This document shows, piece by piece, positions 1 to 64,000 of a stretch of 64,000 bases of DNA (the first letter of the stretch is position 1; the number at the start of each line of letters is the position of its first letter). The notes below the pieces were generated by a model, which made no database searches, had not been told where the DNA came from, and was given only the letters and a program-made list of their open reading frames with translations. This DNA comes from a virus. Taxonomy: Duplodnaviria; Heunggongvirae; Uroviricota; Caudoviricetes. A program made the position numbers and the translations under genes. The stretch lies in the IMG/VR virus record IMGVR_UViG_2925939204_000001. One strand, given 5' to 3'.

Positions 1-18
1 ATCCGTGGAGGAAGGACA

Positions 19-672
19 ATGGAAAAGATCGCAATATTCAGCCTGACCACCAGCAAGCCTCAAATGCTCACTGCAATACTGAAAGACGGTGCTCTCATTA
101 TTAACGAAGTAAAACCCCTTCCCGCGTCAGCATTGGAGCAAAAGCAAAAAATTCCTCCAGCCATAGCAGCCCTGCGGAAAAGCAAATTTAAGGTACTGGT
201 AGACGAAATTACGCCAACGATCTCCGCTGGCACCGGAGCAAGCCAGGTGACTCTCAAGACCCGTCATGCCGATGGCAGAGCAGCAATCATCGTCGGGATG
301 GAAAGATACAGAGAGTTAAAACTCCAGAAGCTATTATCCCTGCCGCAAAATAACAAAGGTGCTTTCGAAATCCCCGACTCTATCGTTGATACCGAATACA
401 ACGGTAACGGAGAAGAAGTCTACAGGGTGAACTGGCAGGATATCAGGCCGGAGCATATTCTGATGATCCTGTGTTGCTACGCGACCGTATACCACAACGT
501 TGCCAGTGCGGATTACGTAGAGCAGATGACCGGTACAGTCGATAAAGAGCAAAAAACAGGCATACTCGCTTCGTTCCTTTCCATTATTGGGCATGAAAAA
601 GTTAAAGCAGGCACCTCCCAGCCAAAGTCACTGGCTGGGAAAGAAGTTGATGAAGATACCGTGATACTTTGA
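19..672 (+). CDS. hypothetical protein (217 aa)
   Basis: Long ORF with GGAGG Shine-Dalgarno 5 nt upstream of ATG; no motif recognised. Confidence 0.55.
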   Translation: MEKIAIFSLTTSKPQMLTAILKDGALIINEVKPLPASALEQKQKIPPAIAALRKSKFKVLVDEITPTISAGTGASQVTLKTRHADGRAAIIVGMERYRELKLQKLLSLPQNNKGAFEIPDSIVDTEYNGNGEEVYRVNWQDIRPEHILMILCCYATVYHNVASADYVEQMTGTVDKEQKTGILASFLSIIGHEKVKAGTSQPKSLAGKEVDEDTVIL

Positions 673-905
673 TCACATTAGTAGCTTTGTTAACTCCCTC
701 AATACCAGGTAGAAGAGTAACAAAAATATTGACGCGAGTATTTGAGTGGTCAATGAAGCGTTCATAAACAGATCAATTAGCATTAATAATTCGAAGATAA
801 CATCCATGTCATTCACTCCGTTTAATTTTTAATCTAATGCCAGCAAATGAAGCTGGCCCCCGCATAAAGATTAATGAAAGTCACTTGTCACCAGTGAGGG
901 GATTT

Positions 906-989
906 ATGAACCACATCCCCCTGAACTGGTGGCCTGTCTGTTTCTCGCATTTCACACCCTGCATACAGTTTCCCCCAGGTTATGACTGA
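906..989 (+). CDS. small upstream ORF (27 aa, MNHIPLNWWPVCFSHFTPCIQFPPGYD), possible leader peptide
   Basis: GAGGGG SD 4-5 nt before ATG; not in ORF track (below 60 aa); speculative. Confidence 0.2.
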   Translation: MNHIPLNWWPVCFSHFTPCIQFPPGYD

Positions 990-1000
990 GAGGCTTTGTT

Positions 1001-1330
1001 ATGGGCTATAGCAGACTCGACGATAGGTACATTGAAGACGATATTTTTCGTGCGCTGTTTCACCAGGAAATGATTAAGCGGGTATCGGAGTATCACTCTG
1101 ATAATTTCCAGTACACGATAAAGATTGATGAAGTATATCGTTCAGACCTTGCAGCCTACAGGGCGTATGGCAATGCAGATTTGCGCTGGGTATTCCGGGT
1201 GCTGGTGGGCCATGAGTCAGAAATGGAAGAAATGCCCGCCGGGACCACGTTAACTCTTCCTGATGTGGCATGGCTGAGGAACAAGATCCGTGATTACGCG
1301 AGCGCGGAACCGGAGATAGAAAATGCCTGA
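1001..1330 (+). CDS. LysM-like phage tail protein X family candidate (109 aa)
   Basis: Motif Y..DL..YRAYGN...WVFRVL...MPAGTTLTLPDV resembles P2 gpX-type LysM-like tail proteins; overlaps next gene by 8 nt. Confidence 0.5.
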   Translation: MGYSRLDDRYIEDDIFRALFHQEMIKRVSEYHSDNFQYTIKIDEVYRSDLAAYRAYGNADLRWVFRVLVGHESEMEEMPAGTTLTLPDVAWLRNKIRDYASAEPEIENA

Positions 1331-2516
1331 TTTCCTGAAAAACCAGGACGGGCGCTATATCACTGACGGCCTGTCCTCTAAGGACTTCACGCGTTTATTC
1401 GAGCTTATCAGGAAAGAACAAACCCGTAAGCGCCGACAAGCTCACCGGACGCTGACGCCAGGTAGACTGAGGAACAAATCCGCCGAAGATATTCTCAAGT
1501 TAGGGAAGAAAAAAGGCGGCACGTTCTTCACGCGAGACGACCTGAAAGGTTTCGAAAAGCTACGGAGTAAAACGCGCGAAAAATATGACAGCAAGACGGC
1601 TGGCATCACATACGCCCAGCTGGTGGCATCCAGCCAGGCAATCGATATTAAGCGTGCAAATAACGCCGTGGATGACGGATCTGGTATCAAAAGAGCTACA
1701 CCCGTATCTCTTCGCCACAACGTGATTAATATCCGCGTAGAAGCATCGGATATATCCGTCCACCAGCACCATATCGTCCGGATACGCTTTGAAGAATGGG
1801 ATCAGATGGTCGATAACATCGCAGAAGACGATAAATCAGCTCTGAAAATCACTAAATCACTGTGCGCCGGGCGGGTGTCTTTCGATTGTGACTGTGGTCG
1901 TCATCAATACTGGTATCGTTACATCGCTACTGCGGGTAACTTTGCCCTGGCCCCGCCAAAAGAATACGCCTATCCAAAAGTTCGCAACCCGAAGCTGCAA
2001 GGCGTCGCCTGTAAACACGTGATCCACTCAATGACGCGGTTACAGTCCGCCAGTTGGCAAATGAGTATTGCTCGTGCGCTACAAAAGGCTGCAACGCAAA
2101 TTGCATTTGGTGACGATCGCCGCCGTACAACCAAACACTTCTCAAAAGAAGACGAGAAGGAGTTTAATCGCAATCGTAGCAGTAAAACGAACGTTGAAGC
2201 CGCCAAACGCGAATGGAGGCTCTATCAGAAGCGCCAGGCAGCTTTAAGTACAAAACTGGCAAAGGACAACGGCAAGATCGACAAACTACGTGACCAATTG
2301 ACCAAGGCCAGAAAGTTGTCAGATGCACAGAAAAAACGGGCGGCAGCAAAAGAAGCGGCCTTGCAACGTGAGAAACAGAAAAACAAGGAGCTTCAGCAAC
2401 GCCTTGCCGATCAGTTCGCACTGAAGAAGCAGGCGTTCATTGATGCGCTTGTCATGGCTGGAACACCACCAGCACAAGCTGAAAAAATGTTCATGGAGTA
2501 TGTAAAAAAAGCATAA
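1323..2516 (+). CDS. hypothetical protein with CxC...CxH zinc-finger-like motif and basic coiled-coil C-terminus (397 aa)
   Basis: FDCDCGRHQYWYRY...CKHVIH resembles a SWIM-type zinc finger; C-terminal K/R/Q-rich coiled coil. Confidence 0.55.
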   Translation: MPDFLKNQDGRYITDGLSSKDFTRLFELIRKEQTRKRRQAHRTLTPGRLRNKSAEDILKLGKKKGGTFFTRDDLKGFEKLRSKTREKYDSKTAGITYAQLVASSQAIDIKRANNAVDDGSGIKRATPVSLRHNVINIRVEASDISVHQHHIVRIRFEEWDQMVDNIAEDDKSALKITKSLCAGRVSFDCDCGRHQYWYRYIATAGNFALAPPKEYAYPKVRNPKLQGVACKHVIHSMTRLQSASWQMSIARALQKAATQIAFGDDRRRTTKHFSKEDEKEFNRNRSSKTNVEAAKREWRLYQKRQAALSTKLAKDNGKIDKLRDQLTKARKLSDAQKKRAAAKEAALQREKQKNKELQQRLADQFALKKQAFIDALVMAGTPPAQAEKMFMEYVKKA

Positions 2517-2523
2517 ACCACAC

Positions 2524-2560
2524 ATAGCCTAGCTGCCTAGGCTAGGCTTTCATCTTTTTG
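2524..2560 (+). terminator. stem-loop (AGCCTAG/CTAGGCT) followed by T-rich tract
   Basis: Inverted repeat 2526-2543 then ...TTTCATCTTTTTG after stop at 2516. Confidence 0.5.
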
Positions 2561-3278
2561 AAAAATCAATTTCCGTTTTATCAAATAAATTTGAAATATC
2601 AGCAACCAATTTATTAAAATCATGATCGCCATTATAAAGCGAAGTCTTCTTTATTGCCATTACAAAATCATATAACTTTTCTGGGGAGTCAATACCAACC
2701 CCTCTACTTTTAAAAAGCTCAATGATAACTCCAACATCATCATATAATAACTTTATTGCCGCCATAATCTCTTTTTGCTGCCTAAGCAATCTCTCAAGTT
2801 CATTTTTATTTTCATCCATAATTCTTTTGTTGAATTGTGTATCATTAATACTTTTTATTATTTCAGCCTCTTTTATTTGCAACGCCTTTCTTTTATTTTG
2901 ATCCATGTCAGCATCCAAATACCTTATCTCTGTGTATATTTTACTTGTTAGCTTTGATACGCAAAGAGTGACAATCGGAGCTGCAATTGATGCAATAATT
3001 CCAAAAATAAATGGCAAGAAAAAATGATAAAACCAAGGAGACAAAACGCCTTCATAAACTAGAGGAATCTTACCTCCAACAAATGTTACAGATAAAGTAT
3101 ATAGGATATCATCCTTTGACTTCATCAATATTAGTATATCTTTCCAATTAATAATTAGAAAAGAAATTAATATATATGCAAACACTTTATTAAAAAGCTT
3201 GTCTTTTATGGCATCTCCAAAAGATACTTTGATTAGATCATTTTCAGTCAATTTTTCTGTTGATGAATCTGTATTCAT
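2550..3278 (-). CDS. AT-rich two-TM membrane protein with long helical cytoplasmic domain (242 aa); candidate exclusion/abortive-infection effector
   Basis: Two hydrophobic segments (VFAYILISFLIINW, WFYHFFLPFIFGIIASIAAPIVTLCV); gene visibly far more AT-rich than flanking DNA. Confidence 0.6.
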   Translation of the reverse strand: MNTDSSTEKLTENDLIKVSFGDAIKDKLFNKVFAYILISFLIINWKDILILMKSKDDILYTLSVTFVGGKIPLVYEGVLSPWFYHFFLPFIFGIIASIAAPIVTLCVSKLTSKIYTEIRYLDADMDQNKRKALQIKEAEIIKSINDTQFNKRIMDENKNELERLLRQQKEIMAAIKLLYDDVGVIIELFKSRGVGIDSPEKLYDFVMAIKKTSLYNGDHDFNKLVADISNLFDKTEIDFSKR

Positions 3279-3340
3279 ATAAACTACCGTGATTTCTAAT
3301 ATCTATTTTATGAAAATAGCTGTCATCCAGACCGCCAAAC

Positions 3341-3700
3341 TCAAATACCAACCAAGCTTTCAAGAGGAATGCCAAACTGGGAATGTAAACGGCGAATCAT
3401 AGGTAACGTCAAATTTCGTGTCCCATTTAGCACTTCGTAAACACGATTTGACTTACCAATCGCCGGCTCCAGATCCTTCACGGTCAGCCCTTGCTGTTCC
3501 ATACGGAATTTAATGGCCTCAATAGGTGATGGTGGCTCAATTGGGTAATGTTTTTTCTCGTACTCCTCAATGAGAAGACTCATAACCTCAAAGAAATCAC
3601 CTTCCGGAGTATTCATTTCCGGTTCGTTATCGAACATCGGTTCGACCGCACGCAGTGCGGCCTCATAATCTTGTTCTGTACGGATAGGTTTAATGTTCAT
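3341..3700 (-). CDS. HigA-family (E. coli K-12 type) HTH antitoxin-like regulator (119 aa)
   Basis: N-terminal EQDYEAALRAVE...LIEEYE plus C-terminal HTH LTVKDLEPAIGKSNRVYEVLNGTRNLTLPMIRRLHSQFGIP typical of K-12 HigA-type antitoxins; no cognate toxin adjacent. Confidence 0.65.
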   Translation of the reverse strand: MNIKPIRTEQDYEAALRAVEPMFDNEPEMNTPEGDFFEVMSLLIEEYEKKHYPIEPPSPIEAIKFRMEQQGLTVKDLEPAIGKSNRVYEVLNGTRNLTLPMIRRLHSQFGIPLESLVGI

Positions 3701-3712
3701 TAATTACAAAGG

Positions 3713-3741
3713 AAAGCCCACTTGCTAAGTGGGCTTTTTGT
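3713..3741. terminator. stem-loop AAAGCCCACT-TGCTA-AGTGGGCTTT with flanking T/A tracts (possibly bidirectional)
   Basis: Perfect 10-bp inverted repeat followed by TTTTTG on plus strand; lies between higA and the second HTH gene. Confidence 0.45.
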
Positions 3742-3756
3742 ATGTGTTTTACTATA

Positions 3757-4095
3757 TCAGGCTGCTTTTTTATTCAGGTTCCGCTGAGAAATAAATTTTT
3801 CAGCAGTATTGATACGACTTAACTCTTCCTGGACGCGCATATCATTTTCGACTTCCCACAGATCTACTGCGGTCTGAAGATTAATCCAAAAATCTACAGA
3901 AGTATCGAATGCTTTTGCCAGGCGATATGCCATATCCATCGTTAGCTTACGATTGTTATTAACAAGAGCGCTTACGGTGTTACGATGAACATGAAGTATT
4001 TCTGCTAACTCGTTGATCTTCAGCTCTAACGGCTCCAGGTATTCGTACAGCAGGATATCACCTACGGTCGTCGGTTTTCTGGTTGCCTGTTTCAT
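3757..4095 (-). CDS. higA: HigA antitoxin (XRE-type HTH, VapI-like)
   Basis: GDILLYEYLEPLELKINELAEILHVHRNTVSALVNNNRKLTMDMAYRLAKAF...FWINLQ matches VapI/HigA antidote HTH pattern; immediately downstream of higB. Confidence 0.8.
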   Translation of the reverse strand: MKQATRKPTTVGDILLYEYLEPLELKINELAEILHVHRNTVSALVNNNRKLTMDMAYRLAKAFDTSVDFWINLQTAVDLWEVENDMRVQEELSRINTAEKFISQRNLNKKAA

Positions 4096-4165
4096 TTTTT
4101 GCCCTTACTAGCGTGCGTATTAAGTGGACTCTGGTCAGAACCCGGTCCGTAACCGGGTATCTGTT

Positions 4166-4468
4166 TTAGTATTTGTGAGGGTCGAGATACAAGTCCTCGG
4201 CCTTTCCGTTAACCCACTTAAAAATTAACCTATATTGCTTATTCACCCTTACTGATGAATAGCCATTTAGCTTCCCTGACAGTTCCTCATACCGATTACC
4301 TGGTGGTGATCTTAAATCCTTACAGGTAGTTGCGGCATTGATAATGTCCAACTTCCGTGACAATGTCATATGAATATCAGGAGGTATCTTTCTATGTGGT
4401 GTTGAAAATTCAAAAAAATCATCAAGCCACGCATCCCTGAAATCCTTTATGTTAATTTTTTTGGTCAT
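4166..4468 (-). CDS. higB: HigB toxin (RelE/ParE superfamily killer protein)
   Basis: C-terminal YSSVRVNKQYRLIFKWVNGKAEDLYLDPHKY typical of HigB-type mRNA interferases; toxin-first gene order. Confidence 0.8.
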   Translation of the reverse strand: MTKKINIKDFRDAWLDDFFEFSTPHRKIPPDIHMTLSRKLDIINAATTCKDLRSPPGNRYEELSGKLNGYSSVRVNKQYRLIFKWVNGKAEDLYLDPHKY

Positions 4469-4567
4469 TAGTCATTTGATCCTCCGTGATGATTACCGAA
4501 TGCCATAACTATAGCGCACCGTTGCACTGTGCGCAAGTGCATTTTATGAATTCCCCCTCCTTCATCC

Positions 4568-4589
4568 AAAATCACAATCTCCCGAAAAT
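4568..4589 (+). promoter_or_regulatory. late-promoter-like element AAAATCACA-N7-GAAAAT
   Basis: One of about eight intergenic copies of AAATCACA followed 7 nt later by a -10-like hexamer; upstream of 4619 operon. Confidence 0.35.
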
Positions 4590-4618
4590 CTTCCTTTCGA
4601 TACCTGACAGATCGACCT

Positions 4619-5422
4619 TTGAGGATGCTTATGGGCCGTTTTGACGAATGGTTTGCTGACGATGCAAACCTGGCAAGTAAGGAGTCAGAACATGACAGCA
4701 CGCAGAGAGAAACGCCAGCGCCGATTGAAGCGAATGCAGGAGGCGCGCCGGAACATGGCAATACCGGTTCGGATTCATTCAGCATTCTGGAAGAGCAACC
4801 CGCCGCCAAAGCTGATAGCCATGATAATTTTGCTGATAGCAACGGTGGCCTTACTCCGGATGCTGGCGAATCAGATATAGCCATACTTCCATCTTCCCTG
4901 GCTGGCAGAGAACCGACTCCACAGTTAAAAGCACGCTATAACGGGCATAAAGCCTTTAACGACCAAATCCGCGCAGACTGGATGCTGATTATTGAATCCA
5001 GCCCAGACGCGTTTCAGGCTCTCTTATATCGACCAGATGTTGGCACATATGGGGTAGTCAGCGACGAAACAGGAGAAGAGTCATTCACTGAACTGGATAA
5101 CAACCAACGCGAACTGACTTACCAGGAACCTGAAATCGTTTATGTGCTGGATAACCCTGACGGGCGTGACTCTTTCCATGCGATTGACGCAGACGGTGAG
5201 CAGGATGGCTTAACCGATGATGTTCTGATTCTGCGTATTGCAGCAAATAACGTCCCCGTCGGCTCAATTCTTGAATGGAATGAAGAGATGGTAAACGGCG
5301 TAGCGCGCCGCTGGTGGTACGTGCACCGTATTTTTAGCTACGGCACACAGCATGTTGGTTCGCTTTACTACTGCATACCTGCCAGGAATTTTGATACGAC
5401 TCAAAACGGAGTGATCGAATGA
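4619..5422 (+). CDS. acidic protein, probable virion/baseplate-module component (267 aa)
   Basis: GAGGA SD before ATG; D/E-rich N-terminus; first gene of a four-gene overlapping plus-strand operon. Confidence 0.5.
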   Translation: MRMLMGRFDEWFADDANLASKESEHDSTQRETPAPIEANAGGAPEHGNTGSDSFSILEEQPAAKADSHDNFADSNGGLTPDAGESDIAILPSSLAGREPTPQLKARYNGHKAFNDQIRADWMLIIESSPDAFQALLYRPDVGTYGVVSDETGEESFTELDNNQRELTYQEPEIVYVLDNPDGRDSFHAIDADGEQDGLTDDVLILRIAANNVPVGSILEWNEEMVNGVARRWWYVHRIFSYGTQHVGSLYYCIPARNFDTTQNGVIE

Positions 5423-6186
5423 CTTCAAATAAAACCCTCCTGGCGCGAACAGGTGAATGGCAAACCTCACGTACAGGAAAATTCCAGACCACGGGCTTTG
5501 AAAACGTGGATAACGCGTTTGCGACGCTAATCAGCAACATTTTTTCTGATATCTTACTGGTGGCCCCCGCGCCGGAAGAAAAACGCTTTGCGTCATTCCT
5601 GAATCGTCCACCAGCAGAGCGTGTCTATGTGGCCCGTTTCGACAATGCGATCGAGTTTCTTAAAGCAGTTCGTCGCGCAAATGCCGGGCAAGGGAGAAAA
5701 CCTGAAAACCAGAACATTAACCGGGATGCTCTCCCCCTGGTCAATATCTCACGCACTATGGATATCAATTATATCAACGATGATCAGCAGATTGACCGCA
5801 AAAAAGTAGCCAGTTTTTGCGAACCGGATACCGGAATGCCTTTAGCAGAACTGGAATACACCCAGGCCATTCTGACGTATGACGTTACGTTAATGGCAAC
5901 TGATAAAGCGACCATGAGTCTGATGTGTAATTCGCTGGGCGCACGGCTTCGCCTGATGACAGGTACACAATTTGAAGCAACCACTCACCTTGTTCGTGTC
6001 CCGGTCCCGCTGATTTGCTCGATACAGGATGCCAAAGAAGTCGGCTTTACGGATGTTTCAGCACCAATTGGAGAAGAGCGTATTTATGCCACACAAGCGC
6101 CGATAAGTGTGATTGCAGACGTGATCACAGCATGGGAGTTGGACGCAAAACGTATTATTACCGAAACCTCGATATCTATGGGGTGA
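5419..6186 (+). CDS. hypothetical protein, tail/baseplate module (255 aa)
   Basis: 4-nt start/stop overlap with upstream gene (translational coupling). Confidence 0.5.
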   Translation: MTSNKTLLARTGEWQTSRTGKFQTTGFENVDNAFATLISNIFSDILLVAPAPEEKRFASFLNRPPAERVYVARFDNAIEFLKAVRRANAGQGRKPENQNINRDALPLVNISRTMDINYINDDQQIDRKKVASFCEPDTGMPLAELEYTQAILTYDVTLMATDKATMSLMCNSLGARLRLMTGTQFEATTHLVRVPVPLICSIQDAKEVGFTDVSAPIGEERIYATQAPISVIADVITAWELDAKRIITETSISMG

Positions 6187-6189
6187 TAA

Positions 6190-7170
6190 GTGGCCCAGGA
6201 GTTACAACAATATTTTCTACAGTCAGTGCTCATTAACGATAACAAAGTGCCACGAGACTGGATTTTTACCGCAGTATATGTAGAAAAAACCAGCCTCAAA
6301 GCCCCTTTGCTAAAACTGGAAATTCATGACGCTACCGGCACCGTAATTGATGACTGGAAAGCCAAATACGGTGCATCGCTGGTGGCTGAAATGGGCGATC
6401 CAAACGGTAATGCAGGCACTTTTAAAACAGATTTCTTTGTTACGTCTGCAATGCTGGCTGGTGATGTTGTTACCGTTATTGCTGTCAGTGAAGACGTGCG
6501 CAGGTTTAAGATCCCCTCCCCGCGCACAAATTTACATACCAACAAAACACCAGACGCTATATTCAAGGCATATTCCGGCAAACTTAAAATTACCAGCAGC
6601 GTGCTAAAACGCGCAGTTACATATCATCTGAATGCCGGTGACAAACCGTCAAAAATGCTTTCGGAGATAGCGCGAGACAAAGGTGCATTGTGTTGGGTAT
6701 GTCGGGGGGAATTTAACTTTTACACCCTGGCTGATCTGATGAAGCAAACGCCATCATTTACCTACGAGGGGAATAACCCTAAAGCAGAATACACTTTGTC
6801 CAAAATGCGCCTACTCCAACAGGAACATGCGACAACAGCAAAGAATCAATATCGTTTTGTTGGGTATTCCATGACCGATGGCTACGTCGAATATGGCGAT
6901 AGCTCACTCCCAGTGCGTTATATATCCGACTCTGATATGGAAACTCTTCGCAATATGCAGCTGTCTCTCGTCCCCAAAATGGATATAGAAGTCGCAGGCA
7001 ATCCTGATATAAAACCGGGGATGGTAATAGAGATTATCGTATACCGCTATGACCAGGAAAACCGCATTGATGAATCAATGCCCCGTAAGCTGATAGTAAA
7101 AAATGTTGCGCACTTTGAGGACCGCGTAGGCTACACAACACGAATGATATTGGGAGTGCCTAACAAATGA
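6190..7170 (+). CDS. hypothetical protein, tail/baseplate module (326 aa)
   Basis: Operon context; no motif recognised. Confidence 0.5.
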   Translation: MAQELQQYFLQSVLINDNKVPRDWIFTAVYVEKTSLKAPLLKLEIHDATGTVIDDWKAKYGASLVAEMGDPNGNAGTFKTDFFVTSAMLAGDVVTVIAVSEDVRRFKIPSPRTNLHTNKTPDAIFKAYSGKLKITSSVLKRAVTYHLNAGDKPSKMLSEIARDKGALCWVCRGEFNFYTLADLMKQTPSFTYEGNNPKAEYTLSKMRLLQQEHATTAKNQYRFVGYSMTDGYVEYGDSSLPVRYISDSDMETLRNMQLSLVPKMDIEVAGNPDIKPGMVIEIIVYRYDQENRIDESMPRKLIVKNVAHFEDRVGYTTRMILGVPNK

Positions 7171-7820
7171 AGCGTAGAGCGCAAATTGTTGGAACTGTGC
7201 ACCCGGCAGGGCTTATGCGTGCTCAAGTCCGTGTTTTACCTGACTGGAATGGCGTTCCTGATGACGATCTACCCTGGGCGGAATACCAGTTACCCATCGG
7301 GAACGCTTTTGTACCTACAGTCAAAGGTGACCTGGTCTGGGTAGAGTTTCCTTATTTAGATGTTAACGGTCGAATAGACACCAGACGCCCAATGATAGTT
7401 GGTGCCGCTCAGGATGCACCGGGAGGAATTCCAAACGTTGCACCAGAAGCATCTGGTAAAGGCAACGGCTGGACGCCGCCGGAAGTAGATGGAGCACCTC
7501 CCCGCCCCCAAATCTCAGCAACGAAAGACTTCGTTATTCACCGCAACAATATTCTTGAAGTACGAACTGCTGGTGGCGGCTATGAAATTGCCAATACGGC
7601 AGCAGGCTCAAGGATTGGCATGAATGAGTCCGGGCAGATATATATCATTGGTCCGGCTGATGTAATCGTGAATGCAGGAGGGAGTGTTAACGTCAAATCA
7701 GCCAACAACATCAATGTTAATGGGGAAAATATAGCTGTCACCGCTAACGGAGACATAGCTTTCAAGGCAGGAGGAACCTTTCAGGCCACTGCTGGCAACT
7801 TCGATTTCAAGAAAGGATAG
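7167..7820 (+). CDS. baseplate spike-like protein candidate (217 aa)
   Basis: 4-nt overlap with upstream gene; Gly/Asn-rich repeats (NAGGSVNVKSANNINVNGENIAVTANGDIAF) suggest a beta-helical spike. Confidence 0.45.
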   Translation: MKRRAQIVGTVHPAGLMRAQVRVLPDWNGVPDDDLPWAEYQLPIGNAFVPTVKGDLVWVEFPYLDVNGRIDTRRPMIVGAAQDAPGGIPNVAPEASGKGNGWTPPEVDGAPPRPQISATKDFVIHRNNILEVRTAGGGYEIANTAAGSRIGMNESGQIYIIGPADVIVNAGGSVNVKSANNINVNGENIAVTANGDIAFKAGGTFQATAGNFDFKKG

Positions 7821-7830
7821 AAAATGCACC

Positions 7831-7872
7831 CATTTGTGTTAGATAATTAATATGTATTTTCTAACACAAATG
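7831..7872. promoter_or_regulatory. operator-like 13-bp perfect inverted repeat CATTTGTGTTAGA-N16-TCTAACACAAATG
   Basis: Arms 7831-7843 and 7860-7872; AT-rich spacer TAATTAATATGTATTT; 8 nt upstream of rdgC start. Confidence 0.6.
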
Positions 7873-7879
7873 GTGAGAC

Positions 7880-8785
7880 ATGAGATCAGTCGCTTTCAAA
7901 AATATCTTCATCTATCGTCTTTCACGCGAAGTTAGCTGGGATACTGCAGAAGTAAATGCAGCCCTTAGCAAGTTTGTGTTTACCCCATGCGGTTCTCAGG
8001 ATATGGCTAAAGCTGGTTGGACCTCCGTTCTTGGTGACAACCTCACCCATGAATACCAGGGTTTTCTTCTGATACAGCATAAACGAGAGGAAAAAATCCT
8101 ACCTTCTCAAGTGCTCAAAGAAGAGTTACAGAAAAAAATCCTGACACTTGAAGAAGAGCAAGACAGAAAGCTGAAGAAGACCGAAAAAGATTCGCTGAAG
8201 GATGAAGTGCTTCACTCTCTTCTTCCTCGTGCTTTCACGAGAAAATCACTCGCCAAAATCCTGATCGACCGCAGCAACCATCTGGTATTCGTTGAGGCAA
8301 GCAGCGCCAAAAAGGCAGAGGACCAGCTGGCTTTATTGCGAAAATCGCTCGGCAGCCTGCCTGTCATTCCATTCACACCACGCGAACCGCTGGAAATTAC
8401 AATGACCGAGTGGTTTAAAAACGGCTTCCCTGCCGGATTTACAGCAGGTGAAGACGCCACATTAAAGGGTCTGCTCGATAATGGTGGTGCCGTTCGCTGC
8501 AACAAAGTTGATCTACAGTCCGACGAGATTATGTCTCACATTGAGGCGGGGAAAGTAGCTACGACCGTTGCAATTAACTGGATGGACCGCGCGTCGTTCA
8601 GAGTCAACGATGATATGAGTATCAAAGCCCTGACATTCTGTGATGATCTCTATGACCAGAACGACGATATCGACCGGGAGGATGTAGCACAACGATTTGA
8701 TGCTGATTTCGTGCTCTTTACGGGCGAATTATCTGCACTGTTTAACGCGCTGGTGGAGGCCATTGGCGGTGAAGCAGAACGTTAA
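7880..8785 (+). CDS. rdgC: recombination-associated protein RdgC
   Basis: Near-colinear match to E. coli RdgC ([51 protein letters not shown]-terminal [16 protein letters not shown]...GGEA). Confidence 0.9.
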
Positions 8786-10925
8786 CCTTCGATATGGTTC
8801 AGTTTGCAGTGGAATTGAAGCCGCGAGCATTGCCTGGGAACCGTTGGGTATGCGTCCGGCGTGGTTTGCTGAAATTGAGCCTTTTCCATCTGCCGTTCTT
8901 GCGCACCGCTGGCCTCATATCGCCAACCTTGGCGATATGACAAAACTTGCCAAAAAAGTCCTGGCTGGGGAAATCGAATCCCCTGATGTGCTCGTCGGGG
9001 GAACACCTTGTCAGGCATTCAGTATCGCGGGATTACGTGGTGGGCTTGATGATGAGCGCGGCGCGCTAACTTTGAAGTATGTGGAGCTTGCAAATGCAAT
9101 TGACGACAAACGGTCTGAGTCCTTCCTCAAACCGACAGTTATCGTCTGGGAAAATGTCCCAGGAGTCCTGTCATCGGCAGATAACGCCTTCGGATGTTTC
9201 CTTGCCGGATTGGCTGGAGAAGATGCACCATTTGAACCAGGTGATCGACCTGAATCAGGAAAAAGTAACGCGTTCTGGCGGTGGGATGGCAAAACCGGTT
9301 GCCATGCTCCAAAGTGGCCGCAGTGTGGTTGTATTTATGGACCGCAGCGAAAGGTGGCCTGGAGAATACTTGATGCCCAATACTTCGGAGTGGCACAACG
9401 ACGCCGACGCGTGTTTGTTGTCGCAAGTGCTCGAACAGACCTCGATCCCGCAACGGTACTTTTTGAGTTCGAAGGCGTGCGCCGGGATATTGCGCCGAGC
9501 AGAGGCGAGGGGAAGGAAGTTGCCGGAAATGTTGGAAATGGCATTAAAAGCGGGAGCCATTGGGATAACCCTGTAAATCCTCACCCGACACTTGCCCGAT
9601 CGCACAATACCGGCGGGACGGGTGCAAGCAACCAGGAGATTTTTTCACAGCGCGGAAGTGGGCTTGTCGGTGCTTACCGGATGGTAGCATTTGGTGAGTA
9701 TGCGGATGATGAGGCGGCTTCCACGGTCAAGGCCAGAGATTTTAAGGATGCAACCGACCTGGCTGTTTTTGACAGTGCGAACGTCGGAGTGGCAGTACGT
9801 CGCTTAACGCCTGTCGAGTGCGAACGCCTGCAGGGCTTTCCTGACGGGCACACGTTGATCCCTACGGAAAAGCGTAAAAAAGTTTCTTCAGATGAACTGG
9901 CATACCTTCGCAATCACTATCCAGATTTAAGCGAAGAAGAGGCCGCGATGCTTGCAGCTGACGGACCGCGTTACAAAGCGATCGGCAACAGCATGGCAGT
10001 TCCTGTTATGCAATGGATAGGGTGTCGCATTCTTGCGACCGTAGCGGATAAACAGCAAAAAACAATAAATACCATTACCTACACAAGAAAACTCCGGACT
10101 CCGGATGAATATGAACGCCCAATATTCAAATGGGTAGGCGGTAAATTCTCAGAGTTGCCTACAGTGCTTGAGCATCTACCACACGGCAAGCGGTTAATAG
10201 AACCATTCGTTGGTGGCGGTTCCGTATTTACGAATGCAGGATTTCGCCACAACCTGCTTAATGATATTAACGGTGACCTGATTAACTTCTATCAGACATT
10301 GCAGCGAGAGGGACATTCGCTCGTCACGCTGGCATATAGTTTTTTCAAAAATTACAACAACGCTGACGCTTACCTCGAAGTGCGCGAGGCATTTAACAGA
10401 GGAAAGTATGACCAGCTACATCATGCTGCCGCCTTTTTGTACCTTAATCGGCACTGTTTTAATGGCGTAACGCGGTACAACCAAAATGGCGAGTTCAACG
10501 TGGGGTATGGCAAATACAAAGCGCCCTACTTCCCACATGCAGAGATGGAGGCATTTTTGGCTGATGACGTACTCAAAAACACGTCCTTTGTATCAGGTGA
10601 CTTTGCTGGCGTCATCGAGGCGGCTGGTGAAGGCGATGTGATTTTTTGCGATCCGCCGTATGAACCGCTGCCGGATACAGAAGGGTTTACCAGTTATTCA
10701 GGAAATAGCTTCCGTTTCGACGAACAGAAACGGCTGGTATCTCTATTGGTGGAAGCCCACCAGCGCGGCGCTAAGGTAGTGATAACAAATAGTGGTGCGC
10801 CAAACATCCGTGAACTATATGAACGAAACGGGTTTAAAGTACATCATATGGCAGCCAGACGGTCGGTGTCCTGCAAGGCGTCAACACGTGTAGTTGCTAA
10901 CGATATAATTGCAATAATGAAGTAA
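8697..10925 (+). CDS. dmt: bifunctional DNA methyltransferase: N-terminal C5-cytosine MTase fused to C-terminal Dam-like N6-adenine MTase (P1 Dmt-like)
   Basis: C5 motifs [23 protein letters not shown] (PCQ), VWENVPG (ENV); Dam-like KWVGGK and FCDPPYEP (DPPY). Start uncertain: in-frame GTG at 8769 or TTG 8763 more likely than 8697/8700, which overlap rdgC by ~86 nt. Confidence 0.85.
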
Positions 10926-10957
10926 AAAACGCCGCAGTAGCGGCGTTTACTTTTTTA
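10926..10957. terminator. bidirectional rho-independent terminator (AACGCCGC-AGTA-GCGGCGTT flanked by A- and T-runs)
   Basis: Perfect 8-bp stem with TTTTTT after and AAAAA before; sits between convergent dmt and glnS. Confidence 0.7.
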
Positions 10958-10973
10958 TGTGGCGAAATACCTA

Positions 10974-12635
10974 TTAACCTAACTTCGCCCAGGTATCACG
11001 CAGCCCAACGGTGCGGTTAAATACCGGTTTTTCCGCCGTAGAATGGCGGCTGTCGAGGCAGAAATAACCTTCACGCTCAAACTGGAATGCTTTACCCGCT
11101 ACCGCTTCTTTCAGCGACGGTTCAGCAAAACCCTGTTTGATCACCAGCGATTCCGGGTTAATCACCGACAGGAAATCATCCGCAGCACCTGGGTTCGGCA
11201 CGCTGAACAGACGATCGTACAGGCGGATTTCAACCGGCAGCGCATGTGCCGCGCTCACCCAGTGAATAACGCCTTTCACTTTACGACCATCTGCCGGATC
11301 TTTGCTTAAGGTGTCGGCGTCATAAGTACAGAAGATGGTGGTGATATTGCCTTCGGCATCTTTCTCCACGCGTTCAGCCTTAATGACGTAAGCATTACGC
11401 AGACGCACTTCTTTACCCAGCACCAGACGTTTGTACTGCTTGTTAGCTTCTTCGCGGAAATCGGCGCGGTCGATCCAAATCTCACCGCTAAACGGCACCT
11501 GACGGCTACCCATTTCCGGTTTGTTTGGATGGTTCGGCATGGTGACCATTTCGCCTTCGCCCTGGTAGTTTTCGATAACCAGTTTCACCGGATCGATAAC
11601 CGCCATTGCGCGCGGCGCATTTTCGTTGAGATCTTCACGGATGCAGGATTCCAGCGACGCCATCTCAATGGTGTTGTCCTGCTTGGTCACGCCGATGCGT
11701 TTGCAGAACTCACGAATAGAAGCCGCAGTGTAACCACGACGACGCAGACCGGAAATGGTCGGCATACGCGGGTCATCCCAGCCTTCAACGTGCTTGTCGG
11801 TCACCAGCAGGTTCAGCTTACGCTTGGACATCACAGTGTATTCCAGATTCAGGCGCGAAAATTCGTACTGGCGCGGGTGAACAGGAATGGTGATGTTGTC
11901 CAGTACCCAGTCATACAGACGACGGTTGTCCTGGAACTCAAGCGTACACAGAGAGTGCGTAATACCTTCCAGCGCATCGCTGATGCAGTGGGTGAAGTCG
12001 TACATCGGGTAGATGCACCACTTGTTGCCAGTCTGGTGATGTTCAGCAAACTTAATGCGGTACAGCACCGGGTCGCGCATCACGATAAACGGCGAAGCCA
12101 TGTCGATTTTCGCACGCAGGCAGGCTTTACCTTCTTCAAAACCACCGGCACGCATTTTTTCGAACAGCGCCAGGTTCTCTTCAACGCTGCGGTCGCGGTA
12201 CGGGCTGTTTTTACCCGGCTGCGTCAGGGTGCCGCGGTATTCGCGGATCTGTTCCGGCGTCAGTTCGTCAACATACGCCAGGCCTTTGTTGATCAGTTCA
12301 ACAGCATAGGCATGGAGTTTGTCAAAATAATCGGAGGAGTAACGGATGTTGCCAGACCAGTGAAAACCTAACCATTCAACGTCGTTTTTAATCGACTCGA
12401 CGTACTCGATATCTTCTTTTACCGGGTTAGTGTCGTCGAAACGCAGGTTGCACTGGCCTTTATAGTCCTGGGCGATCCCGAAGTTCAGGCAGATAGATTT
12501 CGCATGACCAATATGCAGATAGCCATTCGGTTCCGGCGGGAAACGGGTATGTACTGTGGTGTGCTTACCACTGGCCAGATCTTCATCGATGATCTGACGA
12601 ATAAAGTTAGTCGGGCGGGCTTCTGCCTCACTCAT
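10974..12635 (-). CDS. glnS: glutaminyl-tRNA synthetase (host-like, full length 553 aa)
   Basis: Essentially colinear with E. coli GlnRS from [20 protein letters not shown], incl. class I HIGH motif (PNGYLHIGH) and VMSKR (KMSKS-type) motif. Confidence 0.95.
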
Positions 12636-12802
12636 TGTGGATTCCTCAAAGCGTAAACAACGTATAACAGCGTATGATCTTATAAGCCGAATAGGCTGAC
12701 AACCACTAGTTGATTAGAAATTACTTTCTATCGTTATTTCAATAATGAGCTTTTTCATGAAGCCCACTTTTGCGCATAAGTAAATTAATGACAAATGGTA
12801 CA

Positions 12803-12868
12803 CAATTGGAACCAAAAAGGATGTAAAGGTGCACCAAATTAGTGGTGTATTGGTGCACCTTTGGTTCA
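12803..12868. repeat. palindromic element AAAGGTGCACCAA-N12-TTGGTGCACCTTT with flanking TTGGAACC/GGTTCAA arms
   Basis: Perfect 13-bp inverted repeat (12825-12837 / 12850-12862) just downstream of the parA/RHH operon; candidate centromere or operator. Confidence 0.4.
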
Positions 12869-12903
12869 AGACTTTTTAAGTTCTAAAACCAACCTGAAAG
12901 ACT

Positions 12904-13191
12904 TTATTTTGCTTCCTCAGACTCCGCTAACATGAGGATAGCATGGCGGATCATATTCAATTTGCTGCGATTATGCTTTTTGCTCAACGCATCAAGTACC
13001 TGGTACTCGTATTCATTGAAACCAACACGAATAGATTTAAAATCACGTGGAGCGTCCTTATCGAGCACTTTGTTGTCTTCTGGTTGCTCACCCGGCACCA
13101 AATCAGCCTTACTTGCAAAATCCTCAATTCGGCGTTCAAGATCGGGGTCTTTTACTTCGGGGGCTTTTACCGATTTACGAGGCTTAATCAC
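12904..13191 (-). CDS. ParG/ParB-like ribbon-helix-helix centromere-binding protein (95 aa)
   Basis: Small basic protein with C-terminal RHH-like segment (SIRVGFNEYEYQVLDALSKKHNRSKLNMIRHAILML); overlaps parA stop by 8 nt. Confidence 0.65.
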   Translation of the reverse strand: MIKPRKSVKAPEVKDPDLERRIEDFASKADLVPGEQPEDNKVLDKDAPRDFKSIRVGFNEYEYQVLDALSKKHNRSKLNMIRHAILMLAESEEAK

Positions 13192-13825
13192 TTAATAACT
13201 CCTTAACCAACATCTGGATTTCACCTTTAGCTTTCCCGTTGTCCATCTCAACAACGCCCTTCCCTTCAGCCATGCAATCGCGGTAAACCTTACGATCACG
13301 AATGATGGTTTTCAGCAACTTCAGTTGCGGATATTCAGCCAGGTACTCTTTGGCCTCATTGGTTTCATTCACAACCGGATTGGATGGGGCCATTGTTAAG
13401 ACTGCGAACGCCTTAATGCTAGGATTAGGCATCAGGTCCAAAGCCTCTTCAAACACTTCAACAAAGTGTGCCAGCGTGTCTAAATCTGGTTGAGATGGTC
13501 TGAATGGGACCAACACAATATCTGCAGCGGTTATGCCTGTACGCATCTCTTTGCTATCGCGCCCGGCTGTATCAACAACAACAAATTCATAACGCTTATC
13601 CAGATCGAGAAGTGTTTCTCGAATATTACCAAACTTCTGGACACAATGAATTACAGGAGAAACCTCTGCCGTGTTACGGTCAGCTGCCCAGCGGGCAGCT
13701 GTTCCTTGCTTGTCTGCATCTAGTAACACTACATCCTTATTTGCGCGGGCAAGCTCCGCACAGATGTTTACGCTTGTGGTTGATTTTCCACAGCCACCTT
13801 TTTGGCTGACTACCAATATAATCAT
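13184..13825 (-). CDS. parA: ParA-type partition ATPase (small, type Ib)
   Basis: Deviant Walker A VVSQKGGCGKSTTS; likely start is the ATG giving MIILVVSQKGG with GAGGAA SD (track start 13855 is an upstream TTG). Confidence 0.85.
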   Translation of the reverse strand: MIILVVSQKGGCGKSTTSVNICAELARANKDVVLLDADKQGTAARWAADRNTAEVSPVIHCVQKFGNIRETLLDLDKRYEFVVVDTAGRDSKEMRTGITAADIVLVPFRPSQPDLDTLAHFVEVFEEALDLMPNPSIKAFAVLTMAPSNPVVNETNEAKEYLAEYPQLKLLKTIIRDRKVYRDCMAEGKGVVEMDNGKAKGEIQMLVKELLSD

Positions 13826-14112
13826 ATCCGTTCCTCGGTGTGATTTTGGTATCAAAACGGTTCCAGATAAGAGCCTTTTTGATGCGGGACAGGCTCTATA
13901 ATGGAGTCATGAATGTTTGGCAAAGTATAACATCAATCAGACCAAATACACCTTATATTGCATCCTATTTAACACGAAATCAGCCCTAAATTGGAACCAG
14001 ATACAAAATTGCACCATAACAGCACCTAAATGGTGCCAGTTCAACACTAATTAGACACCATTAAGGCACAAAAAGGGCTGCAATTTGCAGCCTTAAACCA
14101 GCACATCTTCTG

Positions 14113-14457
14113 TCAATCAGGTAGAGAGTCAGCCAGATTGCGCGCCGACGCGCTTTTGGCAACAACTTGCTCCTTCACTGGCTCAATGGAGGCAGGGCGC
14201 TCCTCAACCGCAGCTGGTAGTTCCAGGAAGGATGCCAGCATTTTTCGGATCAGCTCCGGGTTATTGTCTTCGGTCAGCAGGGAAGCCAGTAATCCTGGAA
14301 GCCTGCTATCGACTTCTCCCAGCGCAAGCCCTGCCAACAATGCAGTTCTTGCCATATCGCTATGTTTTTTTATCTTCTCGCTCGCCGCCTTTTCATTGGC
14401 ATAAGCCTCTGGGCGAAGATAAATCATCACTTTCTTACGTTCCTGAGACATGGACAT
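14113..14457 (-). CDS. parR: ParR/StbB-like centromere-binding protein
   Basis: RTALLAGLALGEVDSRLPGLLASLLTED resembles R1 ParR (RAALTAGLALYRQDPRTPFLLCELLTKE); directly downstream of parM. Confidence 0.7.
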   Translation of the reverse strand: MSMSQERKKVMIYLRPEAYANEKAASEKIKKHSDMARTALLAGLALGEVDSRLPGLLASLLTEDNNPELIRKMLASFLELPAAVEERPASIEPVKEQVVAKSASARNLADSLPD

Positions 14458-14463
14458 ACCTCG

Positions 14464-15420
14464 TTAACCGATTGCTTTCAGGCCATGAACAAGAGCAAGT
14501 TGCGGGTCATCCGCCACGAAGAAACGGTCATCACGAATATTAACTTGCTCGCGAATTGCATCTGCCACCAGCGGTGCGCCACCACCGATCACCATGACAT
14601 GCGTATATCCTTTAAAGTCGCCAATCACATCAAGAACGCGGGTACGCAGACGGTCAATGCTTGCGGCAATGGCCTTTTTCACATCACCAATCGCTGATGG
14701 GTCATTGATATTGTCGTTCAGATAATCTTCATCGTGGCGGTTAATAATGAGCTGATCAACATTGTAATTTGACGTTTCGGTATTGGCTCTGGCAAGTGCT
14801 TGCCTTACTTCCCTGGTAACCAGAGAGACGCCAAGATTCGAATCGCCAAAAACACGGGAAACTGCCGTCATTTGCCCGGCGACCATTGAAACATCAAGGG
14901 TAGTTCCACCCAAATCGACGATAAGAATAGAATGGGCAGGGTTCAGATTGTCGCACAGGCCAATTCCTGCCGGAATAGACTCCGGTCGTACCGTAACTTT
15001 CTTAATCGTGAACACATTGCCTTTATTCAGCGTGACGGGGCGCATAAGGCTGGCTTTCTTGCGCTCGATGTTATCGAGATTGTATTGCGCGTCGTCGTCG
15101 TAAAACTCCGCCAGAGGCAGCGTGACCACAATTTCTACTTCCTGCGGCTCAATGCCACTTGTCAGCAGGGCATGGTGAACAGCCAGGACGTTAAGCGGGC
15201 TGTATTGCCATTCCACGTTATTCGTCGGCAGAACATCTGGCGAGATCAAATCATACGAATACTTTTCGTCGTCAATGACATAGTTAAACGGCTTGCCAGC
15301 ACCAAATGTTGCTGACCATCCGCGCTTAAAGCTGTTAGGGCTGATGTGAGTGCGAGTTTCCCCGTCGTGCTCCCACAGCATTTTGATATTGGTTGAACCA
15401 TCATCGATAAAAATGCGCAT
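14464..15420 (-). CDS. parM: ParM/StbA actin-like segregation ATPase
   Basis: N-terminal MRIFIDDGSTNIK and IVDLGGTTLD actin-fold phosphate motifs; start taken at internal ATG with GGAG SD. Confidence 0.85.
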   Translation of the reverse strand: MRIFIDDGSTNIKMLWEHDGETRTHISPNSFKRGWSATFGAGKPFNYVIDDEKYSYDLISPDVLPTNNVEWQYSPLNVLAVHHALLTSGIEPQEVEIVVTLPLAEFYDDDAQYNLDNIERKKASLMRPVTLNKGNVFTIKKVTVRPESIPAGIGLCDNLNPAHSILIVDLGGTTLDVSMVAGQMTAVSRVFGDSNLGVSLVTREVRQALARANTETSNYNVDQLIINRHDEDYLNDNINDPSAIGDVKKAIAASIDRLRTRVLDVIGDFKGYTHVMVIGGGAPLVADAIREQVNIRDDRFFVADDPQLALVHGLKAIG

Positions 15421-15445
15421 CTTCTTGCTCCACTTCTGAGACACA

Positions 15446-15601
15446 TTTGAGAATCAAAATGTAATTTTAAAAGAGAAGCACCCAAAAATCCACACCAAAC
15501 GAGATAAAGAAGAGCGATTGTTGAGTTTATTTTGAGAATATCTTGATCACCCACCGAATGATGGTCTGACAGTGAGATTTATTTGAGAACGAATTGAGAA
15601 T
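15446..15601. repeat. parC-like centromere: six TTGAGAA(T/C)-type repeats, paired 10-11 bp apart
   Basis: Copies at 15447, 15522, 15532, 15573, 15583, 15594 immediately upstream of parM. Confidence 0.5.
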
Positions 15602-15686
15602 GCAAAAATATTCCGAAATTTAACTCTCCGTTTGAATGACGAAATAACAAAGTGATGACAATAGGAGGATAACCAGGAGGTGAAGA

Positions 15687-15971
15687 ATGAGCGCAATAGC
15701 CACCAGCGACACCCTTTGTTCTGGTCACGGAGGATTTCCGCCGCGACTGGTAGCTGAAACCGTTCCCTGGTTCACCGTTAACGGTAAGCCAGTTGTTGTA
15801 GATGGTGCCATGTTTCCCAGTCACACTGACGGTAACAGTGCACATCCAGGGGCAGCTGTATCGACGCGAGTATGGTTTTCGATAGGTGGAAAGGGAGTTG
15901 TCTGTGTAGGCGATCCGCTTTCTTGTGGTTCTGTTATCGCCAACGGCGAGGATATTTTTCAGGTTGCATAA
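15687..15971 (+). CDS. PAAR-like (spike-tip-like) small protein (94 aa)
   Basis: Repeated NGKPVVVDGA / GGKGVVCVGDPLSCG pattern typical of PAAR folds; very strong SD (AGGAGG); stop overlaps next start (TAATG). Confidence 0.45.
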   Translation: MSAIATSDTLCSGHGGFPPRLVAETVPWFTVNGKPVVVDGAMFPSHTDGNSAHPGAAVSTRVWFSIGGKGVVCVGDPLSCGSVIANGEDIFQVA

Positions 15972-16777
15972 TGCTTGATTCAATAGGTGAAGTTAAAGCC
16001 TTCAAAATTCTGTCAGATGCCGGTATCTCTACACCAGAATCTATAACCATAAGCCGGGCAGCTTCTGTAAAAGCCTCATCGCTCGCCAGCGCCATACAGG
16101 GAATAGTTCACGCCGATAAAACCTATCCTGATTCTGTTTCGGCCTGGACTACTCAATTGCTTGGCTTTTCTGAACAGCTCAATGAGGCCAGCAAAGCGTC
16201 TTCATCACTGGCTGATTCTCTTTCCCCATACACCAAGCCATCAGAGCTGTTACAGATGAAGATTGGCTGGGAATGCTACGCAAAAGGTAACGAGCTGACC
16301 CCCATACCTGCTTTCGCCCTTGTTGAGGGAATGGGGAATGTTTCCATTCCGCAATCTCTAACGGACGCATTGACGGCGCTAAAACTTGATGCTCTGAAAA
16401 CCGCCATGAACGCCATTAACGCAAAAATTGAAGCTGCCGGAAGTGCTGGTGGTGGTGATAGCAATGGTGGACAGGGTGGTGCTGGGGGCGCTCAGGCTCC
16501 AGTCATTACTCAGGATGAAATTGATGCTTTACGGGAAGCAGTGACAGCCGCCGAAGCTTTACTCTCCGAAATTAACTCAGCAAGTGAGAGTGTCGTAGCC
16601 CTTACAGGTCGCATTAAAACGTCAACCACTCAGGCAACCAAAGGTTTAGAGAACGCTGTCGCCATCACGTTAACTGGTTCTCTACTGGATGATGCAGTAA
16701 TGAGTCCGGCACTCAGTTTAATCATGCCACAAGGCGTTATCGATGCGCTCCAAAAGAACACCAAAAAGGAACCATAG
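15971..16777 (+). CDS. hypothetical protein with Gly-rich linker (268 aa)
   Basis: Translationally coupled to PAAR-like gene; no motif recognised. Confidence 0.5.
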   Translation: MLDSIGEVKAFKILSDAGISTPESITISRAASVKASSLASAIQGIVHADKTYPDSVSAWTTQLLGFSEQLNEASKASSSLADSLSPYTKPSELLQMKIGWECYAKGNELTPIPAFALVEGMGNVSIPQSLTDALTALKLDALKTAMNAINAKIEAAGSAGGGDSNGGQGGAGGAQAPVITQDEIDALREAVTAAEALLSEINSASESVVALTGRIKTSTTQATKGLENAVAITLTGSLLDDAVMSPALSLIMPQGVIDALQKNTKKEP

Positions 16778-16832
16778 CAACACCACTTAGGCACACAAAA
16801 GGATGTAAATTGGCACATGTTTAACACCAAAA

Positions 16833-17306
16833 ATGAACCTGAAGAGGATGGTTTTGAAAAAGATAATTTTGATTGTAATTGCGCTTTTAGCCATTTCTGG
16901 AATTTACCGAACAACGACGGCAGTTATCGAACACATCAGGTATGTCCGATCGCTTGAAGACTCAAAATCACAACTGGAAAGCACGAACAACACGCTTTCT
17001 GCCGCATTACAGTTAAGTGAGAACGCTCGCTCAGCCATGCTGACCGAAAACGAAAGAATTAAAGCACTGGAAAAGGAGTACCAGCGCAAAACAGCAGAAC
17101 TGAATGCCAACCTAATCAAACAACGAGAGGAAAGCCAGAATGAAATCACTCGCCTTGAAAATGCGTTACGCCGTGCTGGGATTAACGATGTGCGTGTGCC
17201 TGATGACGTTATCAGGATGCAGCGGGAACGGGCAAAAGCCATCAACCAGCGTGCCAGTGAAAATTACCGTAGAAGCCACCAGCAAGCCGCAGGCAAATCT
17301 GATTGA
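16833..17306 (+). CDS. i-spanin-like (Rz-like) protein
   Basis: N-terminal TM anchor (ILIVIALLAISGIY) followed by long coiled-coil periplasmic domain. Confidence 0.5.
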   Translation: MNLKRMVLKKIILIVIALLAISGIYRTTTAVIEHIRYVRSLEDSKSQLESTNNTLSAALQLSENARSAMLTENERIKALEKEYQRKTAELNANLIKQREESQNEITRLENALRRAGINDVRVPDDVIRMQRERAKAINQRASENYRRSHQQAAGKSD

Positions 17307-17466
17307 TTACTCCCCTTGTTTAGTGCCAGAGGACACGCCAGTGCTGTTAAACAAGTATCCGACATACGCTGAACAGTTATTCAGCACGATCGACGAATGC
17401 AACCAACGAAACGCACTGAATAACCAAAGAAACAGGGAGATTTGGGAAGGGAAGGGGCGGCAGTGA
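17140..17466 (+). CDS. o-spanin-like (Rz1-like) lipoprotein, overlapping i-spanin in +1 frame
   Basis: Signal peptide with lipobox LSGC; gene starts inside and extends beyond the i-spanin gene. Confidence 0.5.
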   Translation: MKSLALKMRYAVLGLTMCVCLMTLSGCSGNGQKPSTSVPVKITVEATSKPQANLIDYSPCLVPEDTPVLLNKYPTYAEQLFSTIDECNQRNALNNQRNREIWEGKGRQ

Positions 17467-17493
17467 GCTTCACAAAATCTATATAGCTATTTT

Positions 17494-17505
17494 ATGTTAG
17501 AAAAA
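17494..17505 (+). promoter_or_regulatory. operator-like motif ATGTTAGAAAAA
   Basis: Member of dispersed TGTGTTAGAAAA family; ~55 bp upstream of the locus-A promoter. Confidence 0.4.
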
Positions 17506-17557
17506 TAATTTGAATTTTCGAACATAAACAATAAAATAAATCATCAAAAATTTGATG

Positions 17558-17586
17558 TTGATCTTCCATGTTTTCAGGCTTATATT
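17558..17586 (+). promoter_or_regulatory. sigma70-type promoter TTGATC-N17-TATATT of immunity locus A
   Basis: Near-consensus -35/-10 with 17-nt spacer; identical promoter at 51207-51235. Confidence 0.6.
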
Positions 17587-17592
17587 CACGCC

Positions 17593-17833
17593 GTTGCAGC
17601 AAATTCTGCGACCGGGTTTAGCAGCCTGAATGTACATGCGGACAACCGCAGATATCCGATATTGCGGTATTTTTGTGTCCGTAAAACCATGTTACGCCCG
17701 AATTATGGTGGGGCGTGATGGGGAGGCTTCGGCCTGCTGGTTTCATGTACGCCAGTCTGCTAACCCCGTCACGTCCTGCCACCCGTTTAGCAGCGGGTAG
17801 CAGGTTGTTAAACCTGTACATGAGGCCGTAACT
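17593..17833 (+). ncRNA. c4-like antisense RNA / leader region of immI-like locus A
   Basis: Sites a1/b1 (17617-17638), complementary b'/a' (17744-17763) and a2/b2 (17786-17822) overlapping the SD of the next ORF; all six sites co-vary in paralogue B. Confidence 0.5.
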
Positions 17834-18049
17834 ATGGTTAATGCCAATCCTTGCGCACGCCCGGAATTTATCTGGCGCTTTTATTCCTGCACAAAACACA
17901 CCTACATCAGCGTAATGGCAGCTACTGAGGCTGAAGCGCGTTCATTTCTTCCTACAGATCCATGCATTTTTGCCGCTCGCTTTAAACTCGATGCTCTGGA
18001 CGTTTTGACCTACTGGAACCGCCCAATGAACTGCGTGGAGGTGCATTAA
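17834..18049 (+). CDS. Icd-like small protein (71 aa)
   Basis: SD overlapped by b2 site; N-terminus MVNANPCARPEFIWRF conserved with paralogue at 51483; stop overlaps ant start. Confidence 0.5.
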   Translation: MVNANPCARPEFIWRFYSCTKHTYISVMAATEAEARSFLPTDPCIFAARFKLDALDVLTYWNRPMNCVEVH

Positions 18050-19047
18050 TGGACGCAGTAACTATCAATAACAAACCATTCCCGACTCTCGAATATAAAA
18101 ATCAGCGTGTAGTGACCTTTGAGATGATTGATGAGGTGCACGAACGTGTTGATGGGGCAGCCAGGGGAACATTTAAGCGAAACAGAAGTCGTTTCATTGA
18201 AGGGGTGGATACTTATGTTATTGATTATTCTGAAAAGGGCTTTTTAAGCCCATTTGGAATTGATGTCCCCCCGCGCGGTTTGCGCGTGTTCACTGAGTCC
18301 GGCTATCTGATGATTGTTAAGTCATTCAATGACGATCTGGCCTGGCAAGTGCAACGTGAGCTGGTAAACAGCTATTTTCGTATTAAGCAATTAATACCGG
18401 AGCACTCACCGCTAAAATCAAAAGCCGAAATCCTGGCCGAAATGGCGCAAATGCATCTTGAGCATGAACGCCGGATCAACGCCGTAAATGCCCAGGTAGC
18501 CGAGGTATCAGCACAAGTATCGATGGTCGCTGAAACACTCGAGCAAATCAAGAAAGGCAATATTCCGGAAGGCTACATTGGCTACCGCCAGCTGGCGGCG
18601 AAATGTGGCCTGACTGAAGCAAAATGTCGCAACCTGGTCAACGCTTACCGGATTCCCACCGATACGCATGAGTTTTTAACTCCCGATGGTTTGCTTGCGC
18701 GACGCTCCATTGTGGCCCTGGCCCCCTTCCGGAAAGCCTTTAAGCAGGTGATGTCGGAGGCAGAACCACGCAATAAACGCTGGTATCATCCAAAGATGGG
18801 GATGTTTCAGGCAATCCACCATCCTGTGCCTGAAAGCCCAAAGGATAATCTGTCACTACATACCGTCAGAGAGAAGATCAGGACTGGATACGCAACAGTG
18901 TGTCGTCGTTCTTCCTGGCCTGAAGGTATATGGGTGTGGCCCGAAGGTGGATCACGAAAGCACTGGCGCACTATCCGGGACGGGAAAATCCATGCTATTG
19001 ATTTAGCGCCAGAGGATATTGTTGCTACGGACTGGATTGTTAGTTAA
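18049..19047 (+). CDS. antirepressor (Ant)-like protein with C-terminal DUF2829-like segment (332 aa)
   Basis: N-terminal Bro-N/ORF6N-like region; central block KKGNIPEGYIGYRQLAAKCGLTEAKCRNLVNAYRIPTDTHEFLTP shared with 51707 paralogue; C-terminus ATVCRRSSW...LAPEDIVATDWIVS. Confidence 0.6.
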   Translation: MDAVTINNKPFPTLEYKNQRVVTFEMIDEVHERVDGAARGTFKRNRSRFIEGVDTYVIDYSEKGFLSPFGIDVPPRGLRVFTESGYLMIVKSFNDDLAWQVQRELVNSYFRIKQLIPEHSPLKSKAEILAEMAQMHLEHERRINAVNAQVAEVSAQVSMVAETLEQIKKGNIPEGYIGYRQLAAKCGLTEAKCRNLVNAYRIPTDTHEFLTPDGLLARRSIVALAPFRKAFKQVMSEAEPRNKRWYHPKMGMFQAIHHPVPESPKDNLSLHTVREKIRTGYATVCRRSSWPEGIWVWPEGGSRKHWRTIRDGKIHAIDLAPEDIVATDWIVS

Positions 19048-19053
19048 TTACTG

Positions 19054-19082
19054 TTGCCCCGGCCTGTCCGGGGCTTTCGTGA
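19054..19082 (+). terminator. rho-independent terminator (GCCCCGG-CCTGT-CCGGGGC + TTTCGT)
   Basis: GC-rich 7-bp stem followed by T-rich tract right after ant stop. Confidence 0.6.
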
Positions 19083-19487
19083 CTAAAAATCTGTTCGCTG
19101 TCGCCATGCGTTTTTTAACTCAGGAATATCCGCCATTTCAATTAACTTGCGAAGTCCAGCACTGACTTTCCCATTGCCAACCATAGCAAGCCAATCTCTT
19201 ACTGCTTTCGGCATGTAGAGCGTTGCAGTTACCGGCTCTTCAACCCTGGCAGGACATCCGCATACAGGCCATTTAACTGATTCCATAACTTCGGATGCCG
19301 GGGTGAGGGCGGGGACATTGAGTATATCTCTACCAGAAAACTGGATAACGATCCGTTCAGCGAGCGAGAGTATCTCACTTTCGGCAAGAATTGATGCCAA
19401 CTGCGCCTCAACAAGAAAGCGACTTGTTGTGTTCAGAGAGTGGCTCTTAGCGCCATTTTTATACGAAACAAAGATTCGATACGCCAT
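19083..19487 (-). CDS. hypothetical small regulator candidate (134 aa)
   Basis: Operator-like motif lies 12-25 nt upstream of its start; contains KWPVCGCP cysteine pair. Confidence 0.5.
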   Translation of the reverse strand: MAYRIFVSYKNGAKSHSLNTTSRFLVEAQLASILAESEILSLAERIVIQFSGRDILNVPALTPASEVMESVKWPVCGCPARVEEPVTATLYMPKAVRDWLAMVGNGKVSAGLRKLIEMADIPELKNAWRQRTDF

Positions 19488-19500
19488 AACTCTAATGATT

Positions 19501-19512
19501 TGTGTTAGAAAA
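19501..19512 (+). promoter_or_regulatory. operator-like motif TGTGTTAGAAAA
   Basis: In divergent intergenic region between 19487 gene and capsid gene; adjacent to AAATCACA element at 19521. Confidence 0.4.
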
Positions 19513-19575
19513 CTAAAATTAAATCACATAACAACATGCGTGTTAATAGATTTTATTTTACTAAACCTATTGACT

Positions 19576-19596
19576 AAATCACAAAGTAGGTATTGT
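19576..19596 (+). promoter_or_regulatory. late-promoter-like element AAATCACA-N7-TATTGT
   Basis: ~50 nt upstream of capsid gene start. Confidence 0.4.
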
Positions 19597-19645
19597 TAGC
19601 CCGTCAAAAGAACCTTCACGCCGCGCCCGAATTTAGGGCTTAACC

Positions 19646-21343
19646 GTGAATAAAAACATTCAGCCAGCTCGTGATCGCGAGCGCGAGATTATGAATCGGG
19701 CGGCAAGCGTCATGGCTATGACCGTCGATCCGACCACCGATGCAGCAGGCAACATGATTGCTGACCAGGCAGTAATGATGGAAAACCTGGATAAAGCAAT
19801 CCAGAAAGTGCCTATGTTTGAAGGCGTAAATCCAGAGGTCGCTCGTCAGATCACTGGTGGGTGGGCTATGTCTCTGCATGAGTATAAACGTCAACATGGT
19901 CATTACCCGGCAAGTGACATCCTGGCGAACGCACACATGGCTCTTGAGCGCCTGATGACTGAATGTGCCAGTGATACCCATGAAGGCACGGGTAAGGCAA
20001 TGTTTGAGTCTGTCGCGCAATCAATGCGTAGCTCTGACGGCGTAATGAAAGTTGCTCAATATGCTGCTCTAATTCTGCCTGCCTCTCTGGGCGCTGCTAC
20101 CAGTGATGCCTGTACTTTTGTTCCTTGTGATCGTGACGAGTCAAATATTTATGAACTGGTCAACGTAGCAGGCACAAAATTCGGCACCTTCAAACAAGGT
20201 GACGAACTGAATATGCAGTCAGCTGGTGTTTATTCTCAAATGAAGCGCCTGTATACCCTTTCCACTAAAGGGGATGGCAGCACCAAAACCTTCCAGTTCG
20301 ACATCCAAAATTTTGAGGGACAATCCTGCCCGCTTCGCGCTGGTTATAACAAACTGCTGATCAACCGCAAACCGTCCAAAGTTGACGACGGCGATGGCAA
20401 CCTTTATTTCAATGCTAAAGACAGCAAAGGTAATGCTTTCTCAGCGACTGCCAAAGTTGCCTATGACACTGGTGTCATTGACATTACATTTACCCAGGCT
20501 CCGCCAGTAGGTACTGAAATTGCTGTTCAGGTCGAAATTAACATCGAGCGCAATCCAAGCCTGATTCCGGTGATCAACCAGGCTATGCGTAAGTACGAAG
20601 TTCGTCCGTCCCAGTACGTACTTGCTTCCGAACACACGGTAATGTCCGCATCCGATTTAAGCCGTGAGCACGGCCTTGAATTAGCGGCACTTCAGTTCTC
20701 CGCGATGCGTAACTGGATCTCCCATGAAACCGACATCATGCGTCTGCGCACCCTGGTATTCCATACCGTTTATGGTCGTGAATTTGATGTGGCTCTGCCG
20801 GAAGCTCAAAACTATGAGTCCTGGGTCGGCCTCCTGCGTCACGCAGTAAACGCTCTGTCTCAAGAAATGGCAAATCGTACCCTGACAACGGGTATTCGTG
20901 GCGGCTTTGCTGGTAGTGACGCCGCGAACTTCCTGCGCTCTCTGCCTCCACAGCACTTCCAGATCGCACCAGGTTACGTTCAGTCGCCGTATGTACAGTA
21001 CATCGGCACCCTGTTTGGCACGATTCGTATTTACGAAGTGCCGCAACCTGTCTGTGAGCAATTCCTGGCACAGGGATATGACTTCGGGCTGGATGACATC
21101 TTCTTCTATGGGCGTGGCGAAGGCATCGGTAAAGCCGGTCTGATTGCTGGTGATGCAGTCCCAGCAATCCCTTACGTTCACGAAACCAATCCGTCTCTCG
21201 TTAACCGTACCACTCTCTGGGGCAGTGCCATCAACGAAGTACATCCTCGCAACGGTGAAAACTACTTCACCCGCCTGCGTCTGACTCGTGCCAAAGAAGG
21301 TGCTATCGACATGCTGACAGGCAAGGTTAACGAAAAAAAGTGA
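19646..21343 (+). CDS. major head (capsid) protein candidate (565 aa, GTG start)
   Basis: Size and position (followed by Ig-like ORF, terminator, sheath gene) fit a P1-like head-sheath-tube block; ends with slippery A_AAA_AAG before the stop. Confidence 0.5.
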   Translation: MNKNIQPARDREREIMNRAASVMAMTVDPTTDAAGNMIADQAVMMENLDKAIQKVPMFEGVNPEVARQITGGWAMSLHEYKRQHGHYPASDILANAHMALERLMTECASDTHEGTGKAMFESVAQSMRSSDGVMKVAQYAALILPASLGAATSDACTFVPCDRDESNIYELVNVAGTKFGTFKQGDELNMQSAGVYSQMKRLYTLSTKGDGSTKTFQFDIQNFEGQSCPLRAGYNKLLINRKPSKVDDGDGNLYFNAKDSKGNAFSATAKVAYDTGVIDITFTQAPPVGTEIAVQVEINIERNPSLIPVINQAMRKYEVRPSQYVLASEHTVMSASDLSREHGLELAALQFSAMRNWISHETDIMRLRTLVFHTVYGREFDVALPEAQNYESWVGLLRHAVNALSQEMANRTLTTGIRGGFAGSDAANFLRSLPPQHFQIAPGYVQSPYVQYIGTLFGTIRIYEVPQPVCEQFLAQGYDFGLDDIFFYGRGEGIGKAGLIAGDAVPAIPYVHETNPSLVNRTTLWGSAINEVHPRNGENYFTRLRLTRAKEGAIDMLTGKVNEKK

Positions 21344-21490
21344 TGGTGGCGAACGTGTCGGTATCACCAACGTCACTTGACGTAGATGAAGGTGAAACTA
21401 TCGCCGCGAACACTTCAAAGGCACAGAAAAAAACAAAGCAGAAGTAAGGCAAAAACACGCCCCTGATTAAGGGGCGGTAAGGAGAAAAAA

Positions 21491-21769
21491 ATGGCAAACA
21501 TTCAAGTAACTATCACGCCACCTGACGCAACAGACAAATCTTTCACTGTTGAGTCAGATCACCCTGATATTGTCCAGGTTGATGGCACTACATGTACCGC
21601 TCTTAAGGCCGGGCAGGCAGTGCTGACAATCAAAACAAATGACGGCAATAAAACCGCACAGTGCACAGTCACTGTTAGGGAGGCACATAAAAGCGTAAGC
21701 ACCGTCAGTGTTGAACCAACTACGAAAGAAGTAACTGTAGGCGATAACTTCACGGTAAGCGAATCCTGA
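21491..21769 (+). CDS. Big_2-type Ig-like domain protein (92 aa)
   Basis: VESDHPDIVQVDGTTCTALKAGQAVLTIKTNDGNKTAQCTVTV matches bacterial Ig-like domain pattern; strong SD AAGGAG. Confidence 0.55.
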   Translation: MANIQVTITPPDATDKSFTVESDHPDIVQVDGTTCTALKAGQAVLTIKTNDGNKTAQCTVTVREAHKSVSTVSVEPTTKEVTVGDNFTVSES

Positions 21770-21774
21770 TCAGA

Positions 21775-21815
21775 GGCTGCCCATTAACCGTGGGCAGCCT
21801 TGCCTCGTTCTCTCG
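21775..21815 (+). terminator. rho-independent terminator (AGGCTGCCCA-TTAACCG-TGGGCAGCCT + T-rich)
   Basis: Perfect 10-bp stem after Ig-like ORF stop. Confidence 0.55.
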
Positions 21816-21836
21816 CTTTAGAGGATAAGAACCAGC

Positions 21837-23495
21837 ATGAATAAGATTAGTTTTTCGGTAGGGCAGGCAGCTGGCGTTGCTGTAATGTCAGTAAATGCTG
21901 ACGCTAACCTCACCAATACCAGCGGTGGCGCATCCGTCTTTGCTGGGCTTGTAATATCGCGTCGTGGCGCACCGGGTAAGGTACTGAAAGTTGACGATAC
22001 GACTTATCAAAGCGTATTAGGTTCACCGATTCACCCTCGCCTGGGCGCGGCATTTGAACCATATCGCCACGTGGAGCGTGCAGTAAAAGGCGGCTCTGGA
22101 TATGTCGTTCGAGTTTGCGCTAAAGACATGAAGGTGCCGGGTATTTCTGTTTCCGTTGTGGGCAAAGCAAAAGCGGCAAAGGCGAGCAAAGAACTTTCCG
22201 TTGAACCTACTGAAACCACAGCAAATCTAGGTGACACATTAAGCGTTGGTGTTGCTCCAACTGCAACGACTCAATCAGTGACCTTCACACCCAAAGAGAC
22301 GCCCCAGATTAAAGGTGGAGAGAAGGCATTATTCTTCATCAAAGATGGTGATGCATCTCAAAATCGCACGTTATCACTAACTCGCGATGATGAAGAAAGC
22401 AAACTCTTTACGCTGACGCTGAAAGAAAAACAAACCGATGGGTCCATTGAGGTGCTGGAAAGCCACCAAGTGTCTTTCAATCCAGAAGGCACCAACGACA
22501 TGGGCCAACCAGCATGGATTCCGACACTGCTTGAAAGCCAGTCCGCTCGCATTGGTGCCGTACTGGCAGATAATGCAGAAGCATCCGCTGCTCAACTCAT
22601 TTTTGAGGATGTGGCTTTTGAAGGTGGTACTGATGGAAATCTGTCCGAAATTGCCGCTGCAGACTATCTGGAAGCATTAAAGGTTCTCGAAGCTTCAGAG
22701 GTTAATTACACCGCATTGCTGTCATTGGGTTGTTATGACGCATCCGCCTTAGCCGCAATCAAAAAGCTGGCTGAAGATGTTCGCGTAGACATGTTCTATG
22801 ACCTGAAGGGCAACCAGACACCTGAAAACGCTATTTCAGAAGCGAAAAGCCATAGTTTTGGCGGCTCACATCAACCAAGCCGTTACTACTTCCCGCTCTC
22901 CTGCCGAGATACTTTCACTGGAATGAATGTCGTCTATGGCATTAGCTGCGACGCATTCGTAGCGAAGGCAAAAGGAGTGGCGCTGGTACCGGATGTTGGT
23001 GGTTGGCATTACGCACCGGCAGGTATATCACGCGCGATTATTGATCGACAGAACATTGCCCGAATTCCAAATATCGGTGCAGTTGATCGTGAAGCGTTCG
23101 TTCTTGCGCGCATTAATCCAGTTTCAGTTGCTGCTGACGGGTCCGTTTACATTGACGACTCTTTAACAACTTACAGCAAAAACAACTATCTGCGATTCCA
23201 GCATGTGTCTTCCTTGATGAACGCCATCGCCAGAGATTTCTATGAAGTAGCTCAGGCGATTAAGCACGAACCGGATGGCATTACCAAAGAAGCGCTAATG
23301 AAAGCAATGACTGAATTGCTTGACCGTTACGTTGCAGCCGGTGCGCTGGTTACTCCACGTGACAAGTCCCAGGGTGAAGATCCATATGTTGTTCAGGTTG
23401 TCCAAAAGGACATCGATCTGTGGGAAGTGCCCTGGTCTGTTTGTCCGACCGGTACAGCTCGCCGAATCGCCGGTAAGCCAATTCTGATGCGCTGA
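21837..23495 (+). CDS. tail sheath protein candidate (552 aa)
   Basis: N-terminal SGGASVFAGLVISRRGAPGKVLKV resembles sheath N-termini; size ~60 kDa. Confidence 0.5.
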   Translation: MNKISFSVGQAAGVAVMSVNADANLTNTSGGASVFAGLVISRRGAPGKVLKVDDTTYQSVLGSPIHPRLGAAFEPYRHVERAVKGGSGYVVRVCAKDMKVPGISVSVVGKAKAAKASKELSVEPTETTANLGDTLSVGVAPTATTQSVTFTPKETPQIKGGEKALFFIKDGDASQNRTLSLTRDDEESKLFTLTLKEKQTDGSIEVLESHQVSFNPEGTNDMGQPAWIPTLLESQSARIGAVLADNAEASAAQLIFEDVAFEGGTDGNLSEIAAADYLEALKVLEASEVNYTALLSLGCYDASALAAIKKLAEDVRVDMFYDLKGNQTPENAISEAKSHSFGGSHQPSRYYFPLSCRDTFTGMNVVYGISCDAFVAKAKGVALVPDVGGWHYAPAGISRAIIDRQNIARIPNIGAVDREAFVLARINPVSVAADGSVYIDDSLTTYSKNNYLRFQHVSSLMNAIARDFYEVAQAIKHEPDGITKEALMKAMTELLDRYVAAGALVTPRDKSQGEDPYVVQVVQKDIDLWEVPWSVCPTGTARRIAGKPILMR

Positions 23496-23532
23496 TTTAT
23501 AACCCCCGCTAAATGATGCGGGGGAGAGAGGT

Positions 23533-24273
23533 TTGAATATGAAAAATTATACTGCTGATCCGTTTATGCGTGCGATTTTCGGTTCTGGCTGCTTTGAAAG
23601 CGGTGATAAATCCACTCAGGACAATAATGATAACGCCATGCTGGAAAGCGCAGGACAGAAAGGAAAGGACACTCAACCAAAGCCCAAAGACGACATTGAA
23701 ACCGCGATGATGGAAGCGGTTGAATCCCGTGCACAAGGTGATATGCGCAGCCTGGCAGCGTCCATGCTTGCTGGTTGGGTTGAAGATGGTGATCCGGAGG
23801 CTGACTCATTTGATGCATTAGCAATCACTATGGCTGGCCTGGCTGATATCGATGAAGGCACCGATTTCACCGATGAACAAATCGATGCTTATAACGATGC
23901 TCTCGCAGCTCTTGCTGATGCAGCTGTTGCGCTTGGCGCTGATCAGGACGATGTAACCGAAATGATCGACGATGAAGATGACTCAGCTGCCGAACGTGTT
24001 TATGACGCTCTTTCCGAAAGCGACACCGACATGATGGAAACAGCTATTGCCATTTACACCGTTGCTGGTGGTGATAGCGCAATGCTGGAAGCGGTACGTA
24101 AAAAAGTGGTTCGTGATGGCAAGGTTACCATCATCCGTAAACGCCCGCGTCCTCGCCGCATGACGTCATTGCAAAAACAGGCGCTGAAAAAAGCACGCCG
24201 CAAAGCACATACATCCGTAGCGAATATCAACCGCAAAAAATCAATGCGCATTCGCAAAAAACGCGGTTTGTAA
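23533..24273 (+). CDS. acidic protein with strongly basic C-terminal tail (246 aa)
   Basis: D/E-rich body; C-terminus RKRPRPRRMTSLQKQALKKARRKAH...RIRKKRGL. Confidence 0.5.
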   Translation: MNMKNYTADPFMRAIFGSGCFESGDKSTQDNNDNAMLESAGQKGKDTQPKPKDDIETAMMEAVESRAQGDMRSLAASMLAGWVEDGDPEADSFDALAITMAGLADIDEGTDFTDEQIDAYNDALAALADAAVALGADQDDVTEMIDDEDDSAAERVYDALSESDTDMMETAIAIYTVAGGDSAMLEAVRKKVVRDGKVTIIRKRPRPRRMTSLQKQALKKARRKAHTSVANINRKKSMRIRKKRGL

Positions 24274-24321
24274 GTGACATAGGCCGCCTGCAAAGGTGGC
24301 CTCTACCTGGGAGAAATAGCT

Positions 24322-24918
24322 GTGTATTGCGGAGCAAGTTTAGCTGATGGCATAAGCCCTTTTTTAAAGGTTTATATTATAAACGAGTCCAATACAGATA
24401 TGGTGGTCGGCTATATTGGAGAAGGTTCGTCGGCGGAATTAGCATCACTATGGCAATCCCCATTTGAAGATAAAGCTATGGGAAGTTTGTTAGGCTCAAT
24501 TAGTGAAGCAGCGTCATCATTTGCCAGCATAGTTCAAAATTTAAGTGGACTGACAAGCAAAAGCCGATTCAATTCCACGTTAATCTGGGAAGGACAACAG
24601 CCACCAGAGTTCAATCTTGTGCTGGATTTCTTAGCAACATCCAATGCAAAAATTGAAGTTAATGACGCAATTACAACCTTATTGAAAATGGCCTCTCCAG
24701 AGTTAAATGACGTTGCGCCAATGGGAAGGATTCCTGAAACAGTCACAATTAATATTGGCAGAAACGTCCTGCTAACTGGCGTTGTTATCAAAAGCGTGAG
24801 TTACCAACTGGACGCCCCGCGCACACCAGAAGGCTATTTCACTCATAACACGGTAACCCTGCAATGCAGCGGTAATACATCGATCAACCGTAGCAATATC
24901 TCATCTGTTTTTGTGTAG
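24322..24918 (+). CDS. hypothetical structural protein (198 aa, GTG start)
   Basis: GGGAGAAA SD before GTG; tail-module context. Confidence 0.45.
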   Translation: MYCGASLADGISPFLKVYIINESNTDMVVGYIGEGSSAELASLWQSPFEDKAMGSLLGSISEAASSFASIVQNLSGLTSKSRFNSTLIWEGQQPPEFNLVLDFLATSNAKIEVNDAITTLLKMASPELNDVAPMGRIPETVTINIGRNVLLTGVVIKSVSYQLDAPRTPEGYFTHNTVTLQCSGNTSINRSNISSVFV

Positions 24919-24926
24919 GAGTATTT

Positions 24927-25418
24927 ATGTCCGGTTTTGCAAATACAAAAGCCGATATGGCCTTTCTAAAATCCCGGTTTAATAAAAACCTGGCTGCAGG
25001 CGAAAAACTTATTGGTTCTGAATATTGGATGACCATTAAGGGTTACGAACATCTGTCTGTACTTGTTCGTTCCACTCAGTTACCAGAAATGACACGCGAA
25101 GATGTGGAGGATTACGCCCCTGGCGGCATGAAATTCAACCAGCACGGACCATTACGCAACTCTGGTGAATTTCAGGTCACATGCGCGGAAACTATCGAAG
25201 GCGCAGTTCTCGCCGCTGTAAAACAGATGGTATACGGAAAAGAATATCTGGAAATTACCTTACAGGCGGCGGCTGAATCGAATAGCGGTAACCATAAAGG
25301 TCTGATCCGCACATATTCTCATTGCAAAGTGTATTCCGACGCCGTGGACTTCTCATCCGAAGACGTAACGGCGGTCGTTAAACCTTCCCTGCGCATTGTT
25401 TACAACTGGGCGGAATAA
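24927..25418 (+). CDS. tail tube protein candidate (163 aa)
   Basis: Size and position downstream of sheath gene; no direct motif. Confidence 0.4.
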   Translation: MSGFANTKADMAFLKSRFNKNLAAGEKLIGSEYWMTIKGYEHLSVLVRSTQLPEMTREDVEDYAPGGMKFNQHGPLRNSGEFQVTCAETIEGAVLAAVKQMVYGKEYLEITLQAAAESNSGNHKGLIRTYSHCKVYSDAVDFSSEDVTAVVKPSLRIVYNWAE

Positions 25419-25472
25419 TCCCTATCCCGCCCTTGTGGCGGGAACATCCTTGTTATTGAGTTGTAGGCAACA

Positions 25473-26024
25473 ATGACACCAATTGAATTATTAGAAAGCG
25501 TTAAAGAGCGATTTAATCCGCTGCTTGTGCGTGAAGAAGAAACGTTGAAAGCATTCCTGATCAAAGCTCTGACCACGTATCAGGACAGGGCAGGGGTAGT
25601 GAAAACGTTAAAACTTGAAAAAGCTGGTGGTACTGCAATCCCGTTGCCAGAAGATTATCTCTCTTTGGTTCATGTTACCGACAACAACGGCTTGTTGGTC
25701 TATTCGGATGAATTATCCGGATTTATTGAATTAGAACTAACAGGTTCAGAACGCTGGCCTTTTCGAATGCTGTATCTGGTTAATCTACGCGACAGAGAGC
25801 TGGATGAATGGCAAGTGCCTCCTGCAATCATTGGAATGCTGGAGGAATATCTGGAGGCGCTTATCAATGTAAGAAATGTCGCCCGGCAGCGTAGAGCGTC
25901 CATCGACGGGAAATTTGACTACTCCGATCTGCCCGATGAAGCCACGCTATATGCCCGCGTGCAGGAGATTGAGGAAAAAATGTCCTCAAACCGGGCCATT
26001 ATTCCGGGGGCTACCATTTTTTAA
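25473..26024 (+). CDS. hypothetical protein (183 aa)
   Basis: ORF with upstream intercistronic hairpin TCCCGCC-CTTGT-GGCGGGA. Confidence 0.5.
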   Translation: MTPIELLESVKERFNPLLVREEETLKAFLIKALTTYQDRAGVVKTLKLEKAGGTAIPLPEDYLSLVHVTDNNGLLVYSDELSGFIELELTGSERWPFRMLYLVNLRDRELDEWQVPPAIIGMLEEYLEALINVRNVARQRRASIDGKFDYSDLPDEATLYARVQEIEEKMSSNRAIIPGATIF

Positions 26025-26039
26025 CGCTGGAGGCGCAGA

Positions 26040-26747
26040 GTGAGTATTTTCAGCAGCGTTGGTAGAACGTTGACCACCGCATTGTCATTTAACACGAAAT
26101 CATTCACCAGCAACCTCATTAGCGACATTCTTGATAAAGCCATATCAGGCGGCGGGGTAAGCGGGAATTACAGTAGCGATATTGCCTACGGGAAAAATAT
26201 TGTTGCTGCCGCTATGCGTATCCGTTACGCCCAGGGGTGGCAGTGGACCGTTGAAGTGGATGGTCTGAACGGCTTCGATATGTTCGTGAAGGATATCACC
26301 TACAGCAGTGGGAACATCGAGACAGAAAGCAAGGTGATCGGCAGCGTAGAATTCAGCAAGCCAACCTATGTTAGCGCCGGACCGGTCACTATGACCGTGA
26401 GGGATACCGAAGATGGCAAGATCATGGACTGGTTCAAAGAGCGTCGTTCTCGTGTAACAAATCCTGATGGAACAATAAACCTTCCTCCGGAATATCTGAT
26501 GAAAATCCGTGTCTACCGGGTAACTCAGGACGGCGGAAAAGAACTGGAAGAAGAAATGCGCGTATTTCCTACTCAACTTGGGGAAATCACCCGCTCACGT
26601 GATCAGGTGTCAGAGTTCTTGTCATACCCAATCACTTTCCAGAAATACACATCCGCAGGCTCAGGTGTTTCTGCTTTGGTCAACGGTGCCGCTGGCATGG
26701 CTACAAGTGCGTTAAAGGGGGCTGTGAGTGGAGTGATCAAATTCTGA
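26040..26747 (+). CDS. hypothetical protein (235 aa)
   Basis: ORF in structural block. Confidence 0.5.
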   Translation: MSIFSSVGRTLTTALSFNTKSFTSNLISDILDKAISGGGVSGNYSSDIAYGKNIVAAAMRIRYAQGWQWTVEVDGLNGFDMFVKDITYSSGNIETESKVIGSVEFSKPTYVSAGPVTMTVRDTEDGKIMDWFKERRSRVTNPDGTINLPPEYLMKIRVYRVTQDGGKELEEEMRVFPTQLGEITRSRDQVSEFLSYPITFQKYTSAGSGVSALVNGAAGMATSALKGAVSGVIKF

Positions 26748-26836
26748 ATAGCTTTAATTATGTGTGCTGGAGGGTTGCTCATTTCCCGTCAGCACCCACG
26801 ACCTCAACGATAGCGGGTAGGGAAGGTAGCGCAATG

Positions 26837-27132
26837 TTGAGGGCATTTTTTACATCATCAATCCATCAGCAATGAAGGCATTCTTTACATATTTCAATAA
26901 TATCAATCAGTTAACACAGTGAATGATAATAAAAAAGCGCAATAAGAATGCACGATACGCACGATATTGGTTGAGGGCGATTTTTACATAATCCTTACAT
27001 ATCAATATGTTATATAAAAACACAACTTGCTAATAACGAGATACATGCAATTAAGATGTAAAAATTGCCCTCAATTGCCGATCGTTAAGGGCAAATTCTA
27101 CACCTTGAGAGGGGTGTAAAAATTGCCCTTAA
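26837..27132. repeat. incA-like iteron cluster downstream of repA (mixed orientation)
   Basis: TTGAGGGCATTTTTTACATC (26837), TTGAGGGCGATTTTTACATAATCC (26971), inverted copies at 27055 and 27112, partial at 27085. Confidence 0.7.
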
Positions 27133-27884
27133 GACTGCTGATAGGTAAATTTTATCCTGGTAACTTTGCCGCCTTCCGTCACCTCTGAGAAGACTATTTT
27201 CATTTTTGTATTTTTTTCAATCTCTGCTACAGCCTTCGTTAAAAAACTTCTCTTAAATTCGGCATACCGCTGATAGCTTTTTGGTAACCCATAACGCTCC
27301 CGCATCCATTCGACGCCAAGTATGGCAAAGCCGCTTCCATCATCCTTCCTGTACTGGCATAAGGACTCATAAAGCCGCATAGAATAAGGATTTGTAAGGC
27401 GAGATACTTCGGTAAAATTCAGCCTTGTGAATCTCTTATCAAGCAGAGTAAAAAACGGCATGAGATATGGATTAAGATGAATAATGTAAGTCCCGCGCCG
27501 TGGTGAATAGGCATCCTTAATCATCCAGGGATAAGACTCATAACTGTCTTCTGATTCGGTCGATTCATCAGGGTTATATATCGTAACTTTCTTCTCGCTA
27601 AGACCTGAAATGGCCTTACGAATATCCTTGCTGGCTTCAGCAGAGGGCAAATTATACATCTCTGCATATTCGTTGACCGTCAACTCACAGGCACCTGAAC
27701 CAAGAACGCCATCCTTAGAAGCATAGCGAAGTCTTCCCACCACAATAAACAACAGTCGCTTTTGGTCGCGAGTCAGGTGATAAGCAGCCTCCGTGATCTC
27801 ATTGGCTTGTGCCAGACTACGACTAATAGGTGTCGCTGACTCAATCAGGCTGACGGCTTTTGCTGTTAATTCCGCTCTGTTCAT
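27129..27884 (-). CDS. repA: iteron-binding plasmid replication initiator RepA
   Basis: Flanked on both sides by iteron arrays; start set at internal ATG (MNRAELTAK...) because the track start at 27917 would overlap the first origin iteron. Confidence 0.8.
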   Translation of the reverse strand: MNRAELTAKAVSLIESATPISRSLAQANEITEAAYHLTRDQKRLLFIVVGRLRYASKDGVLGSGACELTVNEYAEMYNLPSAEASKDIRKAISGLSEKKVTIYNPDESTESEDSYESYPWMIKDAYSPRRGTYIIHLNPYLMPFFTLLDKRFTRLNFTEVSRLTNPYSMRLYESLCQYRKDDGSGFAILGVEWMRERYGLPKSYQRYAEFKRSFLTKAVAEIEKNTKMKIVFSEVTEGGKVTRIKFTYQQS

Positions 27885-27906
27885 AACCCTGTGTGATCCT
27901 TCAAAT

Positions 27907-28026
27907 GGTGAGGGCAATTTTTACACCACTTTGAGGGCAATTACTACACCTTTTGAGGGCAAATCTTACACCTTCTGAGGGCAAATCTTACACCGATCGT
28001 ATTTAATTGAGGGCAAATCTTACACC
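27907..28026. repeat. origin iterons: five direct repeats of TGAGGGCAA(A/T)TCTTACACC at 22-23 bp spacing
   Basis: Copies start 27909, 27932, 27954, 27976, 28008; followed by A-tract repeats, DnaA-box-like CTGTGGATATG and inverted iteron at 28149-28167. Confidence 0.8.
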
Positions 28027-28213
28027 AGCCTCCTCTACAGCCCGCGCCACTACTGGCCCCAGCGACGCCTAAAAAGGATCTAAAAAGGATTAAAAATGGA
28101 AAAAGGTTTATAAAAATACTCTGTGGATATGTGAGTAGCGTCACTTAAGGTGTAAAAATCACCCTCAATAATCGCTTCTCGACCGGCAAAGATCTTCATT
28201 CAATCCCCATCGC

Positions 28214-28234
28214 AAATCACACACTCCCTATCCT
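28214..28234 (+). promoter_or_regulatory. late-promoter-like element AAATCACA-N7-TATCCT
   Basis: ~40 nt upstream of 28273 gene. Confidence 0.4.
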
Positions 28235-28272
28235 CTGGAAAATGAACAGATACCTGCTTTTCGGAGGAATAA

Positions 28273-29094
28273 TTGAACATTCCAAAATTCCCATTGCCTT
28301 CCCGTCCTGAGACAGAAATTCAGTTCCACGCCCCTACCGTGAAGGATGCGCTGAAATATTCTGACCTGAACCCGGCAGAAGATGAGGCAACGACTACAGA
28401 GTACCTTAACTCTATGCAGGATGGTGAAATTAACGACAGTGCTAACTGGACAGTTCAGGACCGCAGAACTGCTCTTTGGTGGATATTTGTTAATTCGCGC
28501 CCCGATGCAGTAATGACCTACTCCTATGAGTGCAGTCACTGCGGTAATACGCATCATGCAGATATTAACCTGAGCGACCTGGCCCAAACAGTAGAAATAC
28601 TCACTGTACCTCCTTACGTGAAAACCAACGTACCAGTAAATGGAGTACCAACTGACTGGATACTTAAACCATTAACCGGGAAAGGCGCGGAACTCCTTGA
28701 ACGAATGCGAGCGTCACTTCCTGATATGAAAACTCCCGAATACAGTGCTGGCGTAGCACGGATGCGAATTGCTGAACTCGCTTTATGCACGGCGCTTGAA
28801 GACGATCCGGAGGACTTCACGCAGGCCGCTAACCGACGCTTTGACATCATTGAAAGCATGGCGCTTGAAACCGAATTTACCCCGCTTGTGGCTCGCATAC
28901 AGCTTATGCAAAAAGACCTACGCCACGGCCTGAAAATGTCTATTGAGAGAGGCTCAAGCCGACTGATCCTGCCTCCGCAACATTGCAAAAACGCTAAGGA
29001 GGGTGCAGATGTGACAACCACACTGTACGTCCCCTTTCTCAATAGAGAGTTTATCCCATCAATTAGATCTGAATGGATGGCTAACCATTATTAA
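28273..29094 (+). CDS. hypothetical tail-module protein with CxHC zinc-ribbon-like motif (273 aa, TTG start)
   Basis: GGAGG SD; YECSHCGNTHH motif. Confidence 0.5.
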   Translation: MNIPKFPLPSRPETEIQFHAPTVKDALKYSDLNPAEDEATTTEYLNSMQDGEINDSANWTVQDRRTALWWIFVNSRPDAVMTYSYECSHCGNTHHADINLSDLAQTVEILTVPPYVKTNVPVNGVPTDWILKPLTGKGAELLERMRASLPDMKTPEYSAGVARMRIAELALCTALEDDPEDFTQAANRRFDIIESMALETEFTPLVARIQLMQKDLRHGLKMSIERGSSRLILPPQHCKNAKEGADVTTTLYVPFLNREFIPSIRSEWMANHY

Positions 29095-29148
29095 CAACCT
29101 GACTCTGTATGGATATCAGCCCGTTAGTGACGTTGAACAATTGCCACA

Positions 29149-32100
29149 ATGGCGAGCACTCCATATGTCAAAAGCCCTGGAAGAAAAATACAAAGCTCAA
29201 GCCGGGAAACGTTGATCGCCGCTGGCAAAAGAGAGGTTATTTTGAAAGAGAATAAAGACCGTATCGCAATAATTGACGCTATTCAGGGGGCGAGCACAAA
29301 CGAACTTAACGCTCTTGCTGAGATCAAAGACGCCATTCTCTCTGGTAGAGGGTCTATAACTCAACTTGGTGAAAATCAAGGTAATGTAAGTCAAAGACTA
29401 TCCCGTAGACTCATAGCAAGCGAACCCTATGTCTCTGATGATGCCAAGAATACCCAAGCTAACCCATATATAAAACGCCTTCCGATGAAAAAAGGGAGGA
29501 CGCAGATCAACAACGGAGAAGAACGTCTCATTGTTGCAACCAACACATCAGAGCGCGTTCATTTTGCGTCATCACGCCAGTCAGCCCAAAAGTTGAAAGG
29601 TTCTGTGCCAGTAGCCGCTAATTCTGCTCCTCTTGAACCACAATCCCCCCAAAGCCAAAAAGGACCGCTTCGGGATAGTAACGGACGCTTTGTATCCCAG
29701 AAAAACAACGAAGATATAGCCAGAAAAAAAGAATGGCAGAAAGCACGTAAGGCTGACGCCAAACTACAAGAAGGCTTCCTCCGAAAATTAGGCTCCATTA
29801 TAGGGGTAGATGGCAATCAGTCTTCCAGTGAAGAGTCTTTAACAGATGCCGCAGGTGTTGGCGCTGGTGGTCCGTTGTGGATGGCTGCTCGCGGCATGTA
29901 CGACATTACTAAAGAGATCACAGGTAAAGCAGAATCTCTTAAAGAATGGGTAGAAAAGGGGAAAGGTGAGGCTTCACCTTCGAAAGCGACATCTCCAGCT
30001 ATCACTTATCCGGCGGTGGTGAACACTCAAAAAGCAACCTCTGCAACAGCATTTAATACTGCTGTTGAGACAAAATCAGCACAAGCAGTAGAAGAGCAAA
30101 CAAAAATTCTTCAGACCAATGACAACAAAATCATTGATGGTCTGGAAAATGTCTCCGACGAAGTAGTTAAGCTACGCAAATCAGTATCTTCTGGGGATAA
30201 GTTCGGCTTAAGTGATCTCTGGAAAAATCGAGCAAGCAGAAGAAATAAAATCAATATTGGCGATCAGGCTGGTAAAAATAAACGGAACAAACCGAAAAGG
30301 AAAGGTCGCAATCTGGGGAAAAAAGCCCTTTCTGTTGGTGAAAAAGCCGCTGCCGGAACCGCTGCTGCTGGAGCTGGTGCCGGAGCTGCAAAGGCTGTTA
30401 AAACAAAGGTTAGTAAAGCCAAAGACATCAGCACCACAAGCGACGCATCTAAGGGTATTGCTAAAGAAACAAAAAACACAACAAAGGCAGTTAAGCCAGC
30501 AGGTGTTGTTGCCGAAGAGGCCACAATTAAAACAGGTGAAACTGTTGCAAAGAAAAAAACCGAATCCTTAGCCCTCAAAAGTGCTGCAAAAATAGGTGTT
30601 AAATCAGCTGCTTCTACAGCTGCAAGAGCTATCCCGATCATCGGCTCGGTGGCTATGGCGGGATATGACGCTATAGATGGTTACACTGATACAGATGCGC
30701 AAAAGGCAGCCTTTGGATTAAGTGACGATGATGCTGTATCCGAACAGCAAAAAACGGCTTACGCAACAGCTAATGTGCTCGATATGGGGGGCTTGGTGTC
30801 GGGCGCAACTAACTTGATAGGGAAAGGAATTTCTGCGCTAGGATTTGAAAGAGCAGGTGAAAAACTTCAGGATTTTGATACCGGAGATATTGCTCGTGGT
30901 GTTAACGGCGCGGTAGATATCACCAAATCTGTTTTTGGTAGCCTTAAGGATACATTTTTATCCACTGACGAAAACACGAAACAAGTAAAAAAAGCTGTTG
31001 AAGACGGCACCAAAAAAACTGTCGATGCGATTCATTCTCTAGGTGAACAATTACAAGGTGGGCGTAATGGCGAGGATGGAGTTGGTGAGCACGGGTATAC
31101 TTCTCCAACTGAATTTAGTGCACCTGCCAACAACACCATTGCAGCGGATCTGAATATTGGTGGCAGCAACGCTAAAAACCGCAATTACCGAAATAATAAT
31201 CTCGGCAATCTTGTTTTTGCCAACCAGGAAGGGGCGATACTGGAATCGCCAAATGCAAAAGGTGAACAACGTTTTGCGCGATTTAACACACCTGAAGAAG
31301 GGATCAGGGCACTGGCAAACCAGGTTTCCAGCTATTACAACGGCACCAGTGCCGCAGCGGGATATCAGAAGTTGCAGACGGTATCCAGCATCATTTCAAA
31401 ATGGGCACCGCCAAATGAGAACAATACTAACCAATACATTGATAACGTCAGTAAATATCTTGGTGTATCGCCTAATGAAAAAATAGATGTCAGCAAACCA
31501 GAGGTTATGACGCAATTAGTTCGTGCAATTGCGACGAAAGAAGGCGGAAATCCGGCAGTTAATAATGAGTTCATTAAGAACGCACTTGGAGCATTTAACA
31601 CAAACACTGGTCGATGGGAGGGACAATTCTCTGACGAAACATTGGCGCGGATTAATAAAATTCAGAAAGAAAATGGTGGTCAGCTAATTGCCCGCGATTC
31701 GCAATATAGTGTTGGTCGTAAGGTAAAATATGCTAATGGAAAATCTCCAGCTCAACCAGTTTTGAATGCCGTTCCGACAGCAACACAACAGCCAATTGAG
31801 GTTGCACAACATGCCCAGGCAGTCAAAAAGCCACAAAAAACAGGCAACCAACCACAACCGATTAATCCAGAGAGCGCTGATGTTAATACCGGCTCTCCAT
31901 CGAGTTTGCTTGAGCGGTTAATCGCAATAAATGAAAGCGGAATCAGTGGTGCAAGTAATTTATTTGGCGGCGCGGCTACCAGCCTTGCTGGAACAAGTCT
32001 GGACCTGGTAAAGGATTTTGCGTTGGCTACTTCGTTTGGTTCTATATCTTCGCTTTCCGAAAAAGCGAAAGGAATGGATCAGGCTCTTACTGAAAAGATA

Positions 32101-33354
32101 TCCGGCTTAACCGGTAAATCTTTTGGATTTAAAAAAGCTTCTCAAGTGGCTGATATCGCAACAGCCATACAACAAAAACGCACTGTTAATCACGATACAG
32201 AAATCATTGATCTACTTCCGGGAGATCAAGTATCCCCTTTTACTCCGAAAACCCCACAGCAGGAGCAGGCTCTAGCAATCAGCCAGGCTATGGAGGGCTT
32301 TTCGTCTGCAGCGCCAGCACCGAAAACCCCACAGCAGGAGCAGGCTCTAGCAATCAGCCAGGCTATGGAGGGCTTTTCATCTGCAGCGCCAGCACCGAAA
32401 ACCCCACAGCAGGAGCAGGCTCTAGCAATCAGCCAGGCTATGGCGGGCTTTTCATCTGCAGCACCAGCACCGAAAACCCCACAGCAGGAGCAGGCTCTAG
32501 CAATCAACCAGGCTATGGCGGGCTTTTCGTCTGCAGCGCCAGCACCGAAAACCCCACAGCAGGAGCAGGCTCTAGCAATCAGCCAGGCTATGGCGGGCTT
32601 TTCATCTGCAGCACCAGCACCGAAAACCCCACAGCAGGAGCAGGCTCTAGCAATCAACCAGGCTATGGCGGGAGCTGCGCCAGTAGTTACCTCTGGAAAA
32701 CGAACTGTCACGGCACCAAGTGATGTGCAGATTTATGACAACGGCTACAAGGTGGTTACAGGTGAGGATAAGAGCTTCTTTGGTTCGCTATTTGATTCCA
32801 CGGTGTCAGGGCTTAAACAGGCAGGGACCGCAGTAATTCCTGCCGTTGGCGATAACCTTTCACGACTTGTTGGGGGGATTGATAGTACAGGGATATTGAA
32901 CGATCTTGTAATGCAGTCTACTGGGCAGAATAGTGCGATTGCGCGAGCTATTAGCCCATTAACAAGAAATGTTGGAGACTGGCTGAATGGAGGGATTCAA
33001 CAAACCGCTAATAGCATTAGGGGAATAGCAACTGGTGCCAATAACGCCATATTTGGCTCTGCTTCAGCTGTGCAAGAACCTTTTCTTGCTATGCCGCCAC
33101 AACTCCCTACTGTAACCGATCTCGCACGAAGCGGAATAAGACAACCATTAACTACTGACACTATAAATAACGATCCTGCTATGTTGAAGGCGCTGGATAA
33201 CATCTGCTCTATCCTGAACGATCTGCTGAATGTGAACAAGAACAATACAAAAGGCGATCCGGATAATGTTGTCAAAACATCGCAGCCGCAGCCGCGACCA
33301 CGTGCGAGCACAACTATTAATGACCAGTCGCTGGATGCTCTGCTTGAGGATTAA
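29149..33354 (+). CDS. tape-measure-like / injection protein with putative cell-wall-hydrolase domain (1401 aa; P1 Sit-like)
   Basis: Very long Ala/Lys-rich helical protein; central domain (NLGNLVFANQEG...EEGIRALANQV...KWAPPNENNT) looks glycosidase/transglycosylase-like; six tandem 25-aa repeats. Confidence 0.6.
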   Translation: MASTPYVKSPGRKIQSSSRETLIAAGKREVILKENKDRIAIIDAIQGASTNELNALAEIKDAILSGRGSITQLGENQGNVSQRLSRRLIASEPYVSDDAKNTQANPYIKRLPMKKGRTQINNGEERLIVATNTSERVHFASSRQSAQKLKGSVPVAANSAPLEPQSPQSQKGPLRDSNGRFVSQKNNEDIARKKEWQKARKADAKLQEGFLRKLGSIIGVDGNQSSSEESLTDAAGVGAGGPLWMAARGMYDITKEITGKAESLKEWVEKGKGEASPSKATSPAITYPAVVNTQKATSATAFNTAVETKSAQAVEEQTKILQTNDNKIIDGLENVSDEVVKLRKSVSSGDKFGLSDLWKNRASRRNKINIGDQAGKNKRNKPKRKGRNLGKKALSVGEKAAAGTAAAGAGAGAAKAVKTKVSKAKDISTTSDASKGIAKETKNTTKAVKPAGVVAEEATIKTGETVAKKKTESLALKSAAKIGVKSAASTAARAIPIIGSVAMAGYDAIDGYTDTDAQKAAFGLSDDDAVSEQQKTAYATANVLDMGGLVSGATNLIGKGISALGFERAGEKLQDFDTGDIARGVNGAVDITKSVFGSLKDTFLSTDENTKQVKKAVEDGTKKTVDAIHSLGEQLQGGRNGEDGVGEHGYTSPTEFSAPANNTIAADLNIGGSNAKNRNYRNNNLGNLVFANQEGAILESPNAKGEQRFARFNTPEEGIRALANQVSSYYNGTSAAAGYQKLQTVSSIISKWAPPNENNTNQYIDNVSKYLGVSPNEKIDVSKPEVMTQLVRAIATKEGGNPAVNNEFIKNALGAFNTNTGRWEGQFSDETLARINKIQKENGGQLIARDSQYSVGRKVKYANGKSPAQPVLNAVPTATQQPIEVAQHAQAVKKPQKTGNQPQPINPESADVNTGSPSSLLERLIAINESGISGASNLFGGAATSLAGTSLDLVKDFALATSFGSISSLSEKAKGMDQALTEKISGLTGKSFGFKKASQVADIATAIQQKRTVNHDTEIIDLLPGDQVSPFTPKTPQQEQALAISQAMEGFSSAAPAPKTPQQEQALAISQAMEGFSSAAPAPKTPQQEQALAISQAMAGFSSAAPAPKTPQQEQALAINQAMAGFSSAAPAPKTPQQEQALAISQAMAGFSSAAPAPKTPQQEQALAINQAMAGAAPVVTSGKRTVTAPSDVQIYDNGYKVVTGEDKSFFGSLFDSTVSGLKQAGTAVIPAVGDNLSRLVGGIDSTGILNDLVMQSTGQNSAIARAISPLTRNVGDWLNGGIQQTANSIRGIATGANNAIFGSASAVQEPFLAMPPQLPTVTDLARSGIRQPLTTDTINNDPAMLKALDNICSILNDLLNVNKNNTKGDPDNVVKTSQPQPRPRASTTINDQSLDALLED
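32245..32690 (+). repeat. six tandem 75-bp in-frame repeats (PKTPQQEQALAISQAMEGFSSAAPA)
   Basis: Units start 32245, 32320, 32395, 32470, 32545, 32620; minor variants ME/MA and IS/IN. Confidence 0.85.
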
Positions 33355-33359
33355 TACTG

Positions 33360-33734
33360 ATGCTTTACGAAATAGACGCAAGACTTCAAACGAATGAGAG
33401 CGGTGTCATTATTGCAGAAGGAAGTACCGCAGCATGGATGGCCCGACTTGACGAGTGGCTACGAACCCCTGAAGGGAGTGTTTATGGTTTACCCTCTTGG
33501 GGGAGTCCAATGGAAGAATTTAAGCACGAACCATTCGGTTCTGAAACTTCGCATATAGTTGAAGTGGCTATCGAAGGGAGAATGATGACAAAACTACGAC
33601 AAGACCTACCCGGTTTAGATGTTCAGGGGATTCGCTGTACATCCATTTCTGAAGATTCTTTATTAATCAGTTTTTATGCGAAAGGTGGGAGCATGGATAT
33701 TGTTATGCAGAAATCAAGCGAGGTGGGTGCGTGA
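33360..33734 (+). CDS. hypothetical tail/baseplate protein (124 aa)
   Basis: Immediately after tape-measure gene; 4-nt overlap with next gene. Confidence 0.5.
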   Translation: MLYEIDARLQTNESGVIIAEGSTAAWMARLDEWLRTPEGSVYGLPSWGSPMEEFKHEPFGSETSHIVEVAIEGRMMTKLRQDLPGLDVQGIRCTSISEDSLLISFYAKGGSMDIVMQKSSEVGA

Positions 33735-35161
33735 CGATTACCGAATTACTCGACAAATTTAATACCAAGCTGAATGAAAATCCCTGGTGGTCACGGTTTG
33801 TAAACAGTCAGTTTGTACAGATGCAGGCGGTGTTCGGTGCGCAGGTGATTTATATTGCACGCACATTTGCAAGTCGTGCTCTGACCGAGGGATTTATTTC
33901 AACTGCCACACGGAGAGCAAGCATTTTAGCGGGAGCTGAAGACCGCAGTTACGTCGGGAGATTTGTGAGTGCTTCATACGGCACAACTTCGATAACGAAT
34001 AAAACAGATCGGGATATAACGTTGCCTGCGGGAGCTGAGTTGCTTGCCAGCGACCAAACGCCACTTGCAATTATTAACAGTGTTGTTGTTCCAGCCGGGG
34101 GGGCTGTACACGGTGTCGAAACCAAACAGCATGAAGCTGTGAGCGTGACATTTGATGTTGAAAAAGAAACCCCCTTTCTTACGCTGTTGCTTTCCAGGGA
34201 ACTGACAAAAGAAGTGTCCAGCCTCGATGTTACTGTGATTATTAATGGTGCAGAAGAGAAATGGACCTACAACCCATTATTTCGAATGTCAAGGGACAAG
34301 AGCAAACACTATGTATTGGCATATAAGCCAACGGAACAACTTGGCGTTAAATTTGGCGATGGTTCTATGGGTATGATGCCGCCAGCTGGGTGCCAGGTGC
34401 GAATTGATGTAATGGCAAGCCTCGGTGACTACACTTTGGCTGAAGGTCAAAAGTTAGAACCTGCTGGAAATATTGCGCAATATGTGGAGTCACTGGAATT
34501 TAAAACCGATTCGATTATTACCGGAGGCGGTGGAATGGAAACCACAGAAGAAACCCGAAACCGTGCACAGTATTATGTTGCCTACGATGAACAAGTCGTA
34601 TGGGGAGGTGATTATCGTCAATTCATTCAGAACGCGGTACACGGTACGTCATGGCTTAACGTTTGGGGTGAAGCGTTACAAGAAAAAATAACCGGATTTG
34701 ATGTGCGCAACATCAATAAGATTTTCTTTTGTGGGCATAAGCCGGGCGTAAGCCAGGAACAATTAAAGTCAGAAATACTTAAATCCCTGGAGAATGTGCC
34801 AAATGAATTGAACAAGCGGTTCGAATATGTGGACACAAATGAACAGCCATTTACTATAAATTTCACAGGTATTGCACGTAAAAACGTTCTGATAGATGAC
34901 GCCAAAAACGCCATTAAAAAGGCGTTAGAGGATAATTTTGGTCGTGATTCATCTTCATTTAGTTTGTTGTTACAGAGTGATGATGATTCCCAGCAATGCT
35001 ATGCGCAGGTAAAAGTTAAAGATATTTGGCGTGTTATAGAATCACTGGATATGTTTCTCTCTTACGATATTACAACACAGAATATGAAGGATGCTGTTTA
35101 CTTCAATGACTTTATTTATCTTGACGTAAATTCATCTGCATTCAATATTTCCTATCCGTAA
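33731..35161 (+). CDS. hypothetical baseplate protein candidate (476 aa)
   Basis: Operon position between tape measure and fibre. Confidence 0.5.
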   Translation: MTITELLDKFNTKLNENPWWSRFVNSQFVQMQAVFGAQVIYIARTFASRALTEGFISTATRRASILAGAEDRSYVGRFVSASYGTTSITNKTDRDITLPAGAELLASDQTPLAIINSVVVPAGGAVHGVETKQHEAVSVTFDVEKETPFLTLLLSRELTKEVSSLDVTVIINGAEEKWTYNPLFRMSRDKSKHYVLAYKPTEQLGVKFGDGSMGMMPPAGCQVRIDVMASLGDYTLAEGQKLEPAGNIAQYVESLEFKTDSIITGGGGMETTEETRNRAQYYVAYDEQVVWGGDYRQFIQNAVHGTSWLNVWGEALQEKITGFDVRNINKIFFCGHKPGVSQEQLKSEILKSLENVPNELNKRFEYVDTNEQPFTINFTGIARKNVLIDDAKNAIKKALEDNFGRDSSSFSLLLQSDDDSQQCYAQVKVKDIWRVIESLDMFLSYDITTQNMKDAVYFNDFIYLDVNSSAFNISYP

Positions 35162-35171
35162 TGAGGCTGAA

Positions 35172-36017
35172 ATGAAAGAGAATTGGTTTAAGGAGCGGTT
35201 AACTAAAGCAAAACAGGATTCTAAGCTCTGGAGCGCCTTTATAGGCGCTTTACATGAAGTCTGGGATGAAGCTGTAGAACCAATATTAACAAGAATAAGT
35301 AACAGAAAATCCTTCTTCACTATGGACAGTGAGGATATGGATGCCCGCATTGCTGAATACGGGCGTTTTTTCGTTATCACTGAAAAAGATAAGGCCCGTA
35401 GGCCAATGCTTCTGGCACAACGTTTAGATGAAGTGCACTTTAAAGGCACTATCCTGCCTATTGAGCAGACATTCTGGCGTGAATTCGGTTGTATTCCTGT
35501 AAGTTGGGAACCGCTGTATGCTCCTGTAAATATAGAAAAACACCCCTATGGTTCATATTTTGCGACCGAAATAGAGATACCAACTGCACAGTCTCAATTC
35601 GGTGAGTTCTTCCTGACATCAAGGGGGCTGGTCGTTGTTGATCAGAACAAGCTATATCGCTCATATGGAGAGCAGGATCGAGAAGCTGCTGTGCAGAAAT
35701 TGTTATCTGACTTCGAAACAGTAATAGCCCCATTGTTGCCATTGCATATTATTTTTGATGGCGTCTCGTTTCGGCTTAGTGCAGTATTCCCTGAAGTGGC
35801 AGAAATACTAAATTGCTTGTCTACGGATATTTCGGTAATTGAAGGTGTTTATGTTACTGAGAGTATGGCTGATATGCTATCCCATAGTGATACCTCCTGC
35901 CAGGCAGACAATATTTCTCTTAACGCCATACCGAACCGAACGGCAGAAAAGCAATTACATCTTGATGTAACCCCACTCGATGCGTGGCCTTTGGATTACC
36001 ACCTTCAACCTGTTTAA
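35172..36017 (+). CDS. hypothetical baseplate protein candidate (281 aa)
   Basis: Operon position. Confidence 0.5.
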   Translation: MKENWFKERLTKAKQDSKLWSAFIGALHEVWDEAVEPILTRISNRKSFFTMDSEDMDARIAEYGRFFVITEKDKARRPMLLAQRLDEVHFKGTILPIEQTFWREFGCIPVSWEPLYAPVNIEKHPYGSYFATEIEIPTAQSQFGEFFLTSRGLVVVDQNKLYRSYGEQDREAAVQKLLSDFETVIAPLLPLHIIFDGVSFRLSAVFPEVAEILNCLSTDISVIEGVYVTESMADMLSHSDTSCQADNISLNAIPNRTAEKQLHLDVTPLDAWPLDYHLQPV

Positions 36018-36049
36018 TAATTCTTCCCCCGCATTTGGGGGAACAACGG

Positions 36050-36070
36050 AAATCACAAACTGAGCATACT
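36050..36070 (+). promoter_or_regulatory. late-promoter-like element AAATCACA-N7-CATACT
   Basis: Preceded by hairpin TTCCCCC-GCATTT-GGGGGAA; upstream of 36109. Confidence 0.4.
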
Positions 36071-36108
36071 CTCCTTTGGTTCATTGCTTATGAAGGGGCT
36101 ATGTTCGT

Positions 36109-36555
36109 ATGGCTGAAAATTTAAAGGCAAGAGATGGTAACCGCCTGTATAAGGCGCAATTGCTTTCCTACTATTATTCACGCCGCGCTGAGTCGGCGAT
36201 CGGCAAAGGTGCGCGTTTTGTTATCTCTAAGGCGTATTGGTGCAAATCTAGTCTGGTAACTGCTAATGGTGCAGGAGGCTGGAATATAGCGGACATTCCA
36301 CTCGATTTTAAATTGAGTAAAGCTCAACAGTTTGCTGTGTCCGATCTGATATTGTCCAGTGTGGATGGGATTATCACTATCAATGCAGCCTTCCCTCAAG
36401 AAAGAATGCCGGATAACACGCCTTACGACTTTAACACGCTTGTGCTTGTTGATGCTGAGGAACAGGCTTTTGCTGTGCTTTGCACCCAGCAAGACACCCT
36501 CTATAAAGGTAAACGTTACAGTATTCTCATGACAATCGAGCAAGTTGAGGGTTGA
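36109..36555 (+). CDS. hypothetical protein preceding tail fibre (148 aa)
   Basis: 4-nt overlap with fibre gene start. Confidence 0.5.
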   Translation: MAENLKARDGNRLYKAQLLSYYYSRRAESAIGKGARFVISKAYWCKSSLVTANGAGGWNIADIPLDFKLSKAQQFAVSDLILSSVDGIITINAAFPQERMPDNTPYDFNTLVLVDAEEQAFAVLCTQQDTLYKGKRYSILMTIEQVEG

Positions 36556-39542
36556 TTATGAATGCTGATAAAACGAACAACATAATGACACTATCCTCTG
36601 GTGTCTCACAGCCGTTGCTTGCTGATGTTCAATATTTCGAACTCTATAGTAGTCTGGCTCTTAACAGAAAACTAAAAAATATTGTTTTGCCTGGCTTTTA
36701 CTGTGGATTTGAACCGGTTCCCGGCACAGGGTTGAGTGTCCGTATAACTTCTGAAAACTCAGAAGGTAAAGGGGCTGCTTCAGTAGATGTAAATAATGTT
36801 CAGATATCCGTTCAGCAAATAGAAGATGTGACTGTCTCGGTAAAGGCAGGGGCTACCAACATTATTGTGCTGGAAGCCAATTTTGAACATGGTGTAAAAA
36901 CGACACAGGTAGATAGCGCATCTTTTGTCAGTGCTGCAAGAATTTACGCGCGTACGGACAATACTATTGGGCAGAATCAAATTGAATTATGTCGAGTTAT
37001 CGTGCCTAGCGGCGCAACGGCTGTGACTAAAGAAATGATTGTGCTTAAATACCGGGTTAACCGTGCTGTTGGTGTCGAATTCTCTAATGAAATAAGCAGT
37101 ACAGAAGAAAGAAAAGCGGCTACACCTCTGGCTGTCAAAACTCTCCATGATTTGGTTGATACAAAAGCCCCGATCAACAGCCCGAATCTGACAGGAACGC
37201 CAACAACACCAACAGCGACACAGGGGACTAATAATACCCAGATCGCAAGCACGGCTTTCGTTATGGCCGCGATTGCCGCACTTGTAGATTCGTCACCTGA
37301 TGCACTTAACACTCTGAACGAACTGGCCGCCGCGCTTGGTAATGATCCGAACTTTTCCGCGACAGTGACTCGCCTGATTGGGGAAAAAGTTGCCAAAGAT
37401 GGCGACACCATGGAAGGTAAACTTAATCTGCCGCAGACCTCTGCATTCGGCATCAATACCGACAACAGACTGGGGGGGAACTCTCTGACGCTGGGCGATC
37501 ACGATACCGGAATTAAACAGGAAGGAGACGGCGTATTGTCCGTGTTCGCCAACGGCCAGCGTGTGTTCCTTTTCACGGAAAGAAGTATTACCTCATTAAA
37601 AGAGCTTCTGATAGGTGATGCACGTTATAGCACCGGTGGTGATGTGTATGGCAGTCAGTGGGGAGACGGTTGGTTGAGTTCCTGGTTAAGTGCCCGCTTT
37701 GCAGAGTGTGCCAACGCCAGCCATAACCACCCTTGGAGCCAGATTACCGACGTACCAGCAGCCAGCCTCACTCAGAGCGGCATTGTACAACTTAGTAGTG
37801 CCACCAACAGCACTTCTGAAACATTAGCTGCAACGCCAAAAGCGGTTAAAGCTGCATACGATCTAGCAGCCGGAAAGGCACCATCCAGTCATACACATCC
37901 CTGGAATCAGATCACCGGTGTGCCAACAGCTTCATTGACAGCGAAAGGCATCACTCAGCTCAGTAGTGCCACTAACAGCACGTCCGAAGTGCTGGCCGCC
38001 ACACCGAAAGCTGTCAAGGCCGCATATGACCTGGCTAACGGGAAGTATACGGCCCAGGATGCAACCACGACACAAAAAGGGATAGTTCAGCTCAGTAGCG
38101 ACACCAACAGCACTTCTGAAACATTAGCTGCAACGCCAAAAGCGGTTAAAGCTGCATACGATCTAGCAGCCGGAAAGGCACCATCCAGTCATACACATCC
38201 CTGGAATCAGATCACCGGTGTGCCAACAGCTTCATTGACAGCGAAAGGCATCACTCAGCTCAGTAGTGCCACTAACAGCACGTCCGAAGTGCTGGCCGCC
38301 ACACCGAAAGCTGTCAAGGCCGCATATGACCTGGCTAACGGGAAGTATACGGCCCAGGATGCAACCACGACACAAAAAGGGATAGTTCAGCTCAGTAGCG
38401 ACACCAACAGCACTTCTGAAACATTAGCTGCAACGCCAAAAGCGGTTAAAGCTGCATACGATCTAGCAGCCGGAAAGGCACCATCCAGTCATACACATCC
38501 CTGGAATCAGATCACTAGTGTGCCAACAGCTTCATTGACAGCGAAAGGCATCACTCAGCTCAGTAGCGACACCAACAGCACGTCCGAAGTGCTGGCCGCC
38601 ACACCGAAAGCTGTCAAGGCCGCATATGACCTGGCTAACGGGAAGTATACGGCCCAGGATGCAACCACGACACAAAAAGGGATAGTTCAGCTCAGTAGCG
38701 ACACCAACAGCACTTCTGAAACATTAGCTGCAACGCCAAAAGCGGTTAAAGCTGCATACGATCTAGCAGCCGGAAAGGCACCATCCAGTCATACACATCC
38801 CTGGAATCAGATCACTAGTGTGCCAACAGCTTCATTGACAGCGAAAGGCATCACTCAGCTCAGTAGCGACACCAACAGCACGTCCGAAGTGCTGGCCGCC
38901 ACACCGAAAGCTGTCAAGGCTGCATATGATTTGGCTAATGGAAAGCAAGCGGCAGACACTACGCTCACTGCTCTAGCGGCACTAGCTACAGCAGCAGATA
39001 AACTCCCTTATTTCACAGGGGTTGATCGTGCCGCGTTAACTGCATTGACAAGTGTTGGACGCGCCATTCTTGGTAAGACCAGTATTCAGAGCGTTCTTGA
39101 TTACCTTCAATTGGGAGAAGCGGCAAAAAGGGGCGTGGGCACCGGTAGCAATCAACTCCCTGACATGTCCGCATTTGGTATGTCGCGAAACGGACAAACT
39201 GCCTGGGATATTCTCCCAAATGGTATGATTCGACAGGCTGGCACTGTGACACTGACACCAGTTGGTAACTTCAACGCGCAGGTGCTTGGTGGGGTGACGT
39301 ACTACACCCATTACTACAGGATTAATTTCCCCAGACAATTCCCAAATGCACAAATAGCAACGCTGGCTACACTAGCGAGTTACGCCTATTCGAACCAGGC
39401 AACAATGGCTGGAAAATCACTGGCAACGCATCGCGATACTGATTCTGGCACTGACGTATCAAGAACGCGATTCACTGTGGCGTATACGACACCCAATCTC
39501 GGCGAAATACCGACAGTGCATTTTGAATCAATAGGGTACTAA
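36552..39542 (+). CDS. tail fibre protein (996 aa)
   Basis: Eight copies of the ~50-aa phage tail-fibre repeat (QLSS.TNSTSE.LAATPKAVKAAYDLA.GK) flanked by HTHPWNQIT segments. Confidence 0.8.
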   Translation: MIMNADKTNNIMTLSSGVSQPLLADVQYFELYSSLALNRKLKNIVLPGFYCGFEPVPGTGLSVRITSENSEGKGAASVDVNNVQISVQQIEDVTVSVKAGATNIIVLEANFEHGVKTTQVDSASFVSAARIYARTDNTIGQNQIELCRVIVPSGATAVTKEMIVLKYRVNRAVGVEFSNEISSTEERKAATPLAVKTLHDLVDTKAPINSPNLTGTPTTPTATQGTNNTQIASTAFVMAAIAALVDSSPDALNTLNELAAALGNDPNFSATVTRLIGEKVAKDGDTMEGKLNLPQTSAFGINTDNRLGGNSLTLGDHDTGIKQEGDGVLSVFANGQRVFLFTERSITSLKELLIGDARYSTGGDVYGSQWGDGWLSSWLSARFAECANASHNHPWSQITDVPAASLTQSGIVQLSSATNSTSETLAATPKAVKAAYDLAAGKAPSSHTHPWNQITGVPTASLTAKGITQLSSATNSTSEVLAATPKAVKAAYDLANGKYTAQDATTTQKGIVQLSSDTNSTSETLAATPKAVKAAYDLAAGKAPSSHTHPWNQITGVPTASLTAKGITQLSSATNSTSEVLAATPKAVKAAYDLANGKYTAQDATTTQKGIVQLSSDTNSTSETLAATPKAVKAAYDLAAGKAPSSHTHPWNQITSVPTASLTAKGITQLSSDTNSTSEVLAATPKAVKAAYDLANGKYTAQDATTTQKGIVQLSSDTNSTSETLAATPKAVKAAYDLAAGKAPSSHTHPWNQITSVPTASLTAKGITQLSSDTNSTSEVLAATPKAVKAAYDLANGKQAADTTLTALAALATAADKLPYFTGVDRAALTALTSVGRAILGKTSIQSVLDYLQLGEAAKRGVGTGSNQLPDMSAFGMSRNGQTAWDILPNGMIRQAGTVTLTPVGNFNAQVLGGVTYYTHYYRINFPRQFPNAQIATLATLASYAYSNQATMAGKSLATHRDTDSGTDVSRTRFTVAYTTPNLGEIPTVHFESIGY
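37725..38945 (+). repeat. tandem 300-bp (100-aa) repeats, about four near-identical units
   Basis: Lines at 37801, 38101, 38401, 38701 are near-identical; each unit has two related ~150-bp half-units. Confidence 0.85.
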
Positions 39543-39544
39543 AT

Positions 39545-39778
39545 ATGGAGAATATCTATTTCAGCCCAACGACCGTTGGTTTTTATGTTTCTGAACAAGA
39601 GCGACCTGATGATGCGGTTGAAGTCTCGCCAGAGGTGGAGGCATTTTTGAGGGAGTGTGTTATCTGGGGAGCGGATACATTTAACGTAGAGCGAGATGCA
39701 GCAACGGTGACATATCCAACAGAACTGCTTGAATATGTCACCACCTACAACGCCCCCGTTAAATATCCTGCGGATTGA
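39545..39778 (+). CDS. tail fibre assembly (Tfa)-like N-terminal domain protein (77 aa)
   Basis: N-terminus [18 protein letters not shown] matches Tfa pattern; lacks conserved Tfa C-terminus. Confidence 0.45.
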
Positions 39779-40169
39779 CAGGCCATACGGGTTTTGCTGT
39801 ATCAACGCGCATCAGCAAGACCCGGTATTTTTTCCATTCAGATAACGCGGCGGTTTCTTCTGCCGTCGCGATTTCCGCATCAAAAGCATCCTGTCTCTAG
39901 GCTATTTCCTTATCAGCCATAGAACGCAATACCGTTCTTTTCTGTTCAGCCTGAATAATCTGTTGTTCAGCGGAGAGTGGCGGGATATCAATCCACGCAG
40001 GATTACCATTTTTATCAGCCCCCAGCGTTTTGCCTTGTGGCGCTACGCCTGTGTAAATTGCCATTGTTTCATCATCAACATCAACGCCATTTTCAGGCCA
40101 TGAACCGGCGCTGATATATACCTCTTTTAGTGCTTTCGGATAGAAAGAGCCTTTATAAAATTTATTCAT
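39744..40169 (-). pseudogene. tail fibre assembly (Tfa/U-like) gene interrupted by in-frame amber codon
   Basis: MNKFYKGSFYP...AWIDIPP...RSMADKEIA, then TAG at 39897-39899, then in-frame [39 protein letters not shown] (conserved Tfa C-terminus). Confidence 0.5.
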
Positions 40170-40643
40170 TCTTAATACCCCAGCGCGATAAAACAACAAT
40201 CTTTGGTGCCCTCTCCGGATGGCGACCAGTTCTGAATACTGATATGCGTTCTGCTGGCAATACGCACATTCATCGCGGCATTGTAGCCAGATGTTCCACG
40301 GTTTCCGGTCGCAAATAAGCCTGCATAGGGAAAAGCAAATGGTAAGCCGCTCTAACTGCTATACGACCAAGGCTTCATCTCTGGAAAACATACGCAGAAC
40401 CTTTTTTAACCCTTGGCGTTTAGCCTTTTTGCCACTCGCTTTGCCCTCAAAAATTAGCTCACATCCTGCGCTTTCAAGGGGGCGTTGCAAAGCGGTGTTT
40501 TGGTCATTTGTTGATATGCGAATGTATCTAATAAGCATATGTCTCCCCTTGTATGTTAAGGAAGGAGATTTTAGAAGATGTCCTGTAAGGAAATAACAAA
40601 CTGACTAAGGTAGTGGCGCATTAGATGTTATTTCTGGAGGGGT

Positions 40644-40970
40644 ATGTTTGCAGATTATGAAAATCTGGCTGTAGTAGTCATAACATCCCTACTAAGTGGA
40701 ACCGGCGTATTCCTTCTCGGAGTTAGAGACGGGCGCATTTCTGCGTCCCTGCTCAATCTTGCGAGTGAATTGTTTACTGCGGTAACAGCCGGGCTTGCGG
40801 GGTATGGGGTGGCGGTTAGCCAAGAATGGCCTGAAGGTATCATTTTCTGCGTTGTTCTGATTGCCAGTAACAACGGTAGTGAAATTTTACAGGGCTTGAA
40901 GTCCAGAGCTAGTAACGTCTTGAATCTCTTAAGCGTAATAGCGAATGGGGGAAAAGGTGGAGAGAAATAA
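40644..40970 (+). CDS. small three-TM membrane protein, holin-like (P1 LydA-like?)
   Basis: 108 aa with three hydrophobic segments; first gene of operon. Confidence 0.4.
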   Translation: MFADYENLAVVVITSLLSGTGVFLLGVRDGRISASLLNLASELFTAVTAGLAGYGVAVSQEWPEGIIFCVVLIASNNGSEILQGLKSRASNVLNLLSVIANGGKGGEK

Positions 40971-41416
40971 TGGGTAACTTTGGAAATTATTTCATTTTTA
41001 TCATGGCATTTGTTGCCATCATTGACCGTTTCATTTTTCGTCGCAAGAGTGTTGAGATTTTGAGTATTGGTGACGCTGTAGTGAAAGAATCCGCTATAGC
41101 ATTTCCTGTTTCGCTACGTGTTAAGCGAAGCTGGTTCAGCAATGCTCAAATCGAATATTGGTTGCAAGACCTGAAAAATCCATCTGTGGTTATTTCAGGG
41201 AAAACGCGACCAGTTGACGCTTCAAAACGCGGTGAGAGAGAAGAGTATTTGCTCATCGATACGAAATATCTTGAGCCAACGAAGTGGGATCTGAAAGTCA
41301 CATTGACTAACGGTAACTGCCGACTGAATCCGCTTTATCGCATTTTCCCTATCAATGACTGCATAGAGCGCCAGTTTACGATCGAAAAGCGTGAAGGAGA
41401 CTGGGATGTCAAATAA
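40970..41416 (+). CDS. N-terminally anchored membrane protein (148 aa; LydB-like?)
   Basis: Single N-terminal TM (YFIFIMAFVAIIDRFIF); start overlaps upstream stop. Confidence 0.4.
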   Translation: MGNFGNYFIFIMAFVAIIDRFIFRRKSVEILSIGDAVVKESAIAFPVSLRVKRSWFSNAQIEYWLQDLKNPSVVISGKTRPVDASKRGEREEYLLIDTKYLEPTKWDLKVTLTNGNCRLNPLYRIFPINDCIERQFTIEKREGDWDVK

Positions 41417-42026
41417 GAATAATTATGTTCTTCTTAATTATGATGAGTTAAACGAAAAGGGGCTGGCAAAACTCGTCAAAGAAATCAGCAAAGGTGGTTA
41501 CAAGATAGCGAGGGTGATCCCTGCAAGTAATGGCAGGAAGAAAGATGGGATCATGACGCGCACGTTTACCCTTATTGGTATTGATGAACAGACAATGGAA
41601 GTTCAGGTTAACGATACCGGTGATATATCTGGGATCAAACTGAATGGTAAAACAGTACCGTTCAAGCCAGTAAAAACAATGTCGTCTTTGGGGCAATCTC
41701 TTGCGGCTTTATTTAATCGTGGAGCAACTTCTTTCCAGAAGTCATTAGCTCGAAAACTTGCTCGTGCAGCAAAAAATATTGACGACGGAAATAAGAAGCG
41801 GCAGGGAGTTAAATCTAGCGCTCAGAAATTAGCTGAAGCGAAAGAATCACGTGATGCACTCCGTGAAGATATCGCTAATGCTAACGACAAACTGTCTAAA
41901 CTCCAGAGCAAGTCAGACAAAGTAATGCAAGATACGGGTAATGTTAAAGCTGCCTTGTCTCAGGAAGTAGCTAAGACACGTGCTCTTAAAGAAGAAATCG
42001 CGCGCCTGGAGGATGAGCATGATTAA
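41406..42026 (+). CDS. hypothetical protein with C-terminal coiled coil (207 aa)
   Basis: Start taken at MSNKNNYVLL; operon member. Confidence 0.5.
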   Translation: MSNKNNYVLLNYDELNEKGLAKLVKEISKGGYKIARVIPASNGRKKDGIMTRTFTLIGIDEQTMEVQVNDTGDISGIKLNGKTVPFKPVKTMSSLGQSLAALFNRGATSFQKSLARKLARAAKNIDDGNKKRQGVKSSAQKLAEAKESRDALREDIANANDKLSKLQSKSDKVMQDTGNVKAALSQEVAKTRALKEEIARLEDEHD

Positions 42027-43956
42027 CAATCCTTTACGAATTAATATTCAGTCTACTTTTGCTGATACGATCCCCGGCTATATGCCAAGTCGCTGGTCTT
42101 CAGAAGAATTAAGCGAAGATGACCTGATTTTTGAGGCGGCGACCTTAGAAGATATTGAGCTTGCCTATATGGGCAATGAAATTCTGGTTGTGTCTGACGA
42201 AGCTATGTTTGAGTCCATAACTACAACCAGAATTCGGTTAGCTCAAACAATGCGAGCTTTCGTCCGTGCGCTGAATCGTGGCCTGAATGGTACGAATATT
42301 ATGGCAGGGACTGATGAAGCTGGGACCGATGAAAATGGACGTAATTGTATTGGTGGTGCGATTATCGGTCGTGTACGTCGGGTAGCTAATATCCCTGTTT
42401 TGACCGCGCAGATACCGCTTACTGACGGGCAGAGTACAAGCATAATTTTCCACTCTCCAACAGCTGACGGGGCAAAAATAAAGAGTAACGACGAGCTTGT
42501 TGCATTTCAGTTTTTACTTAATAAGCGTAACGTAACTCACGTTGTCGCCCCGATTGGTGGGAGAGATGTTTCTTTAAGCCAGGTATGCCAGGCGCTATCT
42601 AATTTGATTGAGCGTAACAGCGAAAAATTTAAGAAAGCAAAAGAGCGCCAGGATAAAATGAAGGCAGATATTGAGAGTTATCTCAATGAAGCAGATAAAC
42701 TGGCAGAAGAACGGTCAATAATGATTGATCAGGTGGACGTTGCGCAACGTGGGCTGACTGAAAAGCGTGCTGCTCTTACGGAGATGCAAAAAAAACTTGA
42801 TGCCCAGAAAGCCATCAACGAGGAATTACAAGAAAAACGCGATAAATTGTTGTCTGCTAAAGGTGAAAAAACGAAGGAACGAGCGTTTAGTGACCAGCTG
42901 CGACATGTAAAACATAATCTTGCCATTGACGGAAAAACAGTGCTGGATAATGGCGCTGAAGTTAATTATATCACGTCCGGCAGTGACAATTTCGTTACGA
43001 TAATAGCACCTGAAGGTAAATTCAGTATTGATGCCAGTGCTGTCAAAGGAGGCAGTTTGGCAGATGCTGCAACCAAATTACTTAAAGCCTACCGAGAGCA
43101 TAACGCAGATAAATATAAAGTTGATGTGTTACCAGGCCAGCAGGAAGACCCCGAACCACCACAGACAGACCCCGAGACGAACCCAGTATCACAACCAGAG
43201 AGCCAGGATGTAGGTAAATACCACTATGCACTTCAATCTCGCCCGGCTGGTGTTGGTGCTGTGCCGGATGGAAATAAAGCCGTGCTTGATCGTCCTGACC
43301 AGGCTGATCAGTATTACGAATATGCTCGTCACGGTATCATTACGTATGACCGTAAACTGACAGATGAAGAAGTCAGCCAGTACGAGTTGCTCTATCTTCC
43401 TGATGAAGATGAGCTGAAAGATTTTGCAGACCAATTGGTTGCGTCCAGCATGTCGAAACATATTGATGGCTATGTGGACCTGTTTGGCAGTGACCTGAAA
43501 ACATTCAAGGCGCAAGTGAAAATTCTTTTCCGCAAAGAGTTTCCGAACGTGGCTTATCCGCTTGGTGATGGGGAGAACCTTTTCATTATGGACGTATATA
43601 ACGCCCTTCAAAATCATTCAAACGAAGCAACGCCAGAGCCTGAATTAGCACCTGTAGTTGAGCCAGAATCCCACCCACAAACAGAACCAGAGCAACAGCC
43701 AACGCCGGAAGACGCTGGAGAAGCGGCAACTGAAGCAGATCAGGAAGCAGATAAAGCGTTGGAGTACCTTAAATCCGTCCCGGTGCAGTTTACATCCCGC
43801 GATCTGACGGTAATCAGTGCCGAACTTGACCATGTGCAGGAAGCTGCAAACGCTCTTATCAGTGCTGGTCGATACGACGAGAACGAATCAACGGTTGGCG
43901 CAGCAGTTGACTACCTGATCAACATCCTGGCTGAAATTCAGCAGGGAGGTGCTTAA
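42019..43956 (+). CDS. large virion-associated protein candidate (645 aa; DarA-like by size and context)
   Basis: GGAGG SD 6 nt before ATGATT; overlapping stop/start with neighbours; coiled-coil and acidic Pro/Glu-rich segments. Confidence 0.5.
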   Translation: MINNPLRINIQSTFADTIPGYMPSRWSSEELSEDDLIFEAATLEDIELAYMGNEILVVSDEAMFESITTTRIRLAQTMRAFVRALNRGLNGTNIMAGTDEAGTDENGRNCIGGAIIGRVRRVANIPVLTAQIPLTDGQSTSIIFHSPTADGAKIKSNDELVAFQFLLNKRNVTHVVAPIGGRDVSLSQVCQALSNLIERNSEKFKKAKERQDKMKADIESYLNEADKLAEERSIMIDQVDVAQRGLTEKRAALTEMQKKLDAQKAINEELQEKRDKLLSAKGEKTKERAFSDQLRHVKHNLAIDGKTVLDNGAEVNYITSGSDNFVTIIAPEGKFSIDASAVKGGSLADAATKLLKAYREHNADKYKVDVLPGQQEDPEPPQTDPETNPVSQPESQDVGKYHYALQSRPAGVGAVPDGNKAVLDRPDQADQYYEYARHGIITYDRKLTDEEVSQYELLYLPDEDELKDFADQLVASSMSKHIDGYVDLFGSDLKTFKAQVKILFRKEFPNVAYPLGDGENLFIMDVYNALQNHSNEATPEPELAPVVEPESHPQTEPEQQPTPEDAGEAATEADQEADKALEYLKSVPVQFTSRDLTVISAELDHVQEAANALISAGRYDENESTVGAAVDYLINILAEIQQGGA

Positions 43957-44330
43957 TGACTATCTCTGTTTTAGACCGTCTGAAATTGGGTAAAGAGCTA
44001 TCAGATTTAATGCAGGCGCAGAAAACCGCGCCAGTATTACAACGCGTCGCAATTGGTAAGCAGATTGTTGATCTGATGCTTAAGCTGGGGCTGGGTGCTG
44101 CCGCTCAACCGATATCGGAACCGCAACCGCACCCACAGTCTGATCCTGTTGCAGATGAAGTTCCTAAGATAGTGACTGACTTCCTGGGCGGTGTGTTCAC
44201 AAAGTCCACACAAATGGAATTTATTGATGCGCTGCGTGGGATCTCAAACTATGTTGGCGAGTTCCTTACGTTGGAGCAGGCTAAAGAGCAGACCATCGGT
44301 TGGGTTAAAGCCAACGGATATGCCGGATAA
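43956..44330 (+). CDS. hypothetical protein (124 aa)
   Basis: Start overlaps upstream stop (TAATG). Confidence 0.5.
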   Translation: MTISVLDRLKLGKELSDLMQAQKTAPVLQRVAIGKQIVDLMLKLGLGAAAQPISEPQPHPQSDPVADEVPKIVTDFLGGVFTKSTQMEFIDALRGISNYVGEFLTLEQAKEQTIGWVKANGYAG

Positions 44331-44375
44331 TCCAAAGGGGCTGAAATACCCCTTTCACTTATCCAGTGCGCCATA

Positions 44376-45730
44376 AAACCCCGTCCTTCAGGGCGGGGAT
44401 ATAAGGCGCGGTTTTCCACCTAAATTTTTTTGTTTAAAATAGCGGGATGAAACGACTACAGGCATTTAAATTCCGGTTAAGACCAGATGGTCAACAGGAG
44501 CGAGAAATGAGGCGCTTCGCGGGAGCTTGTCGTTTCGTTTTCAATCGTGCTCTGGCGCTTCAGAATGAGAATCATGAAGCCGGGAACAAATATATTCCTT
44601 ACACAAAAATGGCTTCCTGGCTGATTGAGTGGAAAAATGCCTCTGAAACGCAATGGCTTAAAGATTCTCCCTCACAGCCATTGCAGCAATCACTGAAAGA
44701 CCTTGAGCGGGCCTACAAAAATTTCTTCCAGAAGCGTGCGGCTTTCCCCCGATTCAAAAAGCGGGGACAGAATGATGCATTCCGCTACCCGCAGGGCGTT
44801 AAGCTCGATCAGGAAAACAGCCGTATTTTTCTGCCGAAACTGGGCTGGATGCGCTACCGGAACAGCCGTCAGGTCACGGGTGTTGTGAAAAATGTCACTG
44901 TCAGCCAGTCCTGCGGTAAGTGGTACATCAGTATTCAGACAGAAAGTGAAGTATCAACTCCGGTTCACCCTTCAGCATCAATGGTCGGGCTGGATGCTGG
45001 CGTGGCTAAACTCGCCACGCTGTCAGATGGCACAGTCTTTGAGCCTGTAAACAGTTTTCAGAAAAACCAGAAGAAGCTGGCGAGACTTCAGCGACAGTTA
45101 AGCCGCAAGGTCAAATTCAGCAACAACTGGCAGAAGCAGAAACGCAAAATACAGCGACTGCATTCCTGTATCGCAAATATCCGCAGGGACTACCTTCACA
45201 AAGTCACAACGACCGTCAGCAAAAACCACGCAATGATAGTCATTGAGGATTTGAAGGTCAGCAACATGTCAAAGTCAGCAGCGGGTACGGTCAGCCAGCC
45301 GGGGCGCAATGTCCGGGCAAAATCAGGTTTAAACCGTTCGATACTGGATCAGGGCTGGTATGAAATGCGCCGCCAGCTTGAGTACAAGCAGCTCTGGCGT
45401 GGCGGTCAGGTGCTTGCTGTTCCGCCAGCGTACACAAGCCAGCGTTGCGCGTACTGTGGTCATACAGCGAAAGAAAATCGCCTGTCACAAAGTAAATTCG
45501 AGTGCCGGGCATGTGGATATACAGCGAACGCCGATATAAACGGCGCTCGTAACATTTTAGCGGCGGGACACGCCGTTCTTGCCTGTGGAGGGATGGTGCA
45601 GTCAGGCCGCCCGTTGAAGCAGGAACCCACCGAAATGATTCAGGCAACAGCCTGAGCGTAGCAGGAATCCATGTTCTTGAGGGCGTGGAGGATGTCAACT
45701 GTTCTCACATAAATCACACACTTTTTACAC
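44376..45730 (+). mobile_element. IS200/IS605-family element carrying only tnpB (IS609-like); boundaries approximate
   Basis: Subterminal hairpin CCCCGTCC-TTCA-GGGCGGGG at 44379-44398 before tnpB; no tnpA ORF. Confidence 0.6.
44447..45655 (+). CDS. tnpB: IS605-family TnpB (OrfB) RNA-guided nuclease-type protein
   Basis: Near-identical to E. coli K-12 InsQ/YdcM as recalled; C-terminal zinc-finger [25 protein letters not shown]. Confidence 0.9.
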
Positions 45731-45731
45731 T
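45711..45731 (+). promoter_or_regulatory. late-promoter-like element AAATCACA-N7-TACACT
   Basis: ~30 nt upstream of 45762 gene, near IS right end. Confidence 0.35.
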
Positions 45732-45761
45732 TCCAGCTTTCTCTATAGGGGGGAGTGTATT

Positions 45762-47147
45762 TTGAACAAGTCAGTTACTTCTGCGCTTTCCGAGGCCGCA
45801 GATATTAACAGCGTCATTGCTCTGGTTTCTTCATTAGAGAGGAAAGAAACACGCCTTGGGCGAAGTAGCTACGTAGTCACCAGCAAAGGTGCAGAGGTAA
45901 AGACGGCTTTTAAGGTCGTTGATGCCAGCAGTCTGATCATTTCGAACAACCTTGACGGTACGATTAACCTGGCCTTCCCGGAAGAACTCCAACCACGAGA
46001 TCGTACCCGGCTATCCAGCAAACTCCAGGTTAACCGTATTGCCTCCAATTTACGCCCGGCACAATTAACGGATTCCGGTATGAGCAGCCACGGAGCGCCG
46101 ATAGTTGGTCCGGACAACGTTGTAGAATCCGGCAACGGAAGGAGTATGGGTATCTGGCGTGCCTATGAGCAAGGACAGGCGGATGAGTATCGCCAGTACC
46201 TGATCGACCATGCGAAAGAGTTTGGTCTGAATCCTGACGAAATTTCGCAAATGTCTATGCCCGTACTGGTGCGAGAAAGACTCACAGATGTAGACCGCGC
46301 TCAATTTGCCCGCGATTCAAACATTAGCGATCTGCAAGAGATGGCAGCAAGTGAAAAAGCGTATGCGGATGCGCAATTTCTCACTGAGAGCGTCATGGCG
46401 CTATTTAATCCTTCAGATGATGGAAATCTGCTGGCGCGGTCCAATGATGCGTTTATTCGTGCGTTTTTGCGCGAAATTGGCGATACAGCGACGGCAGGCT
46501 TGCTTACTGCCGATGGGCGTCCCACGAAACAGCTTATCGATCGCATCCAGAATGCAATTTTTGCCAAAGCGTACAAGGATGAAAGGCTTGTTCGGCTGGT
46601 GTCGGAAGAGCCAGATCCGGAAATGCGTAATATCCTGACCGCATTAAATACGGCAGCCAGCGATTTTGCGCAAATGCAGTCGCTGTCTGGCGACGCTCAC
46701 CATGACGCAGTAACAGGCTTAGTGGACGGTATAGAGCAGGTTAATGGCCTGGATACACAGGCGATAGCAGCACTCCAGGAAGCAATTAATCTTGTACGTG
46801 AAGCCAAAGACAACGGTCAGGCCGTTGAAGAAGTGATCGCCCAAAGGGGGTTATTCGGCGACAGTACACCGGAAGCTGAGGCATTGGCGCTATTCATCGT
46901 AGCAAATAATCGCAGTGCGAAGCGTATGGGGGCCGCATTCAAAAAAATGGCGCAAAAAATCAACGACGAGCTGACTCATAAACAACAGGCATTGGGCGAT
47001 ATGTTCGGCGGTGGCGATGTTGATCTGCGTCGTATTTTGTCTGCTGTATCTGATGAAATTGAGGGTGAATTTGGCGAAGGGAAAGGTCTGAACTTTGCTA
47101 TGCTTGAAAATTCTACAGATCTAAATAATTGCAGTATGGAAAACTAA
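45762..47147 (+). CDS. hypothetical protein, head-module candidate (461 aa, TTG start)
   Basis: GGGGGGAG SD 8 nt upstream of TTG. Confidence 0.55.
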   Translation: MNKSVTSALSEAADINSVIALVSSLERKETRLGRSSYVVTSKGAEVKTAFKVVDASSLIISNNLDGTINLAFPEELQPRDRTRLSSKLQVNRIASNLRPAQLTDSGMSSHGAPIVGPDNVVESGNGRSMGIWRAYEQGQADEYRQYLIDHAKEFGLNPDEISQMSMPVLVRERLTDVDRAQFARDSNISDLQEMAASEKAYADAQFLTESVMALFNPSDDGNLLARSNDAFIRAFLREIGDTATAGLLTADGRPTKQLIDRIQNAIFAKAYKDERLVRLVSEEPDPEMRNILTALNTAASDFAQMQSLSGDAHHDAVTGLVDGIEQVNGLDTQAIAALQEAINLVREAKDNGQAVEEVIAQRGLFGDSTPEAEALALFIVANNRSAKRMGAAFKKMAQKINDELTHKQQALGDMFGGGDVDLRRILSAVSDEIEGEFGEGKGLNFAMLENSTDLNNCSMEN

Positions 47148-47158
47148 ACCAACCGCTG

Positions 47159-47179
47159 AAATCACATACTGATTATGCT
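47159..47179 (+). promoter_or_regulatory. late-promoter-like element AAATCACA-N7-TATGCT
   Basis: ~35 nt upstream of 47212 gene. Confidence 0.4.
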
Positions 47180-47211
47180 GCCGCAAAACTGGAAACAATT
47201 TGCGGTGATTC

Positions 47212-48894
47212 ATGGCAACGAAAGACAAAAACAAAGGCTTTCTGTCAGCATTGAAGAAAGCCTTCAACGGTGGTGATGTTACGCCCGCCGATCCGGTCGT
47301 TTTTACGAGCGGGCATAGTGTCGTTGCTCGTTCCGGCCTGTCTGCTTTACGTCCAGGTATACTGGGGAGCAACAGCGATGGCATGACGAGTGCAGCAGAT
47401 TCAATTTCTTTATCCGCTGAACTGCCCGGCGAGCGCCTGCAAAAGTACAACATCCTGGAAACGATGGCTAAAAGCCCGACTATCTCGACGGCTTTAAACA
47501 TTCACATTGCACATGCGCTTGCGCCTTCAAAAAAAACCGGACAAGCATTCATCCTTTCGCCAAAGGATGGTTCCGATGCCGAGGCAGTAAGTAGATGTGA
47601 AGAGTTAACCGCTGATTTGGGGGCGATGATTAATGACGGACTTCCTTCATGGGCCATGATTATGGCTATCTTTGGGGTGTCTTATGTCCGACCTTATGCT
47701 GAACAGGGCAGGGGGATAACAGGCATTGAGTCCAGTTATTACACTCTGCCACACTTCGTCCAGGAGTTTTATCGTGGTAGCCAGCTGGTAGGTTTCAGTG
47801 GTGATTACATTCTGGATACGCATAGTTTGCGCAGAGTAATAACCGAACCGTGGAATCTGGTTTCCATGAAAAATCCCTATTGGACGCCACAGCATAAAGT
47901 TATTCCGGTTAGCTACGGCACAAAAGGGTACTCACTGTTAAGTGATCAGGCTGATAAGCCGTTAATGGAGACGCAGAATTACGGAACTTCATTCCTGGAA
48001 TACAGCTATGAACCTTACCTTAATTTATGTGCTTCGCTCGCCGCGCTGAAATCAACGCGAAATAATGCAGCCAAAATTGACCGCCTGATTGCTCTTACGA
48101 CGAACACACTGGACCCGGTTAATGCGGCGAACTATACGCGTGGCGTCAGCCAGGCATTGAAGCGTCATAGTGACCTGGTGGCGCAAAGGTCGATTAATGC
48201 CAACGCTATTCCGACTGTGCTTAACCATCTGATACCTGTTATGGGAGACGGGAAGAACGGCATCACCATTGATACGCAATCCATACCCGCAGATATCAGT
48301 GGTATCGAAGACGTTATGTTTCACCTCCGGCAGCTTGCTGCAAGCCTCGGCATTGACGCAACAATGCTTGGCTGGGCTGATCAGATGAGCGGAGGGCTTG
48401 GAGAAGGCGGCTGGCAGCAAACTGCTATCCAGGCTGCATTGCGTGCGAACTGGATCAGACAGGCCGCCCAGCGAACTATTTATCGGCTTCTGGACATTCA
48501 CCTCGCTTATAAATACGGCAAGGTTTACACCGAAACAAACCGCCCTTATGACGTGCAATTCAACTCAATGAACACTGCTATCCAGGAAGAGGAAAACCGA
48601 GAACTGGATGCACGCGCCAACTTTGTTGCTGTCATCTCCCAAATTATGGACCAGATCCAGAACAACCCGAAACTGGCTGGTAGTGACGCGTTTATGCGTT
48701 ATCTGTTCACCGAGCAGTTGCACATCGACGATGACACTCTCAACACCATGATCAAAGAGTTTAAGGCGAATGAATCAGAGCAAAACAGCGAGCATGGTAT
48801 GTACGAATCCGCGCCGTTGTCGTCCGGTGACGATCCGGAAAACTGGACGCCAGAACAGTTAATAAACTTTGCAAAATTTGTGATGAGCAATTAA
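47212..48894 (+). CDS. portal protein candidate (560 aa)
   Basis: Size and position before a protease/scaffold-like gene; no motif confirmed. Confidence 0.4.
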   Translation: MATKDKNKGFLSALKKAFNGGDVTPADPVVFTSGHSVVARSGLSALRPGILGSNSDGMTSAADSISLSAELPGERLQKYNILETMAKSPTISTALNIHIAHALAPSKKTGQAFILSPKDGSDAEAVSRCEELTADLGAMINDGLPSWAMIMAIFGVSYVRPYAEQGRGITGIESSYYTLPHFVQEFYRGSQLVGFSGDYILDTHSLRRVITEPWNLVSMKNPYWTPQHKVIPVSYGTKGYSLLSDQADKPLMETQNYGTSFLEYSYEPYLNLCASLAALKSTRNNAAKIDRLIALTTNTLDPVNAANYTRGVSQALKRHSDLVAQRSINANAIPTVLNHLIPVMGDGKNGITIDTQSIPADISGIEDVMFHLRQLAASLGIDATMLGWADQMSGGLGEGGWQQTAIQAALRANWIRQAAQRTIYRLLDIHLAYKYGKVYTETNRPYDVQFNSMNTAIQEEENRELDARANFVAVISQIMDQIQNNPKLAGSDAFMRYLFTEQLHIDDDTLNTMIKEFKANESEQNSEHGMYESAPLSSGDDPENWTPEQLINFAKFVMSN

Positions 48895-48907
48895 CCGGAG
48901 GGAAATA

Positions 48908-49906
48908 ATGCAATCACTGAATACTGTTACGGATCGCTTCTCCCTGGTAGAGAAAATCCGCAAACACACACCGCAGAACAACCGAAATTACGTCATTCAG
49001 TCGGTACGAGACACATTCAACTCGCCAGAAACAAAAGAGCGTATCGCGCTGGGTGAGATGTATGGTTATTACGGTCATGGTCGCCGGGCGATGCACTATA
49101 ACAAAACGAAAAGCCTGAACTTGCCGGAAGTCTCTGTTGTGATGGTAGATGGGAAGCCTGTTGTATTGGAGAACGTGCCGTCAAACAGGACTATCAACAT
49201 TTCGATTGACGACAACGGCATTGTTACTCATACGCAGGAAATACTGGATACAGACACCGGGCGTATTGTTCAGGGCATGATTAATTCTGGTGCTGGTGGT
49301 TGGTCGTGGGCTACATCTGGCCCAGATTCATCGGTATCCCTGGTAAAGTCTTTCCACGGCTTTGATTACGTAACTGTGCCTAACTATATCAGCCTCGACA
49401 AGAAAAGCCTGATGCTTGAATCAGCAGAAGAGCGCGATGCGGCTATTCATGCAGCACTTATCGAACAAGGTTTTACCGATAACGCTGCTACGGATCTGGT
49501 TCACCACTTTTCAGCAATGAAAAATCAGCAAGCCATGCTCGAATCTGCACATCGTGAAGCCCTGGAATCAGAATTGATGCTCCTTGAAGTGGAAAACATA
49601 CAGCTTCGAGATAAGCTGCGCGCTCAAACAGCGATGATGGAAAGCCAGGGGGAAAATGCAAAGCAATGCCGCCGGATTTTGCGTGACGCTATCCAGGAAA
49701 TGCCTGTTTTTATCAGCGCAGAACAGCGCCGGGCGCTCTGCCGTATGCAGTCTGAAGATGATGCCCGCATAGTGGCTGCGATGCTTGAATCTCTTGGGGC
49801 AAATGCTACTTATGGCTTACCGGTATCAGGCAAGAAAGAACCAGAGTTATCACCGAAGGAGAACAAAAACACCACCCCGTTACTCTTCGTTTCCAGAAGG
49901 GGGTGA
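48908..49906 (+). CDS. head maturation protease/scaffold-like protein candidate (332 aa)
   Basis: Globular N-terminal domain followed by long coiled coil; inference from context. Confidence 0.35.
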   Translation: MQSLNTVTDRFSLVEKIRKHTPQNNRNYVIQSVRDTFNSPETKERIALGEMYGYYGHGRRAMHYNKTKSLNLPEVSVVMVDGKPVVLENVPSNRTINISIDDNGIVTHTQEILDTDTGRIVQGMINSGAGGWSWATSGPDSSVSLVKSFHGFDYVTVPNYISLDKKSLMLESAEERDAAIHAALIEQGFTDNAATDLVHHFSAMKNQQAMLESAHREALESELMLLEVENIQLRDKLRAQTAMMESQGENAKQCRRILRDAIQEMPVFISAEQRRALCRMQSEDDARIVAAMLESLGANATYGLPVSGKKEPELSPKENKNTTPLLFVSRRG

Positions 49907-49924
49907 TCGCCTCGTTAAGTTAAA

Positions 49925-49934
49925 TTTCTAACAT
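49925..49934 (-). promoter_or_regulatory. operator-like motif (ATGTTAGAAA on minus strand)
   Basis: TTTCTAACAT next to near-palindrome AGTGTAT-TTAT-ATACACT. Confidence 0.35.
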
Positions 49935-50019
49935 AGTGTATTTATATACACTGTTGATCCTGGTGGATGGGATCGAGTAGGATCGCGGTCACTGCTCCGG
50001 TAGCGACTGCCAAAAAAGC

Positions 50020-50046
50020 AAAAGCCGCTGAGAAGCGGCTTTTTGG
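50020..50046 (+). terminator. rho-independent terminator (AAGCCGCT-GAGA-AGCGGCTT + TTTT)
   Basis: 8-bp stem then TTTTGGG; followed by inverted repeat GTATAAATC-N10-GATTTATAC. Confidence 0.6.
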
Positions 50047-50106
50047 GTGTATAAATCCACTGCCATAGATTTATACGGTAGATAGATTTTTTCACGGAAC
50101 TATCTG

Positions 50107-51069
50107 GTGAGTATTTTAAATTCAGTTTCAGTAACTTTCAACACTTCTGAGTATAAAAACAACACTGAATACCACAAAAAAATCAAAGGTCATCAGTTGA
50201 GTTTTTTTGCTCGTCATAGCGGTCTTCTTTCCCCTTCACATAGCGCCATTATTGCCGAGTTCGCCAACCTGGCAGGGGCTACCGATGAATACATGATCCG
50301 TCGCTCATATGCTGATATGTCCGAGATTACAGGACGCAGTATTTCTACTGTGCGCCGGGCATTTGCTGAAGCGACGAAGTGCGGAATGCTTGTTAAGCAA
50401 CATCAGGTAGCGAATAACAATGCCCAGGTGTGTAACGTATATCGGTTTACGACACAATTTCTCCACTTCATTCATGTAGCAATGGAGATAGGGGGTAAGC
50501 AGGGCATCAAATTTGCCAACGCCACAAAACTGGTTAAGCAGTTGATTTCAAAGGTTCGTTATTTTTTTGAAACTGGGAACCCCCTGTTCAAATTGAACAA
50601 GTCCCCCCATGTTCAAAATGAACAGCCAATAGAAAATAAGAGTCACTCTATAGCCAAAAGAAGAGAAAGATCATGCGCGGTTCAGCCAAAGGCTTCACCA
50701 GCAGATAGTTCTCAAGCGGATAATGGGGGACTGGATAAAAAACCAGTAATCAGGGAAGAACATACCAACCACTGCCTGGCGGCGGCAAAAGCGAGAGCTG
50801 CAAAGCGTCGTTCAGACGAGGGTCACGCAAAACGGCAGGCTCTGTATCGTACCGCTGAAAAGCTGGCAAAAAAATTTGCATGGATACGTAGTGCAGCTAC
50901 CGCAGTGAATAAGCCTAAACAATCCAGTGCCCTGGATTTCTCAATGGATTATTCTGGCTCCCAGGGGTGTGCAACCATTGGTGAAGCCTTTGACCTGATG
51001 AAACAGCGTGGCTATCGGTCTGAATTTGACCGTGAGGATTGGTCAATCCCGGCTGGCTTTAGGGGATGA
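50107..51069 (+). CDS. DNA-binding protein candidate, possibly lytic-replicon initiator-like (320 aa, GTG start)
   Basis: Predicted HTH-like segment (MSEITGRSISTVRRAFAEATKCGMLV); Lys/Arg-rich C-terminus; RepL-like assignment is inference. Confidence 0.45.
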   Translation: MSILNSVSVTFNTSEYKNNTEYHKKIKGHQLSFFARHSGLLSPSHSAIIAEFANLAGATDEYMIRRSYADMSEITGRSISTVRRAFAEATKCGMLVKQHQVANNNAQVCNVYRFTTQFLHFIHVAMEIGGKQGIKFANATKLVKQLISKVRYFFETGNPLFKLNKSPHVQNEQPIENKSHSIAKRRERSCAVQPKASPADSSQADNGGLDKKPVIREEHTNHCLAAAKARAAKRRSDEGHAKRQALYRTAEKLAKKFAWIRSAATAVNKPKQSSALDFSMDYSGSQGCATIGEAFDLMKQRGYRSEFDREDWSIPAGFRG

Positions 51070-51122
51070 CCTGTGCGTCTACAAAACATCCCAATGATCG
51101 GAAAATGCTCGCTCGATAATTT

Positions 51123-51134
51123 GTGTTAGAAAAT
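51123..51134 (+). promoter_or_regulatory. operator-like motif TGTGTTAGAAAA with partial inverted partner TTTCTAA
   Basis: ~70 bp upstream of locus-B promoter. Confidence 0.4.
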
Positions 51135-51206
51135 TAATTTGCTGTTTCTAAATCGGAATGTATGATCTGCATCATCGACTGAAGTCATCCATTGCTGAAA
51201 TTTTTA

Positions 51207-51235
51207 GTTGATCTTCCATGTTTTCAGGCTTATAT
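51207..51235 (+). promoter_or_regulatory. sigma70-type promoter TTGATC-N17-TATATT of immunity locus B
   Basis: Identical to locus A promoter. Confidence 0.6.
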
Positions 51236-51241
51236 TCATGC

Positions 51242-51482
51242 CGTCGTAGCAAATTCTGCGACCAGGTTTGACAGCCTGAATGTTAGTGCGGACAACCGCA
51301 GATTTCCGATATTGCGGTATTTTTGTGTCCGTAAACCGCGTTACGCCCGAATTATGGTGGGGCGTGATGGGGAGGCTTCGGCCTGCTGGTTTCACTAACG
51401 CCAGTCTGTCAACCCTGTCACGTCCTGCCACCTGTTTGACAGCGGGTAGCAGGTTGTTAAACCTGTTAGTGAGGCCGTAACT
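51242..51482 (+). ncRNA. c4-like antisense RNA / leader region of immI-like locus B
   Basis: Sites a1/b1 (51266-51287), b'/a' (51393-51411), a2/b2 (51434-51470) with compensatory differences from locus A. Confidence 0.5.
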
Positions 51483-51707
51483 ATGGTTAATGCCAATCCT
51501 TGCTCACGTCCAGAATTCATCTGGCGTTTCCACTCCCTGCAAAAACACTGCGATCACTTCGCAATTGCCGCAACCGAAAAAGAAGCCCGTTCTCTGATCC
51601 CTGATCAGTATGGTGTTCTTACTGGTCGTTTCTCTACTTCCCCACAACCAAACACTAATCCCTGGTATCGCAATATTACCAATCCCGGAATTGCGGAGGC
51701 ACACTGA
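51483..51707 (+). CDS. Icd-like small protein (74 aa)
   Basis: N-terminus MVNANPCSRPEFIWRF paralogous to 17834 ORF; stop overlaps next start. Confidence 0.5.
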   Translation: MVNANPCSRPEFIWRFHSLQKHCDHFAIAATEKEARSLIPDQYGVLTGRFSTSPQPNTNPWYRNITNPGIAEAH

Positions 51708-52414
51708 TGGAAATCTGCATTCTTGAAAAGCCATCAATGACCAGCATTGAGATCGCTGAGCTGGTGGGAAGTCGCCCTGATAACGTTAAACGCACTATTG
51801 AACGCTTGAGTAAATCAGGTGTTATTCCACTTCCTCCAATGGAGGTTTCCGAAAATATCAATAACTTAGGATTTAAAGTTAAAAATTCACACTACGTCTT
51901 CGAAGGCGAGCAAGGCAAGCGTGACAGTATCATTGTCGTTGCGCAGCTTTCTCCCGAATTTACCGCCCGGCTGGTGGACCGCTGGCGCGAACTGGAAGAA
52001 CAAGCACGCCAGCCGTTGACCGAAATAGAGATGATCGCCGCAATGGCTGCAAATGCAGTTCAGCAGCAAAAGCGGCTTCATGTTGTTGAGTCAAAGGTTA
52101 GCCAGGTGGTAGAAACCGTTGAGCAAATCAAGAAAGGCAATATGCCGGAAGGCTACATTGGCTACCGCCAGCTGGCGGCGAAATGTGGCCTGACTGAAGC
52201 CAAATGCCGTAACCTTGTCAACGCTTACCGGATTCCCACCGATACGCATGAGTTTTTAACTCCAGAGGGGGTATTGTCGCGTCGTTCCATCGTGGCCTTA
52301 TCTCCCTTCATGAATGCTTTTAACCGGATGATGTCGGAGGCTGAACACCGAGGAAAACGCTGGTATCACCCCAAAATGGGGCAATTCCAGGTGATCGGTT
52401 GGGGAGGTGAGTGA
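51707..52414 (+). CDS. antirepressor-like protein (235 aa)
   Basis: N-terminal HTH-like SIEIAELVGSRPDNVKRTIERL; shares KKGNMPEGYIGYRQLAAKCGLTEAKCRNLVNAYRIPTDTHEFLTP block with 18049 gene. Confidence 0.55.
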   Translation: MEICILEKPSMTSIEIAELVGSRPDNVKRTIERLSKSGVIPLPPMEVSENINNLGFKVKNSHYVFEGEQGKRDSIIVVAQLSPEFTARLVDRWRELEEQARQPLTEIEMIAAMAANAVQQQKRLHVVESKVSQVVETVEQIKKGNMPEGYIGYRQLAAKCGLTEAKCRNLVNAYRIPTDTHEFLTPEGVLSRRSIVALSPFMNAFNRMMSEAEHRGKRWYHPKMGQFQVIGWGGE

Positions 52415-52611
52415 TGGACATCATGCAGGCGGTAAAAAAAATCAGGGAAGGACAGGCTGAAGTGTGCCGCCGTAAAGCATGGAGTATTGATGTATGGGCC
52501 TGGCCTGATAATTACTCTACTACCGGATGGTTTTGTATTAATGGACTCAAGATCCGGGAAGTTTATTTATCGACGGCTGATATAGTCGGTAATGATTGGA
52601 TCGTGACTTGA
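52411..52611 (+). CDS. DUF2829-like small protein (66 aa; Tad2-like candidate)
   Basis: Pattern ...QAEVCRRKAW...LSTADIVGNDWIVT (R..W near N-terminus, DxxxxDW(I/E)V C-terminus). Confidence 0.45.
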   Translation: MMDIMQAVKKIREGQAEVCRRKAWSIDVWAWPDNYSTTGWFCINGLKIREVYLSTADIVGNDWIVT

Positions 52612-52617
52612 AGCGTG

Positions 52618-52646
52618 ATGCCCCGGCCTGGCCGGGGCTTTTTTCA
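52618..52646. terminator. bidirectional terminator (GCCCCGGCC-TG-GCCGGGGC + TTTTTT)
   Basis: 9-bp GC stem with T-run; between convergent genes. Confidence 0.7.
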
Positions 52647-53129
52647 TGCCTCATTAGTTGAGGTTGCTGCGTCTCCGACTGGTAACAGAGCGGTATTGCG
52701 TGGTTCGCCAGCAGGCCAGCGATAGCCAGACACTCTTGATGTTGGGAATGCGCGAATATTAACCGCATCCCCCTGGTTCCCACCCAGGACAAGCAGATCG
52801 CCATTGGCGCGGCGTCCGACAACGAAGCCTACGTGCCCACCGCCTACGCGGGTAAATACAACGATACATCCGTATGCCGGTGTATCTAATTTCTCGCCCC
52901 AATCCAGATAGGATTTTGCCGACTCAAATCTTGTTGAGCGGATGCCTACACGTTCCAGCATTGCACCGACAAATGCTGCGCACCACGGCGTTTCATCGTC
53001 TTTAATTCCGCCGCGCTTGATGTCGCGCCAGAACTGAACGATTTCAGGGTTGTGTTTAGCGCCTTTTATTTCAGTCAGGCCAATGTGCTTACGGGCTTCA
53101 ATTAGCCAGCGAGGTTCAATGTTTGCCAT
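52644..53129 (-). CDS. NlpC/P60-CHAP-like putative cell-wall hydrolase (161 aa)
   Basis: WCAAFVGAML (Cys) ... GCIVVFTRVGGGHVGFVVG (His) ... LGGNQGDAV arrangement typical of Cys-His peptidoglycan peptidases. Confidence 0.55.
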   Translation of the reverse strand: MANIEPRWLIEARKHIGLTEIKGAKHNPEIVQFWRDIKRGGIKDDETPWCAAFVGAMLERVGIRSTRFESAKSYLDWGEKLDTPAYGCIVVFTRVGGGHVGFVVGRRANGDLLVLGGNQGDAVNIRAFPTSRVSGYRWPAGEPRNTALLPVGDAATSTNEA

Positions 53130-53204
53130 ATTTTTCTCCCGGTCATGGGTTAATAAGTAGGCAAACTATGGGGAGTATGTGATTTTGACGGTAGTATCGT
53201 CCCC

Positions 53205-56200
53205 GTGAAAATAACATTCTCCATACCCTCTCAACCGTACCGCATAGCGGAATTTTTACGGTTTAGAGGGGGAAATCCTTTGGACAAACTACTTCATTCA
53301 ATCAGTGAAGCCTCCAGCTTAGGCGAACTGATTGAAATTGTTAGTCGGTTGCATAAATTACGAGCTGTTGCGACCTTTGGCGTCAGGAAAGCCGATGGCG
53401 TCAGTATTCAGAAAACACGCCGGGCAGCAAACAATGCCGCAGTAAATCTTCTTAATTCCCTTCCGCCCGGCTTCGATGGGGCGAAATTAACTGACGAACA
53501 ACGTCAGATTCTTGCCGGGTATACCGGTGAAGGCGGCCTGACAGATGGTGAGGGCAGCCAATACGAATACTACACGCCACAGTTTATGGCTGAAGGTATA
53601 TGGGATCTGTTTGCTGACTACGGTATTGATGGCGGGCACGTACTGGAACCATCAGCGGGCACAGGTATTTTCCAGGAGACAAAACGACAGGGCATGATAA
53701 TGACCAGCGCCGAACTGTCTCCGATTTCCGGTCGAATAAACCAGCTTTTGCACCCGGAAGACGATGTGAATATCGGGGCGTTTGAGGCGCTGGCGGCGAA
53801 AGACGCAATGTATGATCACGCTGTTGGTAACGTACCGTTTGGTGAAGGGCGTTCCGGTGTCGCCGGGCTTGATCCGGCATATGCAAACGAGAAGAACGTT
53901 GGCAATTACTTTGTGCTGCGCACGATCGACAAGGTTAAGCCTGGTGGGCTTATCGTATTGGTGGTGCCGAATGGCATGACCGATGGTGCGAAATATAAAA
54001 AATTGCGCGATAAAGTCAGCCGTAAAGCGGAATTTTTGGGCGCGCATCGTATGCCTTCCGGTACGTTCAGTGAATCAGGTACAGATACCGTGGTGGACGT
54101 ATGGGTATTGCGTAAACACCCGGAAGCCTTCCTGGAGATGATCCCCGATACGGATGATTCGACGCTCAAATCGGCAAACGTCCTTTGGGATACCTTCCTC
54201 AAAGGAAAATGGTTTACAACCGAAGGGAAGCGATTTGTTTACGGCGACATGGAACGTACCAGCTTCCGCAATACCCTGGTGGTGAAAAAAGACGGTCGTG
54301 TATCCAATGAGTCGATGAAAACCGCGCTATCTCGTCGCTTTGATAGTCGCATCAATTGGGATTTGCTCGGCGTAACTACTCAGGCATGGCAGGGCGCGAA
54401 AGTGGGCGATAAACGCCTTGTAGGCGGTATCTGGCATGAGTTTGATGGTCTGAAATGGGTTAAGGACACGACAACCAAATCCTCCGCGCTTGATGTAAGT
54501 CGATATGGTGTTTCGACGTTTGGCGATCTGCAGATCGCGTTTCAGTCAACAAATGGCATTCTGGCTTTGTCATGGGACCAGATATCGGCGATCGCGTCTG
54601 ACTACCCATCGGTTGTCAGTGATGAAGTGGCAGCAATGATTCGCTTTGCTGGCAAGCAGCGAGAAAAAGACAGGGAGCGCGTTATGCGCGGTGCACTGAT
54701 AGGTCAGTTGATCAACAAGGCACTTGATTTGCGTAACCTGGGGGTGAACGTTGATGACAAACTGGCAGATGCATCCCGCCTGGCGGCAGCAGAAGTTGCG
54801 AAGTATGGACCACCGCACGCGATTAAGCTGAATGGGCTTGCTGAAGCTGGCGCTAAAAACTGGATGACGTTCACTGGCAATGTGAAACAGGATGGTTCCA
54901 CTTCTGACCTTCTGGCAGGGCGACTTGATGTAACGGATGGTGCTGCCGGTATTGACTTTACGCGTCCTGAACAAGTGATAGCACATCTTTTTAGTGATGT
55001 AGCCCTTAATCCTATAACGCTTGGCGACTTTCGTGAGGCGTTTGCTGGTGAACTGCCAGAGGACGACGACGCGGCCCTTGAATACCTGGCGAAATTTGAT
55101 GATATCGCTATTGATGGGTATGGCTGTCTGCTGCCGATGGACCGCGCCACCAGCGGCGATGTTGCAACCAAAACAGCACTGCTGGTGGGCTGGCGTGATG
55201 CGTCAACAGGTGAGCAGAAAGCGAACTTTGAGCGTCAGTTGGCGAAAATCGAAGAGAAACGCATTTTCACGCCACTAAATAAAGTCACCGTTAATCTGAA
55301 TGCCCGCTGGCTGGATCGCCGCTTGATAAAAGAGTTCCTGGCAGAGCAGGGCTATGACGAGTTTAAGTACACTGAACCTGATCTGAAGGTCGTCGATGGC
55401 ATTCTGGTATCTCCGGACGATTACGAAGGTAAGGACGGTGTATTTACCGGCTACCAGCTACGAACCGTAAACGGCAAAAACGGGAATGAGTTCAAGAAGG
55501 CCAACAATAAAGACGGCTTCCTGAACCAGTTAGAAAACTACCTGAACGGTGTTAAACCGCGTGGGCAGAATGCTAACGAGTACCTGGATAAAATTGCTCA
55601 ACTGGAAGTTAGCTTTAACGACTGGTTACGCACCCACCCGCAGGCGGATCAGATAGCCCGTGACTATAACGACGCATTCAATGGTTTCATTCCGTTCACA
55701 CATTCTGACGCACCGCTAGGCCTGGAAGGGATTAGTGGAAAGCGCATTCCTCTGACTTATCAGAATGAAGAAGTTCGCCGCTTGTCAGAAGATGGGCGTG
55801 GCATCATGGGATTTGGTACCGGGCTGGGTAAAACCACGACCGCGCTTGCGCTTGAGGCGTATAACTTCGAAACAGGTCGCACTAAACGCACGTGTATTGT
55901 TGTTCCGAAGGCGGTTTATCAGAACTGGTATCACGAGGCACAGAGTTTCTACAGTGCTGATGCCTTCGCCAATATGATGTTTATCGGTTTGGATGAAGTT
56001 CGTGATGACGGCGGAAATATTCTTACCGCGCCAGTGCTTGATGAAAATGGCGAACCACGCCTCGACAGTAACGGGCAGCCTCTTACCAGAAATGTTGTGA
56101 AAGAGTCCGCCAGCGCCGTTATCGTTCAGCGCATGAACATGATCCCGTCGTCAAATTGGCGAACGGTCATCATGACAAAAGAACAATTCGCGTCTATCCC

Positions 56201-59200
56201 GCTACGAGAAAAAACCATCGAGGAGAACTCACAGCAAGCTGTCTTTAATGCTGTGGAAATGGGGCGTCTTGACCTGGCCTCCGGTAAACACCGTGATGCG
56301 CAGAAGAAGAACAAGATTAAGGATCAGGCCGCGAATACCGGTACAACGAAGAAGCAGAATATCCCGTACTTTGAGGATATGAACTTCGATAGCGTGATTG
56401 CCGACGAGGGGCATAACTACCGCAACTCCTTTAATGCCGGGCGTGAAGCGGGACAACTGGCATATTTGCCTAACCCGGCAGTATCCAAGATGGCCCGCGA
56501 CATGGCTGTAAAAGCTGCGTACATGATGAAACGCAACAACGGGCGTGGTGTAGTCATGCTGACGGCAACTCCGCTGGTGAACAGTCCGATTGATGCCTTC
56601 AACATGCTGTCTACTGTCATTCCGCAGGAAGAGTGGATGCGCATGGGTATTGTTACGCCGGATGATTTCGTTCGCGTGTTCGGCAAAACAGCCACAGTTC
56701 AGGTTCAGAAAATTTCCGGTGAGGTGGAAGAGAAGCAGGGGCTGGTGGGCTTCCAGAACCTTGATGGTCTGCGTGGTATTTTCCACCGTTGGACCACTCT
56801 GAAGACTGCCGCAGATGTCGGAGCGACGGTTAAAATTCCCGATATCATCGAGAACACCTTGCAGATCCCGATGACAGGGGAGCAGGAGGCTGCTTATGAA
56901 GAGCTTCGTAAGCGTGCTCAGGAGTTAAGTCGCAATGATGAGCTGACAGTCGATGAAAACGGGCATATCACTAACGACAAACCGGATGATTTCATCTTCT
57001 CCATCATCCGCGACATGGATAAGGTTGCTATAGATCCGGATCTGTATGCCAGTGCGATTACATTCCAGTTCCCCGTTGAGCTTGCAGACAAGGTAAAAGC
57101 TATTGCTGATGCCCTGCCAAAAGTCGCAGGCGGTAAAGTGGCAGATGATGCAGACGAGGCCGAAGAAGACGGCGCTGGTGGACTGGTCAGTACGCGTACC
57201 AGCAAGGTAGTGAAGACCACCTTTAGTGCACATCCGGCGCATGTTGAAATACGCGCCAGCATTGAACTGGAAGCTGAAATACTGAAGGCCATTGCTGCCG
57301 CCGGGATTGATCTGCAGCAGGTATCACACCCCATCCCACCGAAGTATGCCGCGCTGATCGAAAACCTTCGTGAAGGTCTGAAGAACGGTAAACAAATTGT
57401 CTTCATTGATGAAAAAGCCCAGCACCAGAAGCTGCGCCGTATTATCGCCAGTGCACTGCAAATGCCGGAGCAGGAGATAGGCATTATCAATGCGACGACC
57501 GTTAGCCAAGCTGGCGGCATCAAGCTGAAGAAGGTGAATAAACCGACTGAACCTACTCCGAATAAAAACGGTGAATACAAAGAAGGGGCATGGGAAACCT
57601 ACTACAGCAAACTTGCCCAATATGAGGATTATCTCTCAGCTAAAAATGATGCTGGCCTTGAGGGCATGGAAGGTATTGCCGCCGACTATAACGAAGGTCG
57701 CACGCGCATCATAATCTGTAACAAGAAGGCTGAAGTAGGTATTAACCTGCACATCGGGACAACCGATATCCACCACCTGACACTACCCTGGACACCAGCC
57801 AGTATCGACCAACGAAATGGTCGCGGTGCGCGCGTAGGGTCACCGCAAGAGAAGGTCAATGTTCACTACTATTGTGGCAAAGGCACATTCGATGACTTCC
57901 GTCTGGATACGCTTAAACGTAAGAAAGACTGGATCAAGATGGTGATGACCTCCGACATGTCAGAGATCGCCAATGGTGATGCGGATGATGCTGATGAACG
58001 CGCCATTATGCTGGCGGCAAACCCGGAAGAACGCCGCGCAATCATGGCTCGCCAGGCGCAAGAGCGTGAAGAACGTCTGAAACTGAAAGCACAGCGCGAG
58101 GCCAACAATGCTCTCGATATCTACCTGAAAGCGGCAAACGCCGCCGGAAAAGATATCGGCATGATGGAGACAGAACTGAAAAGCGCGATGGAACAGATAG
58201 AGTATTACCAGCGAAATCTTGACGACCTGATAAAAGCGGGTACGAACAGGAATGGGCAAAAATACGCACTTGAGCAGTTGAGTAGCTACAGAAAACGTGC
58301 GCGGGTGCTGCGGTTTGCGATCACCAGGGCAAAAGACGCGGATACCATAATGAAACGCTCTCGTGGTGATGTGGAGCGCGCTATTAAGTCTGGTGTGCTG
58401 GATATCAGTATCGATGTTATTCAGAACCCACAGGAGTATATGCGCACTGACAAGAATATCCTGTTGCATAAAGGTAGTTATTACCGTGCAGTCATTGATG
58501 ATCGCGAAACAACAGCGATTGTCCGGGTGGAAAAAATTGACGGTGAAAAAGCACAATACCTCTGCCGTATCGCCTGGCTGGATAGAGCAAGTCGTTACGC
58601 TCGAGCACCGGGGTCAATCGTTACATTGCCGTTTGACTCTGTGATTGAAGCGGTAACTTTTGAAGAGGGGGTAGCTGAATCGCGCGCAACGGCTGCGCGA
58701 GGTGTTCAGTGCCACCAGCTATCAACAATACTTACTCGCGATCAGTTCTATGATGCTATTCGCAATGGGGTAATGAATGTTATTGCTGGTAAACCTGGTA
58801 ATGCATGGGGCGGTGGGTCAGCTATTAAATACTGGGCATATCGCACAGATGATGGTCAGATCGCGCTGTCATCGGCCTATGATGGCGTGATAGGCCAAAA
58901 AATCGGGCGAGCATCGGATATAGCACCTGAGCGATGGATATATCCTGATGGCAACGACGAGGCGCTGAAGCGTGAAGTAGCAAAAATACAAGCCAGTGAT
59001 AACCCGCTGAATATCGTGGACGGCGAGGGATTCCTCCAGGCATTGTATGGGTATGATTACATCCAGGGAATGCAGGCATGGGGCGCACAGGCAACGATGG
59101 ATGATGTTGCCCAGGAGTTCGAAAACTGGATGGCTGGGCGTGGTCTGTCAGGTCGTTCGCTTAATAAAGTCACTTCTGAAGATATTCTTAGCTTGTTCCG

Positions 59201-60116
59201 CAAACCGTCCGGAGAAGGTCTGGAATCATTCTGGAGGACCGTGCTGGCATACCGTTTATTCCAGGGCAGGATGAAAGCCTTTAGCAATATCGATGATATT
59301 GAACGGATGTTTAATCAGGTCAAGATCGCGAAAATTAAGGCGAAGATCGAAAAAACACGTTCTGCGCTGGTGGCCTGGCGCGATGCATTGTTTGAGCAAT
59401 ATAAATCACTCAGTGATGCAGATGGATGGGCGGCATTGGAACAGCTGGCGAATAATGGGGTAGATGGAGCTAAACTCGCCATTGTTCAGGCTGATAACCC
59501 CCTGGAATCACCGGCAGCACAGTGGATTAAGGTGGGGGCTGTCATCAATGCATTTGATGAAAAACACATTAGTAAGGACGATTTTGCTGATGCTGTTTCT
59601 GTTAATCGCCTGGTAGAAATGGCTACCCGCCGCGCCCGTGAGTTGAAAGACGGCGACTATGTGAATGAGTTGCCGGATACGCTCAAATCGGCAACGTGGC
59701 AGGACTATGTATCGCTGAAAAACGGCGGGGCCACTGAATCAGAGATCGCGGAAAGGCTTGAGCAGGCTGAAAGCAAAAGAGAAGAGCAGGCGGCAGTGGC
59801 TGAAGCCAGAGCTGATGAAGCGGCGAATGATGACTATATCATTGTGGTTAATGATAAGCCGATTCGCGCTAAGGCGCGTGTTCGCGGGCGCTGGTGGAGC
59901 GTCAGCGAGGACGTTGGCGCGGTTTATCTCATTGCCGACCAACCAGGTTCCTCGACAATACGGAACGCCAAAGACGCGATTAAGAAGATTGGCGGGCGTT
60001 TCTGGAATTTTGAAGCAAACCCGGTTGCTGATGTGAACTTTGACCGTCCTGCATGGATGGTATCTACGCGTTACTCGGTAGATGAACTGCGTAAAATAAT
60101 CGCCGATGCGGCCTAA
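53205..60116 (+). CDS. darB: giant methyltransferase-helicase, DarB-like virion antirestriction protein (2303 aa, GTG start)
   Basis: N-terminal N6-adenine MTase motifs (LEPSAGTGIF, GNVPFG); central SF2 helicase motifs (GFGTGLGKTT, ADEGHNYRN, LTATPLVNSP, QRNGRGARVG); architecture matches P1 DarB as recalled. Confidence 0.8.
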   Translation: MKITFSIPSQPYRIAEFLRFRGGNPLDKLLHSISEASSLGELIEIVSRLHKLRAVATFGVRKADGVSIQKTRRAANNAAVNLLNSLPPGFDGAKLTDEQRQILAGYTGEGGLTDGEGSQYEYYTPQFMAEGIWDLFADYGIDGGHVLEPSAGTGIFQETKRQGMIMTSAELSPISGRINQLLHPEDDVNIGAFEALAAKDAMYDHAVGNVPFGEGRSGVAGLDPAYANEKNVGNYFVLRTIDKVKPGGLIVLVVPNGMTDGAKYKKLRDKVSRKAEFLGAHRMPSGTFSESGTDTVVDVWVLRKHPEAFLEMIPDTDDSTLKSANVLWDTFLKGKWFTTEGKRFVYGDMERTSFRNTLVVKKDGRVSNESMKTALSRRFDSRINWDLLGVTTQAWQGAKVGDKRLVGGIWHEFDGLKWVKDTTTKSSALDVSRYGVSTFGDLQIAFQSTNGILALSWDQISAIASDYPSVVSDEVAAMIRFAGKQREKDRERVMRGALIGQLINKALDLRNLGVNVDDKLADASRLAAAEVAKYGPPHAIKLNGLAEAGAKNWMTFTGNVKQDGSTSDLLAGRLDVTDGAAGIDFTRPEQVIAHLFSDVALNPITLGDFREAFAGELPEDDDAALEYLAKFDDIAIDGYGCLLPMDRATSGDVATKTALLVGWRDASTGEQKANFERQLAKIEEKRIFTPLNKVTVNLNARWLDRRLIKEFLAEQGYDEFKYTEPDLKVVDGILVSPDDYEGKDGVFTGYQLRTVNGKNGNEFKKANNKDGFLNQLENYLNGVKPRGQNANEYLDKIAQLEVSFNDWLRTHPQADQIARDYNDAFNGFIPFTHSDAPLGLEGISGKRIPLTYQNEEVRRLSEDGRGIMGFGTGLGKTTTALALEAYNFETGRTKRTCIVVPKAVYQNWYHEAQSFYSADAFANMMFIGLDEVRDDGGNILTAPVLDENGEPRLDSNGQPLTRNVVKESASAVIVQRMNMIPSSNWRTVIMTKEQFASIPLREKTIEENSQQAVFNAVEMGRLDLASGKHRDAQKKNKIKDQAANTGTTKKQNIPYFEDMNFDSVIADEGHNYRNSFNAGREAGQLAYLPNPAVSKMARDMAVKAAYMMKRNNGRGVVMLTATPLVNSPIDAFNMLSTVIPQEEWMRMGIVTPDDFVRVFGKTATVQVQKISGEVEEKQGLVGFQNLDGLRGIFHRWTTLKTAADVGATVKIPDIIENTLQIPMTGEQEAAYEELRKRAQELSRNDELTVDENGHITNDKPDDFIFSIIRDMDKVAIDPDLYASAITFQFPVELADKVKAIADALPKVAGGKVADDADEAEEDGAGGLVSTRTSKVVKTTFSAHPAHVEIRASIELEAEILKAIAAAGIDLQQVSHPIPPKYAALIENLREGLKNGKQIVFIDEKAQHQKLRRIIASALQMPEQEIGIINATTVSQAGGIKLKKVNKPTEPTPNKNGEYKEGAWETYYSKLAQYEDYLSAKNDAGLEGMEGIAADYNEGRTRIIICNKKAEVGINLHIGTTDIHHLTLPWTPASIDQRNGRGARVGSPQEKVNVHYYCGKGTFDDFRLDTLKRKKDWIKMVMTSDMSEIANGDADDADERAIMLAANPEERRAIMARQAQEREERLKLKAQREANNALDIYLKAANAAGKDIGMMETELKSAMEQIEYYQRNLDDLIKAGTNRNGQKYALEQLSSYRKRARVLRFAITRAKDADTIMKRSRGDVERAIKSGVLDISIDVIQNPQEYMRTDKNILLHKGSYYRAVIDDRETTAIVRVEKIDGEKAQYLCRIAWLDRASRYARAPGSIVTLPFDSVIEAVTFEEGVAESRATAARGVQCHQLSTILTRDQFYDAIRNGVMNVIAGKPGNAWGGGSAIKYWAYRTDDGQIALSSAYDGVIGQKIGRASDIAPERWIYPDGNDEALKREVAKIQASDNPLNIVDGEGFLQALYGYDYIQGMQAWGAQATMDDVAQEFENWMAGRGLSGRSLNKVTSEDILSLFRKPSGEGLESFWRTVLAYRLFQGRMKAFSNIDDIERMFNQVKIAKIKAKIEKTRSALVAWRDALFEQYKSLSDADGWAALEQLANNGVDGAKLAIVQADNPLESPAAQWIKVGAVINAFDEKHISKDDFADAVSVNRLVEMATRRARELKDGDYVNELPDTLKSATWQDYVSLKNGGATESEIAERLEQAESKREEQAAVAEARADEAANDDYIIVVNDKPIRAKARVRGRWWSVSEDVGAVYLIADQPGSSTIRNAKDAIKKIGGRFWNFEANPVADVNFDRPAWMVSTRYSVDELRKIIADAA

Positions 60117-60152
60117 CAGATAAGGAGCGGCCCCAACTGGGGCCGAATTTGA

Positions 60153-60587
60153 ATGACGACATTAATTGACACTGTAAAACAGACGGAATCCTACCTTGAG
60201 GACATTTTGCCGCAGGCGCTCAATGGCAGGAGTGAAGAGGCGTTTCTGGATGCATATCTGAAAGGCATGGTGGAAAGGCTGAAACGAGATCCACAGCTTT
60301 ATCACCTTTATGGGCCGTGGTGGCCTGCGCTTAAAACGTTATTGCTGGAGCGCGGCGACATATCATTTGGACAAGTTGTAGATAGTGATGTGGCAGAGAT
60401 CTACAAAATGAGTCGCCCGGCGCTTACGGTTTTGGCTGGGCATCTGTATTCGAGCGATCGCCTGGAAAATGACGCGGTATACAATCCTGTTCATGCTCTG
60501 GAAGTCGCACCTTATGCCGATGATACAGAGCCATACGTGTACACAAGTTACGACGAGTCTATAGAGAAATATCGAATTATGGGGTAG
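60153..60587 (+). CDS. acidic hypothetical protein (144 aa)
   Basis: ORF directly after darB; D/E-rich. Confidence 0.5.
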   Translation: MTTLIDTVKQTESYLEDILPQALNGRSEEAFLDAYLKGMVERLKRDPQLYHLYGPWWPALKTLLLERGDISFGQVVDSDVAEIYKMSRPALTVLAGHLYSSDRLENDAVYNPVHALEVAPYADDTEPYVYTSYDESIEKYRIMG

Positions 60588-60589
60588 CC

Positions 60590-60850
60590 ATGCGAAAGAA
60601 TCGTAGGTTTACGGTCGAAGACCTAAAGGAATATTCCATATCGAAGGGGTATATCCTTGAGTTCCACCGATACAAGAAGGTTTTTACGCTGCGAAAAGCA
60701 GAAAACCCTGCGAACTGGAGCTGGATATACTTTCCTCACACCGATGATAAGTTGGTAGAACTTGTTGATGATTTAACCTATGAAGGTTGGTTGATCGCAA
60801 TCGACAAGACAATCAAAGAATTATCCGAACAGGATAAAATAACCCTTTAA
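60590..60850 (+). CDS. hypothetical protein (86 aa)
   Basis: 3-nt spacing after upstream gene. Confidence 0.5.
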   Translation: MRKNRRFTVEDLKEYSISKGYILEFHRYKKVFTLRKAENPANWSWIYFPHTDDKLVELVDDLTYEGWLIAIDKTIKELSEQDKITL

Positions 60851-60854
60851 AAAT

Positions 60855-60894
60855 AACAGGTTGGGTAAATGCCATGCGATTTACCCAACCTGTT
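60855..60894. other. perfect 16-bp stem hairpin AACAGGTTGGGTAAAT-N8-ATTTACCCAACCTGTT
   Basis: Directly after stop of 60590 gene; no T-run on plus strand, T-rich on minus. Confidence 0.5.
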
Positions 60895-60986
60895 GATTAA
60901 GGTCACTCTTTACTCTAAAAGCAAATCCGACCTGTTGCATATAGACCATCCTTGAGTAGTATCTCTCTTGTTTTACAAATCTAACG

Positions 60987-61481
60987 TTGTTGTTATTATT
61001 TCGCATATTTACTATCAATGTGTGTGTTAGAAAAATAGCGCGAAAGAGAAGGCGTCGCAGTGAATATTCTGAAACATCCCCACATGCCGCAGCTCTTAGA
61101 GAACTGGAGAAAAACCCAGATCTAATCAAAAGGAACCATGAGCATTACGAGCAGGTTCGCGTCCTGGACTGGATGTATCGCAATATGCGTTATGTGTATG
61201 AGCATACTCACGCCACTCCAAACGGTGGCCTGCGAGGCATAAGGACGGCAATAAAAATGGTGGCAGAGGGCCAAAAGAAGGGATATCCCGATCTTTCTAT
61301 AGACCTTGCTTGTGGGGGATACCACGGAATGCGCATTGAGATGAAACATGGGAGAAATCGCCTGACTCCCGAACAACTCGTCTGGATGACTCGCCTCACA
61401 GAAGCCGGTTACTACTGCTTTGAGGCGCGCAGTGCCGCTGAAGCCATAAAAGCTATCACGGAGTATGTTTGTCTTGATTAA
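60987..61481 (+). CDS. VRR-NUC domain nuclease (start uncertain)
   Basis: EQVRVLDWMYRN...HATPNGGLRG...GYPDLSIDLACGGYHGMRIEMKHGRNRLTPEQLVWM fits VRR-NUC (PD-(D/E)xK) pattern; only TTG 60987 or GTG 61020 in frame upstream, no SD, operator-like motif overlaps the 5' end. Confidence 0.55.
   Translation: MLLLFRIFTINVCVRKIARKRRRRSEYSETSPHAAALRELEKNPDLIKRNHEHYEQVRVLDWMYRNMRYVYEHTHATPNGGLRGIRTAIKMVAEGQKKGYPDLSIDLACGGYHGMRIEMKHGRNRLTPEQLVWMTRLTEAGYYCFEARSAAEAIKAITEYVCLD
61023..61035 (+). promoter_or_regulatory. operator-like motif TGTGTTAGAAAAA
   Basis: With partial inverted partner TCTAAC at 60981. Confidence 0.4.
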
Positions 61482-61495
61482 ACGGAGAAATCGTT

Positions 61496-61696
61496 TTGCG
61501 TTTACTTAACGTGGCAGAACTTATCCCTGCAGGAACTAATGCTATCGCTCGTCGTCGCTCATGGCAGCAGGCTCTATGTATTGAGATCTCGAAACGTATC
61601 AATGGAAGTTTTGAAGCTCGCAATATTGTTACTGGCGATAAGGTTCACATAACCCCGGAAAGTGCAAGCGCTGATGATTGGGAGTTTGTACATTGA
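61496..61696 (+). CDS. DUF2829-like small protein (66 aa; Tad2-like candidate)
   Basis: ...AIARRRSWQQ...ITPESASADDWEFVH. Confidence 0.45.
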   Translation: MRLLNVAELIPAGTNAIARRRSWQQALCIEISKRINGSFEARNIVTGDKVHITPESASADDWEFVH

Positions 61697-61992
61697 GCAA
61701 AAAATATTATGTGAGTCTGGCGTTCGCTGACGATGCGGGGAGGACGCGGAGTATCACGTTGAGCACACCGGTTAAGGCTGTGACAGCACCGTTAATCCGT
61801 GAAGCTCTCAGAGAGCTGGAATTGGGGGAAAACTCGGCACTGTTGTCGGTTAGTTGGTTCGGGAAAATGTCAGAGAAACAATACGTGGATGGAGTTACCC
61901 CAATAACAGTAATGAGGCTACTTTCATTGCTGCAATGGGCCATCGTACCTGTATTTATCGCGTATCTTATTTATCAGGCTGCAACACAGTAA
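61678..61992 (+). CDS. small tail-anchored membrane protein (start possibly TTG 61693)
   Basis: C-terminal TM helix VMRLLSLLQWAIVPVFIAYLIYQ; GGGAG SD before TTG at 61693. Confidence 0.5.
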   Translation: MGVCTLSKKYYVSLAFADDAGRTRSITLSTPVKAVTAPLIREALRELELGENSALLSVSWFGKMSEKQYVDGVTPITVMRLLSLLQWAIVPVFIAYLIYQAATQ

Positions 61993-61999
61993 TTGCATA

Positions 62000-62030
62000 A
62001 AAACCCGCCAATTAGCGGGTTTTTTGTTTA
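62000..62030 (+). terminator. rho-independent terminator (AAACCCGC-CAATTA-GCGGGTTT + TTTTGTTT)
   Basis: Perfect 8-bp stem with T-run right after stop. Confidence 0.7.
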
Positions 62031-62066
62031 TTGCATCTTCCGATACTGTCATCAAACTAATAAAAT

Positions 62067-62077
62067 ATGTTAGAAAA
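62067..62077 (+). promoter_or_regulatory. operator-like motif ATGTTAGAAAA
   Basis: ~30 nt upstream of 62106 gene. Confidence 0.4.
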
Positions 62078-62105
62078 CTAATTTAACAAAGTAACGGGAA
62101 TAGCA

Positions 62106-63314
62106 ATGAGTCAACACACTGATACTTCTAATCTGGAAATTATCTCGACAGCAATTGAAACGCTGCGCACACAAATCGCTCTTATACAGAAACGGAATCC
62201 GGGTGATGACCTGTCAAAGCGACTGCACGAGAGTGTCATTGCCACTACAGATAACCTGGTGGCGGAAATCAACAAGCTGCTTGATGATGGGGCAGTTGAT
62301 TACAATAAGCTGGTGGATCAGTTTGAGGAATACCAACAAGCCGTTAATGATGGCTTGATCCGTTTTTCACAAGTCACAGGCGTATCAGCGACAGTTGAAA
62401 GCCTGGGTGATGCAGTTAATCAATTTGCCGCGAATATGCGTAATGAGATCGGCAATCTGGAAGCGCGTCTTGAACAGGCAAATACACTGCGTAAATCTGC
62501 CGAAGCCGATTTGAACCGTTACAAAAAAGACTATCCGCCCAGCCTGACAAAGCGGCTGGATGTTGCGGAGAAGGATAACCGCACGCTGAAAAGAGAGCGC
62601 CGGGAACTAAAAGAGCGTTTAACCAAGCTCAATCAGAAATGCATTGATTATCAAGGCGAAGGCGTCACACTGCGTAAAAAGTTGGCTACAGCGCAGAGCA
62701 TTATCGAAACATTAAAGCGAGAGTGCTCACAGCTTGGTCACGATCTGAACCGTGCTTGTGGCATGGGACAAAGACCAGAGACATTTCCACTTATGTATGA
62801 TGGAAGGGATGCCATTGCCTACATCCATGAGTATCCACACGGCCTGGTTGCGGAAACTGGGCAGCGTGGCGAAGCACTGCTGACGGCTAATTACCATCAA
62901 CAAATCAGAACCAATCGCCTGTTAACGATGGATGTGATCCCATCGGTATGGGGAACGCCGCTTTACTATCGCCTGCCGGGCTTCGAAAAGGACTGGAATA
63001 CCGACATAGACGAATGTCTCGCAGATAAAATTATGGCGTACCTGGAGACGGATTTTCCGCGCTTATATCGCCGGATTATGGACTCTAAGGATGCGCCAAT
63101 CGATGAATTAAAAATGCGTCCGGAGACGCTGGAGGCAATCAAGCAGACGGAGTTTGATACTGTATTCAGTGTGGCCTGCATTCCAAGCTGTTTCCATGAA
63201 AGCATCCCGTTCATGCAAGGAGATCGTCGTCAGGAAATCATTGACGCTTGCCGGGTATGGGCGAACGAATGGGATAAGAAGAATGGGGGTGTAGAAGATC
63301 TTTACGGGAAATAA
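62106..63314 (+). CDS. hypothetical protein with N-terminal coiled coil and C-terminal globular domain (402 aa)
   Basis: Operator-like motif in its upstream region; no motif recognised. Confidence 0.55.
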   Translation: MSQHTDTSNLEIISTAIETLRTQIALIQKRNPGDDLSKRLHESVIATTDNLVAEINKLLDDGAVDYNKLVDQFEEYQQAVNDGLIRFSQVTGVSATVESLGDAVNQFAANMRNEIGNLEARLEQANTLRKSAEADLNRYKKDYPPSLTKRLDVAEKDNRTLKRERRELKERLTKLNQKCIDYQGEGVTLRKKLATAQSIIETLKRECSQLGHDLNRACGMGQRPETFPLMYDGRDAIAYIHEYPHGLVAETGQRGEALLTANYHQQIRTNRLLTMDVIPSVWGTPLYYRLPGFEKDWNTDIDECLADKIMAYLETDFPRLYRRIMDSKDAPIDELKMRPETLEAIKQTEFDTVFSVACIPSCFHESIPFMQGDRRQEIIDACRVWANEWDKKNGGVEDLYGK

Positions 63315-63315
63315 T

Positions 63316-63350
63316 ATGTTAGAAATCTAAAATCACAATTCGAATGTATT
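63316..63350 (+). promoter_or_regulatory. operator-like motif ATGTTAGAAA adjacent to late-promoter-like AAATCACA-N7-TGTATT
   Basis: Same juxtaposition as at 19501-19528. Confidence 0.4.
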
Positions 63351-63386
63351 GATTGTGAAGGTGACTTAACATAGAATTTTCCTTGC

Positions 63387-63458
63387 TGGTGGGCGGTACC
63401 CACGTTTCGCTTGCTGGGCTTGATAGTCACTTATTGGTTATTGTTCGCCCACCAGCAT
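63387..63458. other. 12-bp inverted repeat TGCTGGTGGGCG-N48-CGCCCACCAGCA
   Basis: Perfect arms enclosing a 48-nt segment. Confidence 0.5.
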
Positions 63459-63471
63459 TTAACAAATTAAA

Positions 63472-63482
63472 GTGTTAGAAAA
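63472..63482 (+). promoter_or_regulatory. operator-like motif GTGTTAGAAAA
   Basis: Second motif copy ~155 bp after the one at 63316. Confidence 0.4.
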
Positions 63483-64000
63483 GTATAGTAACGCAAGAGC
63501 ACGCTTTGGCACCGTGCAGGCCAAAGTTCAGCAGGTTTAGTGCGGAAAGTGGTTTCAGAGAGAGCACTTTGCGGAGTAAACGACAATACATGTTGAGCCA
63601 CGGAAGGTCTTTTTAAGGTGTTCATTGATGATGGTCCGGCAGAGAGTAACGGTACATGCTGCATCTAATCATCAATGCACATCTTCAACATTAAGGAGGC
63701 ATAGGGATTTTTGTGGCGGTTACCTTTTGCCCTGAGTCTCCTTAATGTTGCGGTAATGCACCTATGCGGATGTGGCCTTGCATTGTGTCTTGAAAGAATG
63801 GGGTAAGGCCGGGGATATCCCCAGGGGGAGGCACCCCCGCTGCAACGAACAGCCACAGACGGCAGTCGAGTGATGGGAACGTGCAAAGACTTTAAACCTC
63901 GTTATGGCTGGCGTGGCAAACGCGACAACCGAGACAGAGCGGTGACGGGCGGAGAGAGTGCCGCATCAAGAAAGAAGCCGACTTGTGATCCCTTTCAGCG

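Follow-up and report, generated by a model that had tools for sequence, protein, structure and literature searches.

A DarB homologue and a probable endolysin are encoded side by side in a D6-type plasmid prophage of Escherichia coli

The DarB protein of phage P1 (2255 aa) is the archetype of the methyltransferase–SNF2 helicase dyad of injected "polyvalent" proteins. This dyad and the N6-adenine methyltransferase family (EcoKI/TaqI-type) have been described previously (PMC5512222). Approximately 40 DarB copies are packaged into each P1 virion, and the protein counters EcoB and EcoK (PMC9024508, PMC12810830). The N-terminal 30 residues of P1 DarB constitute a capsid-targeting signal, and Ulx aids the localisation of DarB to the head (PMC9024508). 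Restriction alleviation confounded the plasmid-based tests of P1 DarB, whose mechanism has not been defined (PMC11109961).

For cell wall degradation, two enzymes of different type are relevant here. The first is P1 Lyz (gp17), a SAR lysozyme encoded together with lydD and lydE. The second is LysPM2 (QYC51792) of the Proteus phage vB_PmiS_PM-CJR, characterised in 2026, a tested single-CHAP-domain endolysin that lyses Proteus cells with permeabilised outer membrane and for which Ca2+ dependence was reported (PMC13461873). In phage D6 (MF356679; Gilcrease and Casjens 2018), the authors' label for orf15 is "similar to P1 gene darB" and that for orf16 is "putative peptidoglycan hydrolase", and a study of a Salmonella D6-like plasmid considered that the hydrolase could be part of a lysis module (PMC6799933, 2019).

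The stretch of DNA analysed here (IMGVR_UViG_2925939204_000001, 64,000 nucleotides, referred to as the window) represents an E. coli plasmid prophage that is related to P1 and of the D6 type. This type is common: many D6-like plasmid prophages are found in E. coli and Salmonella, and the whole locus described below is present in 92 out of 5,426 complete E. coli genomes. It shares 98.5% nucleotide identity with phage D6 over 7.9 kb and 100% with plasmids from the E. coli isolates AR_0118 and AR_0128. As described in the earlier note, it comprises two divergent ORFs, one of 2303 codons when counted from a GTG (53205–60116, plus strand) and one of 161 aa on the minus strand (Table 1). These are the same genes as orf15 (darB homologue) and orf16 (peptidase) of D6; the peptidase is 100% identical to its D6 counterpart, and the darB product differs at 18 of 2278 residues. 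The gene order icd, ant, orf17, orf16 (other strand), darB, ulx is that of D6. The window departs from D6 in that ddrA and ddrB are separated by a TnpB gene and orf23 and orf24 are missing. The neighbourhood of darB is different in P1, where prt-pro is its divergent neighbour; in the window, darB comes after the ant operon, and its divergent neighbour is the peptidase gene. Both are ordinary genes and already present in public annotation.

Table 1. Position of the genes and sequence elements discussed in the text (nucleotide positions of the window unless given as aa)
Feature	Position	Strand	Basis or remark
lydA holin	40644–40970	+	Pfam, D6 annotation, hydrophobic segments
lydB antiholin	40970–41416	+	Pfam, D6 annotation, hydrophobic segments
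hdf, darA, ddrA homologues	41391–44330	+	Longest ORFs 41391–42026, 41980–43956, 43956–44330; D6 annotation
ddrB homologue, 461 aa	45762–47147	+	Pfam ddrB-ParB, 144 bits; tblastn
Peptidase gene (D6 orf16), 161-aa TIGR02594/CHAP cysteine peptidase, probable endolysin, ATG start	52644–53129	-	ORF, profiles, model
darB homologue, 2278 aa, TTG start	53280–60116	+	Pfam, PHROG, BLASTP vs P1 DarB, motif comparison
Methyltransferase domain of darB homologue	~aa 90–310		
SNF2 helicase lobes of darB homologue	~aa 820–1200 and 1460–1600		
ulx homologue, 144 aa	60153–60587	+	tblastn with P1 Ulx, 46% identity, E 2e-37; D6 annotation
Late-promoter-like site ahead of lydA, same AAATAACA variant as ahead of darB	40591–40611	+	Motif scan
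Late-promoter-like site ahead of ddrB homologue	45711–45731	+	Motif scan
Late-promoter-like site AAATCACA-N7-CATAGT	53165–53185	-	36 nt upstream of peptidase ATG
Late-promoter-like site AAATAACA-N7-TACCCT	53209–53229	+	51 nt upstream of darB TTG
Shine-Dalgarno sequence AGAGGGGGA of darB homologue	53265–53273	+	Read from sequence
GC-rich terminator-like hairpin, 8 GC pairs then TTTTTT	52620–52638	.	Between convergent ends of orf17 (+) and peptidase gene (-)

The 161-aa protein had been proposed to be a Cys-His hydrolase of the NlpC/P60-CHAP type, and the profile searches agree with this assignment. TIGR02594 was matched over profile positions 2–132 of 132 with 143.3 bits (cut-off 70.55), and Pfam CHAP was matched with 31.4 bits (cut-off 26). 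Cys50, His99, and Asn118 do not vary among 13 homologues, the most distant at 39% identity, or among 33 closer sequences. A papain-like NlpC/P60 fold is predicted by the AlphaFold2 model (pLDDT 85.4, pTM 0.86). The PDB structures ranked highest by Foldseek were MepS, Acd33800, LytE, an NlpC/P60 enzyme of T. thermophilus, and Tse1, with a probability of 1.00 for the NlpC/P60 peptidases and 0.9 for Tse1 and moderate TM values of 0.4–0.5. The hydropathy scan revealed no transmembrane, signal, or SAR segment in the protein; its highest 19-residue hydropathy is 1.42 and lies within the core, compared with 2.07 at the N-terminus of P1 Lyz.

Judged from its relatives and their gene contexts, this peptidase is most likely the endolysin of the phage and would be released by the LydA holin. 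LysPM2 is 53% identical over the whole length and similar in size (158 versus 161 aa), and both proteins consist of a single domain with the same Cys, His, and Asn. The LysPM2 gene is part of a cassette with the order holin, x, endolysin, i-spanin, whereas the peptidase gene of the window is monocistronic and located 12 kb from the holin gene. Lambdoid prophages hold relatives at 69–75% identity. In a Citrobacter lambdoid prophage, the order is antiterminator, S-type holin, peptidase relative, and membrane-anchored protein; in a Klebsiella prophage, for which no holin family is recorded, the relative is located between antiterminator and terminase genes. Pseudomonas phage SCUT-S3 displays the order holin, endolysin (the peptidase relative), Rz, and Rz1. 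A 78% identical copy is encoded on the P1-like Citrobacter plasmid pCfr13-1, downstream of and convergent with pro; it occupies the slot of P1 lyz-lydD-lydE, in the position and orientation that lyz has relative to prt-pro in P1. In a P1-like Pantoea plasmid, the lyz slot contains a GH104 enzyme.

The presumed role of the peptidase is the same as that of P1 Lyz, but the proteins differ: Lyz is a glycosidase with an N-terminal hydrophobic SAR segment, whereas the window protein is a cysteine peptidase/amidase without one. A SAR lysozyme of the P1 Lyz type was rejected for the peptidase on the basis of the missing SAR segment and the missing tblastn match to P1 Lyz. Lacking a SAR segment, the peptidase should have a strict requirement for a holin. 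The lydB product matches Pfam LydB with 87 bits, and the Phage_holin_3_3 match of the lydA product (18 bits) is below the cut-off of 28.4. Against the endolysin reading, both genes are located approximately 12 kb from the peptidase gene, and no spanin was identified; lyz of P1 is likewise unlinked to lydA. The earlier note had recognised no lysozyme-type endolysin elsewhere in the window, which holds after tblastn searches with P1 Lyz, LydD, and LydE, none of which gave a match in the window or in D6 positions 1–6500 and 75000–91159. The tail protein Sit apart, neither the D6 annotation nor that of a 100% identical plasmid names a further muralytic enzyme such as a lysozyme or amidase, and a scan of 10 unassigned ORFs of the window gave no muralytic Pfam domain.

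The earlier note had allowed for either an endolysin or a virion-associated lysin. The hydrolase reading stands in this form, and of the two alternatives the second retains a small chance. According to this explanation, the peptidase would be an enzyme of the tail or baseplate, or one that resides in the head and is ejected together with the Dar proteins, and it would open the wall during entry instead of at lysis. A virion role of the family is real: a catalytic domain 39–48% identical to the peptidase is found within the gp5-like hub proteins of Vi01-type phages (Ackermannviridae) and of ICP1. Furthermore, the peptidase matches PHROG 1259 ("baseplate hub subunit and tail lysozyme") with 160.6 bits, RefSeq D6 carries the same label, and the gene is probably late and adjoins darB. 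However, the PHROG match spans only profile positions 987–1146 of 1179, corresponding to the catalytic domain alone, and the Vi01 hub is a structural protein of 541 aa with the domain embedded, whereas the 161-aa peptidase is the domain alone. A T4 gp5-type hub with tail lysozyme was rejected for the peptidase, which has no hub, OB-fold, or beta-helix parts; the RefSeq name is a family label carried over and does not describe the protein. Stand-alone relatives are encoded in lysis cassettes, one of them being the tested endolysin LysPM2, and a virion lysin would leave the element without any endolysin. In addition, the tail already has a homologue of Sit, the transglycosylase tape-measure protein of P1 (annotation; PMC9024508); a Pfam scan of this homologue gave no match. 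The adjacency to darB is not fixed either, as an inserted gene breaks the pair in NZ_LR890273.1 and the pair is absent from pCfr13-1. Taken together, the similarity to LysPM2, the cassettes of the relatives, the lyz slot in pCfr13-1, and the stand-alone domain favour a role as endolysin over that of a virion lysin.

The large gene is, by sequence comparison, a full-length homologue and the apparent counterpart of P1 darB, in line with the DarB-like assignment made before. The BLASTP alignment with P1 DarB extends from Met1 to the C-terminus (1524 bits, 950 identities in 2372 columns, 40%), and the protein matches PHROG 11801 and PHROG 10089 ("DarB-like antirestriction"). The combination of N6-adenine methyltransferase and helicase core reported in the earlier note was also recovered in the domain search, in which N6_Mtase reached 20.8 bits (cut-off 20.4) and SNF2-rel_dom, ResIII, and Helicase_C were above their thresholds with 46.5, 24.1, and 24.5 bits, respectively. 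The SNF2-type SF2 helicase core is located C-terminal to the methyltransferase domain, which is the architecture of P1 DarB. Both proteins share the methyltransferase motifs YYTP (aa 97), PSAGTG (aa 124), and NVPF (aa 184) and the helicase motifs GTGLGKT (aa 846), DEGH (aa 1042), TATP (aa 1095), and QRNGRGAR (aa 1511). The identity to P1 DarB is 50–55% in the methyltransferase domain and 48–68% in the helicase lobes and amounts to 19–26% after aa 1600. The last 680 residues are divergent and without recognised domain; because of the low identity in this part, the targets of the protein may differ from those of P1 DarB.

Also encoded in the window, as part of a P1-type head gene set, are homologues of the DarB partners Ulx, Hdf, DarA, DdrA, and DdrB. 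The DarA homologue contains the Pfam domains DarA_N and DarA_C and is 38% identical to P1 DarA (tblastn, E 3e-128), while P1 DdrA gave a tblastn match of 33% identity. The DdrB homologue is 65% identical to residues 2–434 of P1 DdrB (tblastn) and has approximately half the length of the P1 protein. As in D6, hdf and darA probably begin slightly downstream of the starts of the longest ORFs.

It is very unlikely that the large protein is not an injected anti-restriction protein but part of a plasmid defence or restriction-modification system (DISARM, Zorya, Dpd, or type ISP-like). The helicase C-lobe gave weak local matches to the DrmD, DpdE, ZorD, and BrxH models, as did the methyltransferase to type II methyltransferase models. 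However, the scores were far below the cut-offs (DrmD 44.4 versus 610 bits, DpdE 33.4 versus 500 bits), and the PADLOC matches did not exceed 38 bits and covered only generic SF2 helicase motifs. No nuclease domain was found in the large protein by domain searches, which also argues against a defence function. Moreover, the protein is collinear with P1 DarB from end to end, and all Dar partner genes are located on the same element. The window contains 9 EcoKI, 11 EcoBI, and 4 EcoAI sites, so its DNA is a potential target of type I restriction.

A scan for the motif AAAT[C/A]ACA-N8-A-N3-T retrieved 10 sites in the window compared with 0.44 expected. In all 10 cases, a head, tail, lysis, or dar gene has its start codon 25–51 nt downstream of the site; the sites precede head and tail genes, lydA, ddrB, prt, the peptidase gene, and darB. 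From this enrichment and position we infer a role as late promoter. The motif is unlike the late promoters annotated in P1. Upstream of darB, the window displays this D6-type promoter-like site, whereas the P1 record annotates a sigma-70 promoter only. No sigma-70 promoter was found by a scan of the peptidase gene strand. The hairpin beyond the 3' end of the peptidase gene has its T-run on the plus strand only.

These elements bear on the idea that the peptidase is an accessory gene expressed in lysogeny, either an antibacterial effector or a wall-remodelling enzyme of benefit to the host, which appears very unlikely. In Stenotrophomonas, predicted T6SS effectors end in TIGR02594 domains (PMC13055248), and the monocistronic gene lies on the opposite strand next to a hairpin, as is often the case for accessory genes ("morons"). 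Nevertheless, the only promoter-like element ahead of the gene is the one common to the structural operons. The protein has no secretion signal and no PAAR, VgrG, or LysM part, there is no adjacent immunity gene, and the closest relatives are encoded in prophage lysis cassettes.

The start codon of the darB homologue is assigned to TTG 53280, which yields a predicted protein of 2278 aa and a spacer of 150 nt to the peptidase gene. In the BLASTP alignment, this codon coincides with Met1 of P1 DarB (N-termini MDKLLHSISEASSLGELIEI in the window protein versus MNKLSMGVFRCSSVSEILKY in P1 DarB), and it was chosen by the D6 authors as well as by NCBI PGAP. A good Shine-Dalgarno sequence precedes it; in the predicted fold of the leader, AGAGGGGGA pairs with the stretch containing the UUG start. 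The GTG start with poor Shine-Dalgarno sequence given in the earlier note (2303 aa, spacer 75 nt) was not upheld. The position of GTG 53205 reads CTG in phage D6 and plasmid pGA_Eco1, and a 1-nt difference in a T-run between this position and codon 26 places the upstream stretch out of frame in both. Compared with the D6-like relatives, a SNP and a 1-nt indel thus create a spurious upstream extension of 25 codons in the window sequence only. Although GTG 53205 gives the longest ORF in the window sequence, it can practically be dismissed as the start, since in addition to the altered codon and disrupted frame in the relatives, the extra 25 residues have no counterpart in P1 DarB and would bury the N-terminal capsid-targeting signal as defined in P1, no Shine-Dalgarno sequence was seen upstream of it, and the codon borders the promoter-like site on its upstream side. 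Because this site begins two bases after the GTG, the codon would be absent from the transcript.

The best explanation, which we regard as quite probable, is a D6-type prophage with two unrelated late genes, a DarB counterpart and an endolysin, that are neighbours by chance. The adjacency looks incidental, positional rather than functional. The two genes would be transcribed outward, each from its own late-promoter-like site in the 150-nt spacer. By homology with P1, the DarB homologue would be made late and recruited into the prohead via its N-terminus, for which the co-encoded Hdf, DarA, DdrA, DdrB, and Ulx would be needed. Ejected with the DNA, it would protect that DNA in cis from type I restriction. 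The conserved motifs of an N6-adenine methyltransferase and a SNF2 translocase suggest that it may track along the entering DNA and either methylate it or displace type I complexes. The peptidase, a soluble protein with the putative triad Cys50-His99-Asn118, would build up in the cytoplasm during late infection, gain access to the wall through holes that the LydA holin forms under LydB control, and cleave a peptide or amide bond of the peptidoglycan. In D6-type prophages, it would thereby replace the signal-anchored lysozyme Lyz of P1 without sharing ancestry with it.

The locus (52400–60300) aligned over its whole length with Escherichia phage D6, a P1-related plasmid prophage, at 98.5% identity, and the plasmids of E. 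coli AR_0118 (91 kb) and AR_0128 were 100.0% identical to 52600–60150. At least 80% of the locus is present in 92 of 5,426 complete E. coli genomes, where it is nearly always plasmid-borne, and in 112 plasmids of PLSDB, Salmonella plasmids among them. An ORF check returned both reading frames at the coordinates of the earlier note. The D6 authors labeled the counterpart of the large gene (orf15) "defense against restriction, similar to P1 gene darB" and that of the small gene (orf16) "putative peptidoglycan hydrolase"; possible membership of the hydrolase in the lysis module was already raised in 2019 for a Salmonella D6-like plasmid (PMC6799933). Both genes stand in public records under essentially the same annotations, DarB proteins form a well-described family, and one relative of the peptidase, LysPM2, is characterized; the locus offers nothing of a new kind. 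The D6-type element is moreover frequent in both E. coli and Salmonella; the discovery value is small and the main value lies in the correction of the annotation.

Positions of the genes, late-promoter-like sites, and other features in the window
Feature	Position	Strand	Remark
Late-promoter-like site	4569		gene 7 homologue
C5-cytosine/Dam-type methyltransferase ORF	8697–10925	+	742 aa
Late-promoter-like site	15642		upfC
Late-promoter-like site	19576		major capsid gene
Late-promoter-like site	28214		pmgB/sit
sit homologue	29149–33354	+	1401 aa
Late-promoter-like site	36050		R/S
Tail-fiber segment	~39500–40600		appears decayed
Late-promoter-like site	40591		lydA
lydA, lydB	40644–41416		holin, antiholin
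hdf, darA, ddrA homologues	41391–44330
tnpB gene	44447–45655	+	402 aa
Late-promoter-like site	45711–45731		ddrB
ddrB homologue	45762–47147
Late-promoter-like site	47159		prt
Peptidase gene	52644–53129	−	161 aa, TIGR02594/CHAP
Late-promoter-like site	53185–53165	−	peptidase gene
Late-promoter-like site	53209–53229	+	darB
Predicted darB leader	53232–53300	+	two hairpins
darB homologue	53280–60116	+	TTG start, 2278 aa
ulx homologue	60153–60587		directly downstream of darB

The start of the large gene had been placed at GTG 53205 (2303 aa), which is wrong; the D6 authors and PGAP both place it at TTG 53280. In the spacer alignment, GTG 53205 is replaced by CTG in both D6 and plasmid pGA_Eco1, and a T5/T6 length difference between this codon and codon 26 results in a frameshift in the same two relatives. 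Because of the frame break and the CTG, the 25-residue extension exists in the window sequence only. TTG 53280 is preceded by AGAGGGGGA and is the alignment partner of Met1 of P1 DarB. The late-promoter-like site of darB, which starts two bases past GTG 53205, is a further argument against the upstream start, and the latter was rejected. The position matters because the first 30 residues of P1 DarB are a capsid-targeting signal (PMC9024508), which the extension would bury, while the TTG start retains this N-terminus. The predicted leader forms two hairpins (−16.8 kcal/mol, z −2.9; no shuffled sequence was equally stable). The first contains a T-run whose length varies among relatives; in the second, the Shine–Dalgarno sequence AGAGGGG pairs with CCUUUGG, which includes the UUG start codon. 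According to this folding prediction, hairpin and weak start codon together may hold the translation of the 250-kDa DarB homologue low.

The domains named in the earlier note were recovered with Pfam (N6_Mtase, SNF2-rel_dom, ResIII, and Helicase_C), and the protein is DarB-like as proposed, with 40% identity to P1 DarB over 2372 aligned columns. The identity is 50–55% in the methyltransferase, 48–68% in the two helicase lobes, and 19–26% in the C-terminal 680 residues (after residue 1600). Methyltransferase motifs I (PSAGTG) and IV (NVPF), YYTP, and helicase motifs I (GTGLGKT), II (DEGH), III (TATP), and VI (QRNGRGAR) are common to both proteins. P1 DarB is the archetype of the "methylase-helicase dyad" (PMC5512222). 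Neither Pfam (E up to 1) nor a sequence search of solved structures assigned a domain to residues 1–93, 301–820, and 1600–2278, and the whole protein gave only marginal structural matches (INO80 and a type I methyltransferase). A reading as a defense system was rejected, as the matches to DrmD, DpdE, and ZorD were local, with scores that fell far short of the cut-offs of these families. The P1 head-loading partners of DarB (ulx, hdf, darA, ddrA, and ddrB) all have homologues within the window. Since the chemistry of P1 DarB itself is not established (PMC11109961, PMC12810830), the proposed mechanism is based on homology and domain content. Counted on both strands, Chi (GCTGGTGG) occurs 31 times in the 64-kb window versus approximately two expected from random sequence; seven of the 31 sites lie within the darB homologue. 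P1 is likewise rich in Chi, and its darB contains 11 (PMC11109961).

The 161-aa protein, described earlier as a CHAP-like Cys–His hydrolase, matched CHAP and far more strongly TIGR02594 (143 bits, cut-off 70.55), and homologues as distant as 39% identity all retain Cys50, His99, and Asn118, in accordance with that description. AlphaFold2 gave a confident model (pLDDT 85), whose top matches among solved structures are the NlpC/P60 peptidoglycan peptidases MepS, LytE, a Thermus D,L-endopeptidase, and Tse1, with moderate TM-scores. A sequence search against solved structures returned a chance match to GAPDH only. In contrast to P1 Lyz, which has an N-terminal SAR segment, the protein is free of hydrophobic segments.

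Endolysin and virion-associated lysin had both been offered as roles of this hydrolase. In annotated phages, the family occurs in two settings, as a stand-alone protein of ~160 aa in lysis cassettes and as a domain within the large hub proteins of Vi01-type phages; the 161-aa gene belongs to the former kind. Relatives with 69–75% identity are located in lambdoid prophages. The order in a Citrobacter prophage is Q-type antiterminator, S-type holin, peptidase relative, membrane-anchored protein, and then the terminase genes; in a Klebsiella prophage, the relative lies between antiterminator and terminase genes, and no holin family is recorded there. LysPM2 of Proteus phage PM-CJR, which is 53% identical to the 161-aa protein, lysed Proteus cells whose outer membrane had been permeabilized, in work of 2026 (PMC13461873).

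The most telling evidence for the endolysin comes from the comparison among P1-like plasmids. In P1, lyz-lydD-lydE is located downstream of prt-pro and convergent with it. The gene order of P1 is also that of the Citrobacter plasmid pCfr13-1, where a TIGR02594 gene with 78% identity occupies the lyz slot; in a Pantoea plasmid, a GH104 enzyme is encoded there. This is a textbook swap of endolysin type at one slot, with a GH24 SAR lysozyme in P1, GH104 in Pantoea, and a TIGR02594 peptidase in Citrobacter and D6-type elements. The earlier observation that no lysozyme-type endolysin is recognizable elsewhere was upheld: by tblastn of the window and of D6 1–6500 and 75000–91159, homologues of Lyz, LydD, and LydE are absent from D6-type elements, no other lysozyme or amidase is named in the annotation of D6 or of the twin plasmid NZ_CP020051.1, and ten unassigned ORFs of the window showed no muralytic domain. 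D6-type elements do retain a holin (LydA) and an antiholin (LydB). The 161-aa protein is therefore probably a holin-dependent endolysin, whereas a virion lysin, the role implied by the misleading RefSeq name "baseplate hub subunit and tail lysozyme", is disfavored by the lysis-cassette kin, the slot in P1-like plasmids, and the lack of a rival enzyme. The Sit homologue, a tape measure protein annotated as "transglycosylase", is longer than the D6 copy (3783 nt, ~1260 aa); its enzymatic role rests on annotation and the P1 literature because Pfam (E up to 0.001) gave no match of any kind, an SLT domain included.

A late-promoter-like motif was sought by inspecting the sequence upstream of late operons. 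The pattern AAATCACA-N7-hexamer (NANNNT) has seven exact occurrences in the window versus 0.28 expected, and ten sites (0.44 expected) were obtained when AAAT[C/A]ACA-N7-NANNNT was allowed, all of them 25–51 nt upstream of a late-gene start codon. With one site per strand, the 150-nt spacer seems to contain two back-to-back late promoters, promoter activity being proposed from the motif. The annotated late promoters of P1 (AAGTGAnTn-N4-TAnnnT) differ from this motif. A P1-type pattern (AAGTR-N8-TANNNT) was not enriched in the window (two sites, three expected, none near the locus), 22 kb of P1 contained no D6-type motif, and neither pattern was found in the 12-kb Citrobacter locus. In the Pantoea plasmid, AAATTACA-N7-TACATT is located upstream of the GH104 gene. 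The difference in motif sequence suggests that the Lpa homologue recognizes a box unlike that of P1.

The peptidase gene and darB share this back-to-back spacer. P1 DarB counters the EcoB and EcoK systems, and it is improbable, though conceivable, that the divergent C-terminal 680 residues redirect the injected homologue to other host defenses; that the peptidase is also packaged and ejected as Dar cargo is less likely still. Functional coupling of the two genes was rejected. In the D6-like plasmid NZ_LR890273.1, an extra 165-aa gene ("carboxypeptidase-like regulatory domain-containing protein", 2223–2720) lies between them, so the spacer tolerates insertions, and in P1 and pCfr13-1 prt-pro separates the endolysin slot from darB.

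Further differences from D6 were found elsewhere in the element. An IS605-family TnpB gene (HTH_OrfB_IS605, OrfB_IS605, and Cas12f1-like TNB domains) separates ddrA from ddrB within the dar/head operon. The twin plasmid also has this gene; D6 does not, and instead carries orf23 and orf24 between ddrB and prt. Downstream of the insertion, ddrB retains its own late-promoter-like site. A C5-cytosine methyltransferase is fused to a Dam-type (D12 class) N6-adenine methyltransferase in one ORF, whereas D6 encodes the two domains in individual ORFs (orf64 and orf63); PGAP annotates the Dam portion in the twin plasmid as an incomplete pseudogene. The invertible tail-fiber segment contains short ORFs only where D6 has cin, S', U', and U, and for the twin plasmid PGAP reports truncation of a recombinase gene and an internal stop in a tail-fiber assembly gene. 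Outside the window, NZ_CP020051.1 encodes a "Thoeris anti-defense Tad2 family protein" (PGAP; 29707–30282, D6 orf6), and the element therefore has at least one further counter-defense gene besides the Dar system.

To our knowledge, the first tests of single-domain CHAP endolysins from phages of Gram-negative hosts date only from 2026, and the 161-aa protein, widespread in E. coli, is a handy second example. For the P1-like elements, the swap of endolysin type would alter the dependence of lysis on the holin.

Follow-up and report, generated by a model that had tools for sequence, protein, structure and literature searches.

The darB–ulx / pmgM–pmgR region of a D6-like phage-plasmid: a probable junction of two transcription units and a nuclease gene that has lost its ancestral ATG

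Gene content and relatives of the region

The window analysed here is a 64,000-nucleotide stretch of DNA from a virus of the Caudoviricetes (IMG/VR record IMGVR_UViG_2925939204_000001). As the initial annotation states, five short open reading frames follow darB in it. They are an orthologue of ulx (60153–60587), orf13 (60590–60850), a pmgM-like gene for a VRR-NUC nuclease (60987 or 61020 to 61481), orf11 (61496–61696) and a pmgR-like gene (61693–61992). These genes, and all the other features given coordinates below as parts of the two units, lie on the + strand. By its sequence, the block is the darB–ulx / pmgM–pmgR region already known from a phage-D6-like plasmid prophage. Nucleotide identity to Escherichia phage D6 (MF356679 / NC_050154), a P1-family phage-plasmid, is 99.2% over positions 59900–63400, and the gene order darB, ulx-like, orf13, pmgM-like, orf11, pmgR-like, pmgS-like is shared with D6_15 to D6_9 of that phage, in which all five genes are already annotated. 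Between positions 60100 and 62110, the window differs from D6 by 17 substitutions, one of which creates the GTG codon at 61020 and three of which make a hairpin behind orf13 perfect. The order darB-ulx-orf13-pmgM-orf11-pmgR is also kept in two distant contigs. The region matches 125 plasmids in PLSDB, and of 5,426 complete E. coli genomes 75 contain it. A search of NCBIfam gave no match for any of the five proteins, and an Rfam scan of positions 59900–64000 gave only sub-threshold matches, driven by the terminator at the end of the block.

The Dar genes and the hairpin behind orf13

A late-promoter-like site, AAATAACA-N7-TACCCT (53209–53229), is found upstream of darB. The general form of this motif, AAAT[CA]ACA-N7-[TC]AnnnT, occurs at eight sites, where 0.13 would be expected; besides the one at darB, the sites precede gene 23, pmgB/sit, R/S, lydA, prt and the gene for the CHAP hydrolase. 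The reading frame of darB (53280–60116) opens at GTG 53205; the D6 annotation and the Shine–Dalgarno (SD) sequence GAGGGGG favour TTG 53280 as its start. The next gene, ulx, encodes a protein of 144 aa that is assigned to the Dar accessory proteins on several grounds: its match to phrog_1629 (“Ulx-like anti-restriction”, E = 2.6e-58), its homology to P1 Ulx (46% identity over 138 of 144 aa, E = 3e-43), its position directly after darB, which is shared by P1, D6 and two distant contigs, and the D6 annotation, in which the gene is described as similar to ulx. The protein is acidic, as initially noticed (pI 4.56, net charge −11). The suggestion that it mimics DNA found no support, the family matches being to Ulx-like proteins only and a net charge of −11 being judged modest. 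In P1, Ulx is packaged in the head and aids the localisation and incorporation of DarB (PMC9024508, Table 1); by analogy, the protein encoded here would be an acidic accessory protein of the Dar system, packaged in the head and helping DarB to be incorporated.

The ribosome-binding site of ulx is split (60122–60152): an SD sequence, AAGGAG (60122–60127), is followed by a 7-bp GC hairpin (60128–60145), a further 7 nt and the ATG. This arrangement is conserved in relatives L004 and L006 and in P1, with compensatory changes in the stem. SD sites that are split and bridged by a hairpin are known, for example from gene 38 of phage T4. The likeness lies in an SD sequence 25 nt from the ATG, with the gap taken up by a stable 7-bp hairpin with a covarying stem, which would bring the SD sequence and the ATG of ulx together for translation; it differs from the T4 case in that the hairpin between darB and ulx may instead be an element for RNA processing or stability. 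The P1 Dar region, darB-ulx-lxc, resembles this part of the window in the order of darB, ulx and a small gene and in the SD–hairpin–ATG arrangement before ulx. It differs in what comes next, which is mod and res in P1 and pmgM here, and in the identity of the small gene.

The product of orf13 (86 aa, phrog_6844) is encoded where P1 has lxc (bof). It has only about six relatives; its AF2 model has a pLDDT of 69.7, and a fold search returned unnamed proteins only, with no informative match. Lxc/Bof, the co-repressor of C1 in P1, was considered as a counterpart and rejected, with no detectable similarity to orf13: there was no BLAST alignment and hhalign gave a probability of 0.2%. A global alignment of the two proteins (z = 2.99) is a weak hint of relatedness, and position and size agree.

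A hairpin at positions 60855–60894, recognised from its folding and conservation, closes the darB-ulx-orf13 unit. The perfect 16-bp stem reported in the initial annotation, with its 8-nt loop, is present in the window (−28.8 kcal/mol, z = −7.5); this perfect form was found in no other sequence searched. In the relatives the stem has a 2-nt internal mismatch, and the window differs from D6 at positions 60887, 60888 and 60890. A stem is nevertheless kept in all relatives (−16 to −26 kcal/mol); one pair in it is compensatory, and it includes G-U pairs, which can form in RNA of the + strand only. No U-tract follows on that strand, the next letters being GATTAAGG, so the hairpin does not qualify as an intrinsic terminator and is more likely to be a stabiliser of the 3' end or a leaky terminator than a strong terminator.

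The nuclease gene and its start codon

The open reading frame of the pmgM-like gene spans positions 60987–61481, with conserved coding from 61041. The VRR-NUC assignment was borne out by the profile search: the Pfam match to PF08774 reaches 27.0 bits, above the gathering score of 23.8, and covers profile positions 10–115 of 116. Against the solved VRR-NUC protein psNUC of Psychrobacter (PDB 4QBL), the E-value is 7e-14 and the whole nuclease core is aligned, with GYPDL and hGhRIEhK in register (GYPDL and RIEMK here, GYPDL and RIEIK in psNUC). The stand-alone VRR-NUC proteins psNUC, stNUC and saNUC are dimeric Holliday-junction resolvases that cut four-way junctions structure-selectively (PMC4103454). 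The pmgM product, clearly a VRR-NUC protein of the PD-(D/E)XK fold, is predicted to be a nuclease of the Holliday-junction-resolvase type. It differs from psNUC in about 35–40 extra N-terminal residues, consisting of a basic patch and the motif SPHAxAL..L.KNPDL, which are common only to PmgM proteins of the P1 family. Its identity to P1 PmgM is 57% over 136 aa, and a site for the prophage repressor, putative here, precedes the gene in both; the P1 protein differs in having an ordinary ATG and a different N-terminus of 37 aa. The operons also differ, as pmgL-pmgM and pmgR-pmgS are separate in P1, whereas pmgM, orf11 and pmgR form one unit here, beside darB and without pmgL.

No in-frame ATG precedes M63 (61173) of the 164-codon reading frame, and M63 lies inside the first core helix; nor is there an SD sequence ahead of any in-frame start, and on both points the initial annotation holds. 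GTG 61020, proposed there as the only plausible start, is present and in frame; it is not the start of the family. A 41-mer containing it matches 0 PLSDB plasmids, whereas the version with GGG matches 82; GGG is also found in D6 and six relatives, and the GTG in no other sequence searched. It lies 18 nt upstream of a GCG codon at the position of the ancestral ATG, directly 3' of the core of an operator-like site. This ATG is kept in relatives L005, L006 and L016, and is GCG in the D6 clade. The candidate starts are TTG 60987 or 60990, GTG 61020 (in this window only) or a non-canonical codon. The D6 annotation begins the nuclease at TTG 60987; as canonical in-frame starts go, the D6 clade has TTG 60990 alone. 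In every lineage, the start lies within about 35 nt of the operator-like site. A frameshift into pmgM from GTG 61060 (+1 frame), which has a strong SD sequence, AAAGAGAAGG, 7 nt upstream, was considered and rejected, because homology to P1 PmgM is in frame 0 from 61071, there is no slippery sequence at 61063–61071 and the GTG is absent in L004.

The operator-like site

The site TGTGTTAGAAAAA is found at 61023–61035, as initially reported, and its operator-like character was upheld; in all of the relatives examined, it lies on or adjoining the point where the nuclease gene starts. On the basis of conservation and copy number, the full element (61023–61041) is described here as a D6-type C1-operator-like site, with a TGTGTTAGAAA core and a tail that is A/T-rich and, in the present copy, degenerate. 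The window has nine exact copies of the core TGTTAGAAA, where 0.63 would be expected, and 300 simulations gave three at most. Its 11 nt are invariant in nine of ten aligned sequences, amid flanks that vary; the tenth, L012, has lost 1 nt from its A-run. Relatives with a DNA identity as low as 72% have the core unchanged, as does the distant relative L016; L017 has an inverted copy with one mismatch. Some copies lie directly upstream of D6 c1 and ref, others near cre or in the interval between ppp and pdcB; icd/ant and hrdC are preceded by copies as well, and repL has one upstream. The next copy after the one at pmgM (62066–62084) precedes pmgS (62106–63314), with further copies at 63317 and 63473, and inverted pairs about 21 bp apart are found at 7837/7858, 17495/17516 and 51124. 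An exact-pattern scan covering a single genome of each species gave no copy of the pmgM operator region, and a full-text literature search for the motif, with the D6 and P1 genome papers outside its scope, gave nothing relevant.

The annotated C1 operators of P1 lie upstream of c1 and near cre, and also before pmgL-pmgM (Op82/O26), after pmgM (Op83) and before pmgR-pmgS (Op86a/b; OpmgRa/b). At c1, ref, ant and repL, too, the D6-type copies stand at places that have C1 operators in P1. The D6-type site shares their general design, an asymmetric site of about 17 bp that is present in many regulatory regions, including that of the repressor gene, singly or as inverted pairs. It does not match the 17-bp P1 consensus ATTGCTCTAATAAATTT: TGTTAGAAAAnTAAwwT agrees with it at about 8 of the 17 positions, most of which belong to the A/T-rich 3' half. 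The C1 protein of D6 is a distant homologue of that of P1 (21% identity, E = 2e-8). The D6-type site would therefore be a site of the same kind as the P1 C1 operator, with a different specificity. By analogy with P1, C1 bound to it would silence the downstream unit in the prophage state, and induction would lead to expression. Two observations speak against this operator model: the site lies downstream of the predicted transcription start rather than over the −10 or −35 hexamer, and its 3' tail is degenerate at the pmgM copy. P1 C1 operators overlie promoter hexamers, whereas the D6-type site at pmgM adjoins the start codon.

Predicted promoters and the terminator of the downstream unit

A sigma-70 promoter with an extended −10 element, TTTACA-16-TGtTATTAT, is predicted at 60972–60999 (10 of 12 matches, TG present), with its transcription start expected near 61006. 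Its −10 block, TTGTTATTAT, is conserved even in L005 and L006, where coding is impossible. This promoter would fire into the D6-type C1 operator, which would occupy about +16 to +35. A second possible promoter, TTGCAT-16-TAGTAT, is found further upstream (60935–60962); both of its blocks are invariant in five diverged sequences, the spacer varies, and the window has no second copy of the element. Upstream of pmgM, the conserved TTGAGTAGTAT occurs in one exact copy only, with no enrichment as a repeat. A further point against the model is that, with a transcription start near 61006, TTG 60990 would not be transcribed; its use would therefore imply another promoter (60935–60962) or read-through from the upstream unit, the alternative being non-canonical initiation. 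The strong terminator initially placed at the end of the block was confirmed at 61999–62030, behind pmgM-orf11-pmgR, where a 10-bp GC-rich stem (61999–62024) is followed by the T-run TTTTTTGTTT.

orf11 and the pmgR-like gene

The 66-aa product of orf11 (61496–61696; TTG start, SD sequence GGAG 8 nt upstream) is always encoded between pmgM and pmgR in the relatives. It had been described as DUF2829-like, and it does recall the Tad2 family (Thoeris anti-defence 2, PF11195) in size (66 aa against a 73-position domain) and in the pattern G-x5-RR-x2-W ... A-x-DW-E. It falls below every threshold of that family, with no Pfam match up to an E-value of 10, and the description is weakly supported. In an alignment of 11 sequences, three gave weak PF11195 matches, the best of which (E = 0.053, 14.5 bits against a cut-off of 25) is D6_17 of this window (52411–52611), a gene similar in size to orf11. 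The orf11 model (pLDDT 83.6) has an SH3/Tudor-like protein as its best PDB match (E = 0.087), and no Tad2 is found among the 50 PDB fold matches listed by Foldseek; its top match in BFVD is a 66-aa DUF2829 protein, a weak match (E = 0.015, TM-score 0.36). Tad2 was rejected as an identity for orf11, since nothing significant was obtained by Pfam, PDB profile search, Foldseek against PDB and BFVD, or hhalign against the D6_17 family. P1 PmgN was also considered, and is not related. At best, orf11 encodes a small beta-rich protein that is distantly DUF2829/Tad2-like.

The last gene of the block (61693–61992, 99 aa, phrog_9115) starts with a TTG that overlaps the stop codon of orf11 as ATTGA, with the SD sequence GGGAG, and is annotated in D6 as similar to pmgR. 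Its homology to P1 PmgR is weak and restricted to the N-terminal two thirds (31% identity over 61 aa, E = 3e-6). The C-terminal hydrophobic segment initially noticed is present (Kyte–Doolittle 1.99, residues 76–94), and L005 keeps a hydrophobic tail of diverged sequence; P1 PmgR differs in having 72 aa and no membrane segment, the C-terminal hydrophobic helix being extra here. In P1, pmgR is an essential morphogenesis gene needed for head completion (PMC9024508), and the homologue encoded here may, by analogy, take part in completing the head or in joining it to the tail.

Interpretation of the block

The block is probably the junction of two conserved transcription units in a D6-like phage-plasmid of the P1 family, an interpretation drawn from sequence comparison and from P1, as are the promoters, the operator and late expression. 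The upstream unit, consisting of the late-promoter-like site at 53209, darB, ulx and orf13 and ending at the 60855–60894 stem-loop, would represent the late operon of the Dar anti-restriction system at its 3' end. The downstream unit would be a separate operon under the control of the prophage repressor, with its own sigma-70 promoter, the TGTGTTAGAAA site, pmgM, orf11, the pmgR-like gene and the terminator. The TTG starts of orf11 and the pmgR-like gene, and the availability to pmgM of TTG and GTG candidates only, without an SD sequence, suggest that protein output from this unit is deliberately low.

The initial annotation viewed the five genes as a single, tightly repressed accessory island directed against host defences, made up of a DNA mimic, a nuclease effector and a sponge of the DUF2829/Tad2 type. 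This is unlikely. The presence of ulx, part of the Dar anti-restriction system, favours it, as do an operator that points to repression of three genes, the DUF2829 protein at the head of the BFVD matches of orf11, the weak Tad2-like Pfam matches in three of the 11 aligned sequences (one of which, D6_17, is no relative of orf11) and an hhalign probability of 40% between orf11 and the weakly Tad2-like D6_17 family. The conserved hairpin, promoter and operator nevertheless divide the block into two units, and the anti-defence label fits ulx only and not the remaining genes. Virion components had been named at the outset as evidence against an island, and Ulx is a head protein in P1 that is known to act in DarB localisation (PMC9024508); its charge is modest. 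P1 without pmgM forms normal plaques, with its antirestriction activity retained (PMC9024508, section 3.2), and pmgR is essential for morphogenesis there. For orf11 there is no Pfam match and no Tad2 among the 50 PDB fold matches listed, and PADLOC gave no meaningful match for any of the five proteins. A composite scheme, in which pmgM-orf11-pmgR is an early module for counter-defence and DNA processing, orf11 and D6_17 are minimal sponges of the DUF2829/Tad2 type that take up signalling nucleotides of defence systems, orf13 is an unrecognisably diverged Lxc/Bof co-repressor of the D6-type C1 and the nuclease start is non-canonical and inside the operator, seems equally improbable.

The reading of TGTTAGAAA(A)nTAAwwT as a promoter element or activator site for early or middle genes, rather than as a repressor operator, is slightly more doubtful still. 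In its favour, the 3' part of the motif forms a −10-like hexamer (TAAAAT, TAATTT or TATAGT) at most copies, most single copies are oriented with the downstream gene, and the layout of a box followed by a −10 resembles that of the late-promoter motif. Against it, the pmgM copy has no −10-like tail, and no stretch of the intergenic region is more conserved than its core; inverted pairs about 21 bp apart are typical of operators; the L017 site runs opposite to the gene; and copies are found upstream of c1 and near cre, where P1 C1 operators are experimentally known, as well as ahead of pmgM and pmgS, genes that have such operators in P1 too. P1 operators also overlap promoter hexamers. Decay of pmgM in the D6 clade, with loss of the start codon and of translation, is very improbable. 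It would account for the GCG that replaces the ancestral ATG in all sequences of the clade, for the five different starts chosen by annotation pipelines (gene lengths 225 to 492 nt) and for the 1-nt deletion in the upstream A-run of L012. Set against this, the members of the clade without the ATG have 8–13 synonymous changes to 1 non-synonymous (dN/dS 0.02–0.03; 0.02–0.09 for pmgM overall), the reading frame is intact in 10 of the 10 relatives compared, and the catalytic motifs are intact. Comparison of these sequences indicates that the start-codon problem is real: the nuclease gene is under strong purifying selection and has lost its ancestral ATG throughout the clade.

Implications

Read as the tail of a late operon for anti-restriction with a second operon, under repressor control, behind it, the block is largely ordinary, except for the start codon of the nuclease gene, and it leaves the picture of phage anti-defence unchanged. 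Phage-plasmids of the P1/D6 type are common in E. coli, Salmonella and Shigella, and with the D6-type operator and late-promoter motifs, the sequence itself allows their early, repressed and late genes to be told apart. Annotations of the nuclease gene routinely, and wrongly, start at internal ATGs, which removes the first core helix. The start of pmgM would be a small and clear example of initiation that is non-canonical or very weak, and that may limit the amount of a potentially toxic enzyme.

Identity of the region

The region at 59900-63400 is 99.2% identical to Escherichia phage D6, a plasmid prophage of the P1 family, and the gene order in the D6 record is identical (darB, a ulx-like gene, orf13, a pmgM-like gene, orf11, a pmgR-like gene and a pmgS-like gene). 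The 2-kb block behind darB is found in 125 PLSDB plasmids at 72–99.5% identity (E. coli, Salmonella, Shigella and a few other genera), plasmids matching the 201-base segment 60860-61060 are carried by 75 of 5,426 complete E. coli genomes, and the order darB-ulx-orf13-pmgM-orf11-pmgR is kept in two distant contigs. Both the region and the phage family it belongs to are already known.

The initial annotation described five open reading frames following darB, closed by a terminator (61999-62030), as a single repressed anti-defence island. The reading frames and the terminator are present, but they probably belong to two units: darB-ulx-orf13, ended by a hairpin at 60855-60894, and pmgM-orf11-pmgR, opened by a predicted promoter and an operator-like site. 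The anti-defence assignment holds for ulx alone, which by analogy with P1 would encode a late component of the virion and would not be an accessory gene under repression.

The darB-ulx-orf13 unit

This unit has the order of darB-ulx-lxc in P1, with orf13 in place of lxc. The ulx product (60153-60587), correctly described as an acidic 144-aa protein (pI 4.56, net charge -11), is 46% identical to P1 Ulx, which is present in virion heads and helps DarB localisation (PMC9024508). The gene orf13 (60590-60850) occupies the position of lxc; no similarity of its product to Lxc was detectable beyond a global-alignment z of 2.99. A derived motif, AAAT[CA]ACA-N7-[TC]AnnnT, occurs at eight sites against 0.13 expected, on the plus strand at 19576, 28214, 36050, 40591, 45711, 47159 and 53209 and on the minus strand at 53185. 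These sites precede the capsid, sheath-region, tail, tail-fibre, lysis, portal, CHAP hydrolase and darB genes or operons, and the motif is probably the D6-type late (Lpa-dependent) promoter. The open frame of darB extends from GTG 53205, but TTG 53280 is indicated as the true start by the D6 annotation, by a strong Shine-Dalgarno sequence (GAGGGGG) and by the late-promoter-like site at 53209-53229.

The ribosome-binding site of ulx is probably split (60122-60152): 25 nt separate its Shine-Dalgarno sequence AAGGAG (60122-60127) from the ATG, and a 7-bp GC hairpin (CGGCCCC-AACT-GGGGCCG) fills the gap. This layout is kept in diverged D6-like plasmids and in P1 itself, with compensatory changes in the stem. 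The hairpin that ends the unit, at 60855-60894, is a perfect 16-bp stem in this element, as had been noticed (-28.8 kcal/mol, z -7.5). It lacks a U-tract. All lineages compared keep it (-16 to -26 kcal/mol); one pair is compensatory, and some G-U pairs are functional in plus-strand RNA only.

The pmgM-orf11-pmgR unit and its operator-like site

The second unit is opened by a predicted promoter, TTTACA-16-TGtTATTAT (60972-60999), the -10 block of which is conserved even where coding is impossible; a second conserved hexamer pair lies at 60935-60962. Downstream of the predicted promoter, at about +16 to +35, comes the operator-like site, followed by pmgM (60987/61020-61481), orf11, the pmgR-like gene and the terminator. 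TTG starts are found for orf11 (61496-61696; Shine-Dalgarno sequence GGAG) and for the pmgR-like gene (61693-61992), where the start overlaps the orf11 stop. ATG starts are used by the neighbouring genes ulx, orf13 and pmgS.

The operator-like site next to the nuclease start, TGTGTTAGAAAAA at 61023-61035, was rightly recognised in the initial annotation. Its core, TGTTAGAAA, has nine exact copies in the window against 0.63 expected, the maximum in 300 simulations being three, and the extended consensus is T-R-TGTTAGAAAA-n-TAA-w-w-T. In the window and the rest of D6, one copy stands about 20 nt before the gene for the c1 repressor; others are found ahead of ref, icd/ant, hrdC, repL, pmgM and pmgS, near cre, and between ppp and pdcB, and pmgS is followed by two more. 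Some copies are arranged as inverted pairs with a spacing of about 21 bp, resembling the bivalent C1 operators of P1; such pairs lie at 7837-7866 (before hrdC), 17495-17524 (in an unassigned intergenic region) and 51124-51153 (before icd/ant). The P1 record has annotated C1 operators near cre and upstream of c1, together with Op82 before pmgL-pmgM, Op83 after pmgM and Op86a/b "controlling pmgR and pmgS". The C1 proteins of D6 and P1 are distant homologues (21% identity, E 2e-8), which would fit a D6 site of the same kind as that of P1 but with a different specificity. At pmgM, the flanks of the site diverge but its 11-nt core stays unchanged in elements with as little as 72% DNA identity, except in the relative L012, where the run is one A shorter. 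An identical core precedes pmgM in a far more distant 88-kb metagenomic element; in another distant element, the site before the gene is an inverted copy with a single mismatch.

Downstream of pmgS, the stretch 63315-63760 has no notable reading frame and no Rfam match, but is dense in signals: two operator copies (63317 and 63473), a AAATCACA box at 63330, a long stem at 63384-63457 whose 12-nt outer arms are perfect (-33.8 kcal/mol, z -4.4) and, within 63612-63750, two inverted repeats of 21 nt. Possibly it serves as a leader for the tRNA region lying next to it in D6.

The start of pmgM

The identification of the third reading frame as a VRR-NUC nuclease is borne out by Pfam (27.0 bits, cut-off 23.8) and by a match to the solved psNUC structure (4QBL, E 7e-14), in which the GYPDL and RIEMK motifs line up; psNUC is a VRR-NUC protein that cleaves Holliday junctions (PMC4103454). 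The gene does lack an evident start codon: the earliest in-frame ATG of the 164-codon frame is M63 (61173), which falls within the first helix of the nuclease core, and there is no Shine-Dalgarno sequence before TTG 60987/60990 or GTG 61020. Annotation pipelines disagree on the gene (lengths of 225, 297, 309, 474 and 492 nt), and the short versions cut away part of the nuclease core. Within the D6 clade, pmgM has 8–13 synonymous changes against one non-synonymous change (dN/dS 0.02–0.03), and dN/dS is 0.04–0.09 against more distant relatives; constraint of this strength argues that the gene is translated.

In the D6 clade (D6 itself, L007, L010, L011 and L013), positions 61020-22 are GGG, and no canonical in-frame start is present apart from TTG at -33, or at -33 and -36, within the predicted -10 element; TTG 60987/60990 is the sole such start across the clade. 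The present element is similar, with GTG at 61020 in addition. L005 and L006 have in-frame stops upstream and an ATG directly 3' of the operator core (TGTGTTAGAAATTTG-ATG-CGA), and the distant L016 has a like arrangement (TGTTAGAAAAATC-ATG-CGA). L004 has an ATG 15 nt upstream of the operator, and the distant L017 an ordinary Shine-Dalgarno sequence and ATG directly after an inverted operator-like site. The PmgM proteins of these lineages begin M-R (M-Q in L006), followed by a basic patch, and align to GCG-CGA at 61038 of the window. The ancestral start was therefore most probably an ATG at 61038-61040, within the 17-bp operator, which the D6 clade swapped to GCG. The start now in use may be TTG 60990, reached by read-through or from a promoter further upstream, or a near-cognate codon such as ATA 61035; in this element only, GTG 61020 is an additional candidate. 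A frameshift into pmgM from a well-placed Shine-Dalgarno sequence and GTG 61060 was considered and rejected: frame-0 homology to P1 PmgM begins as early as 61071, 61063-61071 contains no slippery sequence, and L004 does not have this GTG. L012 (NZ_CP027309.1) resembles the D6 clade, with a 1-nt deletion in the operator A-run (equivalent to 61031-61035) that creates a TAG in the pmgM frame; this would inactivate proteins started upstream of the run and spare starts at or after 61035, and the deletion may be a homopolymer sequencing error. In P1, plaquing and antirestriction are normal without pmgM (PMC9024508; PMC10695390).

Compared with its closest relative, the window has 10 differences in 2,011 positions. 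Three of these differences (60887, 60888 and 60890) turn an imperfect stem into the perfect hairpin, and another, G to T at 61021, makes the in-frame GTG adjoining the operator, in a clade already lacking the ancestral ATG. No PLSDB plasmid matched 41-mers with the GTG or the perfect-stem variant, against 82 for the GGG version. For 60860-61060, the closest hit in the 5,426 complete E. coli genomes (98.0% identity) differs by exactly these four substitutions, which were absent from all PLSDB plasmids and E. coli genomes searched. The clustered stem-perfecting changes look like a quasi-palindrome correction via template switching.

orf11 and the PmgR-like protein

Close relatives of orf11 are D6-like only; 1.84 billion representatives yield about seven further 66-aa relatives at greater distance. 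The predicted model is a small beta-rich domain (pLDDT 83.6) with insignificant matches of the SH3/Tudor type to solved structures; Tad2 was absent among the matches listed. The DUF2829 label proposed initially is a lead rather than a finding: in BFVD the best match is a DUF2829 protein of 66 aa (E 0.015, TM 0.36), and Tad2-like is the sole Pfam family matching more than one sequence of the orf11 alignment (3 of 11, all sub-threshold). One of the three is D6_17, the product of D6 orf17, whose family is matched by orf11 in hhalign at 40% probability over 30 residues. D6_17 (52411-52611, plus strand) itself has a full-length sub-threshold match to Pfam Tad2-like/DUF2829 (E 0.053; 14.5 bits, cut-off 25), and both 66-aa proteins have the pattern G-x5-RR-x2-W ... 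DW.

The last protein shows a weak match (31% over 61 aa) to P1 PmgR, the product of an essential P1 gene for morphogenesis (PMC9024508; PMC10695390). It carries a hydrophobic C-terminal helix absent from P1 PmgR, and this tail is kept in L005 despite its diverged sequence.

In a region otherwise familiar from this phage family, the remaining interest lies in the probable loss of the ancestral start codon from a strongly conserved nuclease gene, and in orf11 and orf13.

What the first reader, a model, noticed from the sequence alone, without database searches (positions are those of the whole stretch)
63330..64000. Highly structured non-coding region with nested inverted repeats at the window end
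No convincing ORF on either strand, yet many perfect inverted repeats: TGCTGGTGGGCG/CGCCCACCAGCA (63387-63458), CTTTGGC/GCCAAAG (~63503), CATTGATGAT/ATCATCAATG (~63626-63678), CAACATTAAGGAG/CTCCTTAATGTTG (~63683-63759, sequestering an AAGGAGG), GGGGATATCCCC and GGGGGAGGCACCCCC (~63810-63845). Two operator-like motifs lie at its start. It could be a structured regulatory RNA or leader for an immunity/repressor gene beyond the window, or another RNA element truncated by the window edge.
Basis: seen in the sequence. Interest (0 to 1): 0.45.

Follow-up and report, generated by a model that had tools for sequence, protein, structure and literature searches.

The report
Structured leader of phage tRNA operon
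The hairpin-rich stretch is most likely the untranslated, repressor-controlled leader RNA of the tRNA/tciAB operon of a D6-like (P1-related) phage-plasmid, a conserved but unannotated and functionally unknown RNA, and its first "stem" is really two opposed Chi sites.

Summary
The window is a D6-like phage-plasmid. The finding lies just after the pmgS stop (63314), in a ~2.2-kb stretch with no annotated gene.

The inverted repeats are real. Three large hairpins and the whole core fold far better than shuffles (z -4.4 to -5.4). The small GC palindromes do not.

A sigma-70-like promoter (63349-63377) keeps its hexamers and 17-nt spacing in four diverged lineages. It is flanked by two copies of a motif that behaves like the D6 repressor operator.

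From about 63384 a ~700-nt non-coding + strand RNA would run to a conserved intrinsic terminator 65-90 nt past the window end. Beyond it come a tmRNA-like element, tRNA genes and tciAB. That is the layout of P1's C1-controlled ban operon, whose downstream leader is 91% identical.

The D6-specific part is built from modules. It occurs only on ~90-kb D6-like plasmids, matches no Rfam family and keeps its stems through compensatory and wobble changes.

A 31-aa hydrophobic ORF behind a sequestered AAGGAGG is disrupted in 5 of 11 sequence types, so it is probably not a maintained gene.

The first "stem" is two inverted Chi octamers.

The parts
63316..63331 (+). Operator-like motif 1 (ATGTTAGAAATCTAAA), directly after the pmgS stop and 17 bp upstream of the -35 hexamer
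   Evidence: Motif found 10x in the window vs 2.0 expected and 6x in L001 vs 0.45 expected. Copies also lie upstream of lpa and as an inverted pair upstream of an ORF I read from memory as KilA/Ant-like, which are the positions of P1 operators Op86 and Op53 as I recall them. Present in all aligned lineages.
63349..63377 (+). Sigma-70-like promoter: -35 TTGATT, 17-nt spacer, -10 TAGAAT; predicted start about 63384
   Evidence: L001 6050-6078 = window +57299. The same hexamers and 17-nt spacing recur in lineages L004, L006 and L008, although the spacer sequence differs.
63384..63457 (+). Hairpin 1. Its invariant lower stem is two inverted Chi octamers GCTGGTGG (63385-63392 on +, 63449-63456 on -)
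   Evidence: 12-nt perfect inverted repeat; z = -4.4. Chi occurs 31x in the window vs 1.7 expected. The upper stem changes GGGCG/CGCCC to GGGGA/TCCCC in the L004 lineage but is unpaired in the L008 lineage.
63472..63487 (+). Operator-like motif 2 (GTGTTAGAAAAGTATA), about 90 nt downstream of the predicted start. In the L006 lineage it lies in the spacer of a second promoter-like site
   Evidence: The GTTAGAAA core is invariant in the 25 aligned sequences, while the flanking T63473 varies in two. CTAACA-17-TATAAT in L006.
63504..63526 (+). Short hairpin CTTTGGC/GCCAAAG; it varies between lineages
   Evidence: z = -1.7, so not beyond chance. The sequence is replaced in the L004 and L006 lineages.
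63541..63576 (+). Hairpin Pa (CG-AAAGUG / CACUUU-CG), the start of the core module present in every lineage
   Evidence: Helix 9 (8 pairs, 99.5% of cells paired, one G-C/G-U switch); z = -3.7.
63612..63688 (+). Hairpin Pb (CAUUGAUGAU / AUCAUCAAUG plus extensions)
   Evidence: Repeat I1; z = -4.5. Helices 12-13: 18 pairs, with changes only to wobble or Watson-Crick alternatives.
63683..63753 (+). 21-22-bp hairpin Pc that sequesters AAGGAGG (63693-63699) against CUCCUU
   Evidence: Repeat I2; z = -5.4. Helix 14: 22 pairs, three with changes on both sides (A-U to G-C, G-C to A-U, C-G to U-A). The interior is inverted in L015 with the stem kept.
63711..63806 (+). Candidate 31-aa hydrophobic ORF (TTG start; MWRLPFALSLLNVAVMHLCGCGLALCLERMG); probably not a maintained gene
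   Evidence: In favour: three unrelated N-terminal versions stay in frame, and four of five substitutions I identified by eye in the conserved part are synonymous (alignments). Against: the start is lost in L007, L010 and L015, and the stop is lost in the L005 group (+1 G) and in L077. No Pfam, NCBIfam or PHROG match.
63758..63810 (+). Hairpins Pd and Pe (GGCCUUGC / GUAAGGCC); nearly invariant sequence
   Evidence: Helices 15-17; z = -1.1 on energy alone. Almost identical in lineages whose flanks are only 62-82% identical.
63811..63838 (+). Two GC mini-hairpins GGGGAUAUCCCC and GGGGGAGGCACCCCC
   Evidence: and helices 18-19. Conserved, but z = -0.8.
63845..63966 (+). Module M4: conserved non-coding segment, absent from the L006/L007 lineages
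   Evidence: The 85-aa ORF that starts at 63872 in D6 is broken by TGA in the L005, L014, L024 and L025 sequence types.
63967..64000 (+). 5' arm and inner stem of the long hairpin M5, cut by the window end (3' arm at window-equivalent 64029-64045; intrinsic terminator at 64065-64088)
   Evidence: three different basal stems (AAGAAAGAAGCC/GGCUUCUUUCUU, AAGAUAAAAGCC/GGCUUUUAUGUU, ACAUACAAGCC/GGCUUGUAUGU), all fully paired, -34 to -46 kcal/mol. Terminator GCCCAUC-UUCG-GGUGGGC-U6 found.

Best explanation
The region is the first ~620 nt of a ~700-nt untranslated, multi-hairpin leader RNA. It would be transcribed rightward from a sigma-70 promoter (63349-63377) placed directly after pmgS. Two copies of the D6-type repressor operator motif (63316-63331 and 63472-63487) flank that promoter.

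It is the D6-lineage counterpart of the leader of phage P1's C1-repressed ban operon. In the plasmid prophage the repressor would keep it silent. On induction or infection the RNA is made. It either stops at a conserved intrinsic terminator 65-90 nt beyond the window, which acts as an attenuator, or reads through into a tmRNA-like element, the tRNA genes and tciAB.

The leader is assembled from separable stem-loop modules that differ between lineages. Its long, near-perfect stems (17-22 bp) most likely serve as processing and stability determinants. They are substrates of the RNase III type, they give a G-rich, highly folded RNA that should be a poor Rho substrate (my inference), and they keep a vestigial small ORF untranslated.

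The first 'stem' owes its invariance to two opposed Chi sites, which is a DNA-level feature.

Shown here: synteny and homology, conserved promoter and terminator consensus, operator-motif enrichment, stem conservation with compensation, and lack of coding constraint. Inferred: that the region is transcribed, that C1 represses it, that the terminator attenuates, and that RNases cut the stems.
For: Identity and context: 99.6% identical to phage D6 and found on 118 D6-like plasmids. The D6 record shows pmgS, then ~2.2 kb without a CDS, then tciA. The tRNAs lie on the same strand.

Homology to P1: D6 6763-7250 is 91% identical to the P1 segment between the Op72/P1ban promoter and trnA.

Promoter: hexamers and spacing are conserved in four lineages although the spacer has diverged.

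Operator motif: enriched 5-fold or more, and placed like P1 Op86 and Op53. D6-like plasmids carry a C1 homologue (PMC6799933).

Terminator: conserved, with differing stem sequences.

Structure: z about -5. 99.1% of 2544 pair cells are paired, against 37-47% when partners are slid. One-sided changes are almost all G-U to G-C or A-U switches on the + strand. Compensatory changes occur in the AAGGAGG hairpin and in M5.

Non-coding: ORFs are broken in relatives, there are no protein homologues, and no CDS is called in the listed E. coli copies.

Strand: G exceeds C throughout the + strand of the leader.
Against: No expression data were available, so transcription, its start and its end are predictions.

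Covariation is thin. Only 4 of 106 pairs in the first 460 nt show changes on both sides. The sequences fall into about four recombining lineages, so independent events are few.

The two flanking operators do not overlap the -35 or -10 hexamers as P1 Op72 does. A second promoter-like site appears only in one lineage.

D6 has no ban gene behind tciAB, so the operon is only partly equivalent to P1's.

Attenuation and RNase III cleavage are unproven. The partly conserved 31-aa ORF leaves room for a coding function. Nothing here says what the RNA modules do.
Confidence: 0.6

Rival explanations
1. The core is the mRNA of a small hydrophobic membrane peptide (31 aa, 63711-63806). Its Shine-Dalgarno sequence is locked in a 21-bp hairpin, as in type I toxin or small lysis/division-inhibitor genes. 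The surrounding folds control when it is translated.
For: A perfect AAGGAGG lies 7-15 nt before an in-frame TTG or GTG in most variants. Three unrelated N-terminal sequences all stay open and hydrophobic. Four of the five substitutions I identified in the conserved 24 codons are synonymous (CTG>CTA, AAT>AAC, GCG>GCA, TGT>TGC; alignments). The 3' arm of the hairpin is codons 8-13.
Against: Five of 11 sequence states disrupt the ORF. The start is lost in L007, L010 and L015. The stop is lost through +1 G in the common L005 group and, in L077, through what the extended peptide implies is TAA>CAA, a change that by my reading would also improve a stem pair. All four synonymous changes also preserve base pairs, so RNA structure explains them equally well. 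I estimate P about 0.06 for that many synonymous transitions. The start codon is weak (TTG) and its spacing varies. No antisense promoter is conserved. No Pfam, NCBIfam or PHROG match. PGAP does not call it in any listed copy.
Confidence: 0.2
2. The ~700-nt RNA, or pieces cut from it such as the M5 hairpin plus the terminator, is a stand-alone trans-acting RNA. It could be an sRNA precursor, a sponge or a decoy made early after induction, rather than a cis-acting leader. Read-through into the tRNAs would then be incidental.
For: It has its own promoter and its own intrinsic terminator. Modules are gained and lost as units between lineages, and the slot holds the 'dicF-like' module in P1. The 3' end has the layout I associate with Hfq-type sRNAs: a single-stranded AU-rich stretch, then a terminator hairpin and a U-tail. 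The neighbours are all RNA genes.
Against: No target was found. The only complementarity of 14 nt or more to the rest of the window is a single hit, which I estimate to be near chance. No Rfam family matches, including DicF and C4. The distribution is confined to one plasmid lineage. The covariation does not single out any loop as a seed.
Confidence: 0.25
3. The repeats act at the DNA level only, as Chi sites, cruciforms or protein-binding palindromes in a recombination-prone spacer. Any RNA folding is a by-product.
For: The first repeat is two opposed Chi sites in a genome with 31 Chi sites per 64 kb. One variant (L015) carries an exact inversion of the interior of the AAGGAGG palindrome, the kind of event I would expect from hairpin or cruciform template switching. 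Folding z-scores are equal on both strands.
Against: Apart from the Chi pair, stems tolerate G-U on the + strand. These would be A-C mismatches on the - strand and have no meaning in duplex DNA. The + strand fold is 40 kcal/mol more stable. A promoter, a terminator and tRNA genes on the + strand frame the region. Stems are imperfect with conserved bulges, which is unlike protein-binding palindromes.
Confidence: 0.1
4. It is a decayed remnant of former genes, or neutral spacer, with no function.
For: No annotated function, restriction to one lineage, and a mosaic structure.
Against: The 110 nt at 63740-63850 are nearly invariant in lineages whose flanks are 62-82% identical. Stems are kept by compensation. 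Six-frame ORFs have no relatives among 50,697 phage records. Folding energy is about 5 sd beyond shuffles.
Confidence: 0.05

Closest known systems
Leader of the phage P1 ban operon (promoters P1ban/P2ban with the bivalent C1 operator Op72ab, a 'dicF-like region', trnA, trnT, tciABC, trnI, ban), as annotated in NC_005856
   Same: Same genomic logic: a repressor-operator-controlled sigma-70 promoter at the 3' end of the preceding gene, then a long untranslated leader, the same UUCG-loop intrinsic terminator, the same 460-nt downstream segment (91% identical), then tRNA-Asn, tRNA-Thr and tciAB.
   Different: The ~680 nt between promoter and terminator are unrelated to P1's ~190 nt. P1 carries only module M6, which the window lineage lacks. 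The operator sequence is D6-specific (TGTTAGAAA..., not ATTGCTCTAATAAATTT). The operators flank the promoter rather than overlap it. The preceding gene is pmgS, not dmt. No ban gene follows in D6.
dicB operon / DicF precursor of the Qin prophage (from my knowledge of the literature: an sRNA cut out of a long prophage transcript by RNase III and RNase E and ending at an intrinsic terminator)
   Same: A prophage-borne, repressor-controlled transcript in which structured non-coding RNA precedes a terminator. P1's module in the same slot was annotated 'dicF-like'.
   Different: The Rfam DicF model does not match D6, P1 or the other lineages at E <= 0.5-10. No ftsZ-type target was identified. The window lineage lacks the 'dicF-like' module altogether.
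Type I toxin mRNAs such as hok/sok, tisB or zorO (from my knowledge: a small hydrophobic ORF whose ribosome-binding site is sequestered by mRNA folding)
   Same: A 31-aa hydrophobic ORF, a strong SD sequence buried in a long hairpin, a long structured 5' region, and a location on a plasmid-prophage.
   Different: The ORF is disrupted in 5 of 11 sequence states. No conserved antisense promoter. No family match.
RNase III processing hairpins of phage early transcripts (T7 R1-R5, lambda N leader; from my knowledge)
   Same: 17-22-bp near-perfect stems with a single internal mismatch, in an early, repressor-controlled phage transcript upstream of genes that must be released from the precursor.
   Different: Cleavage is untested. 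There is no sequence similarity. The stems here sit in a non-coding leader ahead of tRNA genes rather than between mRNAs.
Large ornate phage-associated ncRNAs found next to tRNA genes (GOLLD, ROOL; from my knowledge)
   Same: Several hundred nucleotides, multi-hairpin, phage-borne, adjacent to tRNA genes, function unknown.
   Different: No Rfam match to these or any family. Confined to one enterobacterial plasmid-prophage lineage. Modular rather than a single conserved architecture. Little covariation.

Membership tests
P1 ban-type C1-controlled operon leader | Repressor operator(s) at the promoter | tested here: met
   Met at sequence level only. The motif TGTTAGAAANNTAAA occurs 10x vs 2 expected. 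Two copies flank the promoter. Other copies sit where I recall P1 Op86 (lpa) and Op53 (kilA) to be. Binding by the D6 repressor was not testable.
P1 ban-type C1-controlled operon leader | Sigma-70 promoter on the strand of the tRNA genes | tested here: met
   TTGATT-17-TAGAAT, conserved in four lineages. The tRNAs are on the + strand.
P1 ban-type C1-controlled operon leader | Downstream homologous leader segment, trnA/trnT and tciAB | tested here: met
   91% identity over 488 nt to P1. Feature tables.
P1 ban-type C1-controlled operon leader | Sequence homology of the promoter-proximal leader itself | tested here: not met
   P1, P7, SJ46 and RCS47 match only from the terminator onward (query 748-1235). 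P1's module M6 is absent from the window lineage.
P1 ban-type C1-controlled operon leader | ban (DnaB-like helicase) as a distal gene of the operon | tested here: not met
   In D6, tciAB are followed by orf6, orf5, lpa and pacA.
Type I toxin-antitoxin (hok/sok-like) | Small hydrophobic ORF with a structurally sequestered ribosome-binding site | tested here: met
   31-aa ORF at 63711-63806. AAGGAGG lies in a 21-bp stem of -31.5 kcal/mol, z = -5.4.
Type I toxin-antitoxin (hok/sok-like) | ORF maintained by purifying selection in relatives | tested here: not met
   Start lost in three sequence states and stop lost in two, of 11 states.
Type I toxin-antitoxin (hok/sok-like) | Antisense or divergent antitoxin RNA gene | tested here: not met
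   No conserved - strand promoter-like site over the ORF or its 5' region in D6, L004, L006 or L008. This was a consensus scan only.
Any Rfam 15 family (including DicF, C4, tmRNA, GOLLD, ROOL) | Covariance-model score at or above the gathering threshold | tested here: not met
   The best hits inside the finding are 18.4 and 15.9 bits, E = 0.6-2.9, to unrelated families. Nothing in the D6, L004 or L006 versions.
Chi recombination hotspot | Exact octamer 5'-GCTGGTGG-3', over-represented in the replicon | tested here: met
   63385-63392 (+) and 63449-63456 (-). 31 sites in 64 kb vs 1.66 expected, and 0 of 100 shuffles reach that.
Intrinsic terminator / attenuator | GC-rich hairpin followed by a U-run, conserved, upstream of the distal genes | tested here: met
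   GCCCATC-TTCG-GGTGGGC-T6 at L001 6766-6789 (window-equivalent 64065-64088, outside the window). Present in all lineages and in P1. Termination efficiency was not testable.
RNase III processing site | About two turns of dsRNA that are cleaved in vivo | not testable with these tools
   Stems of 21-22 bp (63686-63750) and 17-20 bp (M5) fit the length requirement. Cleavage needs experiments.

The most novel reading that the evidence does not exclude
The ~700-nt RNA is not just a leader. It is a stand-alone, lineage-specific, induction-specific non-coding RNA that belongs to an 'RNA island': modular hairpin RNA, then a tmRNA-like tag-encoding RNA, tRNAs, a tRNA-like minihelix and an STnc100-like RNA. 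The phage-plasmid would use this island to take over or protect the host translation and RNA-surveillance machinery early in lytic growth, for example as a decoy for RNases or RNA-targeting defences, or as a source of trans-acting sRNAs.
Probability: 0.15. Interest if true: 0.7.

Novelty: new variant of a known kind. Interest (0 to 1): 0.4.

Why it matters
D6-like phage-plasmids are common in E. coli, Salmonella and Shigella. The element is in 98 of 5,426 complete E. coli genomes searched here and on 118 plasmids of PLSDB. Their ~2-kb block of RNA genes is blank in the annotation tables seen here, apart from the tRNAs in the D6 record.

Recognising this stretch as a repressor-controlled, structured leader gives a concrete model for how the tRNA/tciAB module is switched on at induction. 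The model has a promoter, two operators, an attenuator and defined helices, all of which can be mutated.

The work also shows that the slot between promoter and terminator is a cassette site where P1-like elements exchange non-coding RNA modules.

The practical lesson for a genome scan is that 'perfect inverted repeats' can be opposed Chi sites, and that a buried AAGGAGG need not mark a gene.

Tried and rejected
Rfam scans at permissive E-values of the window end, of the whole D6 intergenic block, of P1 and of two other lineages. Nothing turned up in the finding region.

Searches for copies outside D6-like plasmids. GTDB species representatives gave none. IMG/VR and the metagenomes gave only the same plasmid lineage. 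E. coli chromosomes gave none.

Coding tests. Pfam, NCBIfam and PHROGs on three versions of the small peptide gave no credible hit. tblastn of the 85-aa and 73-aa ORFs found D6 only. The 85-aa ORF is broken by TGA in relatives.

DicF-like identity: rejected, because the P1 'dicF-like' module is absent here and Rfam DicF does not match.

A group II intron 5' end, RNase P RNA and a c4-type antisense RNA were early guesses from reading the sequence. None has Rfam support.

An invertible DNA switch, suggested by the L015 inversion, was rejected. It occurs in one of 43 sequence types, and by my judgement the 41-bp interior is too short for an invertase.

A search for antisense targets in the rest of the window gave a single 14-nt match, which I estimate to be near chance.

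Literature searches found no description of this region. The P1 genome paper and the D6 genome paper are not held in the library.
Full report
**What the window is**

The last 700 bases of the window are 99.6% identical to Escherichia phage D6, a P1-related plasmid-prophage. They are 80-99.7% identical to 118 non-mobilizable ~90-kb plasmids of E. coli, Salmonella and Shigella. Window coordinate = D6 locus L001 coordinate + 57299.

The 402-aa ORF that ends at 63314 is the PmgS-like head-morphogenesis gene. In D6 it is followed by ~2.2 kb without any annotated protein gene. This stretch ends at tciA and contains tRNA-Asn, tRNA-Thr and tRNA-Ser(UGA). By Rfam and ARAGORN these tRNAs lie on the same strand as pmgS and tciA. 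The finding is the first third of that block.

- The D6 copy of the 708-nt stretch from the predicted transcription start to the terminator folds about 5 sd better than dinucleotide shuffles. This is true on both strands, but the + strand is 40 kcal/mol more stable.
- The 299-nt core 63545-63843 has z = -4.7, with 0 of 200 shuffles folding as well.
- Three hairpins carry most of the signal: 63384-63457 (z -4.4), 63612-63688 (z -4.5) and 63683-63753 (z -5.4). A smaller one at 63541-63578 has z -3.7.
- The short CTTTGGC/GCCAAAG repeat and the two GC palindromes are not unusual on energy alone (z -0.8 to -1.7).
- No ORF longer than 73 aa exists. The longest ORFs have no relatives outside D6. NCBI's pipeline calls nothing here in the listed E. 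coli plasmid copies.

**Genomic logic: a P1 ban-type operon**

The part of the D6 block downstream of the window (L001 6763-7250) is 91% identical to phage P1. In P1 that DNA lies between the promoters P1ban/P2ban, which carry the bivalent C1 operator Op72ab, and trnA-trnT-tciABC-trnI-ban. It is therefore the leader of the C1-repressed ban operon.

The window lineage has the same parts in the same order.

- *Promoter.* A sigma-70-like promoter, TTGATT-17-TAGAAT, lies at 63349-63377. Its hexamers and 17-nt spacing are kept in four lineages whose spacer sequences differ. That pattern is what I would expect of a working promoter.
- *Operators.* The motif TGTTAGAAANNTAAA occurs 10 times in the window against 2 expected. 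One copy lies upstream of lpa. An inverted pair lies upstream of an ORF I read from memory as KilA/Ant-like. These are the places where, as I recall, P1 has Op86 and Op53. D6-like plasmids encode a C1 homologue (PMC6799933). Two copies flank the promoter, at 63316-63331 and 63472-63487. They are present in every aligned lineage, though the latter shows point changes in a few sequences.
- *Terminator.* A UUCG-loop hairpin followed by six U's, shared with P1, sits at window-equivalent 64065-64088 in every lineage.

The predicted product is therefore a ~700-nt + strand RNA that starts near 63384. Its read-through enters the tRNA genes and tciAB.

**The D6-specific leader is modular and conserved as RNA**

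I collected 43 distinct versions (62-100% identical) from plasmids, IMG/VR and metagenomes. They share a core (63541-63843) but differ by whole modules.

| Module | Window position | Distribution |
|---|---|---|
| M4 | 63845-63966 | absent from the Shigella dysenteriae / E. fergusonii lineages |
| M5 | 63967 to window-equivalent 64045 | present in all |
| M6 | not in the window | ~130 nt, present only in some lineages; it is the module P1 carries there, annotated 'dicF-like' |

On 25 sequences RNAalifold gives 106 pairs for the first 460 nt. Of 2544 pair cells, 99.1% are paired, against 37-47% when partners are slid by 1-3 columns. Only four pairs change on both sides, and three of those are in the AAGGAGG hairpin. 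Some twenty further pairs switch between G-U and G-C or A-U. Such wobble pairs exist only on the + strand.

M5, which the window edge cuts, has three different basal stems. All are fully paired, and a different inner stem is also paired.

Covariation is real but thin, because the sample is about four recombining lineages. I could not run a tree-aware test.

No Rfam family matches any version of the leader. The element occurs only in this plasmid lineage: 98 of 5,426 complete E. coli genomes, never on a chromosome, and none among GTDB species representatives.

**The first 'stem' is a pair of Chi sites**

TGCTGGTGG and CCACCAGCA are 5'-GCTGGTGG-3' on the + strand (63385-63392) and on the - strand (63449-63456). 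The window holds 31 Chi octamers against 1.7 expected.

The nine invariant base pairs of this hairpin are exactly the Chi sequences. The upper stem is compensated in one lineage and unpaired in another. Selection on DNA therefore explains this repeat at least as well as RNA folding. From what I know of RecBCD, opposed sites would attenuate it from either direction.

**The small ORF**

AAGGAGG (63693-63699) is buried in a 21-bp stem. It precedes an in-frame TTG and a 31-codon hydrophobic ORF (63711-63806).

In favour of coding:
- Three unrelated loop sequences all keep a start codon and an open, hydrophobic N-terminus.
- Four of the five substitutions I identified by eye in the conserved 24 codons are synonymous (alignments).

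Against coding:
- All four synonymous changes also keep base pairs.
- The start is lost in three sequence types. One of these loses it through an exact inversion of the hairpin interior that preserves the stem.
- The stop is lost in the common L005 group through an extra G.
- The stop is also lost in L077. The extended peptide implies TAA>CAA, which by my reading turns a G-U pair into G-C.
- No protein family matches.

I rate a maintained peptide gene at about 0.2.

**Mechanism**

The best-supported reading (0.6) is a repressor-controlled, untranslated leader that ends in an attenuator. Its long stems would act as processing and stability elements, of the RNase III type, for the RNA-gene operon behind it. 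Its modules are exchangeable cargo.

- Shown: the context, the signals, the stems and the lack of coding constraint.
- Inferred: transcription, repression, attenuation and cleavage.

The rivals are a type I-toxin-like peptide gene (0.2), a stand-alone trans-acting RNA or sRNA precursor (0.25, not exclusive of the leader role), DNA-only palindromes (0.1) and junk (0.05).

Right about the structure, the non-coding nature, the operator-like motifs and an RNA cut by the window edge. Wrong about what lies beyond: RNA genes and tciAB, not an immunity or repressor gene.

**Novelty and interest**

This is a new, unannotated variant of a known kind of element, the leader of the P1 ban-type operon. Interest is moderate (0.4).

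**Side observation outside the window**

The next ~190 nt of the same transcript, shared with P1, belong to an element found in 293 phage records of many unrelated groups. It carries a 10-codon frame that reads like an SsrA tag: ANDDLMMVAA in P1 and D6. Nine of the ten phages examined are not close relatives of the window. In them the frame reads ANDNEFKVAA, ANDDVVLMAA, ANEEMYLAVA or ANDNTFLAVA, and phages with the same tag differ at synonymous positions.

The Rfam permuted and beta-proteobacterial tmRNA models match it below threshold (24-34 bits against a gathering score of 47). ARAGORN and the record annotations miss it. This deserves its own investigation.

Noticed in passing
Outside the window: L001 (D6) 6792-6985 = window-equivalent 64091-64284; P1 L012 2532-2720; also L066-L068 and L086-L090: A tmRNA-like non-coding element lies in the same leader, shared with P1 and found in 293 phage records (Ackermannviridae, N4-like Schitoviridae, siphoviruses, lambdoid HK633). 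It has a conserved 5' part (GCGACUUUGCGG..UUUAGAAAC.GACC..AUAAAU) followed by a 10-codon SsrA-tag-like frame: ANDDLMMVAA in P1 and D6, and ANDNEFKVAA, ANDDVVLMAA, ANEEMYLAVA or ANDNTFLAVA elsewhere. Phages with the same tag differ at synonymous positions. The Rfam tmRNA_permuted and beta_tmRNA models match at 24-34 bits, below the gathering score. ARAGORN calls nothing, and the records mostly show no feature there.
   Followed up: partly
window 1-64000 (31 sites, e.g. 55147-/55181+ and 63385+/63449-): The Chi octamer GCTGGTGG is about 19-fold over-represented (31 sites vs 1.66 expected), and some sites form closely spaced opposed pairs. P1 is, as I recall, also known to be Chi-rich.
   Followed up: partly
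window 7837, 17495/17510, 19503, 49919, 51124, 61025, 62068, 63317, 63473; L001 10454-10469: A dispersed 15-16-nt motif (A)TGTTAGAAAAnTAAT appears to be the D6-type C1 operator, distinct from P1's ATTGCTCTAATAAATTT as I recall it. Copies lie upstream of pmgS, of lpa and of an ORF I read as KilA/Ant-like, the last as an inverted pair.
   Followed up: partly
L001 7250-7322, 7328-7400, 7869-7955 (NC_050154.1 7145-7850): The D6 RefSeq feature table places the three tRNA genes on the opposite strand from the one on which Rfam and ARAGORN find them. This looks like a strand error in the record.
   Followed up: no
L001 ~7413-7480 (beyond the window): A tRNA-like minihelix follows tRNA-Thr in D6. It has a 7-bp acceptor-like stem (GGGUAUU/AAGUACCC), a perfect T-arm (GGGUUCGAAUCCC) and no anticodon arm, which resembles a tmRNA tRNA-like domain. 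Neither ARAGORN nor the Rfam tRNA model calls it.
   Followed up: no
L001 8065-8185; L004 4479-4616 (beyond the window, just upstream of tciA): A sub-threshold but consistent match to the Salmonella sRNA family STnc100 (39.6 and 40.8 bits; gathering score 47; E about 2-4e-6).
   Followed up: no
L015 (IMGVR_UViG_3300015157_000028), equivalent to window 63699-63737: The interior of the AAGGAGG hairpin is replaced by its exact reverse complement. The stem is kept and the small ORF is destroyed. This is probably a palindrome-mediated template switch or an assembly artefact.
   Followed up: partly
L004, L005, L010, L011, L026 etc. versus L001; tRNA sets in L004, L006 and L008: The tRNA cargo downstream differs between lineages: Asn-Thr-Ser in D6, Arg-Tyr-Thr-Ser-Met in L004, and Asn-Thr-Met in L006. 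The whole RNA block, not just the leader, is therefore a cassette region.
   Followed up: no
L003 (NZ_MK356557.1, Salmonella plasmid pSa1423-90k): This copy carries many single-base indels in homopolymers across the region, which look like sequencing errors. I excluded it from the structure and ORF counts.
   Followed up: no
window 63901-63914 versus 37714-37727: A single 14-nt perfect complementarity links leader module M4 to the + strand at 37.7 kb. I estimate this to be near chance, and I did not identify the gene there.
   Followed up: no
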